Source: a virus
Lineage: Duplodnaviria; Caudoviricetes
Length of the DNA: 64,000 bases
Strand: one strand, 5' to 3'
IMG/VR virus record: IMGVR_UViG_3300033066_001190
Span: 1-64,000 of that record
Shown: piece by piece, positions 1-64,000 of the stretch
How the letters are laid out: each line of letters begins with the position of its first letter
How positions within the stretch are numbered: the stretch's first letter is position 1
Made by a program: the position numbers and the translations under genes
The notes under the pieces: model-generated
The model's database searches: none
What the model was told of the DNA's origin: nothing
What the model saw: the letters and a program-made list of their open reading frames with translations, nothing else

Positions 1-240
1 GCTACCTAACTGGCTATCTAACTGGCTACCTAACTGGCTATGTAACTGGCTACCTAACTGGCTACGTAACTGCCTATTTAACTGGCTATGTAACTGACTA
101 CTTAACTGGCTACGTAACTGCCTATCTAACTGGCTATATAACTGGCTATCTAACTGGCTATCTAACTGGTTATATAACTGGCTATCTAACTGGCTATATA
201 ACTGGCTATATAACTGGCTATATAACTGGCTATCTAACTG
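1..240 (-). repeat. Coding 12-bp tandem repeat, 20 visible copies (consensus CAG TTA NRT AGC = Q-L-x-S)
   Basis: Plus-strand units gctaYNtaactg repeat in exact 12-bp register from 1 to 240; truncated by the window edge. Confidence 0.97.
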
Positions 241-600
241 GTTATTAATTTGTTTACCAAAATTAAAAAATAAAATAAAATAAGAACTAATTTTGCATTT
301 TATCTCATTTATTTCTATTTCTACAAATTCATTATTTAAAACATAAAGAATATTTCTAAATCTTTCTTCGTTTAATTTTAAATAATTAAATAAATATTGT
401 TGTTCTAATGGATTTTCGGCTACTAAAACAACAGGCATTTTCAAACCACATTTTTCATAATTCCATTTAATTGCTTCTTTTGCTTTTTCTAAATTAAAAT
501 TATGATATTTAGAGCCATTATAAATAGGTTCTAAAACTTTTTTTTGATATTCTGGTATTTTAGCTTTTATTTCTGGAGTAAAGTCTTGTAAAGTTTTCAT
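1..600 (-). CDS. Repeat-containing protein, DUF6745-like (3' end runs off the window; missing from the ORF track)
   Basis: ATG at 600 overlaps the TGA of 597..845. Translates MKTLQDFTPEIKAKIPEYQKKVLEPIY...AIKWNYEKCGLKMPVVLVAENPLEQQ..., then 20 in-frame Q-L-x-S repeats, open to base 1. Confidence 0.8.
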   Translation of the reverse strand, partial: MKTLQDFTPEIKAKIPEYQKKVLEPIYNGSKYHNFNLEKAKEAIKWNYEKCGLKMPVVLVAENPLEQQYLFNYLKLNEERFRNILYVLNNEFVEIEINEIKCKISSYFILFFNFGKQINNQLDSQLYSQLYSQLYSQLDSQLYNQLDSQLDSQLYSQLDRQLRSQLSSQLHSQLNRQLRSQLGSQLHSQLGSQLDSQLGS

Positions 601-845
601 AAATTTAAATTTATATTAAGAAATTGCTTTGTGTTTGTTAGGTTTAATGGCTTATAATTAGCTATATATTCTTCTTTTGCTAATCTTTTCTTAGCTCTTA
701 TGTTCTTAACATGCATTTCATCAATTGTTCTTCTAACATAATGCATTTTTACATTGAATTTTGCAGCTATTTCTTCATCTTTTAAACCCATTAAGAAGTT
801 ATCAAAAATACATTGATCTAATTCAGGTTTGCTTAAATTTTCCAT
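597..845 (-). CDS. HTH DNA-binding protein
   Basis: GLKDEEIAAKFNVKMHYVRR helix-turn-helix pattern. Confidence 0.6.
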   Translation of the reverse strand: MENLSKPELDQCIFDNFLMGLKDEEIAAKFNVKMHYVRRTIDEMHVKNIRAKKRLAKEEYIANYKPLNLTNTKQFLNINLNL

Positions 846-851
846 TTTGTG

Positions 852-1169
852 TTATACATTGTTTTTACGAACCTTATAACCAGATTTTTCAAGTACAAAA
901 ATCATCTTTTTTAAATTTGTAAGAGGTCTACCTCTATTTTCTCCAATTGGTTCTAAATCATATTTTAATATCCATCTGTATAAATTTCTTTCACTACATC
1001 CAAGTTCTTCAGCATATGCTTTTCGACTCATGTTTGGTTTGTCTTTAAACAATTGTTTTACAATAGCCACATTAGCTTTTTCAAGATTATAATCACTTAA
1101 TTCAATTGAAAAGGATTGTTTAGTATTAGTTTTCCGTATTTGAGTTTTATGGTTTAGTTTATTTTTCAT
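852..1169 (-). CDS. HTH DNA-binding protein
   Basis: SRKAYAEELGCSERNLYRWI HTH pattern. Confidence 0.7.
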   Translation of the reverse strand: MKNKLNHKTQIRKTNTKQSFSIELSDYNLEKANVAIVKQLFKDKPNMSRKAYAEELGCSERNLYRWILKYDLEPIGENRGRPLTNLKKMIFVLEKSGYKVRKNNV

Positions 1170-1471
1170 AATTTATATTTTTGGTAAGTTTCTTCGAATG
1201 TGTTTATTATTAATTGTTTGTCTACTACAATATTTTGATGATTTATATCACAATCTCAATCAGCTTTTTCAGCAGCTTTTTCAAGAGCAATTTTAATTAC
1301 TTCTTGAATATGAAGATTGTATTCTTCTGAAGTAAAAATGATTAGTTTTTCTTCATATACATTATAATCTTTATCAAAAGATTTATAATAATCAGAATTA
1401 TCAACACGTCCTACTTGTAAGGTTATATCATCTGAAGTAGGAATATAAACAGTTTTAAGTGTTGGTTTCAT
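1166..1471 (-). pseudogene. Hypothetical protein gene with an internal in-frame TGA (1256-1258)
   Basis: The frame continues past the TGA (AAEKAD*DCDINHQNIVVDKQLIINTFEETYQKYKL) and ends in an ATGA overlap with the start of 852..1169. Confidence 0.7.
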
Positions 1472-2054
1472 ATATTAAATTCTGTTTTAATTTTTCATTA
1501 GCTTTCTCATATTTAGAAATTTGTTCTAAATTCTTCTTGTAGGTTTCAGTTTCTTCTTTCAATTCTGAATTTTTCTGTAAATAGTAATTAATCATTTTTT
1601 GATTGGAATCAATTTGTTTTTTAATTGCAGATTCTACTTCATAACTAATATCATCTAATAAAGCATAGGAAAGTTTTTTATTCAATCTTTCTATTTCTTC
1701 CAAGATTTTTTTATTCCTTTCAAGTTTCATATTTGCTTCTAAAATTTCAAAACATTCATGATAAATTTTAACAAACAATAAGCATTGTAATTTATAATCA
1801 GTAGAATTCCAAATCTTATTAGAATAATCAAAACACTTATTAAATACTTCTCCTAAATTGTTTAAAGCGTCTTCAAAAATATATAGCTCATCAGGATCTC
1901 CATAATAATGCAATTGAGCTTTTACATTGTTTTCTTCATACACTTTATTATCTTCTGTACATATTGACATATAAAAAGATAAATTTTGTTCTGAAGAACA
2001 AAGATTGTACTTTCCTACAGAGCATTGTGTTATTCTTATTTTGTGTGGTTTCAT
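1455..2054 (-). CDS. Hypothetical protein with C-terminal coiled coil
   Basis: 199-aa ORF, overlap-coupled with its neighbours. Confidence 0.75.
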   Translation of the reverse strand: MKPHKIRITQCSVGKYNLCSSEQNLSFYMSICTEDNKVYEENNVKAQLHYYGDPDELYIFEDALNNLGEVFNKCFDYSNKIWNSTDYKLQCLLFVKIYHECFEILEANMKLERNKKILEEIERLNKKLSYALLDDISYEVESAIKKQIDSNQKMINYYLQKNSELKEETETYKKNLEQISKYEKANEKLKQNLIYETNT

Positions 2055-2311
2055 ATATCTAGTTTTAAATTTGTAGGATTATTCCAAGCTAATTCATACA
2101 TTCTATCTTTCATTTCTTCTGTAAGTTCAAAAGGTAAATCTTCCTCAGATTCAAACTCAACGGTATTACCTTCTGGCGCATTTTCGTTATCACCTTCTTC
2201 AATCATACTAAACCAGTATTCTTCGCCATCAAAAGTAAAAGATATGCTAGTTTCATTTTTAAAATATGTTTTTCCTCTTGTTTCAAATTGAATTTCAAAA
2301 TCTTTATTCAT
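2051..2311 (-). CDS. Acidic hypothetical protein
   Basis: ATGA-coupled ORF in the early operon. Confidence 0.7.
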   Translation of the reverse strand: MNKDFEIQFETRGKTYFKNETSISFTFDGEEYWFSMIEEGDNENAPEGNTVEFESEEDLPFELTEEMKDRMYELAWNNPTNLKLDI

Positions 2312-2598
2312 ATATCTAGTTCTAAATTTGCGATGTAGTCCTCAAATTGACTATAAGTTGGTTTTATATCATCTATTGAATCAATGTTATCAACAGACCT
2401 TCCAGCTAAAAAAGCTTTTTCGATTTCTGGAATTAAAGGAATTAATTTATATTGATATAGAATTGACTGCAATACATCTATTTCTTTTTGAATAGGCATA
2501 TCATGTCTCTCATTAACAAAAGATAGTCGTTTATTACAATTTTCTATTCTTTTTTCTATTTCTTCCTTATTTATAATGATGTATTTGTCTTTATTCAT
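2308..2598 (-). CDS. Hypothetical protein
   Basis: Coupled ORF with IEKAFLAGR...FEDY pattern seen in small Bacteroidota-phage proteins. Confidence 0.7.
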   Translation of the reverse strand: MNKDKYIIINKEEIEKRIENCNKRLSFVNERHDMPIQKEIDVLQSILYQYKLIPLIPEIEKAFLAGRSVDNIDSIDDIKPTYSQFEDYIANLELDI

Positions 2599-2824
2599 TT
2601 TCTTTTACAAATTTAGGTTGTAAAATATCATCTACAATATCTGAAATTAATTCAGGAGCATCAATAAGTGTATTATCAGATTGCATAATCCCTTCTCCAC
2701 TATGCGAAGCATAATGACTAGGATGTTGCATCCATTCAATTATTTTATTTAGTATAGCATCAGCTACTTCAGAGGTATAATTAACTTTGTATATACAGTC
2801 TCCAATTTTTATTTCTTTGTTCAT
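2591..2824 (-). CDS. Hypothetical protein
   Basis: Overlap-coupled ORF. Confidence 0.7.
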   Translation of the reverse strand: MNKEIKIGDCIYKVNYTSEVADAILNKIIEWMQHPSHYASHSGEGIMQSDNTLIDAPELISDIVDDILQPKFVKENE

Positions 2825-3027
2825 ATTATAACAGCTTTATTGTCAATGATTTCAATTTTGTTTGCAAAACCTCTTAAAACAACCTTTGGTTGAATCTTAT
2901 TCCATTTTGTTTCCACAGGAACTCTACAATCAATGTCTTTCACTGCTATACAATGTTTATTCCAATGTAATGTTAATTCTCCCGTTGATTTTCTAAAATG
3001 AAAGAAAAATCTTTTCTTTTTATTCAT
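2821..3027 (-). CDS. Small hypothetical phage protein
   Basis: RFFFHF...HW...C.VP.ETKWN..QP..V.RG pattern; coupled to neighbours. Confidence 0.7.
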   Translation of the reverse strand: MNKKKRFFFHFRKSTGELTLHWNKHCIAVKDIDCRVPVETKWNKIQPKVVLRGFANKIEIIDNKAVII

Positions 3028-3184
3028 ACCATAATGTTTTAAAGTATTTAGGATATCTTTTAATAATTTCTTGACAATCGTTATACATCTTCATACTAAT
3101 TGGTTGATTGATGTATTGTATTATCCATACAAACCAAACATCAGATGGTATATCTTGATCGCTTTCATGCTTTATATTACTCAT
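3020..3184 (-). CDS. Small hypothetical protein, 54 aa (not in the ORF track)
   Basis: MSNIKHESDQDIPSDVWFVWIIQY...KRYPKYFKTLWYE* fills the gap and overlaps the next start. Confidence 0.55.
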   Translation of the reverse strand: MSNIKHESDQDIPSDVWFVWIIQYINQPISMKMYNDCQEIIKRYPKYFKTLWYE

Positions 3185-3195
3185 ACCATAAAATT

Positions 3196-3918
3196 TTAGT
3201 TCTTTGTTCTTTCCAAATTTTGTTCATTTTCAAAATAAGTTTTTAGAATATTATAATAATTGTCATATTCCCCATTAAGGACTTTTACAATAGTTATTCT
3301 TGAAAAATTGAGAATTTCTTTTATTTTTCTTGAAGGCATTCCTCTTAATTTTTTGATATTTTCTATATCTTTAATGGTAATTTTAAAAGGGTCTTGAACT
3401 TTTAATTTGGGTAAATTTAAATGTTTCCAAGTCCTACCATGTAAAATATCCCTTATAGAAGCAATAGAAAGATTATATTTTTTATTTATCAATTCTTTAG
3501 GAATTCTATTAATACAGAAAAATCTTATGTCCTCAATATCTTTGCTTTGCAAAAAAGTTCTTCCATGTTTTTCTCCAAAACAATGTAATTTATTTTTAAC
3601 AGCATGTTTTCTGTTTTCCTGATTTGTATTCCATTCAAGATTTTCAATTCTGTTATCTGTCTTAATACCATTAATATGATTAACTTCTGGTTTGTTTTTT
3701 GGATTAGGTATAAAATGTTGCGCAACTAATCTGTGAATTAGTTTAAAATTAGCTTTATTATTACTTCGTAAAGAAACTCTATAATATCCATTTTTTGTTA
3801 ATAGAGGACGTAATTCTTTACCCTACATACCTTTTTTACTACTTAAACTCCTAATTTTACCAGTATTAGATACTTCATAAGAATCTTCATATTCTTTTAT
3901 CGGCTTCCATTGTTCCAT
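3196..3918 (-). pseudogene. NUMOD4-HNH homing endonuclease with an in-frame TAG at codon 32
   Basis: MEQWKPIKEYEDSYEVSNTGKIRS (NUMOD4)...GM*GKELRP...IHRLVAQHFIPNPKNKPEVNHINGIKTDNRIENLEW (HNH), in frame with track ORF 3196..3552; TAG at 3825-3823. Confidence 0.88.
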
Positions 3919-3938
3919 GTTATTTGTATATTTATATG

Positions 3939-3970
3939 CAAATATATAAATACTATATCAATATACCAAA
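3939..3970 (-). promoter_or_regulatory. Bacteroidota sigma-A-type promoter upstream of the HNH gene
   Basis: TTTG-N20-TATATTTG matches the -33/-7 consensus TTTG...TAnnTTTG. Confidence 0.7.
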
Positions 3971-4114
3971 TTTATTTTACATCTATTGCAACTTTCTCAC
4001 AAAAATATTCTTCTCTACAATTAAGAAAAACACAATTGTTGTTTAATGTACAGCTCTCTCCCTGTTTTTTAATTCCGTTTTTACTACAGGAATTTAGTTT
4101 AATTAATTTGTATT

Positions 4115-4561
4115 TCATAAAAATCCTTGTTTTCTGTTAGAAATAATGAATAATACTTCTTCTTTAGTCATTAATCTGTATTTTTCTCCATCGGGGTCGT
4201 TATTCAAAAAATCACAAACTCCTTCTTTTGAATAACTTAGAGGATAGGTAAATCCATCTGTTAAAAAATTTGTCATGGTATATTTACTCCATTCTTTAGC
4301 TACGACTTTTTTGTTGTCTGAATGATTAATAATTACCCCTAAGTTCCAAGTCAATTTCCAACTAACTGTAGCAGCATATCCTATGTTTTCTTTTGTTATT
4401 TCTTTAACCTTTGAATTGATGATAAACAAACCATAGTTGTTTCTATCTAACATTTCAGGTGTAAAATGTGTTACTTCTTCCTTAGCTTCTTTCTTAAAAG
4501 ACCAGCTAGAAAACACAAGTGGTAATCCTAATAAGGATTTAATAAAGTTGTTTCTTTTCAT
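4115..4561 (-). CDS. Hypothetical protein with a degenerate Tat-like N-terminus
   Basis: MKRNNFIKSLLGLPLVFSS resembles an RRxFLK signal with the second R replaced by N. Confidence 0.6.
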   Translation of the reverse strand: MKRNNFIKSLLGLPLVFSSWSFKKEAKEEVTHFTPEMLDRNNYGLFIINSKVKEITKENIGYAATVSWKLTWNLGVIINHSDNKKVVAKEWSKYTMTNFLTDGFTYPLSYSKEGVCDFLNNDPDGEKYRLMTKEEVLFIISNRKQGFL

Positions 4562-4693
4562 TTTAATTAGTTTATAAACATAAAAATAGAAGTAATAAGC
4601 TAAATATTATCATACTTAGACTAAATATTAACAACTCTTTATCAGTAAATTTGTTTAATAAAAGTTGTACTACATATCGCATATTATTGATAT

Positions 4694-5035
4694 TTAAATT
4701 AAGTTGATTAATACATATTCAATTGCAGCAGAGTAGGCTTCTGATAGTGAATTGAATCTAGATGTTTCACAATCATCTATTGTTTTATATGGATTACCTA
4801 CTTCCCCACTAATAAAATAATACCAATAGACACTACATGGATATTCATCTCCATTATTTTGTGGAGTCCAATCAACGCTAATCCAAATTCCATATTTCTC
4901 ATACAACCACATTATAACCTGCATTATTTCAGAATGTAGATGCTGATTATCTTTATTCATAGAATCTAATTCTTCTACAGTATTTTGATAGTAATGCTTG
5001 TAACCTTTTTTACTTAGTCTTTTGAATATTTCCAT
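4694..5035 (-). CDS. Hypothetical protein, paralog of 6036..6437
   Basis: EIFKRLSKKGY...VIMWLYEKYGIWI...EAYSAAIEY aligns by eye with EIAKLLKKKGF...VVDWCFNKYKYSI...KALEDTINH. Confidence 0.7.
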   Translation of the reverse strand: MEIFKRLSKKGYKHYYQNTVEELDSMNKDNQHLHSEIMQVIMWLYEKYGIWISVDWTPQNNGDEYPCSVYWYYFISGEVGNPYKTIDDCETSRFNSLSEAYSAAIEYVLINLI

Positions 5036-5847
5036 ATAAAATTATTTGCTGTTTTTTGTTTATTTTTACAACATCTTATTATAGATGATTTAGATGTTTT
5101 TGTTTGTTTGGAAGCTTCTGAAATAGAAATCCAAGTCTTAATTAGCAATCCTTCTAAATTATATTGATTTACTTGAAAAGGTTTACCTATGTATACTTTT
5201 TTAGGCTTTTGTATATAATCAATTGGATTTTCTTTTCTCTTCCAAATAAACCCTTTGGAAGATTTTTGTTTTCCATTTACACAAGAGTTTATGCCACTTT
5301 CATAAATGCCTAATTTATTAGCAGCTTCTCTCATTGAAAACCATTCTCTAATAAAATTCATTTCTAAATTATATTGTATAATAGAAACGCTAAGTTTTTT
5401 ACTAATATTCTTTTTCCACTCCTCTGTTCTTTTTTTACCAATGTTTGCTTTTCTTATTTTCTCTTTTCTTTCTTCATTAAATTTTTTTCCTTTTAAACTA
5501 TTAGATATTTTTTGTTTTACGTCATCAATATGAGAGGCTCCTTCACCACCAAAAGTCTTATTGTAACCATATAAATCAATATGTGATTTATATTCTTTAA
5601 TTAATTTTATTTCTAATTCATTAAGAGTTATTTCTTCTATCTCCTCAAAAGAGTCTAAAATCAAAAAACTAAAATTAACTTCACCATATTTATTAAATGA
5701 ACTTTGTAAATGAGAATTTGGATGAGTGTTGCTTTTTAAGGCATATAAATGTTTTTCCCATCTTTCAGATATATTTTTAGATTTACCAATATAAACTTTA
5801 TTGTTTATAACATTTTTTATACAATAAATTCCACAAATTTTATCCAT
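5014..5847 (-). CDS. GIY-YIG homing endonuclease with NUMOD3/NUMOD1 domains
   Basis: GIYCIKN...VYIGKS..ISERW..H; GYN.T.GG; two QYNLE..I..W.S..EA...I..C..GK modules. Confidence 0.93.
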   Translation of the reverse strand: MDKICGIYCIKNVINNKVYIGKSKNISERWEKHLYALKSNTHPNSHLQSSFNKYGEVNFSFLILDSFEEIEEITLNELEIKLIKEYKSHIDLYGYNKTFGGEGASHIDDVKQKISNSLKGKKFNEERKEKIRKANIGKKRTEEWKKNISKKLSVSIIQYNLEMNFIREWFSMREAANKLGIYESGINSCVNGKQKSSKGFIWKRKENPIDYIQKPKKVYIGKPFQVNQYNLEGLLIKTWISISEASKQTKTSKSSIIRCCKNKQKTANNFIWKYSKD

Positions 5848-5977
5848 TTCCTACCTCCTTTATTAAAAGTGTTCTAATATAAGAGGAAACAGAAAGCCCA
5901 AGAGACTTAGCTTTTTCTTGAACTTTCTTTTTTAGTTCTGAGTTAATTCTGATTAAAATGTCTTTTTCTTTTAGCAT
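5840..5977 (-). CDS. Ribbon-helix-helix (CopG/Arc-like) protein, 45 aa (not in the ORF track)
   Basis: MLKEKDILIRINSELKKKVQEKAKSLGLSVSSYIRTLLIKEVGNG; overlaps the GIY-YIG start and contains an AAGGAGG site just before it. Confidence 0.8.
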   Translation of the reverse strand: MLKEKDILIRINSELKKKVQEKAKSLGLSVSSYIRTLLIKEVGNG

Positions 5978-5999
5978 AATTATAGTATTTTATACATTA

Positions 6000-6031
6000 C
6001 AAATGTACTACATTATTTTGACATTTCCAAA
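6000..6031 (-). promoter_or_regulatory. Bacteroidota sigma-A-type promoter for the RHH/GIY-YIG pair
   Basis: TTTG-N20-TACATTTG, overlapped by TACAT/ATGTA half-site repeats. Confidence 0.75.
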
Positions 6032-6035
6032 TATT

Positions 6036-6437
6036 TTAACAAAAATTAAATAAAAAATGATTTATGGTGTCTTCTAATGCTTTTTCTACTGTGGAATAAT
6101 CTTTGGATGTATAAAAAATTTTCAATTTATAATCTTCTGACCCTTTAATTAAACCATTAAAAACATAACAACCGTCATATTCTCCTGACTCTGGTATGTT
6201 AATAGAGTATTCTATAGAATATTTATACTTATTGAAACACCAATCAACAACATCTGCTATTGTAGGAGCTGAAATAAGACCTTCGTATTGATTATGATTT
6301 ATACAAATAGTTTCAGAATCACCATCTCCATTATCTAAGCCATATTTATCGTAATATAGATTTACTTTTTCATCAAATCCCTTCTTTTTTAAGAGTTTTG
6401 CGATTTCTATACTTACTTCTTTATTGAGTGCTTTCAT
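6036..6437 (-). CDS. Hypothetical phage protein (SAPT..V..W pattern)
   Basis: VSIEIAKLLKKKGFD...ISAPTIADVVDW. Confidence 0.75.
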   Translation of the reverse strand: MKALNKEVSIEIAKLLKKKGFDEKVNLYYDKYGLDNGDGDSETICINHNQYEGLISAPTIADVVDWCFNKYKYSIEYSINIPESGEYDGCYVFNGLIKGSEDYKLKIFYTSKDYSTVEKALEDTINHFLFNFC

Positions 6438-6451
6438 AATTTATTTTTGTT

Positions 6452-6679
6452 TTAATCCTGAATAGCTAATTTAAATTCAGTACCTGTTGGGAAATAAGAT
6501 AGATTTTCATTATTACCGCTATCTAATAACCTATAAGCAGTGTTATTATTTTCAGTGTCAATAATACATAATCCACTAGCTCCACCATACTCTATATTAA
6601 TACCTAATTTTTCCATTTCTTCATACAGTTTATTTACTTTTTGCATGAATGAGTGATGTTCTTTTAATACTAATGCCAT
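6452..6679 (-). CDS. Hypothetical protein
   Basis: ORF in the early operon. Confidence 0.65.
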   Translation of the reverse strand: MALVLKEHHSFMQKVNKLYEEMEKLGINIEYGGASGLCIIDTENNNTAYRLLDSGNNENLSYFPTGTEFKLAIQD

Positions 6680-6681
6680 TT

Positions 6682-7059
6682 TTATTTATTTTGTTTTTCA
6701 TACCAGATGAGAAATTGGTTTATTGCTTCTACAACTGCTTCTTTTTTAGATGTTTTTATTTTCATAGAAATATAAAAATCTTCTTGTTCGCCATTTTTTT
6801 GTTCTATAGTACAACCTTCTTTTCTAAACCAAATAGTAACGGCTGTATTGCTCGTTTTCTCAATAACATCAATTACCTCATGAATCCAATTCCAATCAGA
6901 GTGAAATTTTAAATCATTTTGAAAGTAAACCATTTCATCCATTTTAATAGTGTTGGTTTCATAACTATTATGATATTTTGGATTAATACCATTATATTTT
7001 TTCCAACCTAAAAATATAGCACAACGTTTATTAAATTTTAATATTTCTTCTTGATTCAT
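6682..7059 (-). CDS. Hypothetical phage protein (LKFHSDWNW pattern)
   Basis: FNKRCAIFLGW...LKFHSDWNWIHEVIDVIE...EAVVEAINQFLIWY. Confidence 0.75.
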   Translation of the reverse strand: MNQEEILKFNKRCAIFLGWKKYNGINPKYHNSYETNTIKMDEMVYFQNDLKFHSDWNWIHEVIDVIEKTSNTAVTIWFRKEGCTIEQKNGEQEDFYISMKIKTSKKEAVVEAINQFLIWYEKQNK

Positions 7060-7076
7060 AATTTGTTAATTTATTG

Positions 7077-7340
7077 TTAAAACCATTTTATCACTTTACT
7101 CAATAATCCAGCATATATTACAAACATAAAACTCAATAATGCCCAAATTGATATAATTTCAAAGAAATTTCCTTCAAATGGGTTAAATGGGACATTTTTT
7201 TCATTGCATTTCTTGTTTACATTATATACAGAATATATCCCTAAAATGATTATAATAGATAGTATTGTTATTTCTTTCATTTGTTTTGATTTTAAGTTTA
7301 ACCATTCCATCTCTAACACATTTAGGTTTTCTAACTTCAT
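7077..7340 (-). CDS. Small membrane protein (true start probably the internal Met near 7280)
   Basis: Two hydrophobic segments. Confidence 0.55.
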   Translation of the reverse strand: MKLENLNVLEMEWLNLKSKQMKEITILSIIIILGIYSVYNVNKKCNEKNVPFNPFEGNFFEIISIWALLSFMFVIYAGLLSKVIKWF

Positions 7341-7406
7341 GCGAAACAGCTTTCATAGCATATTGAACTATTTCATGTGTACAAGGTTTCATTTTAATTA
7401 ATTTTG

Positions 7407-7553
7407 TTCTGTGGGCAGGATTCGAACCTGCATGAGTAACATTTTCAAATTTGCCTATGGCTAACAAAAGCAGTAAACTGCATTAATTTTCTATTTGCTA
7501 GGTCTTACTCTAGGGCAACCCTCTTTAGCGTCTGCCAATTCCGCCACCACAGA
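7407..7553 (-). ncRNA. Atypical tRNA-like RNA (Leu/Ser-type D and T arms, no canonical anticodon arm, ~80-nt variable arm)
   Basis: Acceptor TCTGTGG/CCACAGA with discriminator A; U8; D arm GCGG-AATTGGCAGA-CGC; T arm GCAGG-TTCGAAT-CCTGC; ~95 nt between D and T arms. Confidence 0.8.
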
Positions 7554-7567
7554 ATCCTTAAAGATTA

Positions 7568-9001
7568 TTAATCTTTAACTTGTTGATAATAATTCCAAAT
7601 CTCTAACCAATTGGCATATGTTGATTTCGCAGATTTGCAACCAGTTTTTTCAAACGTAATTTCTGATACTTTAGCATCATAACTACCAAACTTTGTTGGA
7701 ACATTGCTGTAAAAATCTACCATTTCTTTTACATAATTGGTAATATTTTCACTACCTTGATAAATTCCTTGTGGTTTTACGTTTACAATAAATGAATTAG
7801 GTGCGCCAAGAGTAAAATCTTTAGATGAATAAGCTTGAATTTCTTCTGGTGTAGCTTTTCTCATAAATTCATCTTGACAACCTCCTTCTACTTTTTCATT
7901 AGTTGCAATTACAAACATTTTTCCTCCGTAATAAGCTTTTTTAGGTTGTACAATTTTTCCAAATAAATCTTTTTGTCCAGCAGCCCAATGAGTTGCATTT
8001 GCTGGTACATTAAGAATCACATAATCCCCCACTTTAAACTTTTCTTCGTAAACGGCTTCCCAAGTTTCTACGATTTCTGCTGGAAGAACTATTTTATTAT
8101 CTCCATCATATTTACATTCATACCAAACTCCAAAATAAGAACTTGTTTTTTTAAATGTTAATCCTTTTACACTATGTCCCCCTAAATCCATAGGAGCTTT
8201 GTAACCAATTATTTTTCTTGTTGTTTGTTTTTCCATGTCTATTAGTTCTTGCAATTTGTAAATTTGAATTTCTGAGTCAGGTTTTACTCTACCACTGTAT
8301 TGTACTATTTCGTCACTTTTAACCCAATAAATGCGAGAATCAAAACCTTCACCCGTATAATCATTTATATCATATCCACGTTTTTCAAACCAATTAAGGA
8401 TATCTTTCCCATTTTCATTTTCTATAACTATTCCAAAATTTTCTGTAGGTAACATTTGTTTAGGGTTTGTTTTGTTATAATATTCTTTTAATGTTTCATC
8501 TTCTCCAAATTTAGGAATATAGACGTTTTTAATGAATTGTTCTATGGTTATACGTTTATAATTAGAAAACTTATCAATATTATTATTAAACCATCTTGTC
8601 GCACAATAAAAACTTCTATCAACAGTGTGTTTTGATAATAAAATTTTATCTAAATATCTATCAATCATATCACGATATGTTCTAACTGAATTTCTCCATT
8701 TCTCAAAAATATCAAATGTTTCTTCTGTATATTGTATATACCATTGTTCTGGAAATTCTTCAAAATCAATTTCATTAAAGAAAATAACAGTGTCAGCTCC
8801 AGATTGTTTATAAGATCCAGCATCTGTTTTTGAAACAAAATAATCCCATGTACCACGTGTTAAACTATAATTTTTTTTTCTTGAAGACGGCCAAAAATTA
8901 CACATGTTAAATAAACCTGTATCTTTCAATTTCTGCCATTGTTTTTTTGTTTCAATATAAACAACTACTTTATCATTGTTTACTAAATCTTTTAGTTTCA
9001 T
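7568..9001 (-). CDS. Mosaic multi-module hypothetical protein
   Basis: 477 aa built of short modules (FPEQWYI, LPTENFGI, RKIIGYKAP, FKVGDYV...RKATPEEI). Confidence 0.8.
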   Translation of the reverse strand: MKLKDLVNNDKVVVYIETKKQWQKLKDTGLFNMCNFWPSSRKKNYSLTRGTWDYFVSKTDAGSYKQSGADTVIFFNEIDFEEFPEQWYIQYTEETFDIFEKWRNSVRTYRDMIDRYLDKILLSKHTVDRSFYCATRWFNNNIDKFSNYKRITIEQFIKNVYIPKFGEDETLKEYYNKTNPKQMLPTENFGIVIENENGKDILNWFEKRGYDINDYTGEGFDSRIYWVKSDEIVQYSGRVKPDSEIQIYKLQELIDMEKQTTRKIIGYKAPMDLGGHSVKGLTFKKTSSYFGVWYECKYDGDNKIVLPAEIVETWEAVYEEKFKVGDYVILNVPANATHWAAGQKDLFGKIVQPKKAYYGGKMFVIATNEKVEGGCQDEFMRKATPEEIQAYSSKDFTLGAPNSFIVNVKPQGIYQGSENITNYVKEMVDFYSNVPTKFGSYDAKVSEITFEKTGCKSAKSTYANWLEIWNYYQQVKD

Positions 9002-9294
9002 ACTAATTGTTTTATTTCTTTAATTTGTTCTTGTGTTAATTCGCTTTGATCTAAATTTCTAAATCTGGAAACTTTCCAAGCAGGTTCTTTTAAAGCACTT
9101 CCTAAAATTTTATGTTTAATTGGTACTTCCTTGTTAATTATTTCATTTAACAAGATTTCCCAATCTCCATTAGAATTCCTAGAAATGCTTCTAGGACTAT
9201 ACATAACATCTTTTAGAGGTGTTACAATTCCATGTTGATCATAAAAAGCTCTTTGTTCAGCACTAAAATTACCATCTATACATAATAAATCCAT
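8998..9294 (-). CDS. Hypothetical protein
   Basis: ATGA-coupled ORF. Confidence 0.7.
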   Translation of the reverse strand: MDLLCIDGNFSAEQRAFYDQHGIVTPLKDVMYSPRSISRNSNGDWEILLNEIINKEVPIKHKILGSALKEPAWKVSRFRNLDQSELTQEQIKEIKQLV

Positions 9295-9488
9295 ATTAAT
9301 TTAGTTGTTTTAGATTGTTTTTTAACCTATTTAAAGCTTCTTCATACCTTAAATTGAATTTTTCTTTTTCTGATAAATCATTCCAATTATCAGGATATAC
9401 AGTGGTTTTTATTTTAACAACAGGTTTTTGTATTATAACCTCTTGTTGTTTTGGTAAAAGTAGTTCTAATATGCTCATAAGTTTAATT

Positions 9489-9896
9489 TTAATACCAATC
9501 ATTACCAATTCCGCATTCTTCCAATCTTTGACGAGTTGGCATATATGTTTGAGTGTATGATGAATAAAAATCAATCCCTATACCATCAAACATTTCGCTT
9601 TCATATTCAGGATCACAATCTTTAAAATAATCCTCTCTTGAAGAAATTTTTAAATGTTTTGCAGTTTTTAGTTTATCAAAGTCAATAGGTTGTAAAAATT
9701 CAATAATTAACGTCCTATCATCTGAATGATAATTGGGATTAATTTCTTTTGTAACAATTCTATAATCTAATCCTGCTGTCAATCCTTCGTAAATAGATTG
9801 TATACTTTTTTGAGCAGAATAACTATCTCTATCATTCCATTTTGTGTGATGCACTACTGCATCTTCACAAAGTTTAATTAAATCTTGTCTTTCCAT
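9489..9896 (-). CDS. Hypothetical phage protein
   Basis: LIKLCEDAVVHHTKWNDRDSYSAQ...YMPTRQRLE...DWY. Confidence 0.75.
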   Translation of the reverse strand: MERQDLIKLCEDAVVHHTKWNDRDSYSAQKSIQSIYEGLTAGLDYRIVTKEINPNYHSDDRTLIIEFLQPIDFDKLKTAKHLKISSREDYFKDCDPEYESEMFDGIGIDFYSSYTQTYMPTRQRLEECGIGNDWY

Positions 9897-9910
9897 TTTT
9901 TAATTTAATA

Positions 9911-10225
9911 TTAATATAAATCCTCGCTGTACAATGTTTGTTTTTCCTCCTTGATTTGACCCGCATCAAAGGCAATGATAGCCCCTTCCTCTCTATCAAC
10001 AAATCGGTTCTTATTAGTTAAAAAGCCTTGAACATATTCTCCACATTCAGTAATAACGCTTCTTTTTCCTGTAATTGCAGACATAGAATACATACAATGA
10101 GGGTGTCTATGTCCACAAAATACAATACCTTCATGTACATTTATAGGATTTTGATTAGCAAGTCCTTCTTTTATTAATGGTAGTTCTTTATACCAAATCG
10201 CAGCACACAAAATATATTCATTCAT
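9911..10225 (-). CDS. Hypothetical phage protein
   Basis: ILCAAIWY...GHRH...QGFLTNKNRFVDREE...LYSEDLY pattern. Confidence 0.8.
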   Translation of the reverse strand: MNEYILCAAIWYKELPLIKEGLANQNPINVHEGIVFCGHRHPHCMYSMSAITGKRSVITECGEYVQGFLTNKNRFVDREEGAIIAFDAGQIKEEKQTLYSEDLY

Positions 10226-10249
10226 ATTCCTTTCATTTAGTTGTTAGGG

Positions 10250-10552
10250 TTAGGGGGTGCGGAATTGTCTTTTTGTTATTCCAGTAATGATTTTTTTAAT
10301 TTCATCTACGCTAAAAAATCCATCGTAATCATAATTATATAGGCAAATAGCTTCAGTAATATTCCTGAAATCATTGGGGTCACTTTTACATATATATAAT
10401 GTTTCGTTTGGCGTTCCGAGGTTTGCAATAGAAAGATGTCTATTTCTCCCTAAGTCATAAATTAAATTGTTGCCAATTGTGAAGTGAGGCAGTTCCTTAA
10501 ACCCAATATCTAAATACTGCTTTCGCAATAAATCGCCTTTATATCCTTCCAT
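10250..10552 (-). CDS. Hypothetical protein
   Basis: 100-aa ORF in the operon. Confidence 0.7.
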   Translation of the reverse strand: MEGYKGDLLRKQYLDIGFKELPHFTIGNNLIYDLGRNRHLSIANLGTPNETLYICKSDPNDFRNITEAICLYNYDYDGFFSVDEIKKIITGITKRQFRTP

Positions 10553-10569
10553 GTCGTTTTGGTTTTGGT

Positions 10570-10827
10570 TTAATTATCTATTCTTACAGTGTTACCTTTA
10601 AATACACCTCTCGTAACACAACCTGTGACTATTTCACCATTTGGAGCAATCGCTTTAAATTTTGTTGCATAAAAATCACCTTCTGAACGCATAAACCATG
10701 CATATCCACCAATTTCAATTGGTATGTATTTATTATATTCTAGTGTTTTTTTTGTTCCTTCTTTATCTGTACAAGAAGAAAAGAAGATTGTTAATGTAAA
10801 AATTGATAATTTTAATAAATTTTTCAT
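10570..10827 (-). CDS. Small phage lipoprotein
   Basis: Signal peptide ending FFSS-C; GY.WF...D.Y.T.F.A..PNG..V.G.V..G..KG.T.R pattern. Confidence 0.75.
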   Translation of the reverse strand: MKNLLKLSIFTLTIFFSSCTDKEGTKKTLEYNKYIPIEIGGYAWFMRSEGDFYATKFKAIAPNGEIVTGCVTRGVFKGNTVRIDN

Positions 10828-10828
10828 T

Positions 10829-11380
10829 TTATTTCTTTTTTAAAAATGTAACAAATTCTTCCCCTTTATCGGAAAATGATTTTATCATTGAACAAATTAA
10901 ACCATATGACATTCCAGAATGACCTTGTCCTTCAATAATTACTTTAACTTTGTCAAAAGATTCATTATTGTTTAAAGCATTTACAATTTCAAGACACATA
11001 GGTAATTCCATCCCTTCATATAAATCATTAAGTCTTATAGGAACACATTTAGCCCATAATTTATGATACTTTTTATCTAATATTTCATTACCTTTTTTAA
11101 TCCATTCTTTAGTTAATTCAGGTATAGATTGTTTGTGTTTTTCTTGTTGCTCTTTATATTCTTGATTGCGTTTTAAATCTTCTGCATCCCATTCTGCTTT
11201 TGATTTTCCAAGTATTTTTTTATAAGCTGAATCAATGTCATCTATATCAGAATATAATAAATGTCCGTTAAAAGAACCATAAACTAATTTACCTTCTTTT
11301 TTATATCTTTGTAATTCTTGAATTGCAGATTCAATATTACTTCCTAGTAAAAATGCAATTTCGGTGTAATTTTTTTTCAT
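10829..11380 (-). CDS. Hypothetical phage protein
   Basis: FNGHLLYSD...W..CVPIRL.DLY.G...QGHSGMSY. Confidence 0.75.
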   Translation of the reverse strand: MKKNYTEIAFLLGSNIESAIQELQRYKKEGKLVYGSFNGHLLYSDIDDIDSAYKKILGKSKAEWDAEDLKRNQEYKEQQEKHKQSIPELTKEWIKKGNEILDKKYHKLWAKCVPIRLNDLYEGMELPMCLEIVNALNNNESFDKVKVIIEGQGHSGMSYGLICSMIKSFSDKGEEFVTFLKKK

Positions 11381-11925
11381 TTCATTTCTTTTAATGATTG
11401 TGAATAAGATTTTATGTATTTTTCATTTCCTGGATAGTTTTTGTTACAATACACTTGATCTAGGAATTGATAATATTCATCTTCTGTTTCGATGTTTCTT
11501 GTAAAAGCCTCTTGATACAAGGCGTAATCAATGAGAGATTCTCTCCAATTTCTATAAACATTAAAACCTAGGTTTTCACCTCTTGCTGTTGTAGCTCTTG
11601 AAAAGCTAGGTCGCATTCCTGTTATATTGTGATTTATTTTAGATATATTGGATTTTAGGTAATTGCTTTCTCTCTTGATTTGCTTTAAAACAATATTTGG
11701 AAACCTTATTTTTAAAGCTTTAATTTCTTTTTCTACCAATTGTAGATTTAGGTCGTTATTTTTTTCAATAATGACAGGAACTCTTTCTGTATAATTATTT
11801 GTAATTACACCAGATGTAAAAGAGATTAAAAAGAACACAACAACTACCAAGAATAGAATAAAGTAATTTTTTCTAGTAGTTGTTGGTTCAAATTGTAATG
11901 TTTGTTTGTTGTATTTGTATAACAT
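11377..11925 (-). CDS. Membrane-anchored glucosaminidase (GH73-like peptidoglycan hydrolase)
   Basis: N-terminal TM helix; Q...ES....S.....HNITGMR...YRNWRESLIDY motifs. Confidence 0.7.
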   Translation of the reverse strand: MLYKYNKQTLQFEPTTTRKNYFILFLVVVVFFLISFTSGVITNNYTERVPVIIEKNNDLNLQLVEKEIKALKIRFPNIVLKQIKRESNYLKSNISKINHNITGMRPSFSRATTARGENLGFNVYRNWRESLIDYALYQEAFTRNIETEDEYYQFLDQVYCNKNYPGNEKYIKSYSQSLKEMK

Positions 11926-11969
11926 AATGTTTGTATTAAGAACACAAATCTATGAATTCTAGGTCGGTG

Positions 11970-12161
11970 TTAATTGTGATTATTTCCATTGAAGATTAAT
12001 TTTATCATTTTAATTACTGCTAACCAGCTCCAAAAAGATTCTTTTAAATTAAGATGTTCTGGAAAATTGTTAGCTGTATTCCATAAAGAAATACTCATTG
12101 CTGCAATAGCTACACCAGAACAATATGCCAAAAATAGGCAAAATATTAATGTTTCTATCAT
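11970..12161 (-). CDS. Small membrane protein
   Basis: Hydrophobic 63-aa ORF. Confidence 0.55.
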   Translation of the reverse strand: MIETLIFCLFLAYCSGVAIAAMSISLWNTANNFPEHLNLKESFWSWLAVIKMIKLIFNGNNHN

Positions 12162-12218
12162 TTGTAATGGTTTTTAATAGGGAGAAGTTGTTACACTCCT
12201 CCCTATTTTGTTAAAAAA

Positions 12219-12599
12219 TTAAGCTGTTACAGCTTGCGATTCAAATTGTTTTACAAATTCTTCTACATTAAAATTTGTTACGTCATTATCATCTTCAAAT
12301 AAACTTTCACGATTGTTTGGAGATGTAAACTTATAACGAGTTTCTCCCCCTTCATTTACTGTTTTAGCAATACTTGTTGAAAGAATATAATTCTTTACAG
12401 AATTACCCTCTCCAATTGTATCAATTACACTTTGAGCTGATGCTCTTGAAAAATAAACATTTGTAGCTTTACCATCTTTTCTATACAATGTTACATAAGG
12501 ATAACCATTTTGGTTAATTTTTAATCCTGGGCTAACTTTTGTAATTCCTACCAATTTTGCTAAAGATTTAAATTCAGCTACTTCTAATACTTGTTCCAT
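12219..12599 (-). CDS. Hypothetical protein, possibly ssDNA-binding
   Basis: Beta-rich with an acidic tail (NQNGYPYVT...NVYFSR...GETRYK); flanked by a structured leader and a 3' hairpin. Confidence 0.55.
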   Translation of the reverse strand: MEQVLEVAEFKSLAKLVGITKVSPGLKINQNGYPYVTLYRKDGKATNVYFSRASAQSVIDTIGEGNSVKNYILSTSIAKTVNEGGETRYKFTSPNNRESLFEDDNDVTNFNVEEFVKQFESQAVTA

Positions 12600-12700
12600 G
12601 TTTTTAATTGTTTTAATTGTTATAAATGATTAATTTTCAATTGATTAGCTCAATTTGAATAAAGCTGTAGATATACTATTCGCAGTGTTCTACCCTGCTA

Positions 12701-12964
12701 TTACCTGAATTTCATTTCTGGTAATCCTTCATAAATACGTACCACTTTGTGTACATGATCTCCCATTGCTAATTGAAGATCATTTAACACTCTTCCAGCT
12801 TTCTTTACCTGAATGCCTATTTCTTCATGATTTACCTTTGGTTTAAAAGTTTTGAAATATTCAGCACTCGGTTTGTACTTATAAGAAGTACCACGAAAAC
12901 TAAGTCTACCTTCTTTGGTAGCTTGTTCAATTGCTTTAATAGCTTTTTCTCTTGCTGGATTCAT
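12701..12964 (-). CDS. Hypothetical protein
   Basis: ORF in the operon. Confidence 0.65.
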   Translation of the reverse strand: MNPAREKAIKAIEQATKEGRLSFRGTSYKYKPSAEYFKTFKPKVNHEEIGIQVKKAGRVLNDLQLAMGDHVHKVVRIYEGLPEMKFR

Positions 12965-13688
12965 TTTCTTGGAATTTTAATGGTGGACAATGATTTGTAT
13001 AAACTCCTGTTAATTTTGTAAATAGCCAACCTAATAATGCACCTAAAATGATGAACGGAAGCTTGATTAATTGAAATACACCTTGTAAAATGTCCGTAAT
13101 AGGATCTAACCAATATTCATTCCATTCCTCTTTTTCATGAACTAAATAAATTATTCCTAAAATAACAGCTATTGAAACAGAAATGACTAATAGAAAAAAC
13201 ATTATTGTAATAGTGTATTTAATCAAACCAATAATAATTAAAGTGGCAACTAAAACGATTAATCCCCCAATAAATAAATTCCACATGATTGTTTTAGCAT
13301 TTTTATACATTACTTTAAATGCTTCTCTTCTAGTTGTGGGTATATTTACATCAGGTACTTTATCTACCAATTTGTGCCAACTTTTAGGTATTTGGTTACG
13401 AAATACATAATTAGATGCTTTTTCTAATAATTCAAAAATAGGAAAACCAATATATACACTCAATACATAAAAAGGAATAATATGCAAACTAAGCACAATT
13501 AACCAATAATAAGGGCATGTGTTTTTTACATCATCTGTATCAATGTCCCACATCCATTTTATTAGTTTAAAATGCCATGATTTTTCACTAATTAAAAGAA
13601 ATCCTGTTCTGGATTTATACATCCAATAAAACATCCCTAATACACATAATAGTGCATCTACTAATAAAAGTATGAACTTTATTTTCAT
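12936..13688 (-). CDS. Multi-pass membrane protein
   Basis: Several TM segments; SWHFKL...CPYYW...CPPL. Confidence 0.75.
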   Translation of the reverse strand: MKIKFILLLVDALLCVLGMFYWMYKSRTGFLLISEKSWHFKLIKWMWDIDTDDVKNTCPYYWLIVLSLHIIPFYVLSVYIGFPIFELLEKASNYVFRNQIPKSWHKLVDKVPDVNIPTTRREAFKVMYKNAKTIMWNLFIGGLIVLVATLIIIGLIKYTITIMFFLLVISVSIAVILGIIYLVHEKEEWNEYWLDPITDILQGVFQLIKLPFIILGALLGWLFTKLTGVYTNHCPPLKFQENESSKRKSY

Positions 13689-13710
13689 TTTTTGATATTT
13701 TTTAATAAAT

Positions 13711-13743
13711 AAAAAAAGGAGAAGGTTTTTACACCTCCTCCTC
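13711..13743 (-). terminator. Intrinsic terminator after 13772..14170
   Basis: AGGAGGAGGT-GTAAAA-ACCTTCTCCT followed by a T run on the minus strand. Confidence 0.8.
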
Positions 13744-13771
13744 TAACCACAACCGAAACACACTAATATTA

Positions 13772-14170
13772 TTATGCTAAATCTTGTAAACGATCAGCAT
13801 GCATTTGTTTTGATTCACTTAAATCAGCCATTTCAGCTTTTACAGCATCTAAACGAGTTTTAGCTGTTGCTAATTGCTGAGATTTAGAATTGTAATTGTT
13901 TACATAGCTTTCGTAAGTATTATCGTTAGGCAGGTAAAATCTAGCTTCTTCAAGAGCTTTTTCAGCTTGATTCACTGCAATTGCAGCTCTTTTAAGATCC
14001 AATTCTTTTCTACGAATTTCCAAATCATAGGCAGCAATCTGCCCATCTGCATCAATTCTTGCTTTTTCCAAGAAGTTTACAATTGCTTCTTCTTGTTTTT
14101 GTTTTTCTGTTTTGTTTAGATTAGCAAGATTTACTGCTAAAAACTGTGATTTTTTTGTTGTTGTTGACAT
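13772..14170 (-). CDS. Coiled-coil protein
   Basis: A/E/K/Q-rich heptads; has its own terminator. Confidence 0.75.
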   Translation of the reverse strand: MSTTTKKSQFLAVNLANLNKTEKQKQEEAIVNFLEKARIDADGQIAAYDLEIRRKELDLKRAAIAVNQAEKALEEARFYLPNDNTYESYVNNYNSKSQQLATAKTRLDAVKAEMADLSESKQMHADRLQDLA

Positions 14171-14172
14171 GT

Positions 14173-15324
14173 TTAAATTGTTTTAATGGTTTTGATTAAT
14201 TTGATTTGTTTCGGTTTACTAACTGTTGTTGGTTGTGGTTGTTTAAAGAATTTGATTAGTTTTGATGGAGAATCAGGATTTATTGAACCTACTATTGCAA
14301 AACTTGCTGAATTAGATACAATATCTGAATCAATAAAACCTATTTTACCTCCAAATCTAAGAATAGCTTGTTTAAATTCATCAAATGATACAGGTTTATA
14401 ATGATTAGCACGTTCTAAAAGGTTTATTTGATCACCATCCCAAGTTATTTGAGGATATTGTCGAATGCGTGAGAGATGTTTATACTGTTCTTTATCAGAT
14501 TTGCAAATTGGAACATTATTCTCAATAGCTAAATCAAACAATTCAATGATTTGTTCATGTGTACAATCTCGACATACAGTGAGTGCATCAAACAAAACTT
14601 TTGGTTTAGATGGTTCAATTGTTCTACCTGCAAATTTTAGAATTGCTTCTTTGAATTGTTGAGGAGTTAACTCTTTTCCTATAACAGTGTCCCTTCTTAA
14701 AATCTCCTTCTCTTTTAAATTCCAATAAACATATTTGTACACACCATTTTTATAACTTTTGACGGTATGCTCATAAACCTCAACTCCACATTCAATAGCT
14801 AATTCTACTATTTCCTCAATATCCTTTTGTGTGCAAGGGACACATGTTACATCTGTATCAAATAGCATTTTAGGAGTTTTTGGTTTTTCAGGAACATCTT
14901 CAACTAATTCTAGCATATATTCAGCAATACAGTTTTCCTTATTTTCCCCATTCATTGCATAATAAATTATACCATCATAGATGTTGATATCACTTATTTG
15001 ATAAATATCTCCATGAAGATGACATTTAACAAAGCTTCCTTCCCTGTTACGAAAACCTGCATTAAAAACATCTTGGTCACTAGCTTTAACTCTAACTCTG
15101 TTTCCTACTTTAAATTTAGGTTGGTTAGGTAATGGATCTTGAGTGAAGTAGCTATCAGTTGCAAAAAATACAAAATTGTTTTTACGATATTCTTCATCTG
15201 TTACTGTTTTTCCTAAATAATTATTAAAATTACCTATTCCCCAACCATTAGGAGTGTCATAAATATCACACCACAATCCATCTCGAATAAACTCCTCTTT
15301 TGTCTTAAATCTCCATTGTGCCAT
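14173..15324 (-). CDS. Mosaic protein with an internally duplicated domain
   Basis: Two copies of PK.LFD...C..CT...I.E...LAIE..V.......F..AIL.F.G. Confidence 0.8.
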   Translation of the reverse strand: MAQWRFKTKEEFIRDGLWCDIYDTPNGWGIGNFNNYLGKTVTDEEYRKNNFVFFATDSYFTQDPLPNQPKFKVGNRVRVKASDQDVFNAGFRNREGSFVKCHLHGDIYQISDINIYDGIIYYAMNGENKENCIAEYMLELVEDVPEKPKTPKMLFDTDVTCVPCTQKDIEEIVELAIECGVEVYEHTVKSYKNGVYKYVYWNLKEKEILRRDTVIGKELTPQQFKEAILKFAGRTIEPSKPKVLFDALTVCRDCTHEQIIELFDLAIENNVPICKSDKEQYKHLSRIRQYPQITWDGDQINLLERANHYKPVSFDEFKQAILRFGGKIGFIDSDIVSNSASFAIVGSINPDSPSKLIKFFKQPQPTTVSKPKQIKLIKTIKTI

Positions 15325-15513
15325 AATTAATTAAGTATTTCTACCGTTAAAAAATTATTTCTCTCTAAATCTCTTCCTAATTCAGAAGCAGAAGAAATAT
15401 TCCATGCTCCAATAGCATTAATAATTCTAAATGCTCCGTCTTTACGAAGAATTTTGATTTTCGTCTTTTTAAATTTGTCGAAATTTGCTGTGTTGTTCAT
15501 AAGTTTATGGTTT

Positions 15514-15789
15514 TTATTTGTTGAAATTTTCAAAATATTCTGTTATTGTTGGACCTGGAATATTCATTTTTGCTACATCATTAATAATCTGTTGCATTCT
15601 TTCTTTTGGTATTTGTTTAATAGCAGCTTTAAATGCTTCATCAGCTCTTTCTAGAGTTTTTGAATTATAATCTTCAAGTTTTACAAAATATTCATAAGCT
15701 TTGCAAAATGCCCAATGTTCTTTTTGTAAATCAGGCTCATTTAAACATTTTTCTATTTGTTCTTCAAGCCACTCTTTGTACTTTTTCAT
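15514..15789 (-). CDS. Hypothetical protein
   Basis: ORF in the operon. Confidence 0.65.
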   Translation of the reverse strand: MKKYKEWLEEQIEKCLNEPDLQKEHWAFCKAYEYFVKLEDYNSKTLERADEAFKAAIKQIPKERMQQIINDVAKMNIPGPTITEYFENFNK

Positions 15790-15903
15790 AAGTTTATGGT
15801 TTATATCAAATTTGTCAGGCTAAACCTGATTATATTGATATGGAAAATAAAAAAATAAGCTGTACCCTCTTGTCTTTATTATTATTTTTCTTAATTTTGT
15901 TAC

Positions 15904-16422
15904 ATGAATTCAGGAATATACAAAATAACAAATATTATAACAAATGATTTTTACATTGGTTCTTCCTCTAATTTAAAAAGAAGAAGATACAGTCATTTTA
16001 ATGCTTTAGAGAAAAATAGAAATCATTCAAAAATACTACAAAGAAGTTATAATAAATATGGTAAAGAGAATTTCATTTTTGAGATATTATTTTATTGTCC
16101 TGAAGAATATAATATCAAACTTGAAAAATGGACAATTAAAATATTGAATCCTAAATACAATATATGTAAAACAATTCCAAATAATACAACAGGTTACAAA
16201 CACACTGAAGAAGATAAAATTAAAATGAGTTTAATAGCTTCAACTAAAAAATTACAAAAATTATATCAATATGATAATAATTTAAATCTTATTAAAATTT
16301 GGGACTCTTGTAAATCTTATACTTCTTTTTATAATATTTCCACAGCAGCTTTATCTAAAGCCCTTAGAAAAAATAATAAATGTGCAGGTTTTATAGTATC
16401 AAAGAAAAATTTAAACAACTAG
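15904..16422 (+). CDS. GIY-YIG homing endonuclease, inserted antisense to the early operon
   Basis: MNSGIYKITNIITNDFYIGSSSNLKRR...H...PKYN plus NUMOD tail; TAATTTTG -7 element at 15892-15899 just before the ATG. Confidence 0.93.
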   Translation: MNSGIYKITNIITNDFYIGSSSNLKRRRYSHFNALEKNRNHSKILQRSYNKYGKENFIFEILFYCPEEYNIKLEKWTIKILNPKYNICKTIPNNTTGYKHTEEDKIKMSLIASTKKLQKLYQYDNNLNLIKIWDSCKSYTSFYNISTAALSKALRKNNKCAGFIVSKKNLNN

Positions 16423-16608
16423 TTGTCTCTCTAATTGAGAATATACTTTGTGTGTGGTTTGTCCACATCCTTCGCATATCCTAATCTAAAAATAAACATT
16501 TCTTAGATAATGTTAATAACTATTGGACACCTTTTAAAACCACTTGTCCTTTTTACACTCGAAGTTTGTGGGATAGTTATTTTTTTAGTATTAAGCAACT
16601 AGTTGTCT
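16411..16608 (-). ncRNA. Candidate structured ncRNA flanked by 18-bp direct repeats with a palindromic core
   Basis: ttaa(a/g)caactagttgtct at 16411 and 16591; nested internal stems; no ORF. Confidence 0.45.
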
Positions 16609-16615
16609 TTTAAGT

Positions 16616-16798
16616 TTATAGATTTTGTTCAATCCATTGACTTGCAGATTTGAAATCTCCCATAGGACTACCATCTGAATAAAAATATTTGGTCATATTT
16701 CTATTAACGTCTAAAGATTTATCCCAAGCTAATTTCATAAGTTGTTCAACTTCTTCTCTACTGTAAGAATCTTTCTTAACTATTTCTTTGGTTATCAT
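16616..16798 (-). CDS. Small hypothetical protein
   Basis: YSREEVEQL...WIEQNL pattern. Confidence 0.65.
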   Translation of the reverse strand: MITKEIVKKDSYSREEVEQLMKLAWDKSLDVNRNMTKYFYSDGSPMGDFKSASQWIEQNL

Positions 16799-16804
16799 AA
16801 TTGG

Positions 16805-17257
16805 TTATTTAGTAGTTTTGTAAGAAGAAATTTGATTCAATAAAGTACTTAAACCAATATTAGTTATTTTAACTTCAGAAGCTAACATTATTAACATTGA
16901 TATTTTATCATCGTTTGAAAATTTATCAATGTAAGCTTTAAAAAGATTTTCATCAAATTTAACAAATTGTTTTTGATTTGGTTTAGAATTAAGTATTTCT
17001 AACACTTTTTCACCACCAGTAGCTAATACACCACTAGTTTCTTGTAACCAGATTTTTTCAATTTCTGAACCTGTTAAACTATTAACATCTCTATCTGGAT
17101 AACCAGCAATTAATTTTTTATGTTCAACCATTAATTCCCATTTTTTTACAAATAATAATGAATTAAACCATGTAATAGCTTGCTCTCTTATTGAGCGTGA
17201 TTGTTCAATTTCATCCCAAGTTTTACCTAAAGGGTTTGATGTTTCGTTTGTTTTCAT
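16805..17257 (-). CDS. Hypothetical protein
   Basis: REQAITWFNSL...SLTGSEIEKIW. Confidence 0.7.
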   Translation of the reverse strand: MKTNETSNPLGKTWDEIEQSRSIREQAITWFNSLLFVKKWELMVEHKKLIAGYPDRDVNSLTGSEIEKIWLQETSGVLATGGEKVLEILNSKPNQKQFVKFDENLFKAYIDKFSNDDKISMLIMLASEVKITNIGLSTLLNQISSYKTTK

Positions 17258-17270
17258 CTTTTTGTTGTTT

Positions 17271-17720
17271 TTAATTATTAATTAATTTATAATCTTCATA
17301 TTTACCATTACCTCGAAGTATTCTGTTAAACACTTGTTTTTTAGGTTTTGGTAATTTAATTAGGTATTTGTATTTTTTACCAACCTTCTCTTTTATTTGA
17401 ACCATTGATAGATATGATCTATATATCAGAATAATCCTTTCTAAAGGTGTTAATTCTTCTGATTTATATGTATCTTGTAGTTCTTTATGAAGAAGTTCAT
17501 GAAAATACTCAATCTTTTTAGGATCGGTTAATTTTAAAAGTTCGTAAAGTTCATCAGCAATATACCTATCAACTTGATTCTTTTTAGCAAATTCATAATC
17601 ATATCCACACCTAATAGCCCAAATCATCCTAAAAGCTTCTAAAATGTTTTGATATTTGTAATGACCTTTGCATAAAAGAATCATATGACCTCTTATACCT
17701 TTAATTTCTATTGGTTTCAT
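17271..17720 (-). CDS. Hypothetical protein
   Basis: 149-aa ORF. Confidence 0.7.
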   Translation of the reverse strand: MKPIEIKGIRGHMILLCKGHYKYQNILEAFRMIWAIRCGYDYEFAKKNQVDRYIADELYELLKLTDPKKIEYFHELLHKELQDTYKSEELTPLERIILIYRSYLSMVQIKEKVGKKYKYLIKLPKPKKQVFNRILRGNGKYEDYKLINN

Positions 17721-17750
17721 TTGTTTTCTTATTTAGAATTGTTTTTAAAA

Positions 17751-18005
17751 TTAATAAAGTTGTATTCCTAATATCTTAGCTTTTTCAACATCAATTTTTT
17801 TGTACCAAAGTTCACAAACTACGCAATCTTCTTCCCATATTACATCAACTACCTCCATTCTTGTGGGTAATTTTTGATTAAAATAGTGACTTTTAAATGT
17901 TTCTAACACTGAAACACTTTCTCCTATTCTAGGAGGAATTTGCAAACCTGTAGGAAAACAATTTCTACGATATTTGTCAACATTAGTTATAAATATGATA
18001 TTCAT
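17751..18005 (-). CDS. Hypothetical protein
   Basis: PPRIGE.V...LP..MEVVDV.W...VCELW. Confidence 0.7.
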   Translation of the reverse strand: MNIIFITNVDKYRRNCFPTGLQIPPRIGESVSVLETFKSHYFNQKLPTRMEVVDVIWEEDCVVCELWYKKIDVEKAKILGIQLY

Positions 18006-18074
18006 GATGGTTATGTTGTTTTAAGTTCTTTAAACAAATAAGTTAATTCTGTATTCAATGTTTTATTAAATTTT

Positions 18075-18766
18075 GTTGCTGGTAATTACCTCCAGCTCGC
18101 ACAATGTTTAGGTAAGAATCCAATAGACATTCATCTATCAACATCTAATTTTGTATCCTAAACTACTACAATTCTATTACTAGAAATTGAGGCATTAAAC
18201 ACTATAACTTCAGAAATAGTTATATACTAGGACTCTCTACCTAATGTTTATGCTGCCACATTACATACTTACTTAAATTGATAACTATTAACTTACAATT
18301 ATTTTTAATAGTATTTTCAGTATGTATTTACAATTCTCTACCAATACCTCATATCCTTTCTCATCAGTTTTGGTATAAACTATTTCTAAAATCCCTCAAC
18401 AATTAACAATACAAGGTTTCAACACCCTAGAACTTCCCGATTGAAGTATATTTGTTTATTGAGAGTAACCAGCTATGTTTGGTTCAGTGAGTGTTCTACA
18501 GATAAAGAAACACACAACCATGTTTTTAAAGAAAAGTTGCTTGTCCAAATTCTAGTGGAATATACAAATAGCTAATCATGTTTAGTTTTTATTCTAAACA
18601 TAGACCATTTTGAACTTCATCTACTTTGGCTACATAATCTCTTATGAAATTAAGGTATACCTCTACAACAAAACACAACTGCTAGTACAATTTTACCAAG
18701 TGTGCTGTGTAGGTCACTCAATTACTACTGGTTGTTTGTCTTCAAGCAAGCAATTCTCTTTAAAAA
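18075..18766 (-). ncRNA. Cluster of candidate structured ncRNA domains (~700 nt)
   Basis: No credible ORF; long closing stem 18523-18543/18747-18766; many nested helices with G-U pairs on the minus strand. Confidence 0.55.
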
Positions 18767-18768
18767 GT

Positions 18769-18954
18769 TTATTCTTCTATCCAAGAAGCTATTAAATTTC
18801 GATGACTGAACTCAAAATCCTTAACTCTTACGAACCTGTCAGGATTTCCTGTAACAGATAGTAATCCCTCTTTAGCAGTATATTTCATACAAAAAGGAAT
18901 AGGTTTATCTGAACAAAATATAGCTCCTGTTGTAAATAAATACATGTGTTTCAT
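18769..18954 (-). CDS. Small hypothetical protein
   Basis: 61-aa ORF. Confidence 0.55.
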   Translation of the reverse strand: MKHMYLFTTGAIFCSDKPIPFCMKYTAKEGLLSVTGNPDRFVRVKDFEFSHRNLIASWIEE

Positions 18955-18973
18955 ACTATTAGGATTTTAAGAA

Positions 18974-19345
18974 TTATTTACAATATTGTAAAATGTGTTG
19001 TAAAGCCCAATATTCAGGATTGAAATAACCATTTACAACATCACCAAGACAACAAAAAGTCATAATGAAAAGAATTCCAAAAATGATTACACAAGCAAAC
19101 ATTACTCCTTGATAAACTCCATCGCTATTGTAATATCTCGAATTTCTTTCGTCTTTTTCTGGTTTAGCTAACCAAAAATGGATTTTTAATAGCACAATTC
19201 CAAATATTACAATACATAAAAATTGCAATAATGTTGTTGTGGCATCTATTGGAGCTTGTTTCAAAAGAACACTCCAAAGATATTCTGAAGTTGTTCCTAA
19301 TTTTTGAGCTAATTGCTCAATTAGTTTTAATGTTTGTTCGTTCAT
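18974..19345 (-). CDS. Membrane protein
   Basis: LAQKLGTTSEYLWSVLLKQA, two TM helices, FNPEYWAL. Confidence 0.75.
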   Translation of the reverse strand: MNEQTLKLIEQLAQKLGTTSEYLWSVLLKQAPIDATTTLLQFLCIVIFGIVLLKIHFWLAKPEKDERNSRYYNSDGVYQGVMFACVIIFGILFIMTFCCLGDVVNGYFNPEYWALQHILQYCK

Positions 19346-19366
19346 TAGTTATGGTTTAAAAAGTTT

Positions 19367-19591
19367 TTAAAGTTGATTTTCTATGTAACAAAAGGAATCT
19401 ACAATCAAATATAATGTACCAAATCCGCTTAATACATAAAAAAATACAAAGGGACTGTTAACTACTTCTACCATTTTTACATCAAATATTAATGCAAAAA
19501 ATGCAGTGAGTAACCAATTACATCCTGTAACAAGCATAATGATTACTATTGTTACAACAGGATAAAGAAATAATTTAAGTAGTGGATTCAT
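19367..19591 (-). CDS. Small membrane protein
   Basis: Hydrophobic ORF. Confidence 0.6.
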   Translation of the reverse strand: MNPLLKLFLYPVVTIVIIMLVTGCNWLLTAFFALIFDVKMVEVVNSPFVFFYVLSGFGTLYLIVDSFCYIENQL

Positions 19592-19694
19592 GTTATTTGT
19601 TTTTTTTTTTATGTTGTTAAAATTGTTTTCTTCCCTGTTGTATTAAACGAAAAGAGTTTAGCTTTGATATTATCTCCCCTTAAACTCAAAGTTA

Positions 19695-19895
19695 TTAAGA
19701 AATTAAAAGCTGCTTAAAACCTTTAATTTTGTTAATTTCAGACTCTAATTCTTCTATTCTGTAATTCCAAGAACTATCTCTTTCTTTAGCTTCTTTTAAA
19801 CTATTAAGTTTAAATTCAAGAAGTTCTATAAATTCTTCATAAGGAACTACAGCCATTAGTCCATGCTGATGAAGCATATTAAAATAATTTACCAT
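19695..19895 (-). CDS. Small hypothetical protein
   Basis: 66-aa ORF. Confidence 0.55.
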   Translation of the reverse strand: MVNYFNMLHQHGLMAVVPYEEFIELLEFKLNSLKEAKERDSSWNYRIEELESEINKIKGFKQLLIS

Positions 19896-19918
19896 AAATT
19901 TTTTTTGAGTTGTGACCT

Positions 19919-20091
19919 AATAATCAATTGATTTAACAAATAGACAGAGTGAGTTTACACTTTCTTGGATAATAAATCCTACTGTCTTATATTTATTAAA
20001 ATACTACCTTATATTATTTCTATTCTGCTCCAACTAAGAAGTTCAGTAATAGCCCTAATTTCGGTTTTTGTAGTACAATCAATTGATTATT
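19919..20091 (-). ncRNA. Candidate structured ncRNA closed by a 15-bp perfect inverted repeat
   Basis: AATAATCAATTGATT/AATCAATTGATTATT ends; two internal multi-helix domains. Confidence 0.5.
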
Positions 20092-20183
20092 AACGCCTTG
20101 CACCTAACACATATTTATACTGTTGCAAGCCAGTTTTGTAAAAAAGTGGAAGCTTTTGGTAAGGTTTACCAACCTTTTGTTGT

Positions 20184-20411
20184 TTATTTATCAGTAAGAT
20201 TTTCAAAACGCCATTTGTCATTTATTTTATACCATCTCCAATAGTATCCAAAAACGCCAACATATATTGAATGTTTTACTCTAAAATGGTTGGGAATATA
20301 TAAATCTACATCTAGTGTAGGGATAAATGGAAACGTTTTACACAACCAATAAGAAAATCTTGCAATTTTATTATTAGCCATATATCCCCAATAAAATTTA
20401 ATATTTTGCAT
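20184..20411 (-). CDS. Aromatic-rich small protein
   Basis: 75-aa ORF. Confidence 0.55.
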   Translation of the reverse strand: MQNIKFYWGYMANNKIARFSYWLCKTFPFIPTLDVDLYIPNHFRVKHSIYVGVFGYYWRWYKINDKWRFENLTDK

Positions 20412-20423
20412 AACTGTTTGTTT

Positions 20424-20777
20424 TTAAAAGATTAAAAAAGGTATTTGAATAGGTAATTTCACCCAATAGCCGTTGCTAATATTAGGTGGAACTTGACCAT
20501 GAATACGAGGTTGAAAAACTTTAACACTACCAAAAGCAGCTTCTACTTGCTCTTTAGTGTATTTTTTCCAATAACTCCGTTTTACAGCGTATAAATCATA
20601 CACTTCTTCAAAGTTAATTTTGCCATCTACTTCAGGAAACATTGTTCCAGATACTATAACAAGAACTTGTGCATCATTACCTAATTTATTTTCAATTAAG
20701 TCTTTAATACACATAGAAAGAGAAAGTCCGATAAATTGTGACATAATTGTTTTTTTTGAGTTTGAGCTACCATGCAC
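20424..20777 (-). CDS. Hypothetical phage protein (start probably at MSQFIG)
   Basis: IGLSLSMCIKDLIE...IVSGT...YW...QPR...P..SNG.W. Confidence 0.7.
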   Translation of the reverse strand: MHGSSNSKKTIMSQFIGLSLSMCIKDLIENKLGNDAQVLVIVSGTMFPEVDGKINFEEVYDLYAVKRSYWKKYTKEQVEAAFGSVKVFQPRIHGQVPPNISNGYWVKLPIQIPFLIF

Positions 20778-20956
20778 TCCTTGTATTTATACATTCTTTA
20801 TAGTCTATGTAAAGGAACATAAAAGACTTATTATTATATTAGCCAAATTTCTCAATAAGAGATATAAACGCTAAAATTTATAGTGTTTAGTTAGTGAACA
20901 GTGTTTAGTGGATTAACATGGTTCATTACTCACTTCCCATCAACATTTTCCCTCAC

Positions 20957-20965
20957 TTATCCACA
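20957..20965 (+). promoter_or_regulatory. Perfect DnaA box
   Basis: TTATCCACA in intergenic DNA about 150 bp upstream of the RepL-like gene. Confidence 0.5.
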
Positions 20966-21113
20966 TTTTGAACAATTCCTTTAACAAATCTTAACAGTTA
21001 TATGATTTCAACTCGACCTTTACACCAGAATATTCAATTTTAAAGTATTTTAGTTTACAGTAAACTATATGATGTAAACTAAATTTGGAAATTAGGATAG
21101 AGTTTGTTATATT

Positions 21114-21659
21114 GTGAACAAATCTATTACAATGTATAAGGTAGAATACAATTTAGAGCAAGATGAAGTGGCTCTTAAAATGAATCAAAGAACAGGAGAA
21201 GTAAAAAAATTAGCAGTTAGACCTAACAATATTCCTGAAGGTAAAGAAGTATTTGAGAAAGATGGTATTTTCAGGAAGGATTATACTAACAGTTGGAAAT
21301 TCTTGAGGAAACAATTAACTCCTATTGAATACAAAGCTGCTCACACTCTAGCTATTATGGCTAAAGCAAACACTAATTCACTAGAACCTCTCAATGATGA
21401 TACAACTATTTCAGAACTTATGGAAGTTCTAAATGTATCCAAGAACAAAGTTAAACCTATAATGAACACACTTTGGGATTTAGGTGTTTATGGAAGGTTT
21501 GAGGTAAAACACGTAGATAAACCTTATACGAAATATTGGGTTTTTAATCCTTTCTTATCCTTTAGTGGAAAACTTATTAATTCTGACATAGCCAATCTCT
21601 TTAGAGATACACATTGTGCAAAAGCTTTTTATGATGAGAATTATACTTATAAAAGATAA
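21114..21659 (+). CDS. RepL-like winged-helix replication protein (probable start ATG 21132)
   Basis: TISELMEVLNVSKNKVKPIMNTLWDLGV...YWVFNPFLSFSG wHTH/RepL pattern; RepL genes occur in crAss-like phages. Confidence 0.7.
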   Translation: MNKSITMYKVEYNLEQDEVALKMNQRTGEVKKLAVRPNNIPEGKEVFEKDGIFRKDYTNSWKFLRKQLTPIEYKAAHTLAIMAKANTNSLEPLNDDTTISELMEVLNVSKNKVKPIMNTLWDLGVYGRFEVKHVDKPYTKYWVFNPFLSFSGKLINSDIANLFRDTHCAKAFYDENYTYKR

Positions 21660-21711
21660 AGAGCGTGTTTTTTAACAATGTAGTGATACCAACGCTTTCC
21701 AGAGATTCATC

Positions 21712-21749
21712 TCCCACAAAATGGGAAGAATTGTCCCACAAAATGGGAA
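21712..21749 (+). repeat. Iteron-like direct repeat TCCCACAAAATGGGAA x2, 22-bp period
   Basis: Exact copies at 21712 and 21734; each is dyadic (TCCCA-N5-TGGGA). Confidence 0.8.
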
Positions 21750-21913
21750 ACAACCAGAAAAAGAGAGAAATAATTCCCTCTAATTCTGGCTATTGTTCCA
21801 TGAAAAGGAGAAAATTAATCCTCCAATTCTTTTTCTTGATCAGCTTCATTTGGCTGAAAGAATACTTCATAATCGAAATCTTCCATGACAATTGATTTAA
21901 AAGGCGTTAAGAG

Positions 21914-21941
21914 AAAAAAAGCCCCACATTTCTGTGAGGCT
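21914..21941 (-). terminator. Intrinsic terminator after 21948..22388
   Basis: AGCCTCACA-GAAA-TGTGGGGCT followed by a T run. Confidence 0.85.
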
Positions 21942-21947
21942 CTCTGT

Positions 21948-22388
21948 TTACATTAAACTTCCAGGATTTACTCCCAGTGCCAAGAGGATTTTGGCTTTTT
22001 CCTCGAAACCAAGCACTTCTGTCTTGCGAACTTGAGTTACTTGAGCTTCGTAATAGTCTTTTTCACGAGGAACAGCTTCACCTTTGAAGTACAAAGGCTC
22101 ATCTTCCTTACCTTCAGGACAGTCTTTACCCATCACTTCACCTTTTGTCCTTTTGCTGTCACGTGTGGCAATGAACTCTTCACCTGCCGCTTCAAACTTC
22201 AACACAATTTCGTTGTGGTTTTCTTCAACGATGGATGCAGGTAGCCAAAATTCGCCATATTTACAGGTCACAATGGCTTGTTCAACATTCTTTTTCTCGC
22301 CTTTAATCGTCTTTTCAACAACAATTGGCGCACCTGTTACAGTGTTTTTTGTCTTGACAGACAGAATTGGAGCATTGATGGTTTTCAT
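21948..22388 (-). CDS. First gene of the minus-strand block; hypothetical, higher GC
   Basis: 146 aa, distinct codon usage, own terminator. Confidence 0.75.
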   Translation of the reverse strand: MKTINAPILSVKTKNTVTGAPIVVEKTIKGEKKNVEQAIVTCKYGEFWLPASIVEENHNEIVLKFEAAGEEFIATRDSKRTKGEVMGKDCPEGKEDEPLYFKGEAVPREKDYYEAQVTQVRKTEVLGFEEKAKILLALGVNPGSLM

Positions 22389-22447
22389 ATGCTTATCTAG
22401 GTTACCTATACACCTAAAGGTTTTATTGTTAAAAATAATTTAAGGCT

Positions 22448-22555
22448 AACTCAAAAGGGGTTGTTTTTGGGGTTGTTTTTTTTTTGACAGCCACAATTCT
22501 CACTAGCCAATATAGAGGGGGATACCCTCCAACCGCAAACTCAGGAGGGGTTGTT
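22448..22555 (-). promoter_or_regulatory. Repeated GC-rich motif, candidate phage-RNAP early promoter or terminus signal
   Basis: AACTCA(aa/gg)AGGGGTTGTT at 22448 and 22538; GGGGTTGTTTTT in tandem at 22457 and 22469. Confidence 0.4.
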
Positions 22556-22849
22556 CTGGTAAGGAGGTTCATAAAAATATACACATTTTATAAAATCACA
22601 AATATAACCTCACAAAAACACCTAGGGGTATAAAATATAGAAATAAATACTAGGGGGGATATTGTCTATAGAAAAGATTATAAGGTTATAGCCTGATAAT
22701 GGGTAATTATTAGGTGTAGGACTTATAATGTAAAGGTATAGCTTGTCTATCTATTTAAATTAGTAAAGGTTTAGGTTTACTTAAATGTTCTACGGGGAAC
22801 ATTTGGAAATGTCGTTTTTATTGTACATTATTGTGTTTAAATTAACATT

Positions 22850-23512
22850 ATGAAAGAACCAAATAGGGAAAGGAAAAATGAAATTAAGTACCTGATTACA
22901 CTAAATGAAGAGCAAAAAGAAGCAAAGGCAGGATTATATGAAAAGGATGTAAATTTCTTTTTAGGGGATTTTGGTTCTGGGAAAACTCAATGTGCTGCTT
23001 TATGCGCTTTAGATTTATTGTTTAAAAAGCATATTGATAGAATATTTATAACAAGACCTATTGATTTTAAAGCTACAGGGTATCTTACAGGAGATATAAA
23101 TGAGAAAATGGCATTCCACCTATTTCCTGTAAAACAATGCTTTTATGCTTCTTATGACAAAGATAAGATAGATAAGCTTTTTGCTGATGATGTAATAAAA
23201 ATCATTCCAATAGATTATATGAAGGGAATAACCTTTATGAATGCTTGCACAATAGTAGATGAGTTTGAAGATATTAATTATGATGACTTTAAGATGATTT
23301 TATCAAGACTTGGTAAAAACTCTAAGATAATCTTTACAGGTAGTGAGGAACAAACAGCTATTAAAAATAGTTGTATCCCTAAAATCAAATGTTTAAAAGA
23401 GTTTGATAAGGTTAATTACCACATCTTTAAAAGTCAGCATAGGAACAATGACATTCAATTAATTTTTGATTATATTAAAAAGAATGAAGCTCAGAATGTT
23501 AAAGAATGTTAA
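22850..23512 (+). CDS. phoH: PhoH-family ATPase
   Basis: GDFGSGKT Walker A; ITRP, GYLTGDINEK, YMKGITF, IVDE, SRLGKNSK, H-R motifs. Confidence 0.93.
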   Translation: MKEPNRERKNEIKYLITLNEEQKEAKAGLYEKDVNFFLGDFGSGKTQCAALCALDLLFKKHIDRIFITRPIDFKATGYLTGDINEKMAFHLFPVKQCFYASYDKDKIDKLFADDVIKIIPIDYMKGITFMNACTIVDEFEDINYDDFKMILSRLGKNSKIIFTGSEEQTAIKNSCIPKIKCLKEFDKVNYHIFKSQHRNNDIQLIFDYIKKNEAQNVKEC

Positions 23513-23544
23513 ATATCTCACATCGTAATTCAAAATAATTATTA

Positions 23545-23991
23545 TTGTACTATAAAATATACATCGTGTTAAAAGCTATTACTAAAGAGCAATTTATAGA
23601 AAGAGTTAATTACAATTTGAGAACAGATGAAAAAGGATTACATCTATCAAATCCGATTACTATCGTTGGTGGTAGGGGATTTATGAGTATGATGTATTCT
23701 TTTTTCTCACAATTTAAAGAAAAAAATTCCCCTTTGTTAAAGGAATTTATTACTCCTGAGCTTGGAAAAGTGGTAATTGAACATCATTACAAATTTGATC
23801 ATGGTATAAGTAGAGAAAAATTGTATGAGTTGTATTATGGATTACCAGAATGCTCTTATTGGGCAGAGGTTTTTGTAGGAAATCAATCTTTTGGATTTAT
23901 AAGCACTCTAACAATTATAGAGAATGAAACAAAAGTAGAAGTTTCCTTAATTCAAAAAGTACTGAACTGGTTTAAATCTAAATGTTTTTAA
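23545..23991 (+). CDS. Hypothetical protein
   Basis: ORF in the plus-strand operon. Confidence 0.6.
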   Translation: MYYKIYIVLKAITKEQFIERVNYNLRTDEKGLHLSNPITIVGGRGFMSMMYSFFSQFKEKNSPLLKEFITPELGKVVIEHHYKFDHGISREKLYELYYGLPECSYWAEVFVGNQSFGFISTLTIIENETKVEVSLIQKVLNWFKSKCF

Positions 23992-24000
23992 AATATACAC

Positions 24001-24219
24001 ATGGAACGTAAAATAGAATTGGGTAAAGTTGTAGTTGAAATTTGTGTTGAATTGTTTGGTGATAAAACAAGTTTTGGAACAATTAATAATCATATACTTT
24101 TTAAATTAGTCCCTAGTATATGTTTGTCAAGATATCCAGATGAAGAAAATATTTACGCTATAAGTATTGGGTGGTTAAATGTTTATTTATTTTTAGGTTA
24201 TAAGTTTAAAGTAAATTAA
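24001..24219 (+). CDS. Hypothetical protein
   Basis: ORF in the operon. Confidence 0.6.
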   Translation: MERKIELGKVVVEICVELFGDKTSFGTINNHILFKLVPSICLSRYPDEENIYAISIGWLNVYLFLGYKFKVN

Positions 24220-24222
24220 ATT

Positions 24223-24453
24223 ATGGAAATACTATTTAAATATAAGATGTCTCTAGCAGATTTAACAAAACCTTACTTAATTTTACTGTTTACAATAAAA
24301 TTACAAATGGAAAATAGGTTAAAACATGATGCAAATTGTGATGTTTCGGAGTATGAAAAATTAATAAACACTGTAACAGCGAGAATGTTAAATAACCTAA
24401 TCATTAATGATTTTGACGGTGAGGTATTTACGGAATTTAATAAAGGGGAGTAA
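24223..24453 (+). CDS. Hypothetical protein
   Basis: ORF in the operon. Confidence 0.6.
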   Translation: MEILFKYKMSLADLTKPYLILLFTIKLQMENRLKHDANCDVSEYEKLINTVTARMLNNLIINDFDGEVFTEFNKGE

Positions 24454-24455
24454 TT

Positions 24456-24812
24456 ATGACAGATAAAAACAAGATAACTTCTATAAAAATAGATTCTTAT
24501 AAAGTAAATAATACCATTGAATTAGTGGAGGTGTTAATTCAATTTATATGTATTCTTAAAAAGATAAAATTGTCTAAAACCGAAATTCAAGTTTTAAGTC
24601 ATTTTATGATAGAAGGTTATTCTGAAATAGCTAAAGAACAAATATTGGAAATGAAAATACTACATTCCAAATATGCCTTACGTAATATTTTAACCAATTT
24701 CAGAAAACAGGGTATTTTAACTAAAGAAAGATTTAGAGAGGTATTAAGTGCAGATTTTAGAATCCCTCTTACACAAAAAGTAAATATTAATATAACCCTA
24801 GATAATAATTAA
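24456..24812 (+). CDS. Winged-HTH protein
   Basis: LSKTEIQVL...ALRNILTNFRKQGIL. Confidence 0.55.
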   Translation: MTDKNKITSIKIDSYKVNNTIELVEVLIQFICILKKIKLSKTEIQVLSHFMIEGYSEIAKEQILEMKILHSKYALRNILTNFRKQGILTKERFREVLSADFRIPLTQKVNINITLDNN

Positions 24813-24814
24813 AA

Positions 24815-25039
24815 ATGAAATACTTAACTTTTATTAACGTTGACGATGAAATTACTAGATTAGCTACATTTATCAGAAATAACAATGTTCCATATATCTT
24901 TATTAATGGTAAACATATAGGCAATGATCCTAACAAGAAGGTAGAAGATTTTACCGTTTTTATAAAATTAAAGGATTTTGAAGAACATAAAATAGAAAAA
25001 GCATTTCCTAACCTGTTTAAAGATAGTTCAAATGGATAA
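24815..25039 (+). CDS. Hypothetical protein
   Basis: Coupled ORF. Confidence 0.55.
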   Translation: MKYLTFINVDDEITRLATFIRNNNVPYIFINGKHIGNDPNKKVEDFTVFIKLKDFEEHKIEKAFPNLFKDSSNG

Positions 25040-25298
25040 ATATGTTTCGATTGATTTAAACCAGTTGTTAGATATTAGGTCAGAAAGAGATGCTGCTGTT
25101 CTTGAAGCAAAAAGGTTGCAGTTTGAAATGGGGGAATTTAAGAGAAATTGTCAAGAAGAGTATCAAACTTACAAAGAACAATGTTATAGAGCTGCTGAAG
25201 AAAAGGTTTTAAACATGGAAAAATTCATGAAAAACCTATATGAAAACAGAATTCAAGAATTACAAACAAGGTTGGAAGAACTAAGTAATTTGGTATAA
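25032..25298 (+). CDS. Coiled-coil protein
   Basis: Heptad pattern. Confidence 0.6.
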   Translation: MDKYVSIDLNQLLDIRSERDAAVLEAKRLQFEMGEFKRNCQEEYQTYKEQCYRAAEEKVLNMEKFMKNLYENRIQELQTRLEELSNLV

Positions 25299-25843
25299 TG
25301 AGGGGAGAAATTAGTGTTATAAACAATGTTGTAAGTAAAAGAGAGGATAATCCTATAAAATCTAGTATAGGAAAGCATGATCCTGCTCACATCATTGCTG
25401 TTATAAATGATGAATACTGGAAGCATTTTAGATATAAAATGAATTTCAGCCCTAATTCTTGCCTAATATTAGATAATCTAGGAACATTTACATTACAATA
25501 TAGTAGGTTTAAATACTACATCCGACAGTTGATAAAACAACTAAGGAAGAGTAAAAACAATTTAGAGAGACTAAAATTAGATCCTAAGTTTGATATAAAT
25601 AATAGTGAAACCTACGTAATCTATATTTCAATAAAAGCTAAACTTCAAGCAAGTTGGCAACAGTTGGAAGAAATGAGAAAGCTTCATATTCTCAGATATC
25701 TTTTATATACTTATAAAAAGTATGAAGCAGATAATACTTTTGTACCAAAGAAAAATTATACATGGTTTGATTTTTCATTTAAGAAACAATTATTGCATTA
25801 TAATGCAAATATTGACCTAAAAGCTATACATTTTAAAAAATAA
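25298..25843 (+). CDS. IHF/HU-like protein
   Basis: Helical N-terminal part followed by ILDNLGTFTL, resembling the HU/IHF 'l..fGtF' strand. Confidence 0.45.
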   Translation: MRGEISVINNVVSKREDNPIKSSIGKHDPAHIIAVINDEYWKHFRYKMNFSPNSCLILDNLGTFTLQYSRFKYYIRQLIKQLRKSKNNLERLKLDPKFDINNSETYVIYISIKAKLQASWQQLEEMRKLHILRYLLYTYKKYEADNTFVPKKNYTWFDFSFKKQLLHYNANIDLKAIHFKK

Positions 25844-25859
25844 AACTTAGATTTGACAC

Positions 25860-26231
25860 ATGAGCAAATTATCAGAATTTTTAGCATTGATTCCTAAAGC
25901 CTTATCTAATCCAGATAAAATACTGGAGGGAGCTATGAATGAAGTTAAATCTCTTTATGGGTATTTGCCGCAAGACCAGCAAGATGAAATACTCAGGAGG
26001 AGATTAATTTGTAGAGCTTGTCCTTTCTACAGTTTAAATGCTACTACCTCACAGGAATACAAAGATTTTTATGGTAAACATTACGAAACCAATAGAAAAT
26101 CTAAGCATTGTGCCATCTGCTCATGTGAAGAAAACTTAAAAACTAGCTGTCTTACGTGTAAATGCGGAATATCTGCTGATGATAAACTAAATGAAAAATA
26201 TCCTATAAGGTGGGATGCATATATTAAATAA
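25860..26231 (+). CDS. Zn-finger-like Cys-rich protein
   Basis: RRLICRACP...CAICSC...KT.CLTCKC...W. Confidence 0.7.
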   Translation: MSKLSEFLALIPKALSNPDKILEGAMNEVKSLYGYLPQDQQDEILRRRLICRACPFYSLNATTSQEYKDFYGKHYETNRKSKHCAICSCEENLKTSCLTCKCGISADDKLNEKYPIRWDAYIK

Positions 26232-26246
26232 ACAACAACAAAAACA

Positions 26247-26528
26247 ATGGAACAACCAGATTTAAAATCCTTTATTGCATCTTCACGAAATGATGCTATT
26301 ACACGAGCAACTGCTGTCAGGCGTTTAGATGAAATCTTTACAGCCTGTGATAAAATCCCTTTAGCAAGATTACTTTCTATCATTCTGCGAAAAAAGGAAG
26401 AAATACAGAATGATCCTTACAACTGGAGTGATAAAACGTTCTTAAAGAAGTTGGAGCAATATCAACGTGAACTAACAGATAGTTATAACCCTGCAACAGG
26501 AGATTTTGATTTAGACGATGAAAAGTAA
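26247..26528 (+). CDS. Hypothetical protein
   Basis: ORF in the operon. Confidence 0.65.
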   Translation: MEQPDLKSFIASSRNDAITRATAVRRLDEIFTACDKIPLARLLSIILRKKEEIQNDPYNWSDKTFLKKLEQYQRELTDSYNPATGDFDLDDEK

Positions 26529-26856
26529 TATAGAAGAGATTATTGATTTAAAAATCAAGGAATATAGGGAGTTTGAGGATTTTAAAACATCTAACTTTTC
26601 TGATGTAAAATCTTTAGACAAGTTTGCTAAAGTAAAACTAGGTTCTATTTTAATAAAACAAATGAATTTAGTTATAGAGATAAATTGTTTGTTGCAGATT
26701 TGTGACAACAAATCCTTCAGCATTCCTGAAGATTTTGAAAAAGAATTACAGAAATTCAAAAATTCGATTTCTTCCATTAAAATTAAAGATGGCAAAGTTG
26801 AATACAGTGAAGAAATTGAAGAATTATTAAATAAAGCCAATGGACAAAACTTATAA
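26518..26856 (+). CDS. Hypothetical protein
   Basis: ORF in the operon. Confidence 0.6.
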   Translation: MKSNIEEIIDLKIKEYREFEDFKTSNFSDVKSLDKFAKVKLGSILIKQMNLVIEINCLLQICDNKSFSIPEDFEKELQKFKNSISSIKIKDGKVEYSEEIEELLNKANGQNL

Positions 26857-27172
26857 GTACGATGTTGAAAAAGCTGTTATAGAGTGTTTATGCTGGACAG
26901 TTGAAGAAGAGGATGTTGACGATGCTCATAAATTGGCTGAGATTTTGGATACAAAACCAGTTATCCAAGGTAAACCAAAAATGGGAATTATTAATCTAAA
27001 ACAGCTACCTATTGAGATGATAGCAGATACAAGTCATTTATTTGTAGATGATGAAGAACCAAAAAAGACAACATCTCTGGTATTAGGTGAAGATGGAGGA
27101 TATATATTATTGATTGATTTTAATGAGTTCAAAGACATTTATTATAAAATGTTTGATATAAAAATGGAATAA
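26840..27172 (+). CDS. Acidic hypothetical protein
   Basis: ORF in the operon. Confidence 0.6.
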   Translation: MDKTYKYDVEKAVIECLCWTVEEEDVDDAHKLAEILDTKPVIQGKPKMGIINLKQLPIEMIADTSHLFVDDEEPKKTTSLVLGEDGGYILLIDFNEFKDIYYKMFDIKME

Positions 27173-27173
27173 A

Positions 27174-27728
27174 ATGGCAGTTAGGAAAAGTAACATTTAT
27201 TCAAAAGTTAATTTTCAAACTCTAGAAAAAGAATTACGGGATACAATCGGATATTTAGAATCTGAGAAAGTTGATGAAACCTTAGAAGACGATATAGATT
27301 GGAAACAAAATCAAAAGGGGGGAGTTTCCCCCTCTATTGTTTCTACCATAGAGAAGAAAATAGAAACTCAAATGAATACGATAGACACATGCTCAAAAAT
27401 ACTAAAAGTGTTGTTTGAAAAGCAAGGGTTGTCTGAATTCATCAAATATGGTATAGAAACCCTTACATCAAAGTTAGAAGAGATAGAAACCTATTATTCA
27501 GAAAGACCCATTTCATCAATAAACAAAAGACATAAATCAATGGTTTTTGGTAATGGGAAATTAGTAACATTTCTAGCTTGTTCAAGAGAAGATGGTATAA
27601 ATTCAAGAACAAAAGTCTTAGAAAAGATATTTAAAGTGAAACCAATCATTACAGAACTTGAATCCATGAAGGAGGAAGTGTTATTAAAAGGTGGATCTGA
27701 ATTACCTGAATCAATGATGTATGACTAA
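27174..27728 (+). CDS. Putative terminase small subunit
   Basis: Helical protein overlapping the TerL start, ending ...LKGG; call is positional. Confidence 0.4.
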   Translation: MAVRKSNIYSKVNFQTLEKELRDTIGYLESEKVDETLEDDIDWKQNQKGGVSPSIVSTIEKKIETQMNTIDTCSKILKVLFEKQGLSEFIKYGIETLTSKLEEIETYYSERPISSINKRHKSMVFGNGKLVTFLACSREDGINSRTKVLEKIFKVKPIITELESMKEEVLLKGGSELPESMMYD

Positions 27729-30700
27729 ATCTCAATTGGAAACCGACATATTTAATTATAAAACTCCTGAGTTTTTTATCAATATGAAGTCTATTCCTGA
27801 TAAAAATTCTCAGGAAAGAGGTGCTTTTATTTCCGAAGAAAAGAGAAAATGCAGAGAAGGAATAAATATAAATGGTATAGATATAGTAGGAGGTTTGTAT
27901 TTCCATCTCAACTATTATAAATTGCAAGGAGATGATTTAATAACAGGAAAGAAAACAATCATGCTCCCTAGACTCAGGGATAATGAATGGATATTCTTCA
28001 ATGATTACGATGAGGCATTTATAAAAAAATTAATTTATACTTTTTTTGGTTTGAGGCAAGGAGGGAAGAGTGAAATGATTTCTTCCCTGTGTTTAAGGGA
28101 ACTATCTCTTTTTAAAGAAACTGAAGCAATTGCTCTTTTTTCTAGAGATATTGATAAGGCTACATTTGTTAAAAAGATATCAACTGCTATTACTCACGGG
28201 GAAAAATTTATCATTATTCCTAACATTGATAAAGACTGGTCTAAGGAGGAAATAAGATTTGGGGTAACATTACCTGACAACACTACTGATCTCAGAGGAA
28301 GGTTATATATTTATAATACTCAAGAAGGTCGAAAAATACAAACGGGGTCAGGTAAATCGCCTAGCTTTATGCTTATGGATGAAATTGCTATTAACCCATT
28401 CAGAAGTGTTTATGATGTAGTAGAACCAGCGTTGCTTTCAGATGCAGGAGGATTAAGGTGTTCTCCTCTATTTACATTTACAGGAGGTGAAGCTGAAAAA
28501 GCAAAGGATGCGGAAAATTTTGTTAAACACCCTACAAATAAACAAATGACTACCATTTTAGATGATGGTAGAGTTGTTGGAGGAAGGTTTCTCGATGGAA
28601 CACATAGAAAAGACTGTAAAGAAATTACAACGTTGTCTCAATATCTTAATCAAAAAACAAATACATGGCTGGATGATTATGAAATAGCAGTGTCAAATAA
28701 AGAGTTAGCTAATAAAAAAATAGATGAAGAAATCAAGGAGGCTGAAAAGTCTCCTGATAAAAACACTGTCACATTAAAGAAAATCTTTTTTCCAAGAAGT
28801 CTTGAAGAGGTGTTTTTGACAGAAAATCAAAACCATTTTCCATTAGACGAAATAAGAAAACATAAACTAAACTTAGAATCATATACTCCAGAATACATTG
28901 ATTTATATAGAGATAGTAATAATAAAGTAACCTATAGATTTTCTGATTTAACACCTATTAACATATTTCCTGTAAAACCAAAGGATTTTAAAGATGCTCC
29001 TTTGTGTATTTATGAAATGCCACAATCGGATGCTCCTATGTATTCTTATGTAGTTGGATGTTTACCACCAGGAGAAAAGGTAATGACAGATAAAGGGTTA
29101 ATAAATATAGAAAATGTAAATTTAGATAATAAGCTTATAAATGAAAAAGGGAATTATGTAGATATTATAAATTTACAAAGGTATTTGGTTGAAAATGAGG
29201 AAATTACAACTATAAAAGTTTCCAATACTTTTAGAAAAACATCATTTACAAAAGAGCATCCAATTTTAGTTAGTAACTCTGTTGTAAAATACGTTGCAAA
29301 AAAGAAAAGAAAAAGGCTTGACGTACCTCAAAGATACCGAGAGTTTAATTTTCAATACGAGAAAGCAGGAAAAATAAAAGAAAGTCAGTGGATCAAAGTT
29401 CCTAACGTTTACAAAAAAGAAAAATCTATAGAAAATTTAGGGTTTTGTCTTGATAACGAAATAAGGGAATTATTAGATAAAAAAGACTTTTATTGGTTTT
29501 TAGGTTTATTTTATGGAGATGGTTGGTGTGAATCAGATAAAAGAAGGATAAGTTTTGCATTTAATGTTAACGAAGAGTATTATTTTGAAAAATTTGTAAA
29601 TGTTTGTAAGGAACTGTTTGATGAAGATGTAAAAATAACTAGAATTCGGACAAATTGTATAGAATCTTATATCAATCATAAAAAGCTAAACTTATTTTTT
29701 TCCGAGCATTTAGGAAAATACGCAAATGGTAAAAAAATACCCGAATGGTTGAAATATGCAAATCCCGAATTTAAAAAAGAATTAGTTAGAGGATATTTAA
29801 ATTCTGATGGAAGTTCGTCAATAAATGAAAGGGGATACATAAATATTGATTTTGTAAGTATTAATCTGTCATTAATTGAGTCATTTCAAGATATCCTATT
29901 TTCTTTAGGTGTGGTATCATGTTCTAAATTGTTAAGAAATAAAGGGTATTGTAAGATAGCAGACAATCGAAAAATTAGTGAAACACAAAATTGTTATAGT
30001 TTAATGCTATCTCATTATGACTCTTTATTACTACTTAATATGCTATATGATGAGAAAGACCATAAAATTAATAAGATTAATAACCTACTGATAAAACCAA
30101 CAAAAAAAAGAAAAGAGTCAGGTTGTTATTTGTCTGTTTGTCAAGAATATATCTATTTTAAAATAAAATCACTAGAGAAATCATATTACTCAGGAACTGT
30201 TTATAATTTTGAATGCGACACTAATACATTTATGTGTAATCACATTACAACGCATAATTGTGACCCCTATAACGAAGATTCCTCCTCAGATAAAGTAAAC
30301 TCATTAGGAGCTATATATGTTTACAAGAGAACTTATAACCCTATGGGATCTTTCCAAAATTGCATAGTTGCTAGTTGGAGGGGTAGGAAAAAAGAAGTAA
30401 AACAATTTCACGAATTATGTTTAATGGTTTCTGAGTTTTACAATGCAATAGGTAGCGTACTTCCAGAGAATGAGGACAAAACATTAATTCAATATTTCTT
30501 CTATAAAAAGAAAGGTCACTATTTAGCTGATTCTTTTGATTTAGCTAAATCTATAAACCCTAATACTAAATCTATAAGAGCTAAAGGTCTATCTGCATCC
30601 ACTGTAAATCAAAGGCATTATATGAATTTAATGTATAGTGAAACTAAGGACGAACATATAACAGTAGATGAAACAGGACAAGAACATATTCAAATGGGTA

Positions 30701-31014
30701 TTTACAGAATCCCAGATGTAATGCTATTAGAAGAAATGCTACAATACAGAGGTAAAGCAGCTAGTTCTAAGGGTGTTCATGATGGTAACTATGATTCTAT
30801 TATTGCTTTTGGTCACTGTTTAACATTAGCTAGATATTTTGATGTAAAATACCCAATATCTTTTTGGAAACCTCCTCAAGAAGAAGATCATCAAGAACAA
30901 AAACAAAAGACTGTAAGAACCCCTTGGGGAAATTATAAACAAAATCAAAGTAATCTTTTTATGAAACAGAAACCAAAAAGATTAGGAGGAAGTGGCAGAA
31001 ACATGTTCCCATAA
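27721..31014 (+). CDS. terL: Terminase large subunit containing an intein
   Basis: YFHLNY..PRLRDNEW; RQGGKS Walker A; MDEIA Walker B; nuclease motif YVVG/CDPY and NYDSIIAF. Confidence 0.95.
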   Translation: MTKSQLETDIFNYKTPEFFINMKSIPDKNSQERGAFISEEKRKCREGININGIDIVGGLYFHLNYYKLQGDDLITGKKTIMLPRLRDNEWIFFNDYDEAFIKKLIYTFFGLRQGGKSEMISSLCLRELSLFKETEAIALFSRDIDKATFVKKISTAITHGEKFIIIPNIDKDWSKEEIRFGVTLPDNTTDLRGRLYIYNTQEGRKIQTGSGKSPSFMLMDEIAINPFRSVYDVVEPALLSDAGGLRCSPLFTFTGGEAEKAKDAENFVKHPTNKQMTTILDDGRVVGGRFLDGTHRKDCKEITTLSQYLNQKTNTWLDDYEIAVSNKELANKKIDEEIKEAEKSPDKNTVTLKKIFFPRSLEEVFLTENQNHFPLDEIRKHKLNLESYTPEYIDLYRDSNNKVTYRFSDLTPINIFPVKPKDFKDAPLCIYEMPQSDAPMYSYVVGCLPPGEKVMTDKGLINIENVNLDNKLINEKGNYVDIINLQRYLVENEEITTIKVSNTFRKTSFTKEHPILVSNSVVKYVAKKKRKRLDVPQRYREFNFQYEKAGKIKESQWIKVPNVYKKEKSIENLGFCLDNEIRELLDKKDFYWFLGLFYGDGWCESDKRRISFAFNVNEEYYFEKFVNVCKELFDEDVKITRIRTNCIESYINHKKLNLFFSEHLGKYANGKKIPEWLKYANPEFKKELVRGYLNSDGSSSINERGYINIDFVSINLSLIESFQDILFSLGVVSCSKLLRNKGYCKIADNRKISETQNCYSLMLSHYDSLLLLNMLYDEKDHKINKINNLLIKPTKKRKESGCYLSVCQEYIYFKIKSLEKSYYSGTVYNFECDTNTFMCNHITTHNCDPYNEDSSSDKVNSLGAIYVYKRTYNPMGSFQNCIVASWRGRKKEVKQFHELCLMVSEFYNAIGSVLPENEDKTLIQYFFYKKKGHYLADSFDLAKSINPNTKSIRAKGLSASTVNQRHYMNLMYSETKDEHITVDETGQEHIQMGIYRIPDVMLLEEMLQYRGKAASSKGVHDGNYDSIIAFGHCLTLARYFDVKYPISFWKPPQEEDHQEQKQKTVRTPWGNYKQNQSNLFMKQKPKRLGGSGRNMFP
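29059..30258 (+). mobile_element. Intein with LAGLIDADG homing endonuclease (400 aa)
   Basis: N-terminal CLPPGEKVMT; block B TKEHP; LGLFYGDG and VRGYLNSDG; C-terminal VYNFE...THN followed by Cys+1. Confidence 0.96.
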
Positions 31015-31096
31015 TTAAAATAATGGAATAGTTGGAACATTTTAAAACTTTCCTAAGTTTTGGTTATACTAGCTAGATTAAACTTCAAAAACAGAA

Positions 31097-33976
31097 ATGT
31101 CTTATTTAAACATAAATACCCCTTATTCAGGATCTCTACCTATTCAACAAATCCCTCTATCTAAGAAATTAGAAGACATGGATGATTTTGGGAATAGTGA
31201 ATGGATGAAAATGAACATGGATGGATTGGAGGCAATTGGTAGATATCAATTCTTCAACAATCTCAAACTAAAAGAGAATTATGAAATTGTACAAGGGAGA
31301 TTTATTTTACAACATTATTTAGATGCTGAAGATTATTTTGATTTTGCTTCTGCTATTTCCCAAGAGTTTCAGCTACCAAACTATCTTAAACATTATGATA
31401 TCACCACTAAAGCTGTAAATCTTTTAGTAGGAGAATATCTAAAAAGACCTGATGTATTTAGAGTTGTTGCTATGGATAGTGATAGCTCTAATCAGAAAGT
31501 AAGGCTTAAAACTGATTTATTAAAGAATTACATAAATTCTGAATTACAAAAAGAGATAACTGGAAAACTTGTTGCTCAAGGAATTGATCCTAACAGAGAT
31601 AAGTTTAAATCAGAAGAGGAAGCTGCCAAGTATAAAGAAATGATACAAGCTAAGTATCAAGAAATGACTCCAGCTTCTATTGAAAAGTTCATGAAGTATG
31701 ATTATAGATCTGCTGCTGAACATTGGGGAGAATGCGTACTCACTGCTGATAAAGAAAGATTTAACATTAGAGAACAGGAAAAAACAGAGTTTACAGATAT
31801 GTTGGTTGCAGATAGATGTTTTACACATTTCTATCTTACTCCCACTGGTTATAATATAGAGGTATGGAATCCTTTAAATACCTTCTTTCATCAATCACCT
31901 GAAATAAAATATGTAGAAGACGGAGATTATATTGGTAGGACTTTTTACATGTCAAAGAGCCAGATTATCAATAGATATGGGTGGCGAATGACTAAAAAAC
32001 AGCAAGAAGCATTATATCCAGATTGGAATAAACAAACCAATGCTTCAGGAACAGGATACAATACAATGTTTCAAACATGGGTTTATCCTTTTCAGAACTA
32101 TGATGACATGAGGGTGATTTCTGATGCAGTGGGTTCTGCTGTTGGTTTTAATCCTTTAGATAGAACCTCTTTGTCCTCTGTACCATTAATGAATGAGTTT
32201 GACAACAGTTCATTAGGTAATTCATATGCATTCCTTCAAAACGACTTAGTGCAAGTTACAGAGGCTTATTGGGTTAGCCAAATGAAAGTGGGTTTATTAT
32301 GTTTAATAAATCCAGAAACAGGAGAACCAGTTTCTAGTATTGTTGATGAAAGTTTTGAACCAAAAAGGTTTGGTATAAAGGAATTAGAAGATTCTACATA
32401 CAGAGAGCAGGTAGAAAATCAAGAGCCTGGAACAATTATATGGTTTTGGAAAAAACAAATTTGGCAAGGTTGTAAAATTAATGAAAATCATTTAAACTCT
32501 TCTGTAAATACTCAGCATGGAAGAAAAGGGTTATATATAGATATTCGTCCAGCAAACTTTCAATTCAAAGGGGATTATAACCCATTTGATGCAAAACTAC
32601 CTGTTGTAGGAGGAGTTTTTAATAATAGAAATGGTAGATCAATGTCTATTGTTGACTTATTAAAACCTTATCAGGTTTATTACAATGCTATTTTAAACCA
32701 AGCTTATGGAATAACTCAAAGAAACAATGGTAAGTTTTTCTTGATGGATATTAATATCCTACCGTCTCTAAAAGATTGGGGAGGTGAAGAAGCTTATGAG
32801 AAATTCATGGGTGTTGCAAATGCAATGGGTATTGGATTAGTAGATCCATCTCCTTCAAATCCTAACAATAAGCAAGGTAGTGGAGGATTTAATCAATATA
32901 CAGTAATTGATTTAGATGAAACAGAAAAGGTAGTTAGGTTAATTAATCTAGCTATGTTGATTGAACAACAAGGCTTTGCTCAATTAGGTATTACTCCTCA
33001 AAGACAAGGGCAAACTCAAGCATCTGAAACAGCTCAAGGTAATATGATTGCTGTTAATAACTCCTATGCTATTACAGAAACCTATTTTGAAAACTTTTAT
33101 AATTATAAGAAAAGGAAAGAAAGACATCATTTAGATATTGCTCAATATTGTGCATCTAAACAAAAAGATATCACTCTTCCTTATATTACTTCTGACTTAG
33201 GAAATGGCTTCATAGCCATAACTGGAACAGAATTAATGACAAGAGATTTAGCTGTTTATCCAATAAATGCTCAAGAAACAGCTAGACAAAAAGCAATTGT
33301 TGAAGAACTTGTTCTTAAAAACAACACAACAAATATACCTTTATCTAAACTAGTAGGATTGTTAAGACACAATTCTATTATTGATATGCAAAAAGAGCTT
33401 GAACAAGCTGAAGCTGATTTCTGGAAACAGGAGCAAGAAAAAATGAAACATCAGCAAGAAATGCAAGATTCTCAATTGCAAGCTGTTGCTCAAGAAAAGG
33501 ATAAAGAAAGAGCTTTTGAAGCAGAGCAAAATCAATTAGATAGGGAAAATGAATTGAGAAAAGTAACACTCCAAGGAATTAGTGCGGAAGGTTCTTATAA
33601 TCCAGAAGTAGATAAAACTGGTCAATTAATTGAACAAACCAAATTAGGATTAGATCAATCTAGATTGGCTGCTGAAAATTCTTTCAAACAATCTCAATTA
33701 TTGAATCAACAAATTGATAGCTCCAGAAAACATCAGCTTGAAAAAGATAAAATAAAGAATGAAGAAAAGCTAATAAAACTTAAAGAGAAAGAAGTCAACT
33801 ATAAGAAGCAAATTGAGGACACAAAATTAAAAGCCATTGAAAAACAAAATCAAAGTCAGGAAAAACTAGCAGAACTTAAACACAAGAATGACAAAGAATT
33901 GTCTAAAGTTAAGCTAGATGTAGCAAAGGTTAACTTACAAGCAGCTAAAAAGAAAGCTAAAAATCCTAACAAATGA
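31097..33976 (+). CDS. Portal protein (crAss-type)
   Basis: 959 aa after TerL; LPIQQIP, HYDI...VNLLVGE...RP, LKPYQ..YN, GITPQRQGQ; coiled-coil tail. Confidence 0.9.
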   Translation: MSYLNINTPYSGSLPIQQIPLSKKLEDMDDFGNSEWMKMNMDGLEAIGRYQFFNNLKLKENYEIVQGRFILQHYLDAEDYFDFASAISQEFQLPNYLKHYDITTKAVNLLVGEYLKRPDVFRVVAMDSDSSNQKVRLKTDLLKNYINSELQKEITGKLVAQGIDPNRDKFKSEEEAAKYKEMIQAKYQEMTPASIEKFMKYDYRSAAEHWGECVLTADKERFNIREQEKTEFTDMLVADRCFTHFYLTPTGYNIEVWNPLNTFFHQSPEIKYVEDGDYIGRTFYMSKSQIINRYGWRMTKKQQEALYPDWNKQTNASGTGYNTMFQTWVYPFQNYDDMRVISDAVGSAVGFNPLDRTSLSSVPLMNEFDNSSLGNSYAFLQNDLVQVTEAYWVSQMKVGLLCLINPETGEPVSSIVDESFEPKRFGIKELEDSTYREQVENQEPGTIIWFWKKQIWQGCKINENHLNSSVNTQHGRKGLYIDIRPANFQFKGDYNPFDAKLPVVGGVFNNRNGRSMSIVDLLKPYQVYYNAILNQAYGITQRNNGKFFLMDINILPSLKDWGGEEAYEKFMGVANAMGIGLVDPSPSNPNNKQGSGGFNQYTVIDLDETEKVVRLINLAMLIEQQGFAQLGITPQRQGQTQASETAQGNMIAVNNSYAITETYFENFYNYKKRKERHHLDIAQYCASKQKDITLPYITSDLGNGFIAITGTELMTRDLAVYPINAQETARQKAIVEELVLKNNTTNIPLSKLVGLLRHNSIIDMQKELEQAEADFWKQEQEKMKHQQEMQDSQLQAVAQEKDKERAFEAEQNQLDRENELRKVTLQGISAEGSYNPEVDKTGQLIEQTKLGLDQSRLAAENSFKQSQLLNQQIDSSRKHQLEKDKIKNEEKLIKLKEKEVNYKKQIEDTKLKAIEKQNQSQEKLAELKHKNDKELSKVKLDVAKVNLQAAKKKAKNPNK

Positions 33977-34326
33977 CAGAGATTAAGGTAGAATTTGGTG
34001 AGTTTATAATACTTCTTGAGGTATCAGATAATCCAGAATTATTTGCCAATAAACTTGTAAGCTCCCACAATTTTGATTTTACTGAAGAAGTGGATATAAA
34101 AGAATACAAAGGTTTTGTCAAAAAACATTATCATAATATAGCTTTTTTCTTAAAAACTGACTATTCTGAAGCAGATTTTGTGCATGAATTATTTCATGCT
34201 ACATACAGAATGTTAAACAATATTAGTATTCCTCTCAATGATGAAACTGAAGAAGTTTATGCTAGATATCAGGATATGTTATATCGCCTTATAAAACCAG
34301 AATTGGACAAATTAAAAAATGCATAG
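33973..34326 (+). CDS. Small HExxH zincin-like protein
   Basis: FVHELFHA...EEVYA motif. Confidence 0.6.
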   Translation: MTEIKVEFGEFIILLEVSDNPELFANKLVSSHNFDFTEEVDIKEYKGFVKKHYHNIAFFLKTDYSEADFVHELFHATYRMLNNISIPLNDETEEVYARYQDMLYRLIKPELDKLKNA

Positions 34327-34377
34327 TAAAGCATATAACTGTCCTATTTTTTGAACACTCGTTATTTTTTGTTATAG

Positions 34378-35547
34378 TTGCATTACAAGCAACAACAATA
34401 CATAATGCAGTCAAATTTACTAAACATTCAACTTCTCACAGAAGCAGAAGTAGGAGAAACATCTAATGTAGAATTAGCTCCTAATTTAGAAACCTCAGAA
34501 GTAAAAAAGGATGATAAAGTTGCAGATCCTGCAACACCAACTACTCCAAAAATTGAACTATTAACGCCAGAAGAAGCAGGTGTTAAATTAGAAAAGGATG
34601 AGGAAGGTAATGAAATTGCAGTTAAAGAAGAACCCAAAGTAACAAAAGAAGATTTGGCTTTAGATTATAAAGCTTTAGCTGAATCCCGAATTAAGAATGG
34701 TGCTTGGGATGAATATGAAAATTGGAATGAATTAAAAGATTCAGTGGAATGGACTGCTGAATTGTTTGAAAAGTTAGAAACAGAACAGTTTCAAAACAAA
34801 GTACAAAAGGGCATTGAAGAAGAAAAATCTCAATTCGGCTCTCAATATGCTCAACTCTTAGAGCATGCAAAAAATGGAGGTAATTTTCAAGAATTACTAC
34901 CTTCTATCCAACAAGAATTAGATATTGAATCCTTAGATGAAACAGATTTAGATTCTGCTGAAGAATTAATCAGAGCAGAATGTGAAGCAAAGGGATGGAG
35001 TGAAAAAAGAACAAAGTCTTATATCACTTCGTTAAAAGATCAAGGAGATGATGAGAATTTCATCGAAACTGCTAAAGAAGCTAAAGCAAGCTTAAAAAGT
35101 ATTGTTTTAGAAGAAAGACAGGAACTCATCAAACAAAAAGAAGAAGAAGCTAGAGTCACTAAAGCATATTGGGAAACTTTCAATAAAAAAGTAAGAGAAA
35201 CTATTTTTAAAGATGAAGAGCTTTCCCCAAAAGAACAAAAAGATATTGACAAGTTTGTATTTGAATACAAGCATGTAGATCCAGCTTCTGGTAAAAAATA
35301 TTCTGATTTCAATTTGAAATTTGATGAAATCAAGAATGACCCAGCTAAATATGCAAAGCTCATCAAGTTGGTAAAAAACTTTGATGAAGTAGTGAAAAAA
35401 GACACTGCTAAAAAAGAAGCAGTTAAAGAAATCTCTTTCCTTTTGAGAGGAGCATCTCAATCCACAGGTAAAAAGACATCAGAATATCCTGAATTACAAC
35501 CAGATAAAAAAGTAAAAGGGTATAATCCTTTTAAAATCAAACCTTAA
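34378..35547 (+). CDS. Putative scaffolding protein (probable start ATG 34405)
   Basis: Highly acidic, helical, between portal and MCP. Confidence 0.65.
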   Translation: MHYKQQQYIMQSNLLNIQLLTEAEVGETSNVELAPNLETSEVKKDDKVADPATPTTPKIELLTPEEAGVKLEKDEEGNEIAVKEEPKVTKEDLALDYKALAESRIKNGAWDEYENWNELKDSVEWTAELFEKLETEQFQNKVQKGIEEEKSQFGSQYAQLLEHAKNGGNFQELLPSIQQELDIESLDETDLDSAEELIRAECEAKGWSEKRTKSYITSLKDQGDDENFIETAKEAKASLKSIVLEERQELIKQKEEEARVTKAYWETFNKKVRETIFKDEELSPKEQKDIDKFVFEYKHVDPASGKKYSDFNLKFDEIKNDPAKYAKLIKLVKNFDEVVKKDTAKKEAVKEISFLLRGASQSTGKKTSEYPELQPDKKVKGYNPFKIKP

Positions 35548-35567
35548 AATAAAAAAATAATAGCTTA

Positions 35568-37229
35568 ATGGCAACTCCTACTTTACAGAATTTTGGAAAT
35601 AACCTCGTAGTTAAGAAAACTGATTACCGCATGGCGGGTACATTTACCGATGAAAACAAGTTGGTAAATCTATTTGGTTATGACAACGTTAAAGGTGATA
35701 ACTACATGGGGATTTTCTCCGTATTCAACCAATGGTCTACAGTAAATGTTCCTCTCTTAAAAAGGAGCATCATGGAAAAAAACATTATCTACACAAATGG
35801 TAATGTTGGTTCTTTAACTTTCGATATGCCCTATCGTTTAGAAGGTCTAACTGTTAAAGTAGATTTGACTGACGACATCCAATACCCAGGTATTGATGGT
35901 AGCATCTTTGAAGTGGTTATTGGAGATGGTGGATTAGATTCTGTATTACAAGTAGGTGATCGTATCACTGCTGATTACTACGATGGTCAAAACTTAATCA
36001 TTCGTGAAGTAGTTGGTATTTTTGGACAAGGGTTTAAATACAAGGTTCAGTTGGTTACAAATGACAAAACTGAATACTTTAATAAATCTCAACTAGCTCC
36101 AGGAACTCAATTCTTCAAACTTGGTCACACAGCAGGTGAATTTTCTCAAGATGGTTCAGGTATTTCTCAAGGTTTTGGTATGATGAGGTTACAACATCGT
36201 TTAGGTGGTCGCAGAATGTTGGAATATACATTAACTGGCGATGCTCAACGTTTGGAACTAAGTGGTTCTACTAAAATTGGTGGTTTTGACTTTGATCTTT
36301 CCAACTTGAACAAGTATGGTGATTTGAGTGATGCAATGAATGGTGGTTACTTGGTATTGGGAGAAAATGACGGAAAAGGAAATATTAAAAAAGGTACATT
36401 ACAATGGGTTAGTTTCATTGAAGTGATGTTGCATAATGAACTTGCTCGTTTGGAAGAACTTGATTTGATGTTCTCTCAAGGTGGTACTGTAACAGGCGCA
36501 AGGAATAAAACAGAAGTTGTTTCCGAAGGTTTGTATCAACAAATGAAACGTGGTAACTGGAGACATTTCTCTAAATACACTCGTAATGCAGTGGTAGATA
36601 CTTTCCAACAAGCATTTAGAAATCGTCCTGATATTCCAGATTACAAACGTTACTTCAAACTTGAAGGTGGTCGTGGTGCTGTAAATGAATTCCAAAAAAT
36701 CTTTAACCAAGAATTAAACACCACTGCAAACCAATTTGGAGGTATTATTAATGCTGATCAATTGGGTGTAATCAAAGGTGATGCAATGAATCTTGAGGTA
36801 GGATACCGTATGAATAAAGTGTTTATTTCAGGTGTGGGTTGGGTAGAAATTGAACATAACCCAGCATTTGATGCAACACAATCTCGTGTAATGGATCAAC
36901 CAATGATTGGAGGTTTACCTAAACGTTCTTACACTTCTTGTATTTTTGATTTGACTGACTCTAACAGCACTAATGCTGCTCAAGTAACAGGAGATGTAGA
37001 ATTTGCAAAAGGTATGGATACAGGTGCAAACATCTACTTAGTGAAAAATAAGAAAATGCCAGGTGTAAAAATCACTCACATTAATGGTCGTACTTCTCCA
37101 TATCCTGTAATGGCAGGTGGAGGTCAAGTAGCTTCTACAAGGTTTGATGCGTATACTCAATTGTTAGAAAATCAATCTAACATTTTCTTGAAAGATCCTA
37201 CTCGCTCAATCTTGCTTGAGTTGAAATAA
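35568..37229 (+). CDS. Major capsid protein (crAss-type HK97 fold)
   Basis: 553 aa; PGIDGS.F, GLYQQM, EHNPAFD and IFLKDPTR motifs; high-expression codon bias; synteny. Confidence 0.9.
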   Translation: MATPTLQNFGNNLVVKKTDYRMAGTFTDENKLVNLFGYDNVKGDNYMGIFSVFNQWSTVNVPLLKRSIMEKNIIYTNGNVGSLTFDMPYRLEGLTVKVDLTDDIQYPGIDGSIFEVVIGDGGLDSVLQVGDRITADYYDGQNLIIREVVGIFGQGFKYKVQLVTNDKTEYFNKSQLAPGTQFFKLGHTAGEFSQDGSGISQGFGMMRLQHRLGGRRMLEYTLTGDAQRLELSGSTKIGGFDFDLSNLNKYGDLSDAMNGGYLVLGENDGKGNIKKGTLQWVSFIEVMLHNELARLEELDLMFSQGGTVTGARNKTEVVSEGLYQQMKRGNWRHFSKYTRNAVVDTFQQAFRNRPDIPDYKRYFKLEGGRGAVNEFQKIFNQELNTTANQFGGIINADQLGVIKGDAMNLEVGYRMNKVFISGVGWVEIEHNPAFDATQSRVMDQPMIGGLPKRSYTSCIFDLTDSNSTNAAQVTGDVEFAKGMDTGANIYLVKNKKMPGVKITHINGRTSPYPVMAGGGQVASTRFDAYTQLLENQSNIFLKDPTRSILLELK

Positions 37230-37268
37230 GTAAGAAAACAAAAGTAAAACAAAGCAACAAACAACAAT

Positions 37269-38243
37269 ATGGTATTAGATTTAACAAAAACGTACAAAGT
37301 AGAACCTAAGATTTCTCTAGGTGATGCTCAAGGATTAGATAAATTTGATTTATCTCGACACGTAGGAACTCTTAAACAAATCAGTGTACATTACGACACC
37401 TTAACAGGTAAGTTTAAAACTGGTTTAGATGAAAATGCTCCTGAAGTATTAGCACTACCTAAAGAAGAAAGGGAACAAAAGATTGATTGGATTAAAGCTA
37501 CTCGATCTTCACTTGAACAAAAAATTGGTAGACCTGGTATTTTAGATCCTACTAACGAAGATTTTTGGTCTGTGTGGTCAGTAAATTTAGAAATTGGTCA
37601 AGATAAACATGTTAAAGTTTTTGGACAGCACCCCTACTTTATTCCAGAAACACATTGGTCACATGCTTTAGCTCTTATTACTCTACAAGCAAATGATGCT
37701 TTACCAATGAGTAAGAAAGAAGCAAATAACCCAAAATATAAAGATGCTCAATTCTATATTACTACTCCAGAAGAGGAAGTAACAATGAGCAAAGAAAAGG
37801 TTAGGGAAAATCGTGCAAGGAACACAGAAATGTCTAAATTGTTTGATGATACTAATCCTCTATATGAAAGGGCTTTGCGAATTGCATACTTACTAAATGT
37901 TCAAAAAGAACCTGTAGGCTTAGAGAAGCTGGAAGAAGTTTTAGAAATGTTCTCTTCTCAGAAAGAATATATTAAACGATTCTTAGAGCTTTGTAAAATG
38001 GAAGATCAAGAATTAGAACTTCGTACCACTCTTAAAAAAGCTATCGAACTTGATGTTATCAGTTTTAATGCTGCTGATAAAGTTTATTACCGAGGAGGTT
38101 TTAACATGAGGGGAACTGAAGAAGCTGTAGTAAACATGTTTAAAGTTAATTTAGCTGATCCAGTGATTGCAAGGGAATATGTCGAAATTAAAGATGCTGT
38201 AAATAAACGGGAATCTAAGAAAAAGAAGAAAACCATTGCGTAA
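37269..38243 (+). CDS. Conserved virion-morphogenesis protein downstream of MCP
   Basis: TGLDE...LE...LDPTNEDFW; synteny. Confidence 0.6.
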   Translation: MVLDLTKTYKVEPKISLGDAQGLDKFDLSRHVGTLKQISVHYDTLTGKFKTGLDENAPEVLALPKEEREQKIDWIKATRSSLEQKIGRPGILDPTNEDFWSVWSVNLEIGQDKHVKVFGQHPYFIPETHWSHALALITLQANDALPMSKKEANNPKYKDAQFYITTPEEEVTMSKEKVRENRARNTEMSKLFDDTNPLYERALRIAYLLNVQKEPVGLEKLEEVLEMFSSQKEYIKRFLELCKMEDQELELRTTLKKAIELDVISFNAADKVYYRGGFNMRGTEEAVVNMFKVNLADPVIAREYVEIKDAVNKRESKKKKKTIA

Positions 38244-38248
38244 TATGA

Positions 38249-38917
38249 TTGTCAATGAAACCAGAGTTAGTTTATTTAAAGTTTCTTCAAAAAGTAAACA
38301 AAGGGAATTCCCAGTTTAATATAACTTGCGATAGAGCAAGGTTTGTTCTTATAATTAATGAGTGTAAAAATAGGTGGGTTGAAAAACACATCAAATCCAA
38401 AGATTCTATTCTTATTGAGTCTTTACAAGAAATTGTAAAAACAGTAGAATACAATCAAGGGACAGATAAAGGAGATTACATAGAGTATGTTCTTAATGAA
38501 GATTTCTATGAATCCATATCTGCAAAGTGTGAAGCAAAAAAAGGTGAATGTAAAGGAGTAGTGTACTCTAGGGAATTAAAAAACCAAAATAAGAACATTT
38601 ACCAATTTGATGAAAATCTCAAACCTGATTTTGATTTTGAATGGAGTTTTCATTCAATTCAAGCCAACACTCTGAGAATATATAAAACCGATTTCTCAAT
38701 ATTGTTGACAACATTTTCTTACTATAAGGTTTTAGAAGAATTTGACATAGAAGGTTATATAAACATTGATAACCAACCTTCACAAAATAAAGAATTCATA
38801 CTTTCTGATCAATATGTAGATCAAATAATCAACATGGCAGCAGAAGAATTTATGAGAGACTATGAAAATCAAAACGGATTATTAATAGCAAAAGACAGAA
38901 CTCAGAATCAAGAATAA
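38249..38917 (+). CDS. Putative head-tail ring/adaptor protein
   Basis: Helical termini (FLQKVNK...QIINMAAE) around a beta core; synteny. Confidence 0.55.
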   Translation: MSMKPELVYLKFLQKVNKGNSQFNITCDRARFVLIINECKNRWVEKHIKSKDSILIESLQEIVKTVEYNQGTDKGDYIEYVLNEDFYESISAKCEAKKGECKGVVYSRELKNQNKNIYQFDENLKPDFDFEWSFHSIQANTLRIYKTDFSILLTTFSYYKVLEEFDIEGYINIDNQPSQNKEFILSDQYVDQIINMAAEEFMRDYENQNGLLIAKDRTQNQE

Positions 38918-38944
38918 AAAACACAAAAAAATAAGTAAATAGAT

Positions 38945-40897
38945 ATGGCAGCAAATAGCTACAGAAACGTATTCCTTACCAATTTAGAAACAATTCCTTC
39001 TAGCGGTACTACCTTAGATTTGGGTATTGGTCAATTAGGTATTGTAAATGTAAGAACTAACGCACTTACAGCAACTCCAAATTTTCCAGCAGTTAGGAGT
39101 ATTCAGATTGTTCAAGGAACTTCTGATAAAAAACTTCCAAAAGGTTTCCAACAAGGTAATCAAACCTTTAGGACTCCTGAAATTCCTGCAAGTCCCAATA
39201 TTGAATTTTATGCTTTGAAAGCTCAAAAGCTTCAAAACATGATTGTTACATTGGGATATGATGGAGCAGATGCTACTAAAACAATGACTCCTCGTAAAGG
39301 AAAAGATGTACGTTTGTTCATCACTCTTACAGGTCAACCAATTGCTAACCTAGTAGCTAATACAGGAAATCACCCAGCAGCAATCACCGAAACCTTTGAT
39401 TTAATTTTACCTTGTACAGATGAATGTGCAGACACTTGTGGTGACACTGTAGACTGTAATGCTGTAGCAGATGCTATTATCAAACAAGTGTCAGAGCGTA
39501 AAACAATTGGCTCTATTAACTTGGTAGATGGCGTAAATGGAGAACCTGGATTCTTGCGATTGACTAAATTGGTTGATTGTGACACTCCTTCTGGTTTACC
39601 AACCACTGCTTGTCAAAAATGGGAATTGTTAATTGCTGATGCAGGAGATCAAGTTGCTCTTGGTACTGTACAAGCTCAATATCCAGGAAAAACAATTACT
39701 CGCACTAAACGTGATGGAATTTATTCAACATATGAACTATCTCTTTGTGATAACTCCACTCCTAGTGATTTTGTTGATAATGCTCCTGTAGTAATTCCAA
39801 ATTGTACTGAATGCCCTAGCGGATACACTTTAGTTAATGAGTTAAATGTTTACACTGCAACTAAAGCAGGTAATCAAGTAGCAACAGCAGCTAGTGGTGC
39901 AACAGGATATGTTTCAGGTTCTGGTAAGATTTTGGTAGCATTCGATGGTGTAAAAACTGTTCTTCAGTTTTACTCTACTAGCTCAAGTTTAGCAACTGTA
40001 GCAGCTTCTATTCCAACTTTCGGTGTAACAGCAGAAGGTACTGTACAATCAGTTTGTACACCTGATGCAAGTGTAACCACTGCATGGACTGAAGGAGATG
40101 CTTGTGCTAAAGCTCAAAAAGTATATCAAATCACTCTTAAAGATGACATTTGTGGTACTTCTCAATTAGCAGCTTTGCAAGCAATCTATGGATCTGGTGT
40201 ATCAATCTTCTCTACAAATGCTGACACTTGTACTCGTGTATATCATCTGACTGTAGATTCTGAACAAGAATGTGTAAACTGTGCTGATGTAGATACTCAA
40301 TACTTTACCTTTAAAAAGCCTGTAAACTTTGGAACAGCTATCTGGACTGAAGTAGCTGGACAAGATTCAGTGTATGGAACAGGTTGTGTTTGTGGTATTC
40401 GTTTTGAAAGTGCATATGTAGCTCGTGAAAGGAAAGAATGCTTCTTCCAAGAAGTGTCCGCTGAAATCGAACCATTGTTTATCTATGTTTCAACAACTAA
40501 CCCTGATTTCAGAGATTACTCTACCTTGTGCAATGAAGATGAAATCTTCCCTGTTACATTGATTCAAAATGCTCAATATCGTCAAGGTTGGGGATCTGTA
40601 GTAGCTGAACAAGTTAAATTGAGTCGTGCTTACTTTAACGAACCTTGGTTCACTGATCCAGCTACACGTGATGCAGTGGGATATGAGTTAGGTGTTGATT
40701 TGCAAGGATATTACGATCAATACACATTAAAATGGAAAACCCCTATTGCAGGTGCAGGTGGAGTGAGTGGATTTGGATTCAGCCAATTTGAAGAGTATGA
40801 ATGGACAATTTATACAGCTCAAGGCGAAGGTACTCAATTTGCAAATGCTTTAAATTCTTGGTTGATTTCTGTAGGAGCAGCTCCTGCTTCAATCTAA
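38945..40897 (+). CDS. Major structural / auxiliary capsid protein, Cys-rich
   Basis: 650 aa, high-expression codons, about 19 Cys, followed by a terminator; synteny. Confidence 0.65.
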   Translation: MAANSYRNVFLTNLETIPSSGTTLDLGIGQLGIVNVRTNALTATPNFPAVRSIQIVQGTSDKKLPKGFQQGNQTFRTPEIPASPNIEFYALKAQKLQNMIVTLGYDGADATKTMTPRKGKDVRLFITLTGQPIANLVANTGNHPAAITETFDLILPCTDECADTCGDTVDCNAVADAIIKQVSERKTIGSINLVDGVNGEPGFLRLTKLVDCDTPSGLPTTACQKWELLIADAGDQVALGTVQAQYPGKTITRTKRDGIYSTYELSLCDNSTPSDFVDNAPVVIPNCTECPSGYTLVNELNVYTATKAGNQVATAASGATGYVSGSGKILVAFDGVKTVLQFYSTSSSLATVAASIPTFGVTAEGTVQSVCTPDASVTTAWTEGDACAKAQKVYQITLKDDICGTSQLAALQAIYGSGVSIFSTNADTCTRVYHLTVDSEQECVNCADVDTQYFTFKKPVNFGTAIWTEVAGQDSVYGTGCVCGIRFESAYVARERKECFFQEVSAEIEPLFIYVSTTNPDFRDYSTLCNEDEIFPVTLIQNAQYRQGWGSVVAEQVKLSRAYFNEPWFTDPATRDAVGYELGVDLQGYYDQYTLKWKTPIAGAGGVSGFGFSQFEEYEWTIYTAQGEGTQFANALNSWLISVGAAPASI

Positions 40898-40920
40898 GAA
40901 AAACAATATTAAATTACCCT

Positions 40921-40958
40921 AAAGTGGGAGGGATTCAAAACTCCCTTCCACTTTTTTT
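40921..40958 (+). terminator. Intrinsic terminator
   Basis: AAAGTGGGAGGGA...TCCCTTCCACTTT followed by T residues. Confidence 0.85.
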
Positions 40959-40984
40959 ATTTTATAGAAAAACTAAAACATAAA

Positions 40985-41419
40985 ATGGCATTTATCAAAC
41001 AACCTTCAAACCTAAGTAACGCTATTCTTAACTTTGTTAAGCATCTTGTATCTAAAGCTGTATATGAAGATATTAAGGCTCTTTTAAATCCTTGTTGTAT
41101 TCCAACATTGGAAATTGCTTCTGACTACACTTGTGTAAGCCCTAGTTATACTAGATTTAATGATGTAACTGTTACAGGAGATTATAAGAACAAAACAGCC
41201 ATATTGCTTTTTACAATTACTGAATCTGATGGCACTGTACAAACTTCAACAGTTGTCGCTACATTTGATGAAAATGGTTTATGGAATGGTTCTTTTACTA
41301 TGTTAGATTATTTTAATGATGGAATTGCTGACATTACAGTTAGTGTATTGGTAAATGGATCACGAGTTGTAGAAACTTCTAAAAATGTTCATTTAACAGG
41401 TATACCAAGTTGTGACTAA
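40985..41419 (+). CDS. Putative virion protein (Ig-like C-terminus)
   Basis: LLNPCC followed by a beta-rich domain. Confidence 0.55.
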   Translation: MAFIKQPSNLSNAILNFVKHLVSKAVYEDIKALLNPCCIPTLEIASDYTCVSPSYTRFNDVTVTGDYKNKTAILLFTITESDGTVQTSTVVATFDENGLWNGSFTMLDYFNDGIADITVSVLVNGSRVVETSKNVHLTGIPSCD

Positions 41420-41529
41420 TGGGCTGTAATTCTAAAAAATGTAAACAATGTGGTAAATCTAAACCAGCTTGCCAATTGGTAAATGGTTTATGTTCTACAT
41501 GTATAAGTTTAAATAGCAAGAAACATTAA
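41419..41529 (+). CDS. 36-aa Zn-finger-like peptide (not in the ORF track)
   Basis: MGCNSKKCKQCGKSKPACQLVNGLCSTCISLNSKKH; TAATG coupling at both ends. Confidence 0.7.
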   Translation: MGCNSKKCKQCGKSKPACQLVNGLCSTCISLNSKKH

Positions 41530-42071
41530 TGAGCTTTATAAATAATAACCTTTCTTTTAATATTCTTGAAACTAATGAGTGCAAGACTTTAGGTATATTA
41601 GATACAAGCTCATATAGAACTCCTAATGATGTTTCAGGGCTTGTATTACAGATATTACCTCCTAATGGGTTAGATCTTGTAGAAACTAATTACAATCAAA
41701 GTACTGTAACAATTATAAACAGCAACACTTTAAAAATAACAAAAGTAGCTGATCCTAAATATTTACAGGAGTTACCCGATGGGTTGTACACTGCTAAAAT
41801 AAGCATCTGTCCCTATGAAACCAATTGGACTGAAAAAAAATGGTATAGAGTTTGCCAATTACAATGTAAATTTAGTAAAGCTTTTCTCAAGGCTAAGATA
41901 AATGAATGTTCTTCTTGTTTAGATTTAAACATTTCAAAAAAATTAGAATCTGCTTGGGAATATATAATTGGTGTAGAAACGAATGTAACAGCTTGTAACT
42001 TTCCAGAAGCAGCTAGATGTTATGAAAAAGCAAATAAAATAATTGATAAAATTTTAGACTGTGGGTGCTAA
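41529..42071 (+). CDS. Putative virion (tail-hub/ring) protein
   Basis: LPDGLY...A..CYEKA..I...CGC; synteny. Confidence 0.55.
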   Translation: MSFINNNLSFNILETNECKTLGILDTSSYRTPNDVSGLVLQILPPNGLDLVETNYNQSTVTIINSNTLKITKVADPKYLQELPDGLYTAKISICPYETNWTEKKWYRVCQLQCKFSKAFLKAKINECSSCLDLNISKKLESAWEYIIGVETNVTACNFPEAARCYEKANKIIDKILDCGC

Positions 42072-42339
42072 TTTAACTGCTTGTGATGATTGTGGTGCTT
42101 ACGATTTGGATTTTATCGAAAATCTCCAAACTACGCTCTCACAAAAAATGGCAGCAGAGATTAGTAAAAAAAGATTGAGCGAAGCCAATGATTTAGGTTT
42201 ATGCTTTAACCATACAACCTATTGGGAGCTTTATATGTGGAATAGCATATTGGAGCAAATAAAATATTGTAATTCTTGCTTTGCAGGATATGATATCGAA
42301 ACAATTGTTTCAAAAATAAAAAATACATTAAGTGAATAA
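42061..42339 (+). CDS. Cys-rich virion-module protein
   Basis: Coupled ORF with CxxC pairs. Confidence 0.55.
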   Translation: MGANLTACDDCGAYDLDFIENLQTTLSQKMAAEISKKRLSEANDLGLCFNHTTYWELYMWNSILEQIKYCNSCFAGYDIETIVSKIKNTLSE

Positions 42340-42913
42340 CTGCAATACATCTAGCAACGATTTTAATTACACTCCTTTTAAACATACCAGCGATGAAATC
42401 AAGTGGGTTGGAGAGTCTGTAGAATGTTTAAATGTTTGCAGAGGATCTTCTATCACTGTATTAGAACAAGCCATACTTAATAAACTTTGTATTCTAGTGG
42501 GAGAAACAAATATGTCTTCTGTAGATATACCTAGTTGTTTTATAACAGCTTGGATAAATAAAGACAAGACAATACTCTCTCTTTTTGAATTCCTTTTGGA
42601 TTTAGCTTGCGCACAACAAACAACGATAGATGGATTACCTACAACAAATAATCCTGTAATCACATTGGATTATAAATGTTGTGAAGATAATCCTTGTATT
42701 CAAACCGTTGCTGTAACAGTTTCCACACACTTACAACAAATATTAGATTGTATTTGTGCTTTAAATGCTAGAGTGGTAGAGCTTGAATCTCAAGTTTCTA
42801 CATTTGCTACACAAAGTTCAGTGACAGCTTTAAGTCAACAAATTCAATGTTTGAAAACTTCCATAAATTTATGGAATCAATCAACAGATAACCCTATAAC
42901 AATCAATTGCTAA
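42332..42913 (+). CDS. Cys-rich fibre/adaptor protein
   Basis: About 13 Cys; shared N-terminal module; coiled coil. Confidence 0.6.
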   Translation: MNNCNTSSNDFNYTPFKHTSDEIKWVGESVECLNVCRGSSITVLEQAILNKLCILVGETNMSSVDIPSCFITAWINKDKTILSLFEFLLDLACAQQTTIDGLPTTNNPVITLDYKCCEDNPCIQTVAVTVSTHLQQILDCICALNARVVELESQVSTFATQSSVTALSQQIQCLKTSINLWNQSTDNPITINC

Positions 42914-43656
42914 TGAGTTGCACAGATTGCAGAGATAGTATTTTAAATAACCAAGGTAGTATTATAGCTACACCAGCGTGTCAAGATAATTGTCCTGAAG
43001 AAGTTGATTGTGCAGGTATTAGCACCTATTCTAAATGTGTTATGGTTGGTATTGCATTAGAATGCATTGACACTCAACCTAATACGCCTTTGGATACAGT
43101 ATTAGCATTACTAGATAATAAAGCTTGTCAGGCGTATACAGATACATATAAAGTAAAAGTAGATGTAGATGACACATGTCCAGGATTTTTAGATGATAAA
43201 ATTGAATCTGATTCTTTTGTTATAGATATTTCTGATAATTCAGGTTGTAAAAAAATTACAATAAATGAAAAGAGATGGGCAGATCTTTATGAAGATTTCC
43301 CAACTTTAAGTTCTCCTTGGGAAGAAGCAACAGGAACTGTAGCCTCATTACAATATGCTATCAGAAACGATGAAGTAAGATTTAAAGGAGCTATCACAAT
43401 TCCCACAATTGGTAATGAATATCCTTCTGGAGGTTATGTAAATATTGCAACTCTTCCAGCAGAAGCTTGTCCAACAGAACCAAGAATATTTTTTCAAACA
43501 TTTGGTAAAAGCGCACCTCCTGCAAATGCTCCTGTACAATGGACATTGATTATTAATACTGATGGTAGTATTGATATTATAACTAATACTTTATCTCCAG
43601 GAGATACTTTTGGAAGTATAGTTTTTTATTTAGACATTGTTAATTACACCTTATAA
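42907..43656 (+). CDS. Fibre protein with Cys-rich N-terminus
   Basis: VKVDVDDTCPGFLDDKI; C-terminal V..KG.I...IATLP...P...IINTDGSI fibre-tip pattern. Confidence 0.65.
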   Translation: MLMSCTDCRDSILNNQGSIIATPACQDNCPEEVDCAGISTYSKCVMVGIALECIDTQPNTPLDTVLALLDNKACQAYTDTYKVKVDVDDTCPGFLDDKIESDSFVIDISDNSGCKKITINEKRWADLYEDFPTLSSPWEEATGTVASLQYAIRNDEVRFKGAITIPTIGNEYPSGGYVNIATLPAEACPTEPRIFFQTFGKSAPPANAPVQWTLIINTDGSIDIITNTLSPGDTFGSIVFYLDIVNYTL

Positions 43657-44636
43657 TGAGTTGCCCAGAAACCCCAGATAATTGCGGATGCTTATATCCT
43701 TCTAATACAAATTGTGTTGTACTAAAAGGTATTAATACAAACTGCCTATCGTTGGAAAATGGTACACCCCTATCTGATGCACTTAATACTATATTGAGTT
43801 CTGTTTGTGATTCAGTTCCACCTTCAGGGGTAAATCTAGTAGAATTGAGTCAAGGTAATGGAATTGTTATTACAGAAAATGTTGTAGGTGACACTAGAAT
43901 TTATACAATTGGTGTTAGTTCCTCTCTGATTAATCAGATAAATAACAATAGTTCTAAAATAACTACCCTTCAAGGATGTGTGCAGAATTCAGTTTTAAAC
44001 ATTACTTCTGATACATTAACTGTTACACAAACAGCAGCTACAGCATGTGGAAGAACTTTAAATCTTGAAATTGCTGTACCAACAGGAATTAGCTTGGATG
44101 GAATTATCGAGAATGATTTAACTAAACATGGGGCAAATGGTTCTAGTTTAAACCAAGTTCTTAAAAATTTTAGTTATGATTTATCATCAGCAAAATCTGG
44201 AGATCAAGTAAAGTTACAAATAGTTGGTCAAGTAGGTCGCCCTGAAGGAGGTTTACCAGATAACATCACCATAAATCTTTATGACAAAACAGGAAGTTCT
44301 ATTGTTTTTACATTTGAAGATAATTTGTTTATAAGTAGCTCACCTGCACAAAAGTATGGATTTAATGTAGAAATCATTATAGATTTAGAAACAGATATAA
44401 CAAATGGTGAAGCCGATGTTGTTATAAATGCAATATGGAATAGAAATGCTGAATCTAATGGAACTGAAGATGCTTCAGGTAATATACCTCAAGTTCGTTC
44501 AATATTCAATAAATCTGTAAGTAATTTAGGATTTACAAACTTTGTAACAAAGGTTTTAACAAGCAATTATTCAACTTTGGGTTCAAGCTACACTTTCTTA
44601 AAGAAATTTACAGCAGAGGTTCGTAAAAAAATATAA
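43656..44636 (+). CDS. Fibre protein with Cys-rich N-terminus
   Basis: Shared N-terminal module; GNGIVIT; beta-rich C-terminus. Confidence 0.6.
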   Translation: MSCPETPDNCGCLYPSNTNCVVLKGINTNCLSLENGTPLSDALNTILSSVCDSVPPSGVNLVELSQGNGIVITENVVGDTRIYTIGVSSSLINQINNNSSKITTLQGCVQNSVLNITSDTLTVTQTAATACGRTLNLEIAVPTGISLDGIIENDLTKHGANGSSLNQVLKNFSYDLSSAKSGDQVKLQIVGQVGRPEGGLPDNITINLYDKTGSSIVFTFEDNLFISSSPAQKYGFNVEIIIDLETDITNGEADVVINAIWNRNAESNGTEDASGNIPQVRSIFNKSVSNLGFTNFVTKVLTSNYSTLGSSYTFLKKFTAEVRKKI

Positions 44637-44637
44637 A

Positions 44638-45552
44638 ATGGCTCTATTAGAAACAGCTTCTATTATAACTTTAGATGGTACAGGTACAGAAATACCTACA
44701 ATAGTTCTTACGGATCCTTGTAGCTTTTATGTACTTCAAGGTTCTGTTACAACAACAGGTAATTATGCAATTGTTCCAACAGGTACTCCAATTGTAGGAT
44801 ATAAGGTTGAATTTTATATAGATGGGGTTATTGACATCACTACAAATAGTAAAACATTTAGTATTTTTGGTAAGACTTTAACACAATTACAGCTTTCAAG
44901 TCCTCAGAAAATAGAATGTAGGTATTTAGGTTCAAGTTGGTTTGTGCATATTATTCCTTCATTTGGATCAAGTGCAATTATTTCTCAAGCTAATTTAGGA
45001 GCAAATTCAGTTCCTGCATCAGCTATACCTAATGACAGTATTACAGATGCTAAGTTAGCTACAATGACAGCAGCTTCATTAAAATATGGAAATGCATCAG
45101 GAGATCCAGGAAATTTAGCAATTGGTAATAACCAAATTCCAATAGGAAATGGTACAACTATCACCACAACTACAGTTAGTTCTTTGTATGGATCAATGAT
45201 TTCTGGTAAATACTTCGTCATCTATGGTGATATTTCATGGACATCTGGAGAACAAAATAAGAGTTATTACTATTTGCCAGCAGGAAATAGTTATTCTTTA
45301 CAACAAATATTGTTTAGAAGCTATTCTGACATGTCTTCAGGAGGTTCTGCGGAATTAGAAGTGTTTAATAGTGGAACTTCTATATATGCAAATACAGCAG
45401 TTTTTGGTTCTGCTGCTGCTGCTGGAGCTTCAAATGCTTTTACATTTAGTCCTGTTGAACCTTTTTCAGCAGGAGATACTTTGGAATTACTCCCTTCAAA
45501 ATCAACCCCAGGAGGAAAAGCTAAATTTACAGCTTTATTCCTCATAGTATAA
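44638..45552 (+). CDS. Putative fibre/virion protein
   Basis: ANSV.ASAI..DSITDAKLA fibre repeats; S/T/G-rich. Confidence 0.6.
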   Translation: MALLETASIITLDGTGTEIPTIVLTDPCSFYVLQGSVTTTGNYAIVPTGTPIVGYKVEFYIDGVIDITTNSKTFSIFGKTLTQLQLSSPQKIECRYLGSSWFVHIIPSFGSSAIISQANLGANSVPASAIPNDSITDAKLATMTAASLKYGNASGDPGNLAIGNNQIPIGNGTTITTTTVSSLYGSMISGKYFVIYGDISWTSGEQNKSYYYLPAGNSYSLQQILFRSYSDMSSGGSAELEVFNSGTSIYANTAVFGSAAAAGASNAFTFSPVEPFSAGDTLELLPSKSTPGGKAKFTALFLIV

Positions 45553-45598
45553 AATAAACGTTGCTGTTCTTTTTGTTGCTTTAAAGAAGCATGTTTTT

Positions 45599-45624
45599 AG
45601 GGAGGGGAAACCCTCTCTTTTTTT
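45599..45624 (+). terminator. Intrinsic terminator
   Basis: AGGGAGGG-GAAA-CCCTCTCT followed by a T run. Confidence 0.85.
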
Positions 45625-45646
45625 GACAATTTTCAACCTTATATAA

Positions 45647-47119
45647 ATGACAAATTACGAAATCGAACAAAGGATTAGACAAATAGAGAGATCTCTACAA
45701 TGTAAACAATCCTGTAGTTCTTCTGGAAGATTTGCAGCTAGGTCTATAGATTATAGCACATTACTTAAACAATATCAAGAAGCTAAACTTAGTCCTGGGT
45801 GGTATTTAATAGAAGACTATCAAACCATTTGCAAAGTACAATTTACAGATAGTAGTCATGATGGATCAGGAGGTGATGAAATATTAAATACTGAAATAGG
45901 TAATTGGACACCTCTTGTAGAACCTCTTTATATCAGAGCTATTACGGAAGACACATTTGATCCCAATGTAGTAAGTGCATTATACCCAAGTCATAGTATT
46001 TTATATGATATTGATAATAGCATTGCCGAATATTATGAATATGACGGAATTAATCATAAAGGAGTTATTTATCACAGGTTGAGTCCAAAAGGGCAACACA
46101 GACAATATGATTTTATGTCTGTTGTCTTTCGTAGATGGGTAGATTCACTAGGAAGGTATGTAGAAGTAAAACCTACAGTGGATGTAAATGACTATCAGGA
46201 TTATTTGTGTAATTTTGTAGGAGCAGAAATAACTGTAGAACAATGTTTCAGCTCTTCTGCCCAATCTGAATTCAATACACAATATGGATTAGACAATACG
46301 GTGATTCAAGCCAAGGGTCTTGTTGTTTTTAATTTGGAAATTGCAGCCAATGCCACTACAGGAACTTATTCATTTTCTGGTTATTTTTCAGACCAACTTA
46401 GATTACTTGTTCAATATAATCCTACAGATTTTACATGTTATGTACCTGGAGTTGCTACAGTTTCTTCAATTGATGTAGTTAATAAAACCATAACTTTTGC
46501 TACAGCCCCCACTACAAGTGATTACAACAGTTATTGTGTAATAAGGGGTACTGATGCAGCCAATGGTTCTACAATTCAATATGCTTACGGTAATACGTTT
46601 GGAGGAAGTTTTAATGAAATACACAGTGAGTTTATACATAATACAATAGTGTATGGAGAAACTGGAGCTGTACATGCTGTAAGAGTTGGGGGAATAAGGG
46701 TGCAAAGTTTGGCTAGATTAATTGGAGCAGGAAGAGTAAGTAATTCTTTTTTTGGTAACCCTTTATGTACAGCAGGTACAGTGGCTAATCTATCGGCTTT
46801 TGTTTTTCTTGATAATTTCTTTTTGGGAGATGGTGATTTTACAGATAATATATTTCAAAAAGCAGCAAACTTAACAGTAGATGACAATAATTCAATAACT
46901 CATTCCACATGGCATACTTTAGAAACTATATTGTTTAATGGTAATGTTGCAAGTCACGAATTTAATAACAGTGTTGCCAATAAAACAATAGCCAATGTAG
47001 CAGATTTAAGCGATCCAACAAAAGAAACAAGTTCATTCATTGATTTGAATGATGGAAAACATTATTTGGTGGAATTTGTCGGAGGTGTATTATCTCAAGG
47101 AACTGTAATAACTAATTAA
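45647..47119 (+). CDS. Tail spike/fibre-like protein
   Basis: L.PG.YLI.DYQT...EPL...A...YP...I.YD...KG.I..R...YDF...FRRW module, then N-x-F beta-helix-like repeats. Confidence 0.65.
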   Translation: MTNYEIEQRIRQIERSLQCKQSCSSSGRFAARSIDYSTLLKQYQEAKLSPGWYLIEDYQTICKVQFTDSSHDGSGGDEILNTEIGNWTPLVEPLYIRAITEDTFDPNVVSALYPSHSILYDIDNSIAEYYEYDGINHKGVIYHRLSPKGQHRQYDFMSVVFRRWVDSLGRYVEVKPTVDVNDYQDYLCNFVGAEITVEQCFSSSAQSEFNTQYGLDNTVIQAKGLVVFNLEIAANATTGTYSFSGYFSDQLRLLVQYNPTDFTCYVPGVATVSSIDVVNKTITFATAPTTSDYNSYCVIRGTDAANGSTIQYAYGNTFGGSFNEIHSEFIHNTIVYGETGAVHAVRVGGIRVQSLARLIGAGRVSNSFFGNPLCTAGTVANLSAFVFLDNFFLGDGDFTDNIFQKAANLTVDDNNSITHSTWHTLETILFNGNVASHEFNNSVANKTIANVADLSDPTKETSSFIDLNDGKHYLVEFVGGVLSQGTVITN

Positions 47120-47130
47120 ACCTATACGTT

Positions 47131-47397
47131 ATGGCAGAAAGAATATTCAATTGGTTTGATTTAATTTTAAACTATTTTACAGAACATTTATCCCAAGATC
47201 AGGTGGAAAAAAGCATATCTTTCATCACAGGCGATTTAGCAGTTATGGCATTTTTATGGATACACTTAGATATAAGTGATTTTTTAGTCAAAATATGTGC
47301 TACTATTATATTAGGTATAGTGGGTGGAGCTGCGGGTTTATGTGGTAAGGATTTGTATAATTGGGTAAAAACAAAAGCTAAAAAGAAATGGCATTGA
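47131..47397 (+). CDS. Putative holin
   Basis: Two TM segments and a basic tail, upstream of the amidase. Confidence 0.55.
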   Translation: MAERIFNWFDLILNYFTEHLSQDQVEKSISFITGDLAVMAFLWIHLDISDFLVKICATIILGIVGGAAGLCGKDLYNWVKTKAKKKWH

Positions 47398-47687
47398 ATA
47401 TAGACAGGTTTAACTTCATACAGATGTTTAATAATAGCAAGGGTAAAACATCCTTGATGTTATTTTCATCATTTATTGGAGTTATCACTTCTTCTTTGAT
47501 ATTTACTTTATGCGGAGTTATAGCAGCATTTATGGTGATGTTTGAAGCCAAATCTACAGACATTTCTAATGTTCTAACATCATTAGCTATGCAGTCGGTA
47601 GGCTTATTTACAGTGTCAATAGGAGCATTAACAACTAGAAGATTTACAGACGATAAAACAATTACAAACGAAAATAAAGAAATATGA
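47388..47687 (+). CDS. Putative holin/membrane protein
   Basis: FNNSKGKTS followed by two TM segments. Confidence 0.55.
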   Translation: MALNIDRFNFIQMFNNSKGKTSLMLFSSFIGVITSSLIFTLCGVIAAFMVMFEAKSTDISNVLTSLAMQSVGLFTVSIGALTTRRFTDDKTITNENKEI

Positions 47688-48208
47688 TTTGGTTATATGC
47701 AGGGCATAATAATGGGGACTGCGGAGCAATTGCAAATGGTGTAAAAGAAGCAGATTTAACAAAGGAGCTTAGAAACCTTGTCAAGCAAAAGCTTGATGCA
47801 AAAGGTGTAAAAGTCACAATTGATGACGATGCTGATAATTTAATTACAACAATCAAAAAAACAAAATCAACAGAAAATGACGTTATTATTGATATACATT
47901 TTAACAGTAGTGCTAGTGTCAGTGCCACAGGAGTAGAAACCTTAATTCCTGATAGGTTCACTGTAAAAGAACAAAATTTAGCTAAAATTATTTCTGCTGG
48001 AATTGCTAAGACATTAGGAATTAAAGATAGAGGTGTAAAAACTGAAATTGATTCCCATAGAGGTAGATTAGGTATTTTACATCCAGCAGGAACAAATGTC
48101 CTTATTGAGGTGTGCTTTATTTCTAATCTTAAAGATTTACAAAGCTACCAAATCAAGAAAAATTTAGTAGCAGATGTTATTGTTAACAGTTTAATTGGAT
48201 TAAAATGA
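47684..48208 (+). CDS. N-acetylmuramoyl-L-alanine amidase (Amidase_3) endolysin
   Basis: AGH...D.GA...EA; IDIHFNS; GVET; VLIEVCFISN..D. Confidence 0.95.
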   Translation: MIWLYAGHNNGDCGAIANGVKEADLTKELRNLVKQKLDAKGVKVTIDDDADNLITTIKKTKSTENDVIIDIHFNSSASVSATGVETLIPDRFTVKEQNLAKIISAGIAKTLGIKDRGVKTEIDSHRGRLGILHPAGTNVLIEVCFISNLKDLQSYQIKKNLVADVIVNSLIGLK

Positions 48209-48921
48209 AAAAAGTAATAGAATTCTTTAGTGATAAATTAAATAGAGTGGCAACAATAGGTGTTGTTGTTATTATTGTTTTAATTCTTTTGTTAGCAAAA
48301 TGTGGTTCTAAAAAATCAAACCTCGATTCAGCATTGACATCTTTGGATTCTTTGAAGATGGAATTTACAGTGAAACATGCTAAAGACAGCTCTATCATAG
48401 CTGAACAGGCTTTGCTGATAGTAGATAAGGACAATGCAATGATTAAACAAATAGAAAAGTTTGAAAAATTATCTAAAGTTAAAGCTAAGATTAGCACTAT
48501 CACTGTTACCAAGATTGATTCCGTACTTATCCCTATTGAAAAGCCTATTGTTATAACCATCGTAGATTCCTTAAACGATTCTACTAAATACCTAAAAACT
48601 CCTGCTGATTTTGAGGTTTCTAAGCCTGATTATTCAATCAAAGGAACTATCACTGATTCTTCTGTATTAGTTAAATCTATCCTAATTCCAGATACATCAA
48701 CAATCATCATTGGAGATAAATCTACAGGATTATTCAAAAGACAATCTATTGTAAGAATCAAACATTCAAACCCCTTTATTCAACAATCTTCAATGAACAA
48801 TGTAGTTGTAAAGGATGATAAAATTAATAAACCTGTTGTAGGATTTATTATAGGTGGAGCTACAGGAATTGTAGCTGCAACAATTGTTAATGTATTAGTA
48901 AACTCTTTAAAACCTCGATAA
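48205..48921 (+). CDS. Spanin-like protein
   Basis: N-terminal hydrophobic segment ending LAKC, coiled coil, C-terminal TM; follows the endolysin. Confidence 0.5.
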   Translation: MKKVIEFFSDKLNRVATIGVVVIIVLILLLAKCGSKKSNLDSALTSLDSLKMEFTVKHAKDSSIIAEQALLIVDKDNAMIKQIEKFEKLSKVKAKISTITVTKIDSVLIPIEKPIVITIVDSLNDSTKYLKTPADFEVSKPDYSIKGTITDSSVLVKSILIPDTSTIIIGDKSTGLFKRQSIVRIKHSNPFIQQSSMNNVVVKDDKINKPVVGFIIGGATGIVAATIVNVLVNSLKPR

Positions 48922-49043
48922 TGGCAGCTAAACCCACTAGTAATAACTTTTCACCTAAACCTAAGAAAGGTAAATCTAAAGCTAAAAAGAAATTAAATAA
49001 ATCAGAAAAGAAGAATAAAAAGCCATACAAAGGTCAAGGTTAA
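48921..49043 (+). CDS. 40-aa Lys-rich peptide ending YKGQG (not in the ORF track)
   Basis: MAAKPTSNNFSPKPKKGKSKAKKKLNKSEKKNKKPYKGQG; TAATG coupling. Confidence 0.7.
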   Translation: MAAKPTSNNFSPKPKKGKSKAKKKLNKSEKKNKKPYKGQG

Positions 49044-49067
49044 AAAATATTGTTGTTGATTGTTGTT

Positions 49068-49110
49068 AAGCCCTCCTTGTTACAAGTCTGTAATTTTGGA
49101 GGGTTTTTCT
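49068..49110 (+). terminator. Terminator after the lysis cassette
   Basis: AAGCCCTCC...GGAGGGTTTTT. Confidence 0.7.
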
Positions 49111-49343
49111 TTATTGACTAAAGAACAGTTTTCCTCTGCAAATCATTAGGTTTGAAGGTCTCTAGTCTTCTTTTGAGAGATGTTTTGTAGCAGTGATTTT
49201 ATGAAGTCCTTGTTGGAAAACTGTAAAAAGCAGAATGATCTGTTAAGAGCAAGGGTATAAAATGCCTCACTACTATCGGTGACTATTTCAACACCTTTTT
49301 GTAATTAGCTTTCACTAACTCTGCTTCCAGTTGGAACATAAAT

Positions 49344-49459
49344 AAAAAACCCCCACTTTTTCAAGTGAGGGCTGTTCCAAAAGCCTCACTAAATGCTGAG
49401 ACCCAAGTAGAGAGGTTAGGAACAATATCTTACAACATTAGTTCTCAGTTAATGGTTGT
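49344..49459 (-). ncRNA. Candidate small RNA with kissing loops and an intrinsic terminator
   Basis: Promoter TTTG-N18-TAATTTTG (49491-49462); two hairpins with complementary loops CTGAGA/TCTCAG; terminator GCCCTCACT..AGTGGGGG followed by T6. Confidence 0.6.
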
Positions 49460-49561
49460 TACAAAATTAATACTTTTATCGAAATTACAAAATAAATTGT
49501 CATTAAATTCATTTATTTTGTTTATCAATTTCTGATACTCAAAAATAAAAACTATATTCAA

Positions 49562-49987
49562 ATGACCAAAACAAAAACTGTTAAAAAAAGTAAAAAGAAG
49601 GTAGATAAAGTTGCTTTGATGTCGTTCTTAAAACTAAAAGCAAGAGAGCTGACCTATTCTAGAACCAAGTGGGAAGTAATAATATATGGATTATTAAAAG
49701 AACAAGGTATATTATTTGAATTTCAAGAGCCTATAATCACTAAAAATGGACATGGGTATATTGCTGATTTCTTAATCAAAGGTACAAACCTTATAATAGA
49801 AATAGATGGTAAGCAATGGCATGGAACTAAAGAGCAACAAAAAAAGGATAACTTGAGATCAAGAAGATTAAGAAAAGACGGTTATGAAATTTTAAGACTT
49901 TGGAATTCTCAAGTGAGTGTTTGTTCGAAACAAGATTTGATTAAAATAATAAAACAGGCTATAGATAATGCTACTAAGGTATTGTAA
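49562..49987 (+). CDS. DUF559/Vsr-like endonuclease
   Basis: T..E...L...FEFQ.PI...YIADF...LIIEIDG..H...D..R...L...GY.ILR..N. Confidence 0.88.
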
Positions 49988-51434
49988 TACGTCTTCGACA
50001 ATATATCCCACTGATTACCAGATGATTGTAGTTGATTCATCTGGAGGGGATATTACGCTAACTCTTCCTGATATATCTTCAATATTTCCCCCTGGAGTAC
50101 CCACTACAATTACAGACACTGTTAATTCGATTGTTTACAACATAGGAATGTATCAAATGACAGTGGTTAAATCAAGTGCTGCTAATACAATAACTTTAGA
50201 ACCTCCATCAGGAGTTACAATTGATAACACAACTTCTTATGATTTAACAGCTTTAAATGAAACTGTAACATTTACATTTGACTATGCTCTTAAAAACTAT
50301 AGACTTCTCTCTACAGCCTCTCAATCTGTTTCTTCTGGCACTGTAACTTCTGTAGCAGCCCTGACAATAGGAACAACAGGTACAGATGTTACATCTACTG
50401 TAGTCAATCCCACCACAACCCCTGTAATCACTCTTAATATCCCAACAGCCTCTGCTACAAATAGAGGAGCTTTAAGTTCTACAGATTGGTCAACTTTTAA
50501 TAGTAAACAAGCAGCAATAACCACTGGAACAACTTCTCAATATTTTAGAGGAGATTTATCTCTGGCTACATTTCCAACAAATGTTTCCTCTTTTACAAAC
50601 GATGTTGGTTACATCACTTCCTCTGCTTTAAGTCCTTATTTAACTTCTGCTACAGCAGCGTTGACTTATCAACCAATAGGAAGTTATCAAACTCAACTAA
50701 ATGGAACAGGGTTTATTAAAATATCTGGGACAACAATTAGTTATGATAACTCCACATACTTAACAACATCTTCTGCTGCTTCTACTTATCAGCCTTTAGA
50801 TGCCACATTAACAGCTCTAGCAGCTTATAACACAAATGGTATAATTGTACAAACAGCAGCAGATACATTTACAGGCAGAACACTAACATCTTCAAATGCT
50901 GCTATAACAGTAACAAATGGAGATTGTGTTTCTGGAAACCCAACAATTCTTTCTAACAACAACACAATTACACTTGCTAATAGATATTTAAATACGTCTA
51001 CAGCAGGTACAACAGAAGAAATTGTTTATTCGCTACTGATTCCTTCTGGTACGTTATCTTCAACAGATGCATTAAAAGTACAAGCAGCAGCTAAGTTTAA
51101 TACGGCTGCAAATGCTGTAATTCGTTATTATTTTAACACATCTGTTACATTGGCAGGAGCAACACAATGGGCGCAAGTAGGTACAGCTAACCAAGTGACA
51201 CAAGTGTTAACAAGAACAATTTGGAATACAGGGGCTGTAAACACTAATCAAGTGATGATCACTGTTACCACATCACTTGCCTCTGATGAAACAGGTGGAG
51301 CATTAAATACTACATTTCCAGCTACATCAATAAATTTTGGAGTAGATCAATACCTCCTTATTTCATTAGCTGGTTCTGCATCAGGAACAAATCAAATTAA
51401 AACAGTGATTGTAGAGAAAAAATTACAAGTATGA
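49968..51434 (+). CDS. Tail fibre protein
   Basis: T/S-rich; [22 protein letters not shown] and [12 protein letters not shown] fibre modules. Confidence 0.8.
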
Positions 51435-51640
51435 TATTAATAGATAGCGTAGATAAAACAATACTAATAGGCAACCAAATCCAAACCTTTGATAATGCAG
51501 AATTGATAGATAAAGATGAAATTGGAATTTGGCTAAATCTATCTAATGGAGAAACCACAAATGTAAAAAGGTTGCTCTTTGTGTCTACTTTAATAGACAA
51601 TGATATATTAACTGAAGAAAGTTTACAACGATTGTTGTGA
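51431..51640 (+). CDS. Small protein, possible fibre chaperone
   Basis: ATGA-coupled to the fibre gene. Confidence 0.5.
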
Positions 51641-51683
51641 AATCAAATAAAAAACATATACATTTACAAAAACAAATTTAAAC

Positions 51684-52994
51684 ATGACATTAAAAGAACA
51701 AACAGACAATTACCTTGAGACTAATTTTGATAACATTCTAGCACTAAAATGTCTTCCCAACTTTAAATGGAGTTCAATAGCTAATGAAATTTCTCCAAAC
51801 ACAAACGGAGAATATGTAAGAACTCGATTTAGATACATGATGAAAAATCACAATCCTTTATTAAAATCAGCAGCTAAAAAGCACCAAGAAACTTTCCAAT
51901 ATTTAAACGGATTAGATTTAAAAGATAAAGGTACAAAAGAGTTTACATTTTCAGCAGATAAAATCCCTACAGAAGAAGAAATTGTTAAACATTTCAACAT
52001 TGATTTGACAAAATGGGAAATCTCCCAAATCTACCATAAAACCTCGTTTGGGGGTAAATATGCAATAACAGTTAATCAAAGGTTGTTAACAGGTGCTGAT
52101 AGTGTTGATTACAAGAAATTGTTTCAAGAGTTTATTGAAAGTAGAAATTTATCTATTTTAAATAGAGATTTATCTTTTTTAAAAAATGATAAAATAACTA
52201 ATAAAGAAATAGAAAATGCTTTAATTTTAAGTTTGTCAGATTTGCATTTAGATAGCAAAAGTTATGAGGGTGAGGTTGGGGCAGAATCAGGTATAGAGCT
52301 ATCTATTAAAAGAGCAAAAGATGCAGTTAAAGATATTATATACAGAGCTTCTTATGGACATGGTTTAGAAAAAATAATAATAATAGGAGGAAATGATTTT
52401 TTTCATGGAAATAATGCAAAAGGAACAACAGAAAAAGGTACTCCTCTGGATGTAGATAACAGGTGGTCAAAATCCTTTAAACAAGGTTTGGAACTTATTT
52501 CGTGGATAATTGATCTGGCAAATACTTTTGCCCCTGTTGATTATTATACTTGTTATGGTAATCACTCTCCCGAAAGAGAATTTTATCTTGCTGTAGCATT
52601 AGAAGGTCTTTATAGAAATAATAAACAAGTAAAAATAGAAACTGGCGAATCAACAAGAAAATATTTTACTTATGGTAATTCTGCATTTATGTTGTGCCAC
52701 GATGCTCCTAAAAGAGTTAAAGATTGCCCAACTGTATTTATAACTGAGCAACCAAAATTATATGCAGAAGCTAAATATAGATTTCTTTTAACAGGACATT
52801 TACATTCAAAACAAGAAACCTTTTTTATAAGTACTTCTGAAAATTTTGGTCTTTTGTGGAAAAGATTGCCATCGTTATCAAAAATAGACAAGTGGCATTT
52901 TGATAATTTTTTTATAGGAAATCAAAAATCTGCAATAGGTTTAATAATTAATAAAAATCATGGAGAAATAGCAGAATATGTCTACAATGAATAA
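51684..52994 (+). CDS. Calcineurin-like metallophosphoesterase with N-terminal HTH-like region
   Basis: SDLH, GNDFFH, GNH, CH and GHLH motifs. Confidence 0.88.
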   Translation: MTLKEQTDNYLETNFDNILALKCLPNFKWSSIANEISPNTNGEYVRTRFRYMMKNHNPLLKSAAKKHQETFQYLNGLDLKDKGTKEFTFSADKIPTEEEIVKHFNIDLTKWEISQIYHKTSFGGKYAITVNQRLLTGADSVDYKKLFQEFIESRNLSILNRDLSFLKNDKITNKEIENALILSLSDLHLDSKSYEGEVGAESGIELSIKRAKDAVKDIIYRASYGHGLEKIIIIGGNDFFHGNNAKGTTEKGTPLDVDNRWSKSFKQGLELISWIIDLANTFAPVDYYTCYGNHSPEREFYLAVALEGLYRNNKQVKIETGESTRKYFTYGNSAFMLCHDAPKRVKDCPTVFITEQPKLYAEAKYRFLLTGHLHSKQETFFISTSENFGLLWKRLPSLSKIDKWHFDNFFIGNQKSAIGLIINKNHGEIAEYVYNE

Positions 52995-54279
52995 CAAGCT
53001 CGAAATATTTAAATTTACAAAACATACAAGAGAAGAAATTGACAAAATAGGGATATATAAAATATCTTTAAAAAATGATTTCAAAAACCGATGTTATATA
53101 GGCTCTGCATTAATTACAGATAAAAGAAAAAGTCACCGTGGATTTTTTGTAAGATGGAAATCTCATTTAGAAGAATTAGAGAAAAATAAACATCATAGTC
53201 AAAAGTTGCAAAATGCCGTAAATAAATACGGAATTGAAAATCTTTGTTTTGAGATATTGGAATATTTATCAGACGGATTAACAAAAAAAGAATACGAAAA
53301 AATAGAAACGGAATACATAAAATTGTATAAAGCCTCTACATCAGGTTTCAATATTTGTCATATAGCAGGAACTTCAAAAGGTCTTAAAAAATCATTGAAG
53401 CAAAGATTAAAAAACTCTATAGCTAAAAGCAAAGGTAAGATATATCAATATTCTAAAGAAGGTCTCTTTTTAAAAGAGTACGATTCATTATTAGAGATAA
53501 AGTTTGACTATCCTGACATTAACAAGAATAGTATGTTATCAGGTTTAAAAAATGTAAATCGTCCTTACTATCGAAATTTTTATTGGTTTAGGGAATACAA
53601 AGGAGATAAGATTGACGTAAGTATTTATAAAAGAGAAATTAAATCTAGTTATAGAAATATACACCAATACGATTTAGATGGAAACTTGATAAAAATTTGG
53701 GATTCTTTAAAAGACTTAGAAAAAGCAGGGTTTTTACAAACTTGGAATATATCCTCTTGTATAAGAGGTTTAAAGAAAACCGCATATTCTTTTTACTGGT
53801 CAAATGGATTTATTTCAAAAGACATGATTGTAAAACCAACTCATACATATTTTATTAATAGGCCTTTTAAAGAACAAATAAAAAGACAAAAAAAAGTATA
53901 TCAATATAATTTAGTTGGAGATTTTGTTAAAGAATGGACAAGTATTAAAAAAGCTGAAGAAGCCCTAGGAATAAATAACATAAGCGCTAATTTAAGAAAA
54001 CTGCGAAATAGTGCAGGAGGATTTCAATGGAGTTTTATAAAATATGATAGATTAAAACCTCATTATTGTCCAGAAAAAGCAATTGATTCCAAAAAGGAAT
54101 TTAAAGTATTTCAATATAGTTTAGATGGTACATTTCTAAAAGAGTGGACTGGAGCTAAAGAAGCATCCAAAACATTAAATATTAATCGGGAATGCATTAG
54201 ACTCAGTTGTGTGGGTAAAAATAAAACAGGAGGAGGATATATTTGGAAATATGAAAAAGAACACTTATTAAATAACTAA
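52978..54279 (+). CDS. GIY-YIG homing endonuclease with four NUMOD1-like repeats
   Basis: GIYKI...YIGSA...RW..H; four QY.L.G..LK.W.S modules. Confidence 0.92.
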   Translation: MSTMNNKLEIFKFTKHTREEIDKIGIYKISLKNDFKNRCYIGSALITDKRKSHRGFFVRWKSHLEELEKNKHHSQKLQNAVNKYGIENLCFEILEYLSDGLTKKEYEKIETEYIKLYKASTSGFNICHIAGTSKGLKKSLKQRLKNSIAKSKGKIYQYSKEGLFLKEYDSLLEIKFDYPDINKNSMLSGLKNVNRPYYRNFYWFREYKGDKIDVSIYKREIKSSYRNIHQYDLDGNLIKIWDSLKDLEKAGFLQTWNISSCIRGLKKTAYSFYWSNGFISKDMIVKPTHTYFINRPFKEQIKRQKKVYQYNLVGDFVKEWTSIKKAEEALGINNISANLRKLRNSAGGFQWSFIKYDRLKPHYCPEKAIDSKKEFKVFQYSLDGTFLKEWTGAKEASKTLNINRECIRLSCVGKNKTGGGYIWKYEKEHLLNN

Positions 54280-54288
54280 AATAATGGA

Positions 54289-54322
54289 AAACAGGGAGGT
54301 GTTAAAACTTCTCTGTTTTTTT
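54289..54322 (+). terminator. Intrinsic terminator, overlapping a candidate late promoter
   Basis: AAAACAGGGAGGT-GTTAAA-ACTTCTCTGTTTTTTT. Confidence 0.8.
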
Positions 54323-54351
54323 GTTTATAATAGCTTGTTAAGGTCTATTTT

Positions 54352-55086
54352 ATGCAGAAAACAGTAAGACAATTTATATCAGATATAGCTCAATCAGTTA
54401 ATGCTGAAAATGGAGATGATTTTATTTCTCCTAAATACATTTATAGCACTTCTCAAAGTGTAATAAGTGATTTTTTAAAGAAATCTAATTCTGGAGAAAG
54501 GTTAACATTTAAAATAATTGAAGGATGGTCTGAAATACCTGTACTCCCTATGATTTCTGTTCCTATTACAGAATGTAATCTAGGAGTAAATGTTTGCCAA
54601 AGATTAATGAGAAGTCAGTATAGGTTACCTGAAATGTACGAAAGTAAGTTTGGGGGACTGATTAAAATGGTGATTGCTCTTAATTTAGCTACAGAATATA
54701 AGCCTTGTTTTTCTGCTGCTAATTGGGTAGCTAAGTCTAAAAGACCTTATGGAAATGAAAAATATTATTTCTTTTCAGATGGATACTTATACATCCCTAT
54801 TAAAAAGGGAGATGATGAAAGTCCTGAAATCCTAAGATTGGAAGCATATTTCAAAAATAAGAAAGAAGTAAATGATTTCAACACTTTAATAAATGGAACT
54901 TGTGAATCTTGCAATACTAAAGTAGAAAACTGCAAACCTTTTCTAGATTACCCTATGGTAATACCCTATTACCTAGAAAATGATGTAAAGAAAGAAGTTA
55001 TTCAATTAATGCTTCGTAGATCACAAATTCAACCTGATGAGAATCCTAATTTAAACAGTTTACAAAAAGTTAACCAAAGTAAGTAA
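54352..55086 (+). CDS. Putative tail ring protein
   Basis: RS..RLP, YYFFSDGYLYI, C.PFLDYP; crAss tail-module synteny. Confidence 0.6.
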   Translation: MQKTVRQFISDIAQSVNAENGDDFISPKYIYSTSQSVISDFLKKSNSGERLTFKIIEGWSEIPVLPMISVPITECNLGVNVCQRLMRSQYRLPEMYESKFGGLIKMVIALNLATEYKPCFSAANWVAKSKRPYGNEKYYFFSDGYLYIPIKKGDDESPEILRLEAYFKNKKEVNDFNTLINGTCESCNTKVENCKPFLDYPMVIPYYLENDVKKEVIQLMLRRSQIQPDENPNLNSLQKVNQSK

Positions 55087-55709
55087 TGCAACTAGTAACA
55101 AAGAAAGGTATAACAAGAACTGGTCACAAAGAAAATGTATTTGATGCAGCTCTTTGTGAGAGGATAAGAAAAAGGTTAAAGCTGGATAAAAAACAATTAA
55201 GCAATGTAACCATTAGGAAAATAATCAAACAGTCTAATGAAGAAATAGGTAATCTGATTGTTAACAATTCAGAAGGGTATAAATTAGAATATGGATTTGA
55301 TTCAAAAAAACCAATGGGAGTAATAGCTCCTTCTAAACACCTACCTAAAGAATTTAGGGAAGATAGGGAAGAAAAGCTGCAAGAAATCAAGGAATTGGTA
55401 ATGCCAGAGCATTATAAAAAACAAATATTAAAAAGGTATGGTGTAGAGATTGATCATGCTTTAGATTATGATAAGCTATCAAAATTAAAGGTAAAGCTCC
55501 CTCACTTAAACCTAGACACATACTTTTATAAATACCGCATCATGTGGTTTAATCACAGAAATTGTAAAGATAGAAAAGCAAGGTGTTATACATTTAATGC
55601 AAGTAGGGTTTTAAATAAAAAATTTGCAGATCTTATATGGTCAGGAAAAGATTATTATGAATGGAACTTTAGTGATTTTTATGGTTATAAGGTTAATTCA
55701 GAATGGTAA
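55086..55709 (+). CDS. IHF-like protein of the crAss tail module
   Basis: II...N..I...I....EG.KL...MG...HLN..T..Y.YRI.W...Y.F...R...K; synteny. Confidence 0.6.
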   Translation: MQLVTKKGITRTGHKENVFDAALCERIRKRLKLDKKQLSNVTIRKIIKQSNEEIGNLIVNNSEGYKLEYGFDSKKPMGVIAPSKHLPKEFREDREEKLQEIKELVMPEHYKKQILKRYGVEIDHALDYDKLSKLKVKLPHLNLDTYFYKYRIMWFNHRNCKDRKARCYTFNASRVLNKKFADLIWSGKDYYEWNFSDFYGYKVNSEW

Positions 55710-55721
55710 TAAATATTAAAA

Positions 55722-56645
55722 ATGGCAGATTATGATTTAGTTCCAGCAGATCAATTGCTGGCTCGTTTACAAGAAGAACTCTCTACGTACACAGCAAATG
55801 GTGTATTAGATACATCCGAATTATACCCTCAATTAATTTGGTTTGCTAATCTTTTGAATTTAGCAGTGTATCAACAAGAAGAAACAATTTTAAAGTTAGA
55901 AGATTATAGAGCTGAACTACCTTGTGATTTCTTTTTACTAGATTCTGCTTGGTTATGTGATACTAAAGCTTCTCACAATCAACTTAATTTTCAATCTTCT
56001 TTAGTTGTTTACACCGAAACTACAAATGAAACTGTTGGTAATGATGTAAATTGTGGATTACCTAACAATTACAATGCAACGGGATATTTGAATATTTCTG
56101 CTTGTAATATGGACACTCCTGTATTTAATAAACAAACCACTAAAGAATATGTTTATTCTGGAGTAAACCCTATTACATGGAAAAACCCTGTTTTACTTTC
56201 TTACAAAAAAGGTAAGTCATTAAGGCAGAATTGTGCTAAAGATTGTGCAAACTTGTTTTCAAGATTTCCTCAAGAAATTTCAATTAACAAAATAGGTAAT
56301 TCTTCTTACTTATATTCTACACTAAAAGAAGCTATTATTTATGTTAAATACTATGCATGGCCTGTAGACAAAGAAACAAACATTCCTTTAATTCCTAATG
56401 ATGTATATCTACAAGAATGTTTATTTAAACACTTGACGTATTACTTCTTCAAAAAGATCTATTTAAATGGAGATGATACAAATTTGGAAAATAAATTAAC
56501 ATTTACAAAACAAGAAGGTGAATTAGGTATTAGGGCAGCAATGAATTATGCTAAAATGCCATCATTCAATAAAATGGTTCAATTAGGTAAAAGAGCTAGA
56601 AAACGCTTTGCTTCTTACGAAGTTATGAGTGGATATCACTATTAA
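55722..56645 (+). CDS. Tail tubular/ring protein
   Basis: YRAELPCDF...I.VKYYA.PVD.E..P.IP.. Confidence 0.7.
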   Translation: MADYDLVPADQLLARLQEELSTYTANGVLDTSELYPQLIWFANLLNLAVYQQEETILKLEDYRAELPCDFFLLDSAWLCDTKASHNQLNFQSSLVVYTETTNETVGNDVNCGLPNNYNATGYLNISACNMDTPVFNKQTTKEYVYSGVNPITWKNPVLLSYKKGKSLRQNCAKDCANLFSRFPQEISINKIGNSSYLYSTLKEAIIYVKYYAWPVDKETNIPLIPNDVYLQECLFKHLTYYFFKKIYLNGDDTNLENKLTFTKQEGELGIRAAMNYAKMPSFNKMVQLGKRARKRFASYEVMSGYHY

Positions 56646-59600
56646 GATTATGGATATTAAAATAAATGCAGCAAAATTAGGGATGCAGTTATCAAAGCAT
56701 CCTTCTGAGTTATCTCCACAAGAGTATTCTTTAATGCTCAATGGAAATATTCAGTCTTTAGATGGTTCATTGTTAAAAATAACAAATGAGCCGTCTAACT
56801 TGTTATGCTCTAGATTTAAACCAAATTTTAAAGTTATTGGTACAGCTCCTATAAACGCTCAAAAGAAAGTGATATTCTTTCTTGTTAATCCCTTAACAGG
56901 TGAATCAGAAATAGGGGAAATAAAGAATGTTTCTTTTACAGATGTTCCAGATAGTGAAGTAAGTTGTTCAGATTGCAACACCCCTGTAATTGAAGATGTT
57001 CCATTAGAACAAACAACACAATCAGAATTATGTACTTACACTACACTAATTAACGCAGATTGTTTAAACTTTAGTTTAGACTATCCTGTAACAGCTACAT
57101 ATCAAATTACACCTTTAGGTTTAATTTTATTCTTTGCGAGTAAAAATAATCCTCTAAGATATTTAGAGCTTTATGATATTCCCTACACTATATCTAGATA
57201 TAACGAAGCTAATTGCAACCTTCCTATTTATACAACTAACCTTGATTGTAATAAAATAAAAATTGTTCCCGATTACTCCATTCCTTGTATTAATACAATA
57301 GATGTAGTTTCGGGAGGATCACTCACTGCTGGTGTTGTTCAATTCACTGGAGTATATGCCGAAAATGTAAAGTTTGAACAAAGTACACAAATTGTACCTA
57401 TCACTGATTATTTTCCTGTAAATAATCCAACTCCCATATTTGAAAAATCAGAAACTGTAAATACTAATTACACCACTGGTAAGGCTGTAAAAATAGAAAT
57501 AACAAACCTAGATACAGATTTTAATTATATCAATCTAGTTGTAATACACACCATTGATAATATTGTAAAACCTTACCTAATAGGTACATTCCCTATTAAT
57601 TCAAACACATTTACATACACTTATACAGGTAATAACAGAGAAGTAGAAATACCTGTAACTCTAGAAGAAATTACAAGAAGGAGACCTGTTTATGTGAGTG
57701 CAAGGGGTGTAACAGAAGCCAATAGTCACTTGTTTTGGTATGATTTAGAAGAACAACGACCTATTAATTTACAACCTGTAATAAATTTACTTTCTTTGAA
57801 ATGGGCTACTATTTCAGCAAGTGAAGATTTCTATAAAAATCCTATTTCAAACAATTACGTAAGTTTTGAAAGAGATGAGGTTGTTCCATTTGGTATAGAA
57901 TTCTTTTTTAAAAATGGGTTTTCAACCCCTGTTTTTCCATTAGTAAATAGGGAAGCTACTCCAAAAGATAGGGAAATTATTCTTCCTTCTGACCCCAACT
58001 ACATTGTTGATGATACAGCTTGTGGTACAACTCAAAGAACAGAGAGATGGCAGTTTTATAATACAGCAAGTGAAATAGGAGATTTACCATGTAGAATTAT
58101 ACCAACTGTTGGTAATGGTAAACCTTCCATGTTAAGTGATGGAGGATGCACAATTAATCCATATAAATATGGAGAATTTGCTTATTGGGAATCTGAAGCA
58201 AGATACCCTAATAATCCCGCTATTTGGGGAGATTTATGTGGACAACCTATTCGACACTTTAAATTTCCAGATAATTGTGTTTCTCCAATAACAAATAATA
58301 TTTCAACCTCTGCTCCTTTTGGAGCTAAAAGTACAATATATCCAATAGGAGTGACAGTTGATGTCGAAGAAATAAAAGCATTATTAAATCAAGCTGTAAC
58401 ACTTAACCTTATTACAGAACAAGATAAATTACAAATTGCAGGATATAGAATAAAAAGAGGTGACAGAACAGGTAGTAAATCCATTGTAGCTAAGGGTATT
58501 TTAACCAATATGGGTGTTACAACTACTTATAAAGTAGATGGTTCTGGAAATCTATTACCAACAAGTATTGAGGAATATTATCCTAATTACGGATTTAATG
58601 ATTTAAGACACGATGATCCTTATCTATCTATTGATTCTGTTAATTATCCTAATTATACAGGTAGTAAAAAGTTTACTTTCCATTCTCCTGAAACCAGCTA
58701 TGCAACTCCTCTGTTACCAACAGAAATTAAGCAGGAGTTAATAATTGGGGGTAAATGTCAAGGTAGTTTCACAGAAGTAGAAAGACATGCTAAATATGTT
58801 ATTCTTTCTGATGGTGCATACATCCTTGCTGATACGTTGGGTATTTTTGAAGCAGCTACTGATGCAGTGATTGCTGTAATGGGAACTGATTCAGCATCAG
58901 TTGGAATAAATTTAGCAATTGCTACAGTTATTAACACTATTACAAGCGCAATTAATTATTCCAATGATTGGTTACGTATTTTAAAAAGTCTTGGTAATCC
59001 TTACAATCCTGCTATATTTTATACTTCTGTAGGTAAGTATGTTAGTAGATGTTGTCCTGATGAAAATCAGAAATTTCAACAAAAAATAAAAAACACATTT
59101 TACTTACAACCTGGAAATCAGGTTATTTCCGAATTTGGTACAAGATTTCAAATAAATAACTTTAAAAGAGAAAGCTCTGTATATTTATCCCTGAATGATA
59201 ATTTTGGTTCTAACAATTCTTGTAACTTGCCAGAAGATAATTCAAAAGAGTTGTTTAGTGAAGGAGCTTTAGCAAATACGTTAAATGTATTAAGACCTGA
59301 AAGAAACATTAAAACATCTTACGTTTCTTTAAAGAATTATGTTCCTGATCAATATGGAACAATAGATCAAATATCGTGGATAGATACAGGATTTTGTGGA
59401 GAAATTGATTGGAGTACAGAAGCTCCTTCTGGATGCAAAGATTTAATTTTTGGAGGTGACACATATTTAACACCTTTTAGTTTTAAAAAGAAATTACCAT
59501 TCTTTGTTCAAGACAGGGTTAATGCAAACACTAATGATGATGTTCAATATAGATATTTATCTAACGTTGGCAAAACTGAATACTATTATAACACTTTAGA

Positions 59601-61311
59601 CCAACCTTATTATAACACCCCCACAATAGCAACCCAATTAGTTAATATGTTTGATCCTCCAGATACAAATTTGGAAGATGATAACAATACTACGGCTATT
59701 TATCATAAAGGAAAATTAACTTTATTTTATTACTCTGTTCCTATATTTATTGTAGAATCCAGCTATAATAATCATTTCAGACATGCTGAAAATCTGTTAG
59801 AAAAGAATTTCTATCCTAACATTTTAGATCTTCCTTATTGGATGCAGGAATTCAGAGTACCTATCAGTTACGATAATTACTATTTCTACAACACCACGTA
59901 TTCTAAAGAAAACAAAGAAAATCCGTTTTATGTCTTTAAAGACAACTTTAATCAAAGTGATGAAGACAAAAGAAGAAATCATTTTAATAGGATTATATAT
60001 TCTGCTCAAAACGATTGGTTATCTTACTCAGCTTTAGACAGTTTTGATTTTAGTTTAAATGATGGTAAGTTAATAGGCATTAAAGGAATTGAGCAAAATG
60101 CTGTTTTAGTAACACAAGAAAATGCTACTAAAATATTTAATGCTTATGTTACTATTCAAGCCAATGGGTTTGAAGCACAATTATCTACAGGTCAAATGTT
60201 TGCTGCTAAACCCAGAGAGCATTTTAAAACAGATTTAGGATTTGGTGGTTCAAACCATCAACAGATTCTTTCTACAGAGTATGGTCATTTCTTTGTGGAT
60301 TCTCAAAACCCAGCTATTTTAAAAAAGAATACAGAGGGATTGAGGGATGTCACAAGAGATGAAGAAAATAAAAAGGTAAAGCAATGGTTTCAAAATAACC
60401 TACCTTTTAAAATATTAAATGATTTCCCCAATGTAAATGTAGATAACACCTACAAAGACTTTGGTATTTGCTTGGGATGGGATAACAAGTTTAAAAGAGT
60501 TTTCATTACCAAAAAAGATTATGAGTTAAAGAAATCTTATAAATCTTTAGTGGATTATAGAAATAATAAATTCTATTTAGAAGATTTAGAGATATTTCCA
60601 ACAGATGAAACATATTTTATAAACAGGTGTTGGACAATAGCTTATGATGCAAAAATGGATCAGTTTATTAGTTTTTATAGCTTTAAACCCAACTATTATG
60701 TTTCAAATGAAGACTATTTTTCCACTGGTGAAAATAATGCTTTATGGAATCATTTGCTCACTGAAAAATCGTATCAAGTATTTGGTGAAAAGTTGTACCC
60801 ATTCTTGATAGAATTTGCTACACAAAATAAGTTTAACAATAATGTATTACAAGCTGTAAAGTTTAAAACTGATTTTAGAAGATTTCAGGGTGAAAATAAT
60901 TGGTCATTAATAAACAATAAAACGTTTACAGATGCAATAATCTATAACCCTAATCAATCTACAGGAGATTTAAAACTTGTGGTTGCTCAAAAAAATAACA
61001 ACTATCAGTTTTTACAATATCCTAAAATAACGGGATATCATAAAGAAATTCTTGTAGATAATGTAGAAAACTTCTGGAACTTCAATCAATTCAATGATAT
61101 AGCTTTAAGAAATGGTCAACCTATCACTGTTTATAAAAACACACCAGATGTACCATATACAAATGATTTAGCTATTTCCTATAAACCTCAATTCTATACA
61201 AATCCTTTGAGGAATGATTATTTCCAAATAAGATTAGGTAATTCTTTATATTCTAATTACAACATATTATTTCACTTGACATTAACACAACAAGAAAATT
61301 CAATATCGTGA
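56629..61311 (+). CDS. Tail stabilization (muzzle) protein (probable start at the second Met, MDIKIN)
   Basis: 1560 aa; FERDEV..FGI, F.YWES...YP, IRHFKFPD, FTFHSPE, IFGGDTY, WTIAY...SFYSF.P. Confidence 0.85.
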   Translation: MDITIKIMDIKINAAKLGMQLSKHPSELSPQEYSLMLNGNIQSLDGSLLKITNEPSNLLCSRFKPNFKVIGTAPINAQKKVIFFLVNPLTGESEIGEIKNVSFTDVPDSEVSCSDCNTPVIEDVPLEQTTQSELCTYTTLINADCLNFSLDYPVTATYQITPLGLILFFASKNNPLRYLELYDIPYTISRYNEANCNLPIYTTNLDCNKIKIVPDYSIPCINTIDVVSGGSLTAGVVQFTGVYAENVKFEQSTQIVPITDYFPVNNPTPIFEKSETVNTNYTTGKAVKIEITNLDTDFNYINLVVIHTIDNIVKPYLIGTFPINSNTFTYTYTGNNREVEIPVTLEEITRRRPVYVSARGVTEANSHLFWYDLEEQRPINLQPVINLLSLKWATISASEDFYKNPISNNYVSFERDEVVPFGIEFFFKNGFSTPVFPLVNREATPKDREIILPSDPNYIVDDTACGTTQRTERWQFYNTASEIGDLPCRIIPTVGNGKPSMLSDGGCTINPYKYGEFAYWESEARYPNNPAIWGDLCGQPIRHFKFPDNCVSPITNNISTSAPFGAKSTIYPIGVTVDVEEIKALLNQAVTLNLITEQDKLQIAGYRIKRGDRTGSKSIVAKGILTNMGVTTTYKVDGSGNLLPTSIEEYYPNYGFNDLRHDDPYLSIDSVNYPNYTGSKKFTFHSPETSYATPLLPTEIKQELIIGGKCQGSFTEVERHAKYVILSDGAYILADTLGIFEAATDAVIAVMGTDSASVGINLAIATVINTITSAINYSNDWLRILKSLGNPYNPAIFYTSVGKYVSRCCPDENQKFQQKIKNTFYLQPGNQVISEFGTRFQINNFKRESSVYLSLNDNFGSNNSCNLPEDNSKELFSEGALANTLNVLRPERNIKTSYVSLKNYVPDQYGTIDQISWIDTGFCGEIDWSTEAPSGCKDLIFGGDTYLTPFSFKKKLPFFVQDRVNANTNDDVQYRYLSNVGKTEYYYNTLDQPYYNTPTIATQLVNMFDPPDTNLEDDNNTTAIYHKGKLTLFYYSVPIFIVESSYNNHFRHAENLLEKNFYPNILDLPYWMQEFRVPISYDNYYFYNTTYSKENKENPFYVFKDNFNQSDEDKRRNHFNRIIYSAQNDWLSYSALDSFDFSLNDGKLIGIKGIEQNAVLVTQENATKIFNAYVTIQANGFEAQLSTGQMFAAKPREHFKTDLGFGGSNHQQILSTEYGHFFVDSQNPAILKKNTEGLRDVTRDEENKKVKQWFQNNLPFKILNDFPNVNVDNTYKDFGICLGWDNKFKRVFITKKDYELKKSYKSLVDYRNNKFYLEDLEIFPTDETYFINRCWTIAYDAKMDQFISFYSFKPNYYVSNEDYFSTGENNALWNHLLTEKSYQVFGEKLYPFLIEFATQNKFNNNVLQAVKFKTDFRRFQGENNWSLINNKTFTDAIIYNPNQSTGDLKLVVAQKNNNYQFLQYPKITGYHKEILVDNVENFWNFNQFNDIALRNGQPITVYKNTPDVPYTNDLAISYKPQFYTNPLRNDYFQIRLGNSLYSNYNILFHLTLTQQENSIS

Positions 61312-61736
61312 ATCCAGCATTTAAACTAAAAGAATCAAAAAAGGAAGAGAAGCAAGAATCTCTTCCAACAGAAGTAGCAGAATTAGCTGAATGTTTTATG
61401 AATGCTGCTAAATCTTTACATAAACTACATTTAAAAATTACAGGACAAGGTAGTTATGCTGCTCATGTAGCTTTATCAGGCTATGATAAATTTCATGATT
61501 TTGCGGATGACCTCTGTGAAGAGTATCAAAGCATTTCAGAAAATATTTTGAATATTCCTGAAAAGAATTCGGATATCCTAAATTCTGTTGAAGAAGGTAT
61601 AATATTTTTATCGTCTTTAAAATTAAAAATAGATAATTTACAAAAAATAACACCTTATTCAGAAATAAACAACTTATTAGACGAAGTAAAATCTGAAATT
61701 AATAAGATTAAGTATAAACTTTTATTTTTAAAATGA
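61308..61736 (+). CDS. Ferritin/Dps-like four-helix protein (DUF5856-like)
   Basis: HKLHL...SYAAHVAL...YD...D.L.EEYQ...NLLDE...KYKL. Confidence 0.75.
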   Translation: MNPAFKLKESKKEEKQESLPTEVAELAECFMNAAKSLHKLHLKITGQGSYAAHVALSGYDKFHDFADDLCEEYQSISENILNIPEKNSDILNSVEEGIIFLSSLKLKIDNLQKITPYSEINNLLDEVKSEINKIKYKLLFLK

Positions 61737-61739
61737 TAT

Positions 61740-62606
61740 TTGATGAATTCCTATGTTTATATTTTTTTAGACCCCAGAAAGGAAGGCATTTGGTATTATA
61801 AAAATATTGTATTTTTTTATCAGCCTTTTTATGTCGGAGAGGGTATAAATAATAGAATTAAATGCCATTTTACTCCAAAAGCTCTTTCTAAAAACTGTTT
61901 AAAATCAAATATAATTAACAAAATATTAGAAGAAGGATTAGAACCAATAAAAAAAATTCTTTTTAGTGGTATTTCAAAAAATGAGGCACTTGAAATAGAA
62001 AGTGATATCATAAAAACATTTGGAACTCGTTATCATAAAACAGGTATCTTATCAAATGTTTTTAAATTTGGGAATAAATTTACAAAAGAGATGTATATTT
62101 CCGAATATAAAGCAGATAATAAAGCAGCTATTAAAAAAGCAGCCGAAATTAAAAAAGGTAGAACAAATATAGAATTGTATGGAGAGAAAATGGCTGCAAT
62201 TATAGGAAATAAAATTTCAAAAGTGTTATCTGAGAAATATAAAAATAAAGAGATTATCGGATATTGGCAAGGAAAAGAGATGGCTAAAGAACACAAAGAT
62301 AAACTTTCAAAAGCATTACAAGGTAATAAGAGAAGATTAGGAAAATTACATTCTGTAAAAGACAGAGAAAAAATGTCTCAAAAAATATCCGAAACTAAAG
62401 GAACTCCCGTAAAAGTAATAAAAAACAATGGTCAAATTGAATATTATTGTTCTGTTAATAAAGCAGCAAAGACTTATCTTGTAAGTGCGCAAATGTTAGA
62501 TGAAGCTTTCAAAAATAAAAAATTTTGCAATAGTAAAAAAGCAAATTGCAGATTTGAAATAATTACTAAAGAAGAATATAACCAACAATTAAAAAAGTGT
62601 CTTTAA
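61740..62606 (+). CDS. GIY-YIG-superfamily (LEM-3-like) homing endonuclease with NUMOD3 repeats
   Basis: YVYIFLDPRK...PFYVGEG..NRI..H...ALEIE..II..FG...G.LSN; HS..R.KMS repeats. Confidence 0.85.
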   Translation: MMNSYVYIFLDPRKEGIWYYKNIVFFYQPFYVGEGINNRIKCHFTPKALSKNCLKSNIINKILEEGLEPIKKILFSGISKNEALEIESDIIKTFGTRYHKTGILSNVFKFGNKFTKEMYISEYKADNKAAIKKAAEIKKGRTNIELYGEKMAAIIGNKISKVLSEKYKNKEIIGYWQGKEMAKEHKDKLSKALQGNKRRLGKLHSVKDREKMSQKISETKGTPVKVIKNNGQIEYYCSVNKAAKTYLVSAQMLDEAFKNKKFCNSKKANCRFEIITKEEYNQQLKKCL

Positions 62607-62830
62607 TGGAAGTTTCTATAACATTAAAGGGAGATGTTTTAAAAATCTACATAGATAACACTCTTCATTTATTAATAAAAGAGCCTATTATAGGTTTCCA
62701 AAGTTGGAACAGAGAGAACAGATGGTGGGAAATTGAATATTACCTACCCTCTAAAACCATTTTGACACAATATGACAATGTAGATAAGTGGAAAACTATT
62801 GTAAATGCACTTGATAATGTTTTTAAATAA
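62597..62830 (+). CDS. Small hypothetical protein
   Basis: Coupled ORF. Confidence 0.55.
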   Translation: MSLMEVSITLKGDVLKIYIDNTLHLLIKEPIIGFQSWNRENRWWEIEYYLPSKTILTQYDNVDKWKTIVNALDNVFK

Positions 62831-64000
62831 TGAAGAAAAAACTAAAAATCAAACCTAAAACTAAGTCTTCTGAATGGGAAATTCTTTCAGATGATTTACC
62901 TATGTACCCAAATGGAGGAGTAGCACCTATTGTTGTAAATGATCCAAATGATCCTAGGCTTAGAGCTTATAACGATAGTTTGAATTTATATAATTATTCT
63001 CAATCTCAACATAAATTAGAACCAATAAAAGATAAAAGCCTAAGTGATGTAATATTTAGCGGAGTGATAAAAGGTGCATCAATAATAGGTGGAGGGTTAG
63101 ATGCAATAGGAAGAGGATTAAACTCAATGGGGATAGGTAAAGATCTAAACACCCCTGAATTAGTTACTAAAAGAGCAAAGAAGCTTTCACAATTTACAAA
63201 ATTAGGTCTTAAAAATGAGTTAACAGATGAAGCAGCAATAAAAATATATGGTGACAACAAACCTTTGGTTAACGGAAGAGATAAATTTACAAATAATTTT
63301 AGAGATATACAAAAAAGAAGAGAGGAAACATTAAAAGAAAGTTGGAAAGAAAAAGATATACAAAATATGTATAAAAGCTTTGATGATTTTAAAAATAAGC
63401 AAACGAGACTGTGGGCTGAAGGGGATAAAGCAATTTTAAATAGTGATCAAATATTTTGGAATGATCCTACTTCATTAAGTTCAGATTTAGTGCATGGTCA
63501 TATTAATGCTTCATCAGATTGGGAAGGAATGGCTCAAAATGATAATTACCCAAAGCCAGTTCAGCCAGTAGTATTGCAACATAATTTACAGCAAGTAACT
63601 AAAAATCCAAATCCTTCTAGAGCCATTGCTTCAGGAACTAAAATTTATAAATCTCTAAAACCATTAAATAAAACTATAATTAAAGCACCTGAACCTCAAA
63701 AAGTAGAAATCCCTCAAATTGTAAATAATCAATCAACTTCTGTAAAAAGTCTTTTAGAAGATTACCCTGATAGCATGTATTATACAACTACTAGAAGTCC
63801 TGATGAAAAAGGTGGGGGACAGTTTGATAAAACAGGCAGAAGATATGGTTTAGTAGATGTATATGATAAAAAAAGAAAAACCAAAATAAAAACTATAGAC
63901 CCTGTTTTAAATAAAGTTGTAGAAATGAAATCAGGCGGAGTTATAAAATATAATGAATGGGAAATATTACCTGAAGCAGCAGATGGCTACCAATGGAGTA
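62830..64000 (+). CDS. Putative internal virion (cargo) protein, 3'-truncated by the window
   Basis: MKKKLKIKPK...EWEIL..MYPNGG...MKSGG...EWEIL; frame appears open to the window end. Confidence 0.6.
   Translation, partial: MKKKLKIKPKTKSSEWEILSDDLPMYPNGGVAPIVVNDPNDPRLRAYNDSLNLYNYSQSQHKLEPIKDKSLSDVIFSGVIKGASIIGGGLDAIGRGLNSMGIGKDLNTPELVTKRAKKLSQFTKLGLKNELTDEAAIKIYGDNKPLVNGRDKFTNNFRDIQKRREETLKESWKEKDIQNMYKSFDDFKNKQTRLWAEGDKAILNSDQIFWNDPTSLSSDLVHGHINASSDWEGMAQNDNYPKPVQPVVLQHNLQQVTKNPNPSRAIASGTKIYKSLKPLNKTIIKAPEPQKVEIPQIVNNQSTSVKSLLEDYPDSMYYTTTRSPDEKGGGQFDKTGRRYGLVDVYDKKRKTKIKTIDPVLNKVVEMKSGGVIKYNEWEILPEAADGYQWS

Follow-up and report, generated by a model that had tools for sequence, protein, structure and literature searches.

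In the engineered tRNA scaffold (the Ponchon-Dardel design), a foreign RNA replaces the anticodon arm, and the cell processes and stabilises the product as it does a tRNA. The scaffold is man-made, whereas the arrangement in the RNA described here is natural and of the leucine type.

Among annotated phage RNAs, RNA1 of phage T5 (AY543070.1 30501-30644) is, to judge from the sequences, the closest relative of the RNA found in the window (the whole 64,000-nt stretch of phage DNA that was analysed). T5 RNA1 is annotated as 'tRNA-like stable RNA with unknown functions' and has for years been the one annotated example of its kind, without an assigned function. As in the window RNA, an acceptor stem (GGAATA/TGTTCC) closes the molecule, U8-G9 precedes the same D loop (CCGGAATTGGTAGACGG), an insert of ~80 nt holds no anticodon arm, and a T arm follows (GAAGG-TTCAACT-CCTTC). 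The two RNAs also differ. The acceptor stem of T5 RNA1 has six pairs and a U-U, whereas that of the window RNA is paired 7/7; T5 RNA1 lies within a cluster of >20 tRNA genes, whereas the phage of the window RNA has no other tRNA-like gene; and the two inserts are unrelated. The covariance model R1 (described below) aligns to T5 RNA1 end-to-end with 43.7 bits, a score in the range of ordinary tRNA-Leu genes and not in the family-core range of 68-86 bits, and the Rfam model RF00005 gives it 24 bits, which is below the cut-off. The window RNA adds a member with an orphan cargo to the barely characterised kind that T5 RNA1 already exemplifies.

The species 1 and 2 RNAs of T4 (rnaC and rnaD; AF158101) are likewise small stable phage RNAs of unknown function and lie beside tRNA genes. 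A perfect T arm (CCGGG-TTCGAAT-CCCGG) is all that rnaC shares with the window RNA; it lacks a leucine-type D arm, and only 5/7 positions pair between the annotated ends. No tRNA frame was seen in rnaD. The Lak megaphages of Prevotella carry oversized tRNAs with 'enigmatic introns', which bacterial tRNA prediction could not classify (PMC6784885) and which were taken as spliced tRNAs by way of eukaryotic search settings (PMC6784885; Devoto et al. 2019). The Lak RNAs may belong to the same family as the window RNA, a likeness drawn from their description and not from their sequence.

We found no description of this family in the full-text literature, a scope that leaves subscription journals, including the old T5 papers, outside. 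In its main text, a 2023 catalogue of 10,006 candidate viral RNAs describes no anticodon-less shells, and tRNA-like structures come up only where ARAGORN predictions overlap them.

The RNA gene and its tRNA-like shell

The RNA gene comprises 147 bases at window positions 7553-7407 on the minus strand, RNA position 1 being 7553 and the discriminator 7407. The virus record, 106,587 bp in length, is from an uncultured phage that is poorly related to anything catalogued, and the local G+C content is ~27%. The features of the locus are as follows.

7568..9001, minus strand: upstream ORF of 477 aa with no Pfam or PHROG match; its stop is 14 nt before RNA position 1
7547..7553, minus strand: acceptor 5' strand TCTGTGG, 7/7 pairs with 7408-7414, aligned to the acceptor of model R1
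7528..7546, minus strand: U8 G9 and the leucine-type (class II) D arm, read from the sequence
7432..7527, minus strand: 96-nt insert ('cargo') between D arm and T arm, without an anticodon loop
7512..7522, minus strand: mini-hairpin AGGG-TTG-CCCT, present in the sequence and in the MFE fold
7434..7510, minus strand: helix GAGTAA (7505-7510)/TTACTC (7434-7439), in the MFE fold
7461-7501, minus strand: hairpin CTAGCAAA...TTTGTTAG, inside the GAGTAA/TTACTC helix, in the MFE fold
7470-7481, minus strand: cap GCAG-TTTA-CTGC on the CTAGCAAA/TTTGTTAG hairpin, in the MFE fold
7415..7431, minus strand: T arm GCAGG-TTCGAAT-CCTGC, directly before the 3' acceptor strand
7404..7414, minus strand: acceptor 3' strand CCACAGA (7408-7414), A73 (7407) and trailer CAA (7404-7406)
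7222..7392, minus strand: downstream ORF of 56 codons; its ATG is 14 nt past the discriminator
7077-7340: alternative ORF of 87 aa, overlapping the 56-codon downstream ORF

The pairing of the shell is flawless (7/7 in the acceptor stem, 3/3 in the D arm, and 5/5 in the T arm), and all universal tRNA bases are present, at a local G+C of ~27%. The sequence-only reading of this stretch had described a perfect acceptor stem, a class-II D arm, and a perfect T arm without giving a strand; all three are in the sequence, on the minus strand. The D arm has a 3-bp stem (GCG/CGC) and the loop GAATTGGCAGA, with A14, A15, and G18 G19. The stretch of U8-G9 and the D arm consists of invariant or near-invariant columns across 41 family members, and it is identical to that of ordinary phage and bacterial tRNA-Leu genes, which also have the same T loop, A73, and U48. 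The position-48 equivalent is occupied by the last base of the insert (T, 7432). Unlike tRNA-Leu, the window RNA has neither an anticodon stem-loop nor an ordinary variable arm, and it cannot read a codon.

The T arm is the sole part matched by the Rfam tRNA model (14.4 bits in a permissive Rfam search). In a motif scan of the 106-kb genome, a stem-flanked GTTCRANTC T-loop has one match only, which is this T arm, and the motif scan and a custom shell finder agree that the RNA is the sole shell element in the whole genome. The 3' end, A-CAA without an encoded CCA in the sequence-only reading, was read directly at 7407-7404: A73 is followed by CAA. The base at position -1 (7554) is U, as it is in 45/60 family shells and in 95/147 ordinary tRNAs of the same loci.

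The tRNA frame of the RNA gene is clearly real, far beyond chance. A covariance model from related phages had been suggested as a check on the sequence-only reading. Our model, R1, was trained on 41 phage shells with mutually unrelated inserts, with the window RNA left out, and its structure consists of the three shell helices only. It finds the RNA at 7553-7407, end-to-end, with 85.6 bits (E 2.4e-18), the only significant match in 64 kb. Under R1, other shells score 68-86 bits, and ordinary tRNA-Leu genes and Leu+Gly tandems score 24-51 bits; the window RNA is at the top of the family range.

By default, ARAGORN calls neither a tRNA nor a tmRNA, and RF00005 gives no match at the gathering threshold, both at this locus and in the whole 106,587-bp record. 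This is consistent with the non-decoding tRNA-like RNA proposed in the sequence-only reading, a proposal supported by the missing anticodon stem-loop, by the poor fit of an intron model, and by membership in a virus-enriched family of tRNA top halves (see below). No 5-bp anticodon stem with a 7-nt loop is present, which rejects a decoding tRNA, and the 3:70 pair is U-A rather than G3:U70; the absence of both had been read correctly. In addition to its U-A pair at 3:70, the RNA gives no hit in an ARAGORN tmRNA search even at a lowered threshold and none to tmRNA in Rfam, and a 12-codon ORF in the insert (7445-7483), considered as a tmRNA-like tag, has no supporting feature. Since the phage has a flawless shell but no decoding tRNA, the shell cannot supplement codon usage.

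Other known RNAs were considered and rejected. Y RNAs and YrlA RNAs end in a Ro-binding stem and not in an acceptor stem, whereas the ends of the window RNA form an acceptor stem; a bacterial Y RNA or YrlA module has no Rfam match in a 401-nt region, even at E up to 10. VIPR guide RNAs are composed of tandem GGYNN units (bioRxiv 10.64898/2026.10.15.759431), which are unrelated to the window RNA.

The RNA and both neighbouring ORFs are on the same strand, and no promoter-like or terminator-like site was found between the upstream ORF, the RNA, and the downstream ORF. Relatives of the upstream 477-aa protein have at most 38% identity. A profile-based locus search gave seven distant loci; one of them (L117) is not syntenic, its shell RNA being different and ~580 nt upstream. 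Elsewhere in the phage genome, near 96-98 kb, a repair pair of PNKP and RNA ligase is encoded. No CCA-adding enzyme, RtcB, or L/F-transferase was found in the phage genome.

A virus-enriched family sharing the tRNA top half

The RNA is a member of a large family, enriched in viruses, in which only the tRNA top half is common to all. In the window RNA, as in the family, a 7-bp acceptor stem closes the molecule across the insert; the D arm after U8-G9 is of the leucine type, with a stem of 3 bp and the loop GAAUUGGYAGA; the T arm, which abuts the 3' acceptor strand, is canonical, with a stem of 5 bp and a UUCRAAU loop; and where a tRNA has its anticodon and variable arms, there is an insert of at least 50 nt (96 nt here) that contains no anticodon stem-loop. 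The score, from a model built without the candidate, is in the family range.

We searched with a pattern composed of the leucine-type D arm, 85-115 unspecified bases, and the T loop. The pattern matches >112 viral contigs. Most of these show perfect pairing, in many different sequences, between the 7 nt that precede the D arm and the 7 nt that follow the T arm. Of the 82 distinct viral matches, 53 are shells whose acceptor strands pair 7/7, and two more have 6/7. As a control, the same pattern was run against bacterial and archaeal genomes, one for each of 185,579 species. In contrast to the viral matches, only 4 of the 112 distinct bacterial-genome matches are shells, plus one with 6/7 pairing, and 104 of the 112 are an ordinary tRNA-Leu followed by a neighbouring tRNA. 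A shell in a Flavobacterium MAG has the C20 D loop, the T arm, and the ACAA trailer in common with the window RNA.

The 62 distinct long viral shells have 36 different acceptor stems, all of them paired 7/7. U8G9 is present in 62/62, A73 in 55/62, and U at the position-48 equivalent in 61/62. The commonest 3' trailers are ACAA (29 shells) and ACUA (9 shells). No RF00005 match is found in 12 of 34 shell-bearing viral records, five of which are at least 94% complete; a shell as the sole tRNA-like gene is therefore common. None of the family members is called as a tRNA by ARAGORN, whose one call, a tRNA-Val, lies within a tandem artefact. Among 45 shell loci, the same neighbouring protein family is seen at three at most.

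The insert, and cargo replacement between related phages

Taken alone, the 96-nt insert has an MFE of -19.1 kcal/mol and a z of -0.83, and 42 of 200 dinucleotide shuffles fold equally well; its folding is no better than chance. The sequence-only reading had interpreted the mini-hairpin AGGG-TTG-CCCT as a collapsed anticodon arm and the remaining ~80 nt as a giant structured variable arm. The hairpin and the listed helices are indeed present, the hairpin both in the sequence and in the MFE fold, but the anticodon-arm label has no support beyond chance, and the helix anchored at the T arm is not longer than in shuffled sequences. Because the fold is at the level of shuffles, the two names describe one possible reading of the insert.

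Exact patterns (the 3' shell, the 5' shell, and three pieces of the insert) found neither a homologue of the insert nor a close relative of the phage in viral, metagenome, and genome contig collections. Comparison of the insert with the 119 loci L001-L119 by blastn-short and nhmmer gave chance words only. The longest antisense match of the insert within its own phage genome is 13 nt, which is at chance level.

Inserts of the family range from ~54 to 112 nt, and the 61 shells examined for inserts fall into 46 types whose inserts are mutually unrelated. Sharing of 5-7-mers among them nowhere exceeds the shuffle maxima. Shuffling the inserts does not shorten the helices that are anchored at position 27 or abut the T arm, so a common insert pseudoknot is unsupported. 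Over 45 insert types, the mean folding z is -0.81, with 20% below -2; family inserts are thus only modestly more structured than shuffles, and the window insert is typical.

One subfamily, with eight sequences, has compensatory changes in two helices of the insert (U-A, A-U, and G-C at one pair and A-U and G-C at another), and four acceptor pairs of the same sequences also change in a compensatory manner. Of the cells in this alignment, 98.8% are paired, a value that 0/500 shuffles reach. The folding z of the subfamily is positive, and a weak z therefore does not exclude a selected structure.

Cargo replacement is seen between close relatives. A blastn comparison of the region with 50,697 phage records gave a single match, the T arm of an unannotated shell RNA (PQ571275.1 19550-19657) in the cultured Bacteroides phage BS-TP2, which is the only record tied to the window in this way. 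The BS-TP2 shell reaches 40 bits with RF00005, and only by skipping the anticodon arm. An uncultured relative of BS-TP2 (L015) has flanking proteins that are 66-89% identical to those of BS-TP2, and in both phages the same DUF2303 gene immediately precedes the RNA. The shells agree at 46/54 positions, the differences being compensatory changes in the acceptor stem. The inserts, 57 nt in BS-TP2 and 99 nt in L015, cannot be aligned. With the shells kept and the inserts unalignable, the cargo has been replaced while the chassis has stayed. Because ARAGORN calls no family member and the BS-TP2 example is unannotated, these RNAs escape standard annotation; if they are made and processed as set out below, they would make up a large, overlooked class of small RNAs in phages.

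Interpretation of the shell and its cargo

We interpret the locus, with slightly better than even confidence, as a gene for a non-decoding 'tRNA-Leu shell' RNA, in which the insert replaces the anticodon and variable arms and which serves as a processed carrier of lineage-specific cargo. Among the options named in the sequence-only reading, an RNase P/Z-processed carrier fits best, in that the shell is kept and the insert is swapped; the processing itself is what we infer. The half of a tRNA that is made up of acceptor, T arm, and elbow is what RNase P, RNase Z, and the CCA-adding enzyme recognise, and it is intact in the window RNA. The RNA would be transcribed as part of an early minus-strand operon. 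Host RNase P would cleave the 5' end, a 3' processing activity would cleave after A73, and the CCA-adding enzyme would append CCA; the latter would be supplied by the host, because the phage encodes no such enzyme. Excision of the RNA would also separate the flanking mRNAs. The product would be a stable RNA of ~150 nt with an L-shaped top half and with the cargo projecting from the core, the shell providing processing and stability and the insert being the lineage-specific working part. The insert probably acts in phage-host or phage-phage conflict; wholesale replacement of cargo between phages with closely similar neighbouring proteins is the pattern expected of conflict genes.

A more general proposal is that the leucine-tRNA top half is a universal phage chassis for interchangeable RNA cargos, which would be conflict effectors (decoys, sponges, or aptamers for defence or host proteins). 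We put this forward tentatively, as possible but doubtful, and the same applies to its corollary that host RNase P, the CCA-adding enzyme, and possibly LeuRS and EF-Tu would handle the shell in any bacterium. If the chassis proposal is true, the shells are a natural, widespread counterpart of the engineered tRNA scaffold, and the charged or uncharged state of the shell might be relevant to function.

The shell raises the question of leucine charging. [quoted passage not shown] Leucine tRNA variants without anticodon and variable arms are still charged (PMC9976931, citing Larkin 2002, Asahara 1993/1998). The window RNA has all E. coli-type LeuRS determinants, although the E. coli rules may not be those of the host, and across the family the determinant positions are kept despite complete turnover of the acceptor stem. 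Since all these determinants are kept, it is plausible that the window RNA is charged with leucine or at least bound by LeuRS. On the other hand, the CAA trailer could mean that the mature end is perhaps not CCA and that the RNA is never charged. The shell keeps exactly the parts that E. coli LeuRS needs, and aminoacylation without decoding thus becomes a testable question.

Two other explanations place the function in the shell. Under 'tRNA punctuation', the early polycistronic transcript would be cut between two ORFs by RNase P and a 3' nuclease that the shell attracts, the insert would be unconstrained filler, and the freed RNA would have no function. The RNA is tightly packed between its neighbouring ORFs without a promoter or terminator of its own, conservation is confined to the shell, the inserts share no motif and cannot be aligned even in close relatives, and the window insert folds at chance level, all of which this explanation accommodates. 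However, an ordinary tRNA or a bare shell would suffice for punctuation, and yet the inserts stay at ~54-112 nt; compensatory changes occur inside the insert in one subfamily, and a fifth of the inserts have z < -2; and A73, U48, and the leucine-type D loop are kept despite acceptor turnover, although cleavage alone needs none of them. We therefore regard punctuation as unlikely to be the whole function of the locus. Alternatively, the shell could be the active part of an RNA that, as a decoy or sponge, occupies host factors recognising the top half of a tRNA (LeuRS, EF-Tu, or toxins and defence enzymes that cut or modify the acceptor end or elbow), with the insert tuning stability or blocking decoding. 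Elbow and acceptor stem are intact and no E. coli-type LeuRS determinant is missing, the shell is the only tRNA-like gene in the window phage and in other phages, and the PNKP and RNA-ligase pair of the window phage is consistent with a tRNA-directed attack in the host. Against this, the diversity and wholesale replacement of the inserts are left unexplained, and PNKP passes the family cut-off in 0/36 other shell-bearing records, one of which has a weak match below the cut-off; a decoy of this type is, in our judgement, improbable. The decoy for anticodon nucleases suggested in the sequence-only reading was an unlikely option and is excluded for this RNA, which has no anticodon loop to cleave.

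The carrier interpretation must also be weighed against readings in which the locus is a tRNA gene, intact or decayed. If the RNA were the transcript of an intron-containing tRNA gene, splicing within the insert would give a decoding tRNA. With introns allowed, ARAGORN gives a single match in the genome, exactly at this locus, as 'tRNA-Asn(GTT)' with a 55-nt intron; the window phage encodes PNKP and RNA ligase; and the oversized Lak tRNAs have been published as having 'enigmatic introns' (PMC6784885). In the ARAGORN model, however, only 3/5 positions of the anticodon stem pair, the intron falls at position 31/32, and the variable loop is long and unpaired; the model also sets an Asn anticodon on a Leu-type body. 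The alternative stem CTAGC/GTTAG encloses a 31-nt loop that starts with AAA, and therefore no 7-nt loop made from its two ends by a single internal excision has U33. Rfam finds neither a group I core nor any other intron family in the region, and a group I intron would have to be longer than 55-96 nt. Furthermore, family inserts have no splice-site motif in common, and the other phages with shells lack PNKP. We consider a spliced tRNA very unlikely. A decayed tRNA-Leu pseudogene or attachment-site remnant, without function, would account for the missing anticodon loop, for an orphan insert with a chance-level fold, and for the CCA that is not encoded. Such a relic is hardly credible, however: both tRNA halves are present, unlike in an attP fragment; the shell is flawless in an AT-rich, fast-diverging genome, with an R1 score that tops the family range; and the design recurs with 36 acceptor stems, every one of which is perfectly paired.

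Reading frames and genes around the shell RNA

The insert of the shell RNA, the tRNA-Leu-like gene in the window, contains a short reading frame, and further elements lie to either side of the RNA on the same strand:

7445-7483 (-), 12-codon ATG...TGA reading frame, MQFTAFVSHRQI, inside the insert
7562-7578 (-), short hairpin AAAGATT-AAT-AATCTTT, overlapping the stop codon of the 477-aa ORF that precedes the RNA
7077-7392 (-), pair of candidate ORFs that overlap in different frames, downstream of the shell RNA
5014-5847 (-), homing endonuclease gene of the GIY-YIG/HNH type (phrog_314, E 5e-37)

No tmRNA-like features were found near the 12-codon frame, which probably arose by chance. The hairpin immediately precedes the 5' end of the shell RNA. 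On the other side, one candidate ORF has 56 codons and starts with the ATG at 7392, and the other encodes 87 aa and starts with the ATG at 7340. The homing endonuclease gene is located about 1.6 kb downstream of the shell RNA; homing endonucleases also sit within the tRNA regions of T4 (segB) and T5 (hegC and hegD).

Putative RNA repair genes

Outside the window, the full virus record (G000:C1) carries two neighbouring genes:

~96.1-98.4 kb (minus), L243:413-1393 and 1390-2724, putative RNA repair gene pair

One encodes a polynucleotide kinase-phosphatase (AAA_33 kinase and HAD_PNKP, E 9e-31), and the other encodes an RNA ligase (PHA02142 OB fold and PF09414). Taken jointly, they resemble the heal-and-seal RNA repair pair of T4 type. 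The phage with this pair has no decoding tRNA gene.

Covariance model results and a cultured family member

The covariance model R1 was built from 41 other phage shell RNAs, with the sequence of the window left out. When the window is scanned with R1, no shell is found at the putative structured intergenic elements at 16.4, 18.1-18.8, and 19.9-20.2 kb (-), which share the early block with the shell RNA. Therefore, these elements do not belong to the shell-RNA family. In a bacterial genome contig (L240), R1 matches 6908-7066 (+) and the adjoining 7070-7196 (+) with 78.8 and 28.9 bits, respectively, which suggests that two shell-type RNAs are arranged in tandem there, probably within a prophage. 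An unannotated member is present in the cultured Bacteroides phage BS-TP2:

L122:2423-2530 (+), PQ571275.1 ~19550-19657, shell RNA of ~108 nt

It is flanked by gp31 (DUF2303) and gp32 (NinG), and would offer a family member open to experiment.

Follow-up and report, generated by a model that had tools for sequence, protein, structure and literature searches.

Transfer RNAs punctuate the polycistronic transcripts of mitochondria, and the tRNA shape is recognized by RNase P and RNase Z. In phages, self-cleaving ribozymes occur near genes and have been proposed to process polycistronic transcripts (PMC6765202); for the pistol ribozyme (RF02679), PMC6765202 cites Weinberg et al. 2015 and Harris et al. 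2015. [quoted passage not shown] In the crAss-like phage phi14:2, two long stretches between genes give rise to early, abundant and stable transcripts (bioRxiv 10.1101/2020.03.07.982082), and Lak megaphages have large, highly expressed intergenic regions (PMC6784885).

Gaps of the leftward gene block

The DNA analyzed here (the window, 64,000 nt) belongs to a viral record of 106.6 kb. An initial annotation had proposed that essentially every sizeable gap in an early minus-strand gene block holds a self-closing sense-strand RNA, and that these RNAs form one system belonging to no recognized family. When the ORF-free stretches were re-mapped, gaps were present on the minus strand as claimed, at 7341-7567, 15790-16615 (519 nt of which are antisense to a plus-strand GIY-YIG gene), 18006-18768, 19592-19694 and 19896-20183. 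Sense-strand folds with closing helices were observed in the four gaps that had been named, with whole-element z values of -2.05 (7.4 kb), -2.44 (16.4 kb), -3.67 (18.0-18.8 kb) and -3.34 (19.9-20.2 kb); self-closing RNAs were clear beyond chance at 7.4 and 19.9-20.2 kb, but weak at 16.4 and 18 kb. The generalization has to be qualified for further gaps at 3340-3971, which are a broken HNH endonuclease gene, and the early timing was not borne out, since an endolysin-like gene lies in the same block.

Searches of the elements for tRNAs and against Rfam confirmed that none is a canonical tRNA. The elements differ in kind and are unrelated in sequence, contrary to the idea of a single system. Three of them had no Rfam match, as the annotation implied, but the 19.9 kb element matches pistol (RF02679); the outcome that the annotation had named as fatal to it, a match of all elements to known families, was thus observed for this one. 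It had also suggested that each RNA is cut from the polycistronic transcript by its own closing stem. Two gaps do hold cleavage-type RNAs, one tRNA-shaped and one self-cleaving, those of the 16.4 and 18 kb gaps being candidate RNAs; and of the two closing stems concerned, one is an acceptor stem and the other ribozyme helix P3. The reading favored here, at a probability of about 0.55, is that the gaps contain mixed elements and that the leftward polycistronic transcript of this crAss-like phage is punctuated by two of them, which act in RNA processing.

A candidate pistol ribozyme with an enlarged P3

19911-20134, minus strand: candidate self-cleaving ribozyme of the pistol type, P3 enlarged by an insert of 143 nt (partial Rfam match, helices checked by script)
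20131-20134 / 20119-20122, minus strand: P1, 4 bp
20124-20129 with 20097-20102, minus strand: pseudoknot, 6 bp
20112-20118, minus strand: linker AUAAAUA
20108-20111 / 19911-19914, minus strand: P2, 4 bp
20077-20093 / 19917-19933, minus strand: P3, 17 bp
19934-20076, minus strand: 143-nt insert within P3, two sub-hairpins, z = -2.0
Between G19916 and U19915, minus strand: predicted cut site
19893-19915, minus strand: predicted 3' cleavage product, a 20-nt leader UCACAACUCAAAAAAAAUUU and then the AUG of ORF 19695-19895

The element at 19911-20134 resembles RF02679 in its P1 hairpin, its 6-bp pseudoknot from the P1 loop to the P2-P3 junction, its AUAAAUA linker and P2, its UUAGG and GCGU core with the guanine aligned with the general base, and its P3 closed by U.G. 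A script check placed all these helices and motifs and the G|U cleavage dinucleotide in the register of 27 natural phage pistols. P3 is a perfect 16-nt inverted repeat, extended to 17 bp by the closing U.G pair, and on its sequence this helix is what had been read as a closing stem at 19.9-20.2 kb. The 5' half of the element gave a partial Rfam Pistol match of 21.8 bits, which falls short of the gathering score of 34.5 because P3 carries the 143-nt insert and because the P1 and pseudoknot sequences diverge. Its 42-nt 5' domain aligned without gaps to the 27 phage pistols, and in this alignment P1 and the pseudoknot were 97.7% paired, with covariation at nine of 11 pairs; ten of the 27, all found by pattern, were confirmed as Rfam Pistol (45-75 bits).

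Like phage pistols, this one is intergenic in a phage operon, and an ORF start was found 8-47 nt downstream in nine of 20 of them. It departs from RF02679 in one P1 mismatch (G.A at the fifth pair) and in the size of P3; its cleavage is predicted from sequence. The first P2 position is U, as against G in the 27 other phage pistols, and its partner compensates. At 176 nt, P3 and its loop together span more than in any other of the 22 pistols measured for which the span could be reliably assigned; elsewhere it is typically 14-36 nt, reaching 69-87 nt in three others. Folding of the pistol core with this insert in place is a prediction of the model. Independently of the ribozyme, the leader motif AACUCAAAAAAAA occurs again at 20750-20762, ahead of an ATG at 20744.

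A tRNA-like element and its phage family

7407-7553, minus strand: tRNA-Leu-bodied RNA, predicted to be non-decoding (sequence reading, script check, family covariation)
7547-7553 / 7408-7414, minus strand: acceptor stem, 7 bp
7528-7544, minus strand: D arm
7432-7527, minus strand: 96-nt center in place of the anticodon and variable arms
7415-7431, minus strand: T arm
7407, minus strand: discriminator A
7390-7406, minus strand: 14-nt A-rich trailer and first ATG (7392-7390) 3' of the element

The element is set 14 nt from the stop codon of the upstream ORF (7568-7570) on its 5' side and 14 nt from the ATG on its 3' side. A 56-aa candidate ORF (7222-7392) begins at this ATG and overlaps, in another frame, an 87-aa candidate ORF at 7077-7340. 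Of bacterial tRNA-Leu the element retains the acceptor stem, the D and T arms and the elbow. It shares with it an identical D-arm sequence type, UGGCGGAAUUGGCAGACGC, the T loop UUCGAAU, and A73, A14, A15-U48, G18G19 and A20a. Unlike tRNA-Leu, it has neither a 7-nt anticodon loop nor a canonical variable arm, and it is predicted to be unable to decode because there is no anticodon loop; it also has no encoded CCA. As a small, putatively stable phage RNA that is not a decoding tRNA it recalls T4 RNAC and RNAD, but it has no sequence similarity to them, RNAC lacks the tRNA-Leu D arm, and the element stands alone between protein genes rather than within a tRNA cluster.

Scans of viral and metagenome sequences recovered 15 relatives with a common core, whose centers (83-115 nt) were mutually unrelated; model R1 gave the window's element 111 bits. 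Both the acceptor stem and U48 had been left free in the search patterns. The acceptor stem was 91% paired in the alignment of the 15 relatives, with compensatory changes at seven of seven pairs (none of 500 shuffles did as well), U48 was almost invariant, and across family members the acceptor and T stems were 91-99% paired. A sister set with the acceptor AGUCAGG/CCUGACU comprised at least 111 distinct viral sequences; 63 of these were not callable as tRNA, no motif was common to their centers, and the distance to the next ATG peaked at 10-20 nt. Seven of 16 members of the family proper are followed, at a distance of 14-27 nt, by the start of the next ORF of 40 aa or more, and in an eighth an ATG 22 nt downstream opens a shorter ORF. 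One member lies in a 10-tRNA array, three others are near tRNAs and one adjoins an RtcB ligase, but no neighboring gene was constant across members. The element at 7407-7553 is a member of a large phage family in which the acceptor stem covaries and the center is hypervariable.

It was also considered that the element might be an intron-containing tRNA-Leu gene spliced to a working decoder, as in the tRNAs of Lak megaphages. "Enigmatic" introns have been reported in phage tRNAs (PMC6784885), the D arm matches bacterial tRNA-Leu, the RtcB ligase is found beside one member, and ARAGORN called as a tRNA a 74-nt relative with the acceptor common to the others. However, when every single deletion leaving a 22-43-nt center was put to ARAGORN for 15 members, the calls were inconsistent (Asn, Phe, His, Ser, Thr, Glu, Arg, others), with no common Leu anticodon. 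ARAGORN found 7407-7553 only with its intron option, and the best model had a poor, mismatched anticodon stem. No Rfam match was obtained, group I and group II introns included, and the center is much too short for a self-splicing intron, leaving this reading highly unlikely.

Nor does decay into a functionless tRNA pseudogene account well for the element, even though copies with the same acceptor range from the near-normal 74-nt tRNA through a 70-nt form that has no anticodon arm to a 137-nt form with an insert. Decay would be expected to affect all arms alike, whereas here only the center varies; the stems retain their pairing through compensatory changes, U48 is kept, and the core is intact in at least 111 distinct sequences. 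We regard a pseudogene as scarcely credible.

Probable transcript punctuation or possible RNA effectors

In both recognized elements (7407-7553 and 19911-20134) the next ATG lies 14-20 nt downstream, and as in tRNA and ribozyme punctuation, a tRNA-shaped or self-cleaving element separates a stop codon from the start codon that follows it. Cleavage at either end of 7407-7553 by host RNase P and RNase Z would release a stable tRNA-like RNA of about 147 nt and leave the downstream message with a 14-nt leader. For the pistol, self-cleavage is predicted between G19916 and U19915, which would give the downstream message a 5'-OH and the 20-nt leader at its start; the upstream RNA would keep the ribozyme and its insert at its 3' end. 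What the two modules are, how they are built and where they lie with respect to the ORFs is read from the sequence; that cleavage occurs, and serves message separation or stability, we infer, as we do everything said of the two remaining gaps. Unlike known punctuation systems, RNA-processing elements were found at just two of about 45 gene junctions in the block, and among the relatives of both kinds, tRNA-like and pistol, no more than about half have a start codon close by, which counts against punctuation. Punctuation also leaves unexplained the large structured inserts of both modules and the hypervariable tRNA-like center on a conserved body.

These features are those expected if the tRNA body and the pistol were scaffolds and the 96-nt center and 143-nt insert their cargo, the modules acting as RNA effectors (decoys, antitoxin mimics or anti-defense RNAs) as the initial annotation had supposed. 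Both inserts sit where insertions are tolerated, a conserved body with a hypervariable center in more than 100 phage sequences is a pattern known from arms-race molecules, and the stable T4 RNAs provide a parallel. In 7407-7553 every identity element of E. coli LeuRS is found; these are reported to suffice for leucylation by that enzyme (Larkin et al. 2002), and a tRNA-Leu without anticodon and variable arms is still charged, as summarized in PMC9976931. Leucylation of this RNA is predicted from the E. coli rules, which may not be those of the host. Nothing pointing to such functions was found, however: neighboring genes are not constant across the family, no antisense target for the elements was detected within the genome, and the inserts share no motif. 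A decoy for anticodon nucleases needs the anticodon loop that 7407-7553 lacks, and the center is dispensable in a distant relative of 70 nt, where a 20-nt unstructured A-rich linker replaces it without an anticodon arm. Punctuation fits better because the elements sit 14-20 nt before the next start codon; transcript processing is therefore the probable role, while a set of RNA effectors is improbable and not yet supported.

The 16.4 kb spacer and duplicated palindromes

16423-16615, minus strand: 193-nt spacer, bracketed by an 18-nt direct repeat
16591-16608 and 16411-16428: 18-nt direct repeat AGACAACTAGTTG[C/T]TTAA
15904-16422, plus strand: free-standing GIY-YIG homing endonuclease gene, antisense to the block (Pfam GIY-YIG 3.6e-9; PHROG homing endonuclease 2.6e-21)

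The second repeat copy (16411-16428) overlaps the stop codon of the antisense endonuclease gene, and homing endonucleases are abundant throughout the record. The spacer had no Rfam match; it folds with z = -2.44 in sense and -0.28 in antisense. Across the whole 106.6-kb record, a perfect palindrome of at least 10 nt duplicated within 200 bp occurs only in the 16.4 and 19.9 kb gaps, as CAACTAGTTG (copies 180 bp apart) and the 12-nt AATCAATTGATT (copies 155 bp apart, flanking the insert 19934-20076). Each pair encloses a segment of 143-162 nt and resembles the target-site duplication of a hairpin. Most likely the spacer arose when DNA was inserted or recombined around the homing endonuclease.

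A further explanation is that the features at 16.4, 18 and even 19.9 kb act as DNA (insertion scars, ends of homing-endonuclease cassettes, operators or promoters) and that their folds are incidental. The duplicated palindromes, the repeat adjoining an endonuclease gene and the wealth of such genes all agree with this, as does local folding, which in 120-nt sliding windows was no better in gaps than in coding sequence (mean z -0.73 vs -0.59, p = 0.21). Yet at 19.9 kb the duplicated palindrome makes up P3, in precise register with a pistol core that is complete in all other parts, so that an insertion origin and an RNA role are compatible. The 16.4 and 18 kb features fold clearly better in sense than in antisense with composition controlled, and the inserts at 16.4 and 19.9 kb are not related to each other, nor does either have a further copy. 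Action as DNA alone is possible but rather unlikely.

The 763-nt stretch and a conserved hairpin

18006-18768, minus strand: 763-nt ORF-free stretch, candidate long non-coding RNA (folding, ORF scan)
19654-19690, minus strand: conserved hairpin with loop GGAGAUAAUAUCAAA and a variable 8-10 bp stem, a fifth element

No minus-strand ORF above 30 aa, no PHROG match in six frames read through stops, no Rfam match and, in searches beyond this genome, no similar DNA were found for 18006-18768. The MFE was -178.3 kcal/mol in sense, with z = -3.7 to -3.8, and -138.6 kcal/mol in antisense, with z = -2.1. Eleven coding windows of the same length gave z = -1.1 +/- 1.2, compared with -3.8 here, although one reached -3.73, and the block has 25 inverted pairs like the 13-nt closing repeat, this one included. 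The only precedent would be the early long non-coding RNAs of phi14:2, by analogy: both are long ORF-free stretches among small genes of a Bacteroidota phage, but they differ in length (about 1.7 kb in NC_021806 vs 763 nt) and have no sequence similarity. On this analogy, the 763-nt stretch is most likely transcribed as non-coding RNA.

The hairpin at 19654-19690 starts 4 nt past the stop codon of ORF 19695-19895 and is single-copy in the genome. A relative with just 55% identity in the capsid protein has the hairpin at 95% identity, and in five distinct phage versions the loop is constant while the stem changes, three pairs changing on both sides.

A gene block with gaps, some of them structured

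The window, which makes up the first 64 kb of a 106.6-kb record, uses the standard genetic code and carries terminase, portal and capsid genes of crAss type. A run of small genes on the minus strand extends from about 0.6 to 20.7 kb, and the ORF-free stretches found in this block by an ORF scan are given here together with the features located in or beside them.

Features of the minus-strand block
3340-3918, minus strand: homing endonuclease gene (NUMOD4 + HNH_3), broken by a single in-frame TAG near 3834-3836
7341-7567, minus strand: ORF-free stretch
7407-7553, minus strand: tRNA-like element, consisting 5' to 3' of acceptor strand UCUGUGG, UG, D arm, 96-nt centre, T arm, acceptor strand CCACAGA and discriminator A
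15790-16615, minus strand: ORF-free stretch
16423-16615, minus strand: 16.4 kb spacer, adjoined by ORF 16616-16798 (at its stop codon) and by a plus-strand GIY-YIG gene (at its 3' end)
18006-18768, minus strand: ORF-free stretch of 763 nt
19592-19694, minus strand: ORF-free stretch
19896-20183, minus strand: ORF-free stretch
19911-20134, minus strand: pistol element

Two extra gaps within 3340-3971 correspond to the interrupted NUMOD4/HNH gene, which is either a pseudogene or subject to TAG read-through. The block also contains genes for membrane proteins and an endolysin-like gene of the glucosaminidase type, so that calling it "early" is an assumption. No relatives of the region were found by megablast and blastn against 50,697 phage records, and searches of viral, metagenome and genome collections, from which records very close to the window may be absent, gave no loci for the neighbouring 477-aa and 383-aa proteins, the portal or the closest capsid homologue; relatives of the capsid protein do exist at 78-88% identity. 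A search of sequencing runs listed no RNA run with this phage. A sigma-70 promoter scan was uninformative, returning 79 sites against 88 expected.

The initial annotation held that the gaps at 7.4, 16.4, 18.1-18.8 and 19.9-20.2 kb each contain a structured RNA. Folding energies suggested structure above chance at 18 kb and were weak evidence in the remaining gaps, as judged from z-score comparisons with coding sequence and from strand asymmetry. Whole-element z-scores were -2.05 (7.4 kb), -2.44 (16.4 kb), -3.67 (18 kb) and -3.34 (19.9-20.2 kb). In 120-nt sliding windows on the minus strand, the gaps did not differ from coding sequence (mean z -0.73 vs -0.59, p = 0.21), with several coding windows folding better than the gaps. 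At the 763-nt scale, the 18 kb stretch reached z = -3.8, its energy being the lowest among all windows compared, against z = -1.1 +/- 1.2 for coding windows, one of 11 of which reached -3.73. At 16.4 kb and at 18 kb alike, the sense strand folded clearly better than the antisense strand. The decisive evidence is comparison with other sequences, not folding energy. An intrinsic terminator (GC-rich hairpin plus U run) was found in none of the four gaps; terminator-like sites were present at 13715-13744, a textbook example, and elsewhere. Local fold z-scores of -3.7 to -6.2, beyond those of any gap, were recorded for the minus-strand coding windows 12100-12279, 14020-14139, 17260-17379 and 19060-19359.

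A pistol ribozyme with a 143-nt insert in P3

By its architecture, the element at 19.9-20.2 kb is identified as a putative pistol ribozyme, with cleavage predicted between G19916 and U19915. Rfam searches of the whole window gave no match at gathering thresholds, and the sole notable match below threshold was to Pistol (RF02679) at 20074-20134, scoring 21.8 bits against a gathering threshold of 34.5; beyond it, E-value mode returned only chance snoRNA and miRNA matches. The Pistol alignment spans P1, the AUAAAUA linker, the 5' strand of P2, UUAGG and GCGU and fails at P3, being confined to the 5' half since the 143-nt P3 insert is longer than the model can bridge. Pistols with P3 inserts of 55-70 nt were also partially aligned by Rfam, yet scored 45-55 bits.

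The helix register of the complete element was confirmed by script. P1 (ACUG/CAGU) has four base pairs followed by a G.A mismatch at the fifth position, and its loop, CUUGCA, forms a pseudoknot with UGCAAG (6/6 pairs) in columns matching those of 27 natural pistols. The core motifs AUAAAUA, UUA(A/G)G and G-CGU are present at 20093-20118, in columns that are invariant when the window pistol is aligned with these 27 phage sequences; the G at 20096 aligns with the general base of pistols. P2 is formed by UGUG/CACA. P3 comprises 17 bp including a closing U.G pair, the U after GCG and the next 16 nt pairing with 19933-19917, and the dinucleotide GU at 19916/19915 lies between the 3' strands of P3 and P2 (CACA). 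The closing stem noticed here in the initial annotation was confirmed as a perfect inverted repeat and corresponds to P3.

A pattern derived from the conserved pistol core located 34 sites in viral contigs, and all ten sites that were tested proved to be Rfam Pistol (45-75 bits). The 42-nt 5' domain of the window element aligns without gaps, and in the same helix register, with 27 distinct phage pistols; P1 and the pseudoknot are 97.7% paired in this alignment, and nine of the 11 pairs covary. The window sequence differs from the 27 in a compensated G-C and the G.A fifth pair in P1 and in a compensated U-A as the first pair of P2, while the span of P3 plus its loop is 176 nt, as opposed to the usual 14-36 nt and to 69-87 nt in three others. 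No second pistol core was found in the genome. Multiple pistols within a few kb were observed on single viral contigs elsewhere, three at locus L058, two at L077 (with a tRNA nearby) and two at L079, all of them ribozyme arrays between small genes.

Duplicated palindromes at the pistol and in the 16.4 kb spacer

The P3 arms consist of a duplicated 12-nt palindrome (19922-19933 and 20077-20088). Such arms would be expected had the 143-nt segment been inserted into the loop of an ancestral P3 hairpin of 8 bp, UAAUAAUC-AAUU-GAUUAUUA. An earlier interpretation of the 19.9 kb palindromes as paired DNA operators was dropped once the pistol register was seen. Palindromes of at least 10 nt duplicated within 200 bp occur only in this gap and the 16.4 kb gap in the whole 106.6-kb record, and bracket segments of 143-162 nt (143 nt in the pistol, 162 nt at 16.4 kb). 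The 16.4 kb spacer is bracketed by an 18-nt direct repeat (16411-16428 and 16591-16608) with a palindromic core, CAACTAGTTG, the second copy containing the stop codon of the GIY-YIG homing endonuclease gene. If undivided, the 16.4 kb sequence would be a weak hairpin plus U run immediately 3' of a stop codon. No similarity was detected between the two palindrome-flanked inserts. The duplicated palindromes look as if hairpins had been split by insertion with target duplication, and we read the 16.4 kb gap as the probable product of an insertion or recombination event.

A tRNA-like element lacking an anticodon arm

The initial annotation had recognized no canonical tRNA in any gap, which holds for 7407-7553 in that acceptor, D and T arms are kept without an anticodon arm. 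As in a canonical tRNA, the 7-bp acceptor stem, the D arm, the T arm and the tertiary-pair nucleotides including U48 are all present. The D arm is GCG-GAAUUGGCAGA-CGC (D stem GCG/CGC, with G18G19), and the T arm is GCAGG-UUCGAAU-CCUGC (T stem GCAGG/CCUGC, T loop UUCGAAU). A 5-bp anticodon stem with a 7-nt loop (U33, purine 37) is absent from the element, as is an encoded CCA. No match was returned by ARAGORN in default mode or by Rfam, RF00005 included, and the intron mode of ARAGORN produced only an "Asn" model with a mismatched anticodon stem.

Two known kinds of interrupted or enlarged tRNA were considered. Identity as a tmRNA was rejected, given an empty ARAGORN tmRNA search, a U-A pair at 3:70 in place of G3:U70 and a length of just 147 nt. 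An intron-containing tRNA, with a group I intron as in tRNA-Leu or of the kind reported from Lak phages (PMC6784885), was examined by making every single contiguous deletion that leaves a centre of 22-43 nt, giving 10,395 variants from 15 family members. This reading is not supported, since the deletions restored no consistent anticodon across the 15 members; Rfam likewise gave no intron family match. No antisense target of the tRNA-like RNA was found in the genome.

Relatives were sought with a pattern of the D-arm sequence, a gap of 85-115 nt and the T loop, the acceptor stem being left free. The scan of viral contigs yielded 15 hits, of which 10 are single elements closed by their own acceptor stem, and seven more (six distinct) came from a metagenome scan. 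In a 15-sequence alignment, the acceptor stem is 91% paired with double-sided changes at 7/7 pairs, a result equalled by 0/500 shuffles, and pairing fell to about 40% when the partner strand was slid out of register. U48 is nearly invariant in the same alignment, and the centres (83-115 nt) have no sequence in common. One member lies within an array of 10 tRNAs and three are near tRNAs; the family members are surrounded by ordinary genes of phage replication and have no constant partner gene.

A covariance model of the family additionally identified a 70-nt version in a distant relative with a 55% identical capsid (L046 1501-1570, equivalent to G005 88609-88678 in that relative's record), in which the acceptor, D and T arms are joined by a 20-nt A-rich linker without an anticodon arm and which ends 14 nt 5' of the next ATG. 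Its acceptor, AGUCAGG/CCUGACU, is shared by a 137-nt member with an insert and by a 74-nt near-normal tRNA. Together with A73, a tRNA-Leu-type D arm and a T arm, this acceptor is found in at least 111 distinct viral sequences (L093-L172 and more), a sister set with an acceptor distinct from that of the window. Among the matches listed, the bodies of the sister set are hypervariable (67-93 nt), 63 of 111 sequences are not callable as tRNA and the others receive scattered anticodon calls, no 5-mer is common to more than 15 of the 111 centres, and at 64 of 107 loci no more than one ordinary tRNA is nearby. No description of a large class of phage RNAs resembling this tRNA-Leu-bodied family was found. 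We infer that the tRNA-like body is under selection and the centre free, since acceptor covariation and U48 are kept while the centres share no sequence or motif.

The tRNA-like body holds A73, A14, A15-U48, G18G19, A20a and the D/T-loop contacts, elements reported to be sufficient for leucylation in E. coli, where tRNA-Leu truncated of its anticodon and variable arms was still charged (PMC9976931). The tRNA-like body may be charged with leucine, which we regard as a lead and not a result.

A common position upstream of start codons

The tRNA-like element fills its gap exactly, the order being stop codon, 14 nt, element, 14 nt and the ATG at 7392, and the predicted pistol cut would leave a 20-nt leader before the AUG at 19895. 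Downstream of seven of the 16 tRNA-like relatives, the nearest ORF of at least 40 aa begins after 14-27 nt, and for an eighth an ATG at 22 nt opens a shorter ORF. In the 111-sequence sister set, among the matches listed, the next ORF most often starts 10-20 nt away, and nine of 20 sampled phage pistols lie 8-47 nt upstream of an ORF start. Processing at both modules would provide the downstream message with a short leader, and the common position fits such processing. This placement agrees with a published proposal (PMC6765202) in which ribozymes of bacteria and phages serve to process polycistronic transcripts. Punctuation of this kind leaves the large inserts in both modules unexplained. A 56-aa ORF (7222-7392, minus strand) begins at the first ATG that follows the tRNA-like element and overlaps an 87-aa membrane-protein ORF (7077-7340, minus strand) in another frame; the overlap may stem from a mis-called start, a frameshift or an error in sequencing.

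It is also conceivable, but in our estimation unlikely, that the tRNA body and the pistol are self-trimming scaffolds giving stable RNAs that display variable cargo, namely the 96-nt centre and the 143-nt P3 insert. On such a scaffold the tRNA body might be leucine-accepting, yielding an RNA charged with leucine but never decoding; the tRNA-bodied family, with at least 111 viral sequences on one acceptor stem, would be a natural "tRNA scaffold" platform, and fast evolution of the centres would follow from their binding or distracting host factors, for example defence nucleases, synthetases or transferases.

Were both elements transcript-cutting signals, they would offer a concrete model for the 5' ends and short leaders of Bacteroidota phage messages and a testable function for pistol ribozymes. 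The tRNA-Leu-bodied family may serve as a punctuation mark, as a non-decoding RNA that can be charged, or as a scaffold carrying variable RNA modules. An insert of 143 nt in P3 indicates the tolerance that a pistol may have, which is of use in ribozyme engineering. Both elements escape standard annotation, and crAss-like genomes seem to hold unexplained gaps because the elements are missed by default tRNA finders and by Rfam at its gathering thresholds.

A conserved hairpin at 19.6 kb and the 763-nt stretch

Comparison of the whole region by blastn with the records of five distant relatives gave one striking non-coding match, 37 nt long (19654-19690) and 95% identical, in the phage with a 55% identical capsid. 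A scan for the loop identified five distinct versions.

Copies of the 19.6 kb hairpin (loop scan)
19654-19690, minus strand: window copy
7940-7986: copy at locus L049
7399-7447: copy at locus L050
208-254: copy at locus L051
5841-5887: copy at locus L053

The 15-nt loop, GGAGAUAAUAUCAAA, is invariant, and the variable stem of 8-10 bp has three pairs altered on both sides. The hairpin is single-copy in the genome of the window and stands directly 3' of the upstream ORF's stop codon where this is visible (window, L049, L050 and L053). Candidate roles include a protein-binding or processing site and a GGAG-containing target like those of T4 RegB.

The 763-nt stretch at 18006-18768 contains no minus-strand ORF of more than 30 aa, and no PHROG match (six frames read through stops), no Rfam match and no similar DNA in the searched phage records and distant relatives were found. 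A hammerhead-like motif, CUGAUGAG, was rejected as it occurs without stem II or III and without an Rfam match. Two long intergenic regions of the crAss-like phage phi14:2 give transcripts that appear early, exceed those of most genes and persist (bioRxiv 10.1101/2020.03.07.982082), and large, highly expressed intergenic regions are also reported from Lak phages (PMC6784885). The long intergenic gap of phi14:2 is visible in NC_021806. The 763-nt stretch resembles the early lncRNA of phi14:2 in its ORF-free length but not in sequence, and the only similarity between the gaps and the long intergenic regions of phi14:2 and the distant relatives was the 19.6 kb hairpin. The relative sharing this hairpin has an ORF-free stretch of about 790 nt directly after it. 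By analogy with these phages, the 763-nt stretch is most likely a transcribed candidate non-coding RNA.

Further observations

Homing-endonuclease genes of the GIY-YIG/NUMOD types are located at 5014-5847 (minus strand), 15904-16422 (plus strand) and 52978-54279 (plus strand). The large terminase ORF (27721-31014) is unusually long at 1097 aa and may contain an insertion. Repeated leaders were seen just 5' of start codons, AACUCAAAAAAAA at 19899-19911 and 20750-20762 (minus strand) and ACCAUAAACUUAUGAAAAA at 15493-15517 and 15782-15806; these are possible shared signals for translation initiation or processing.
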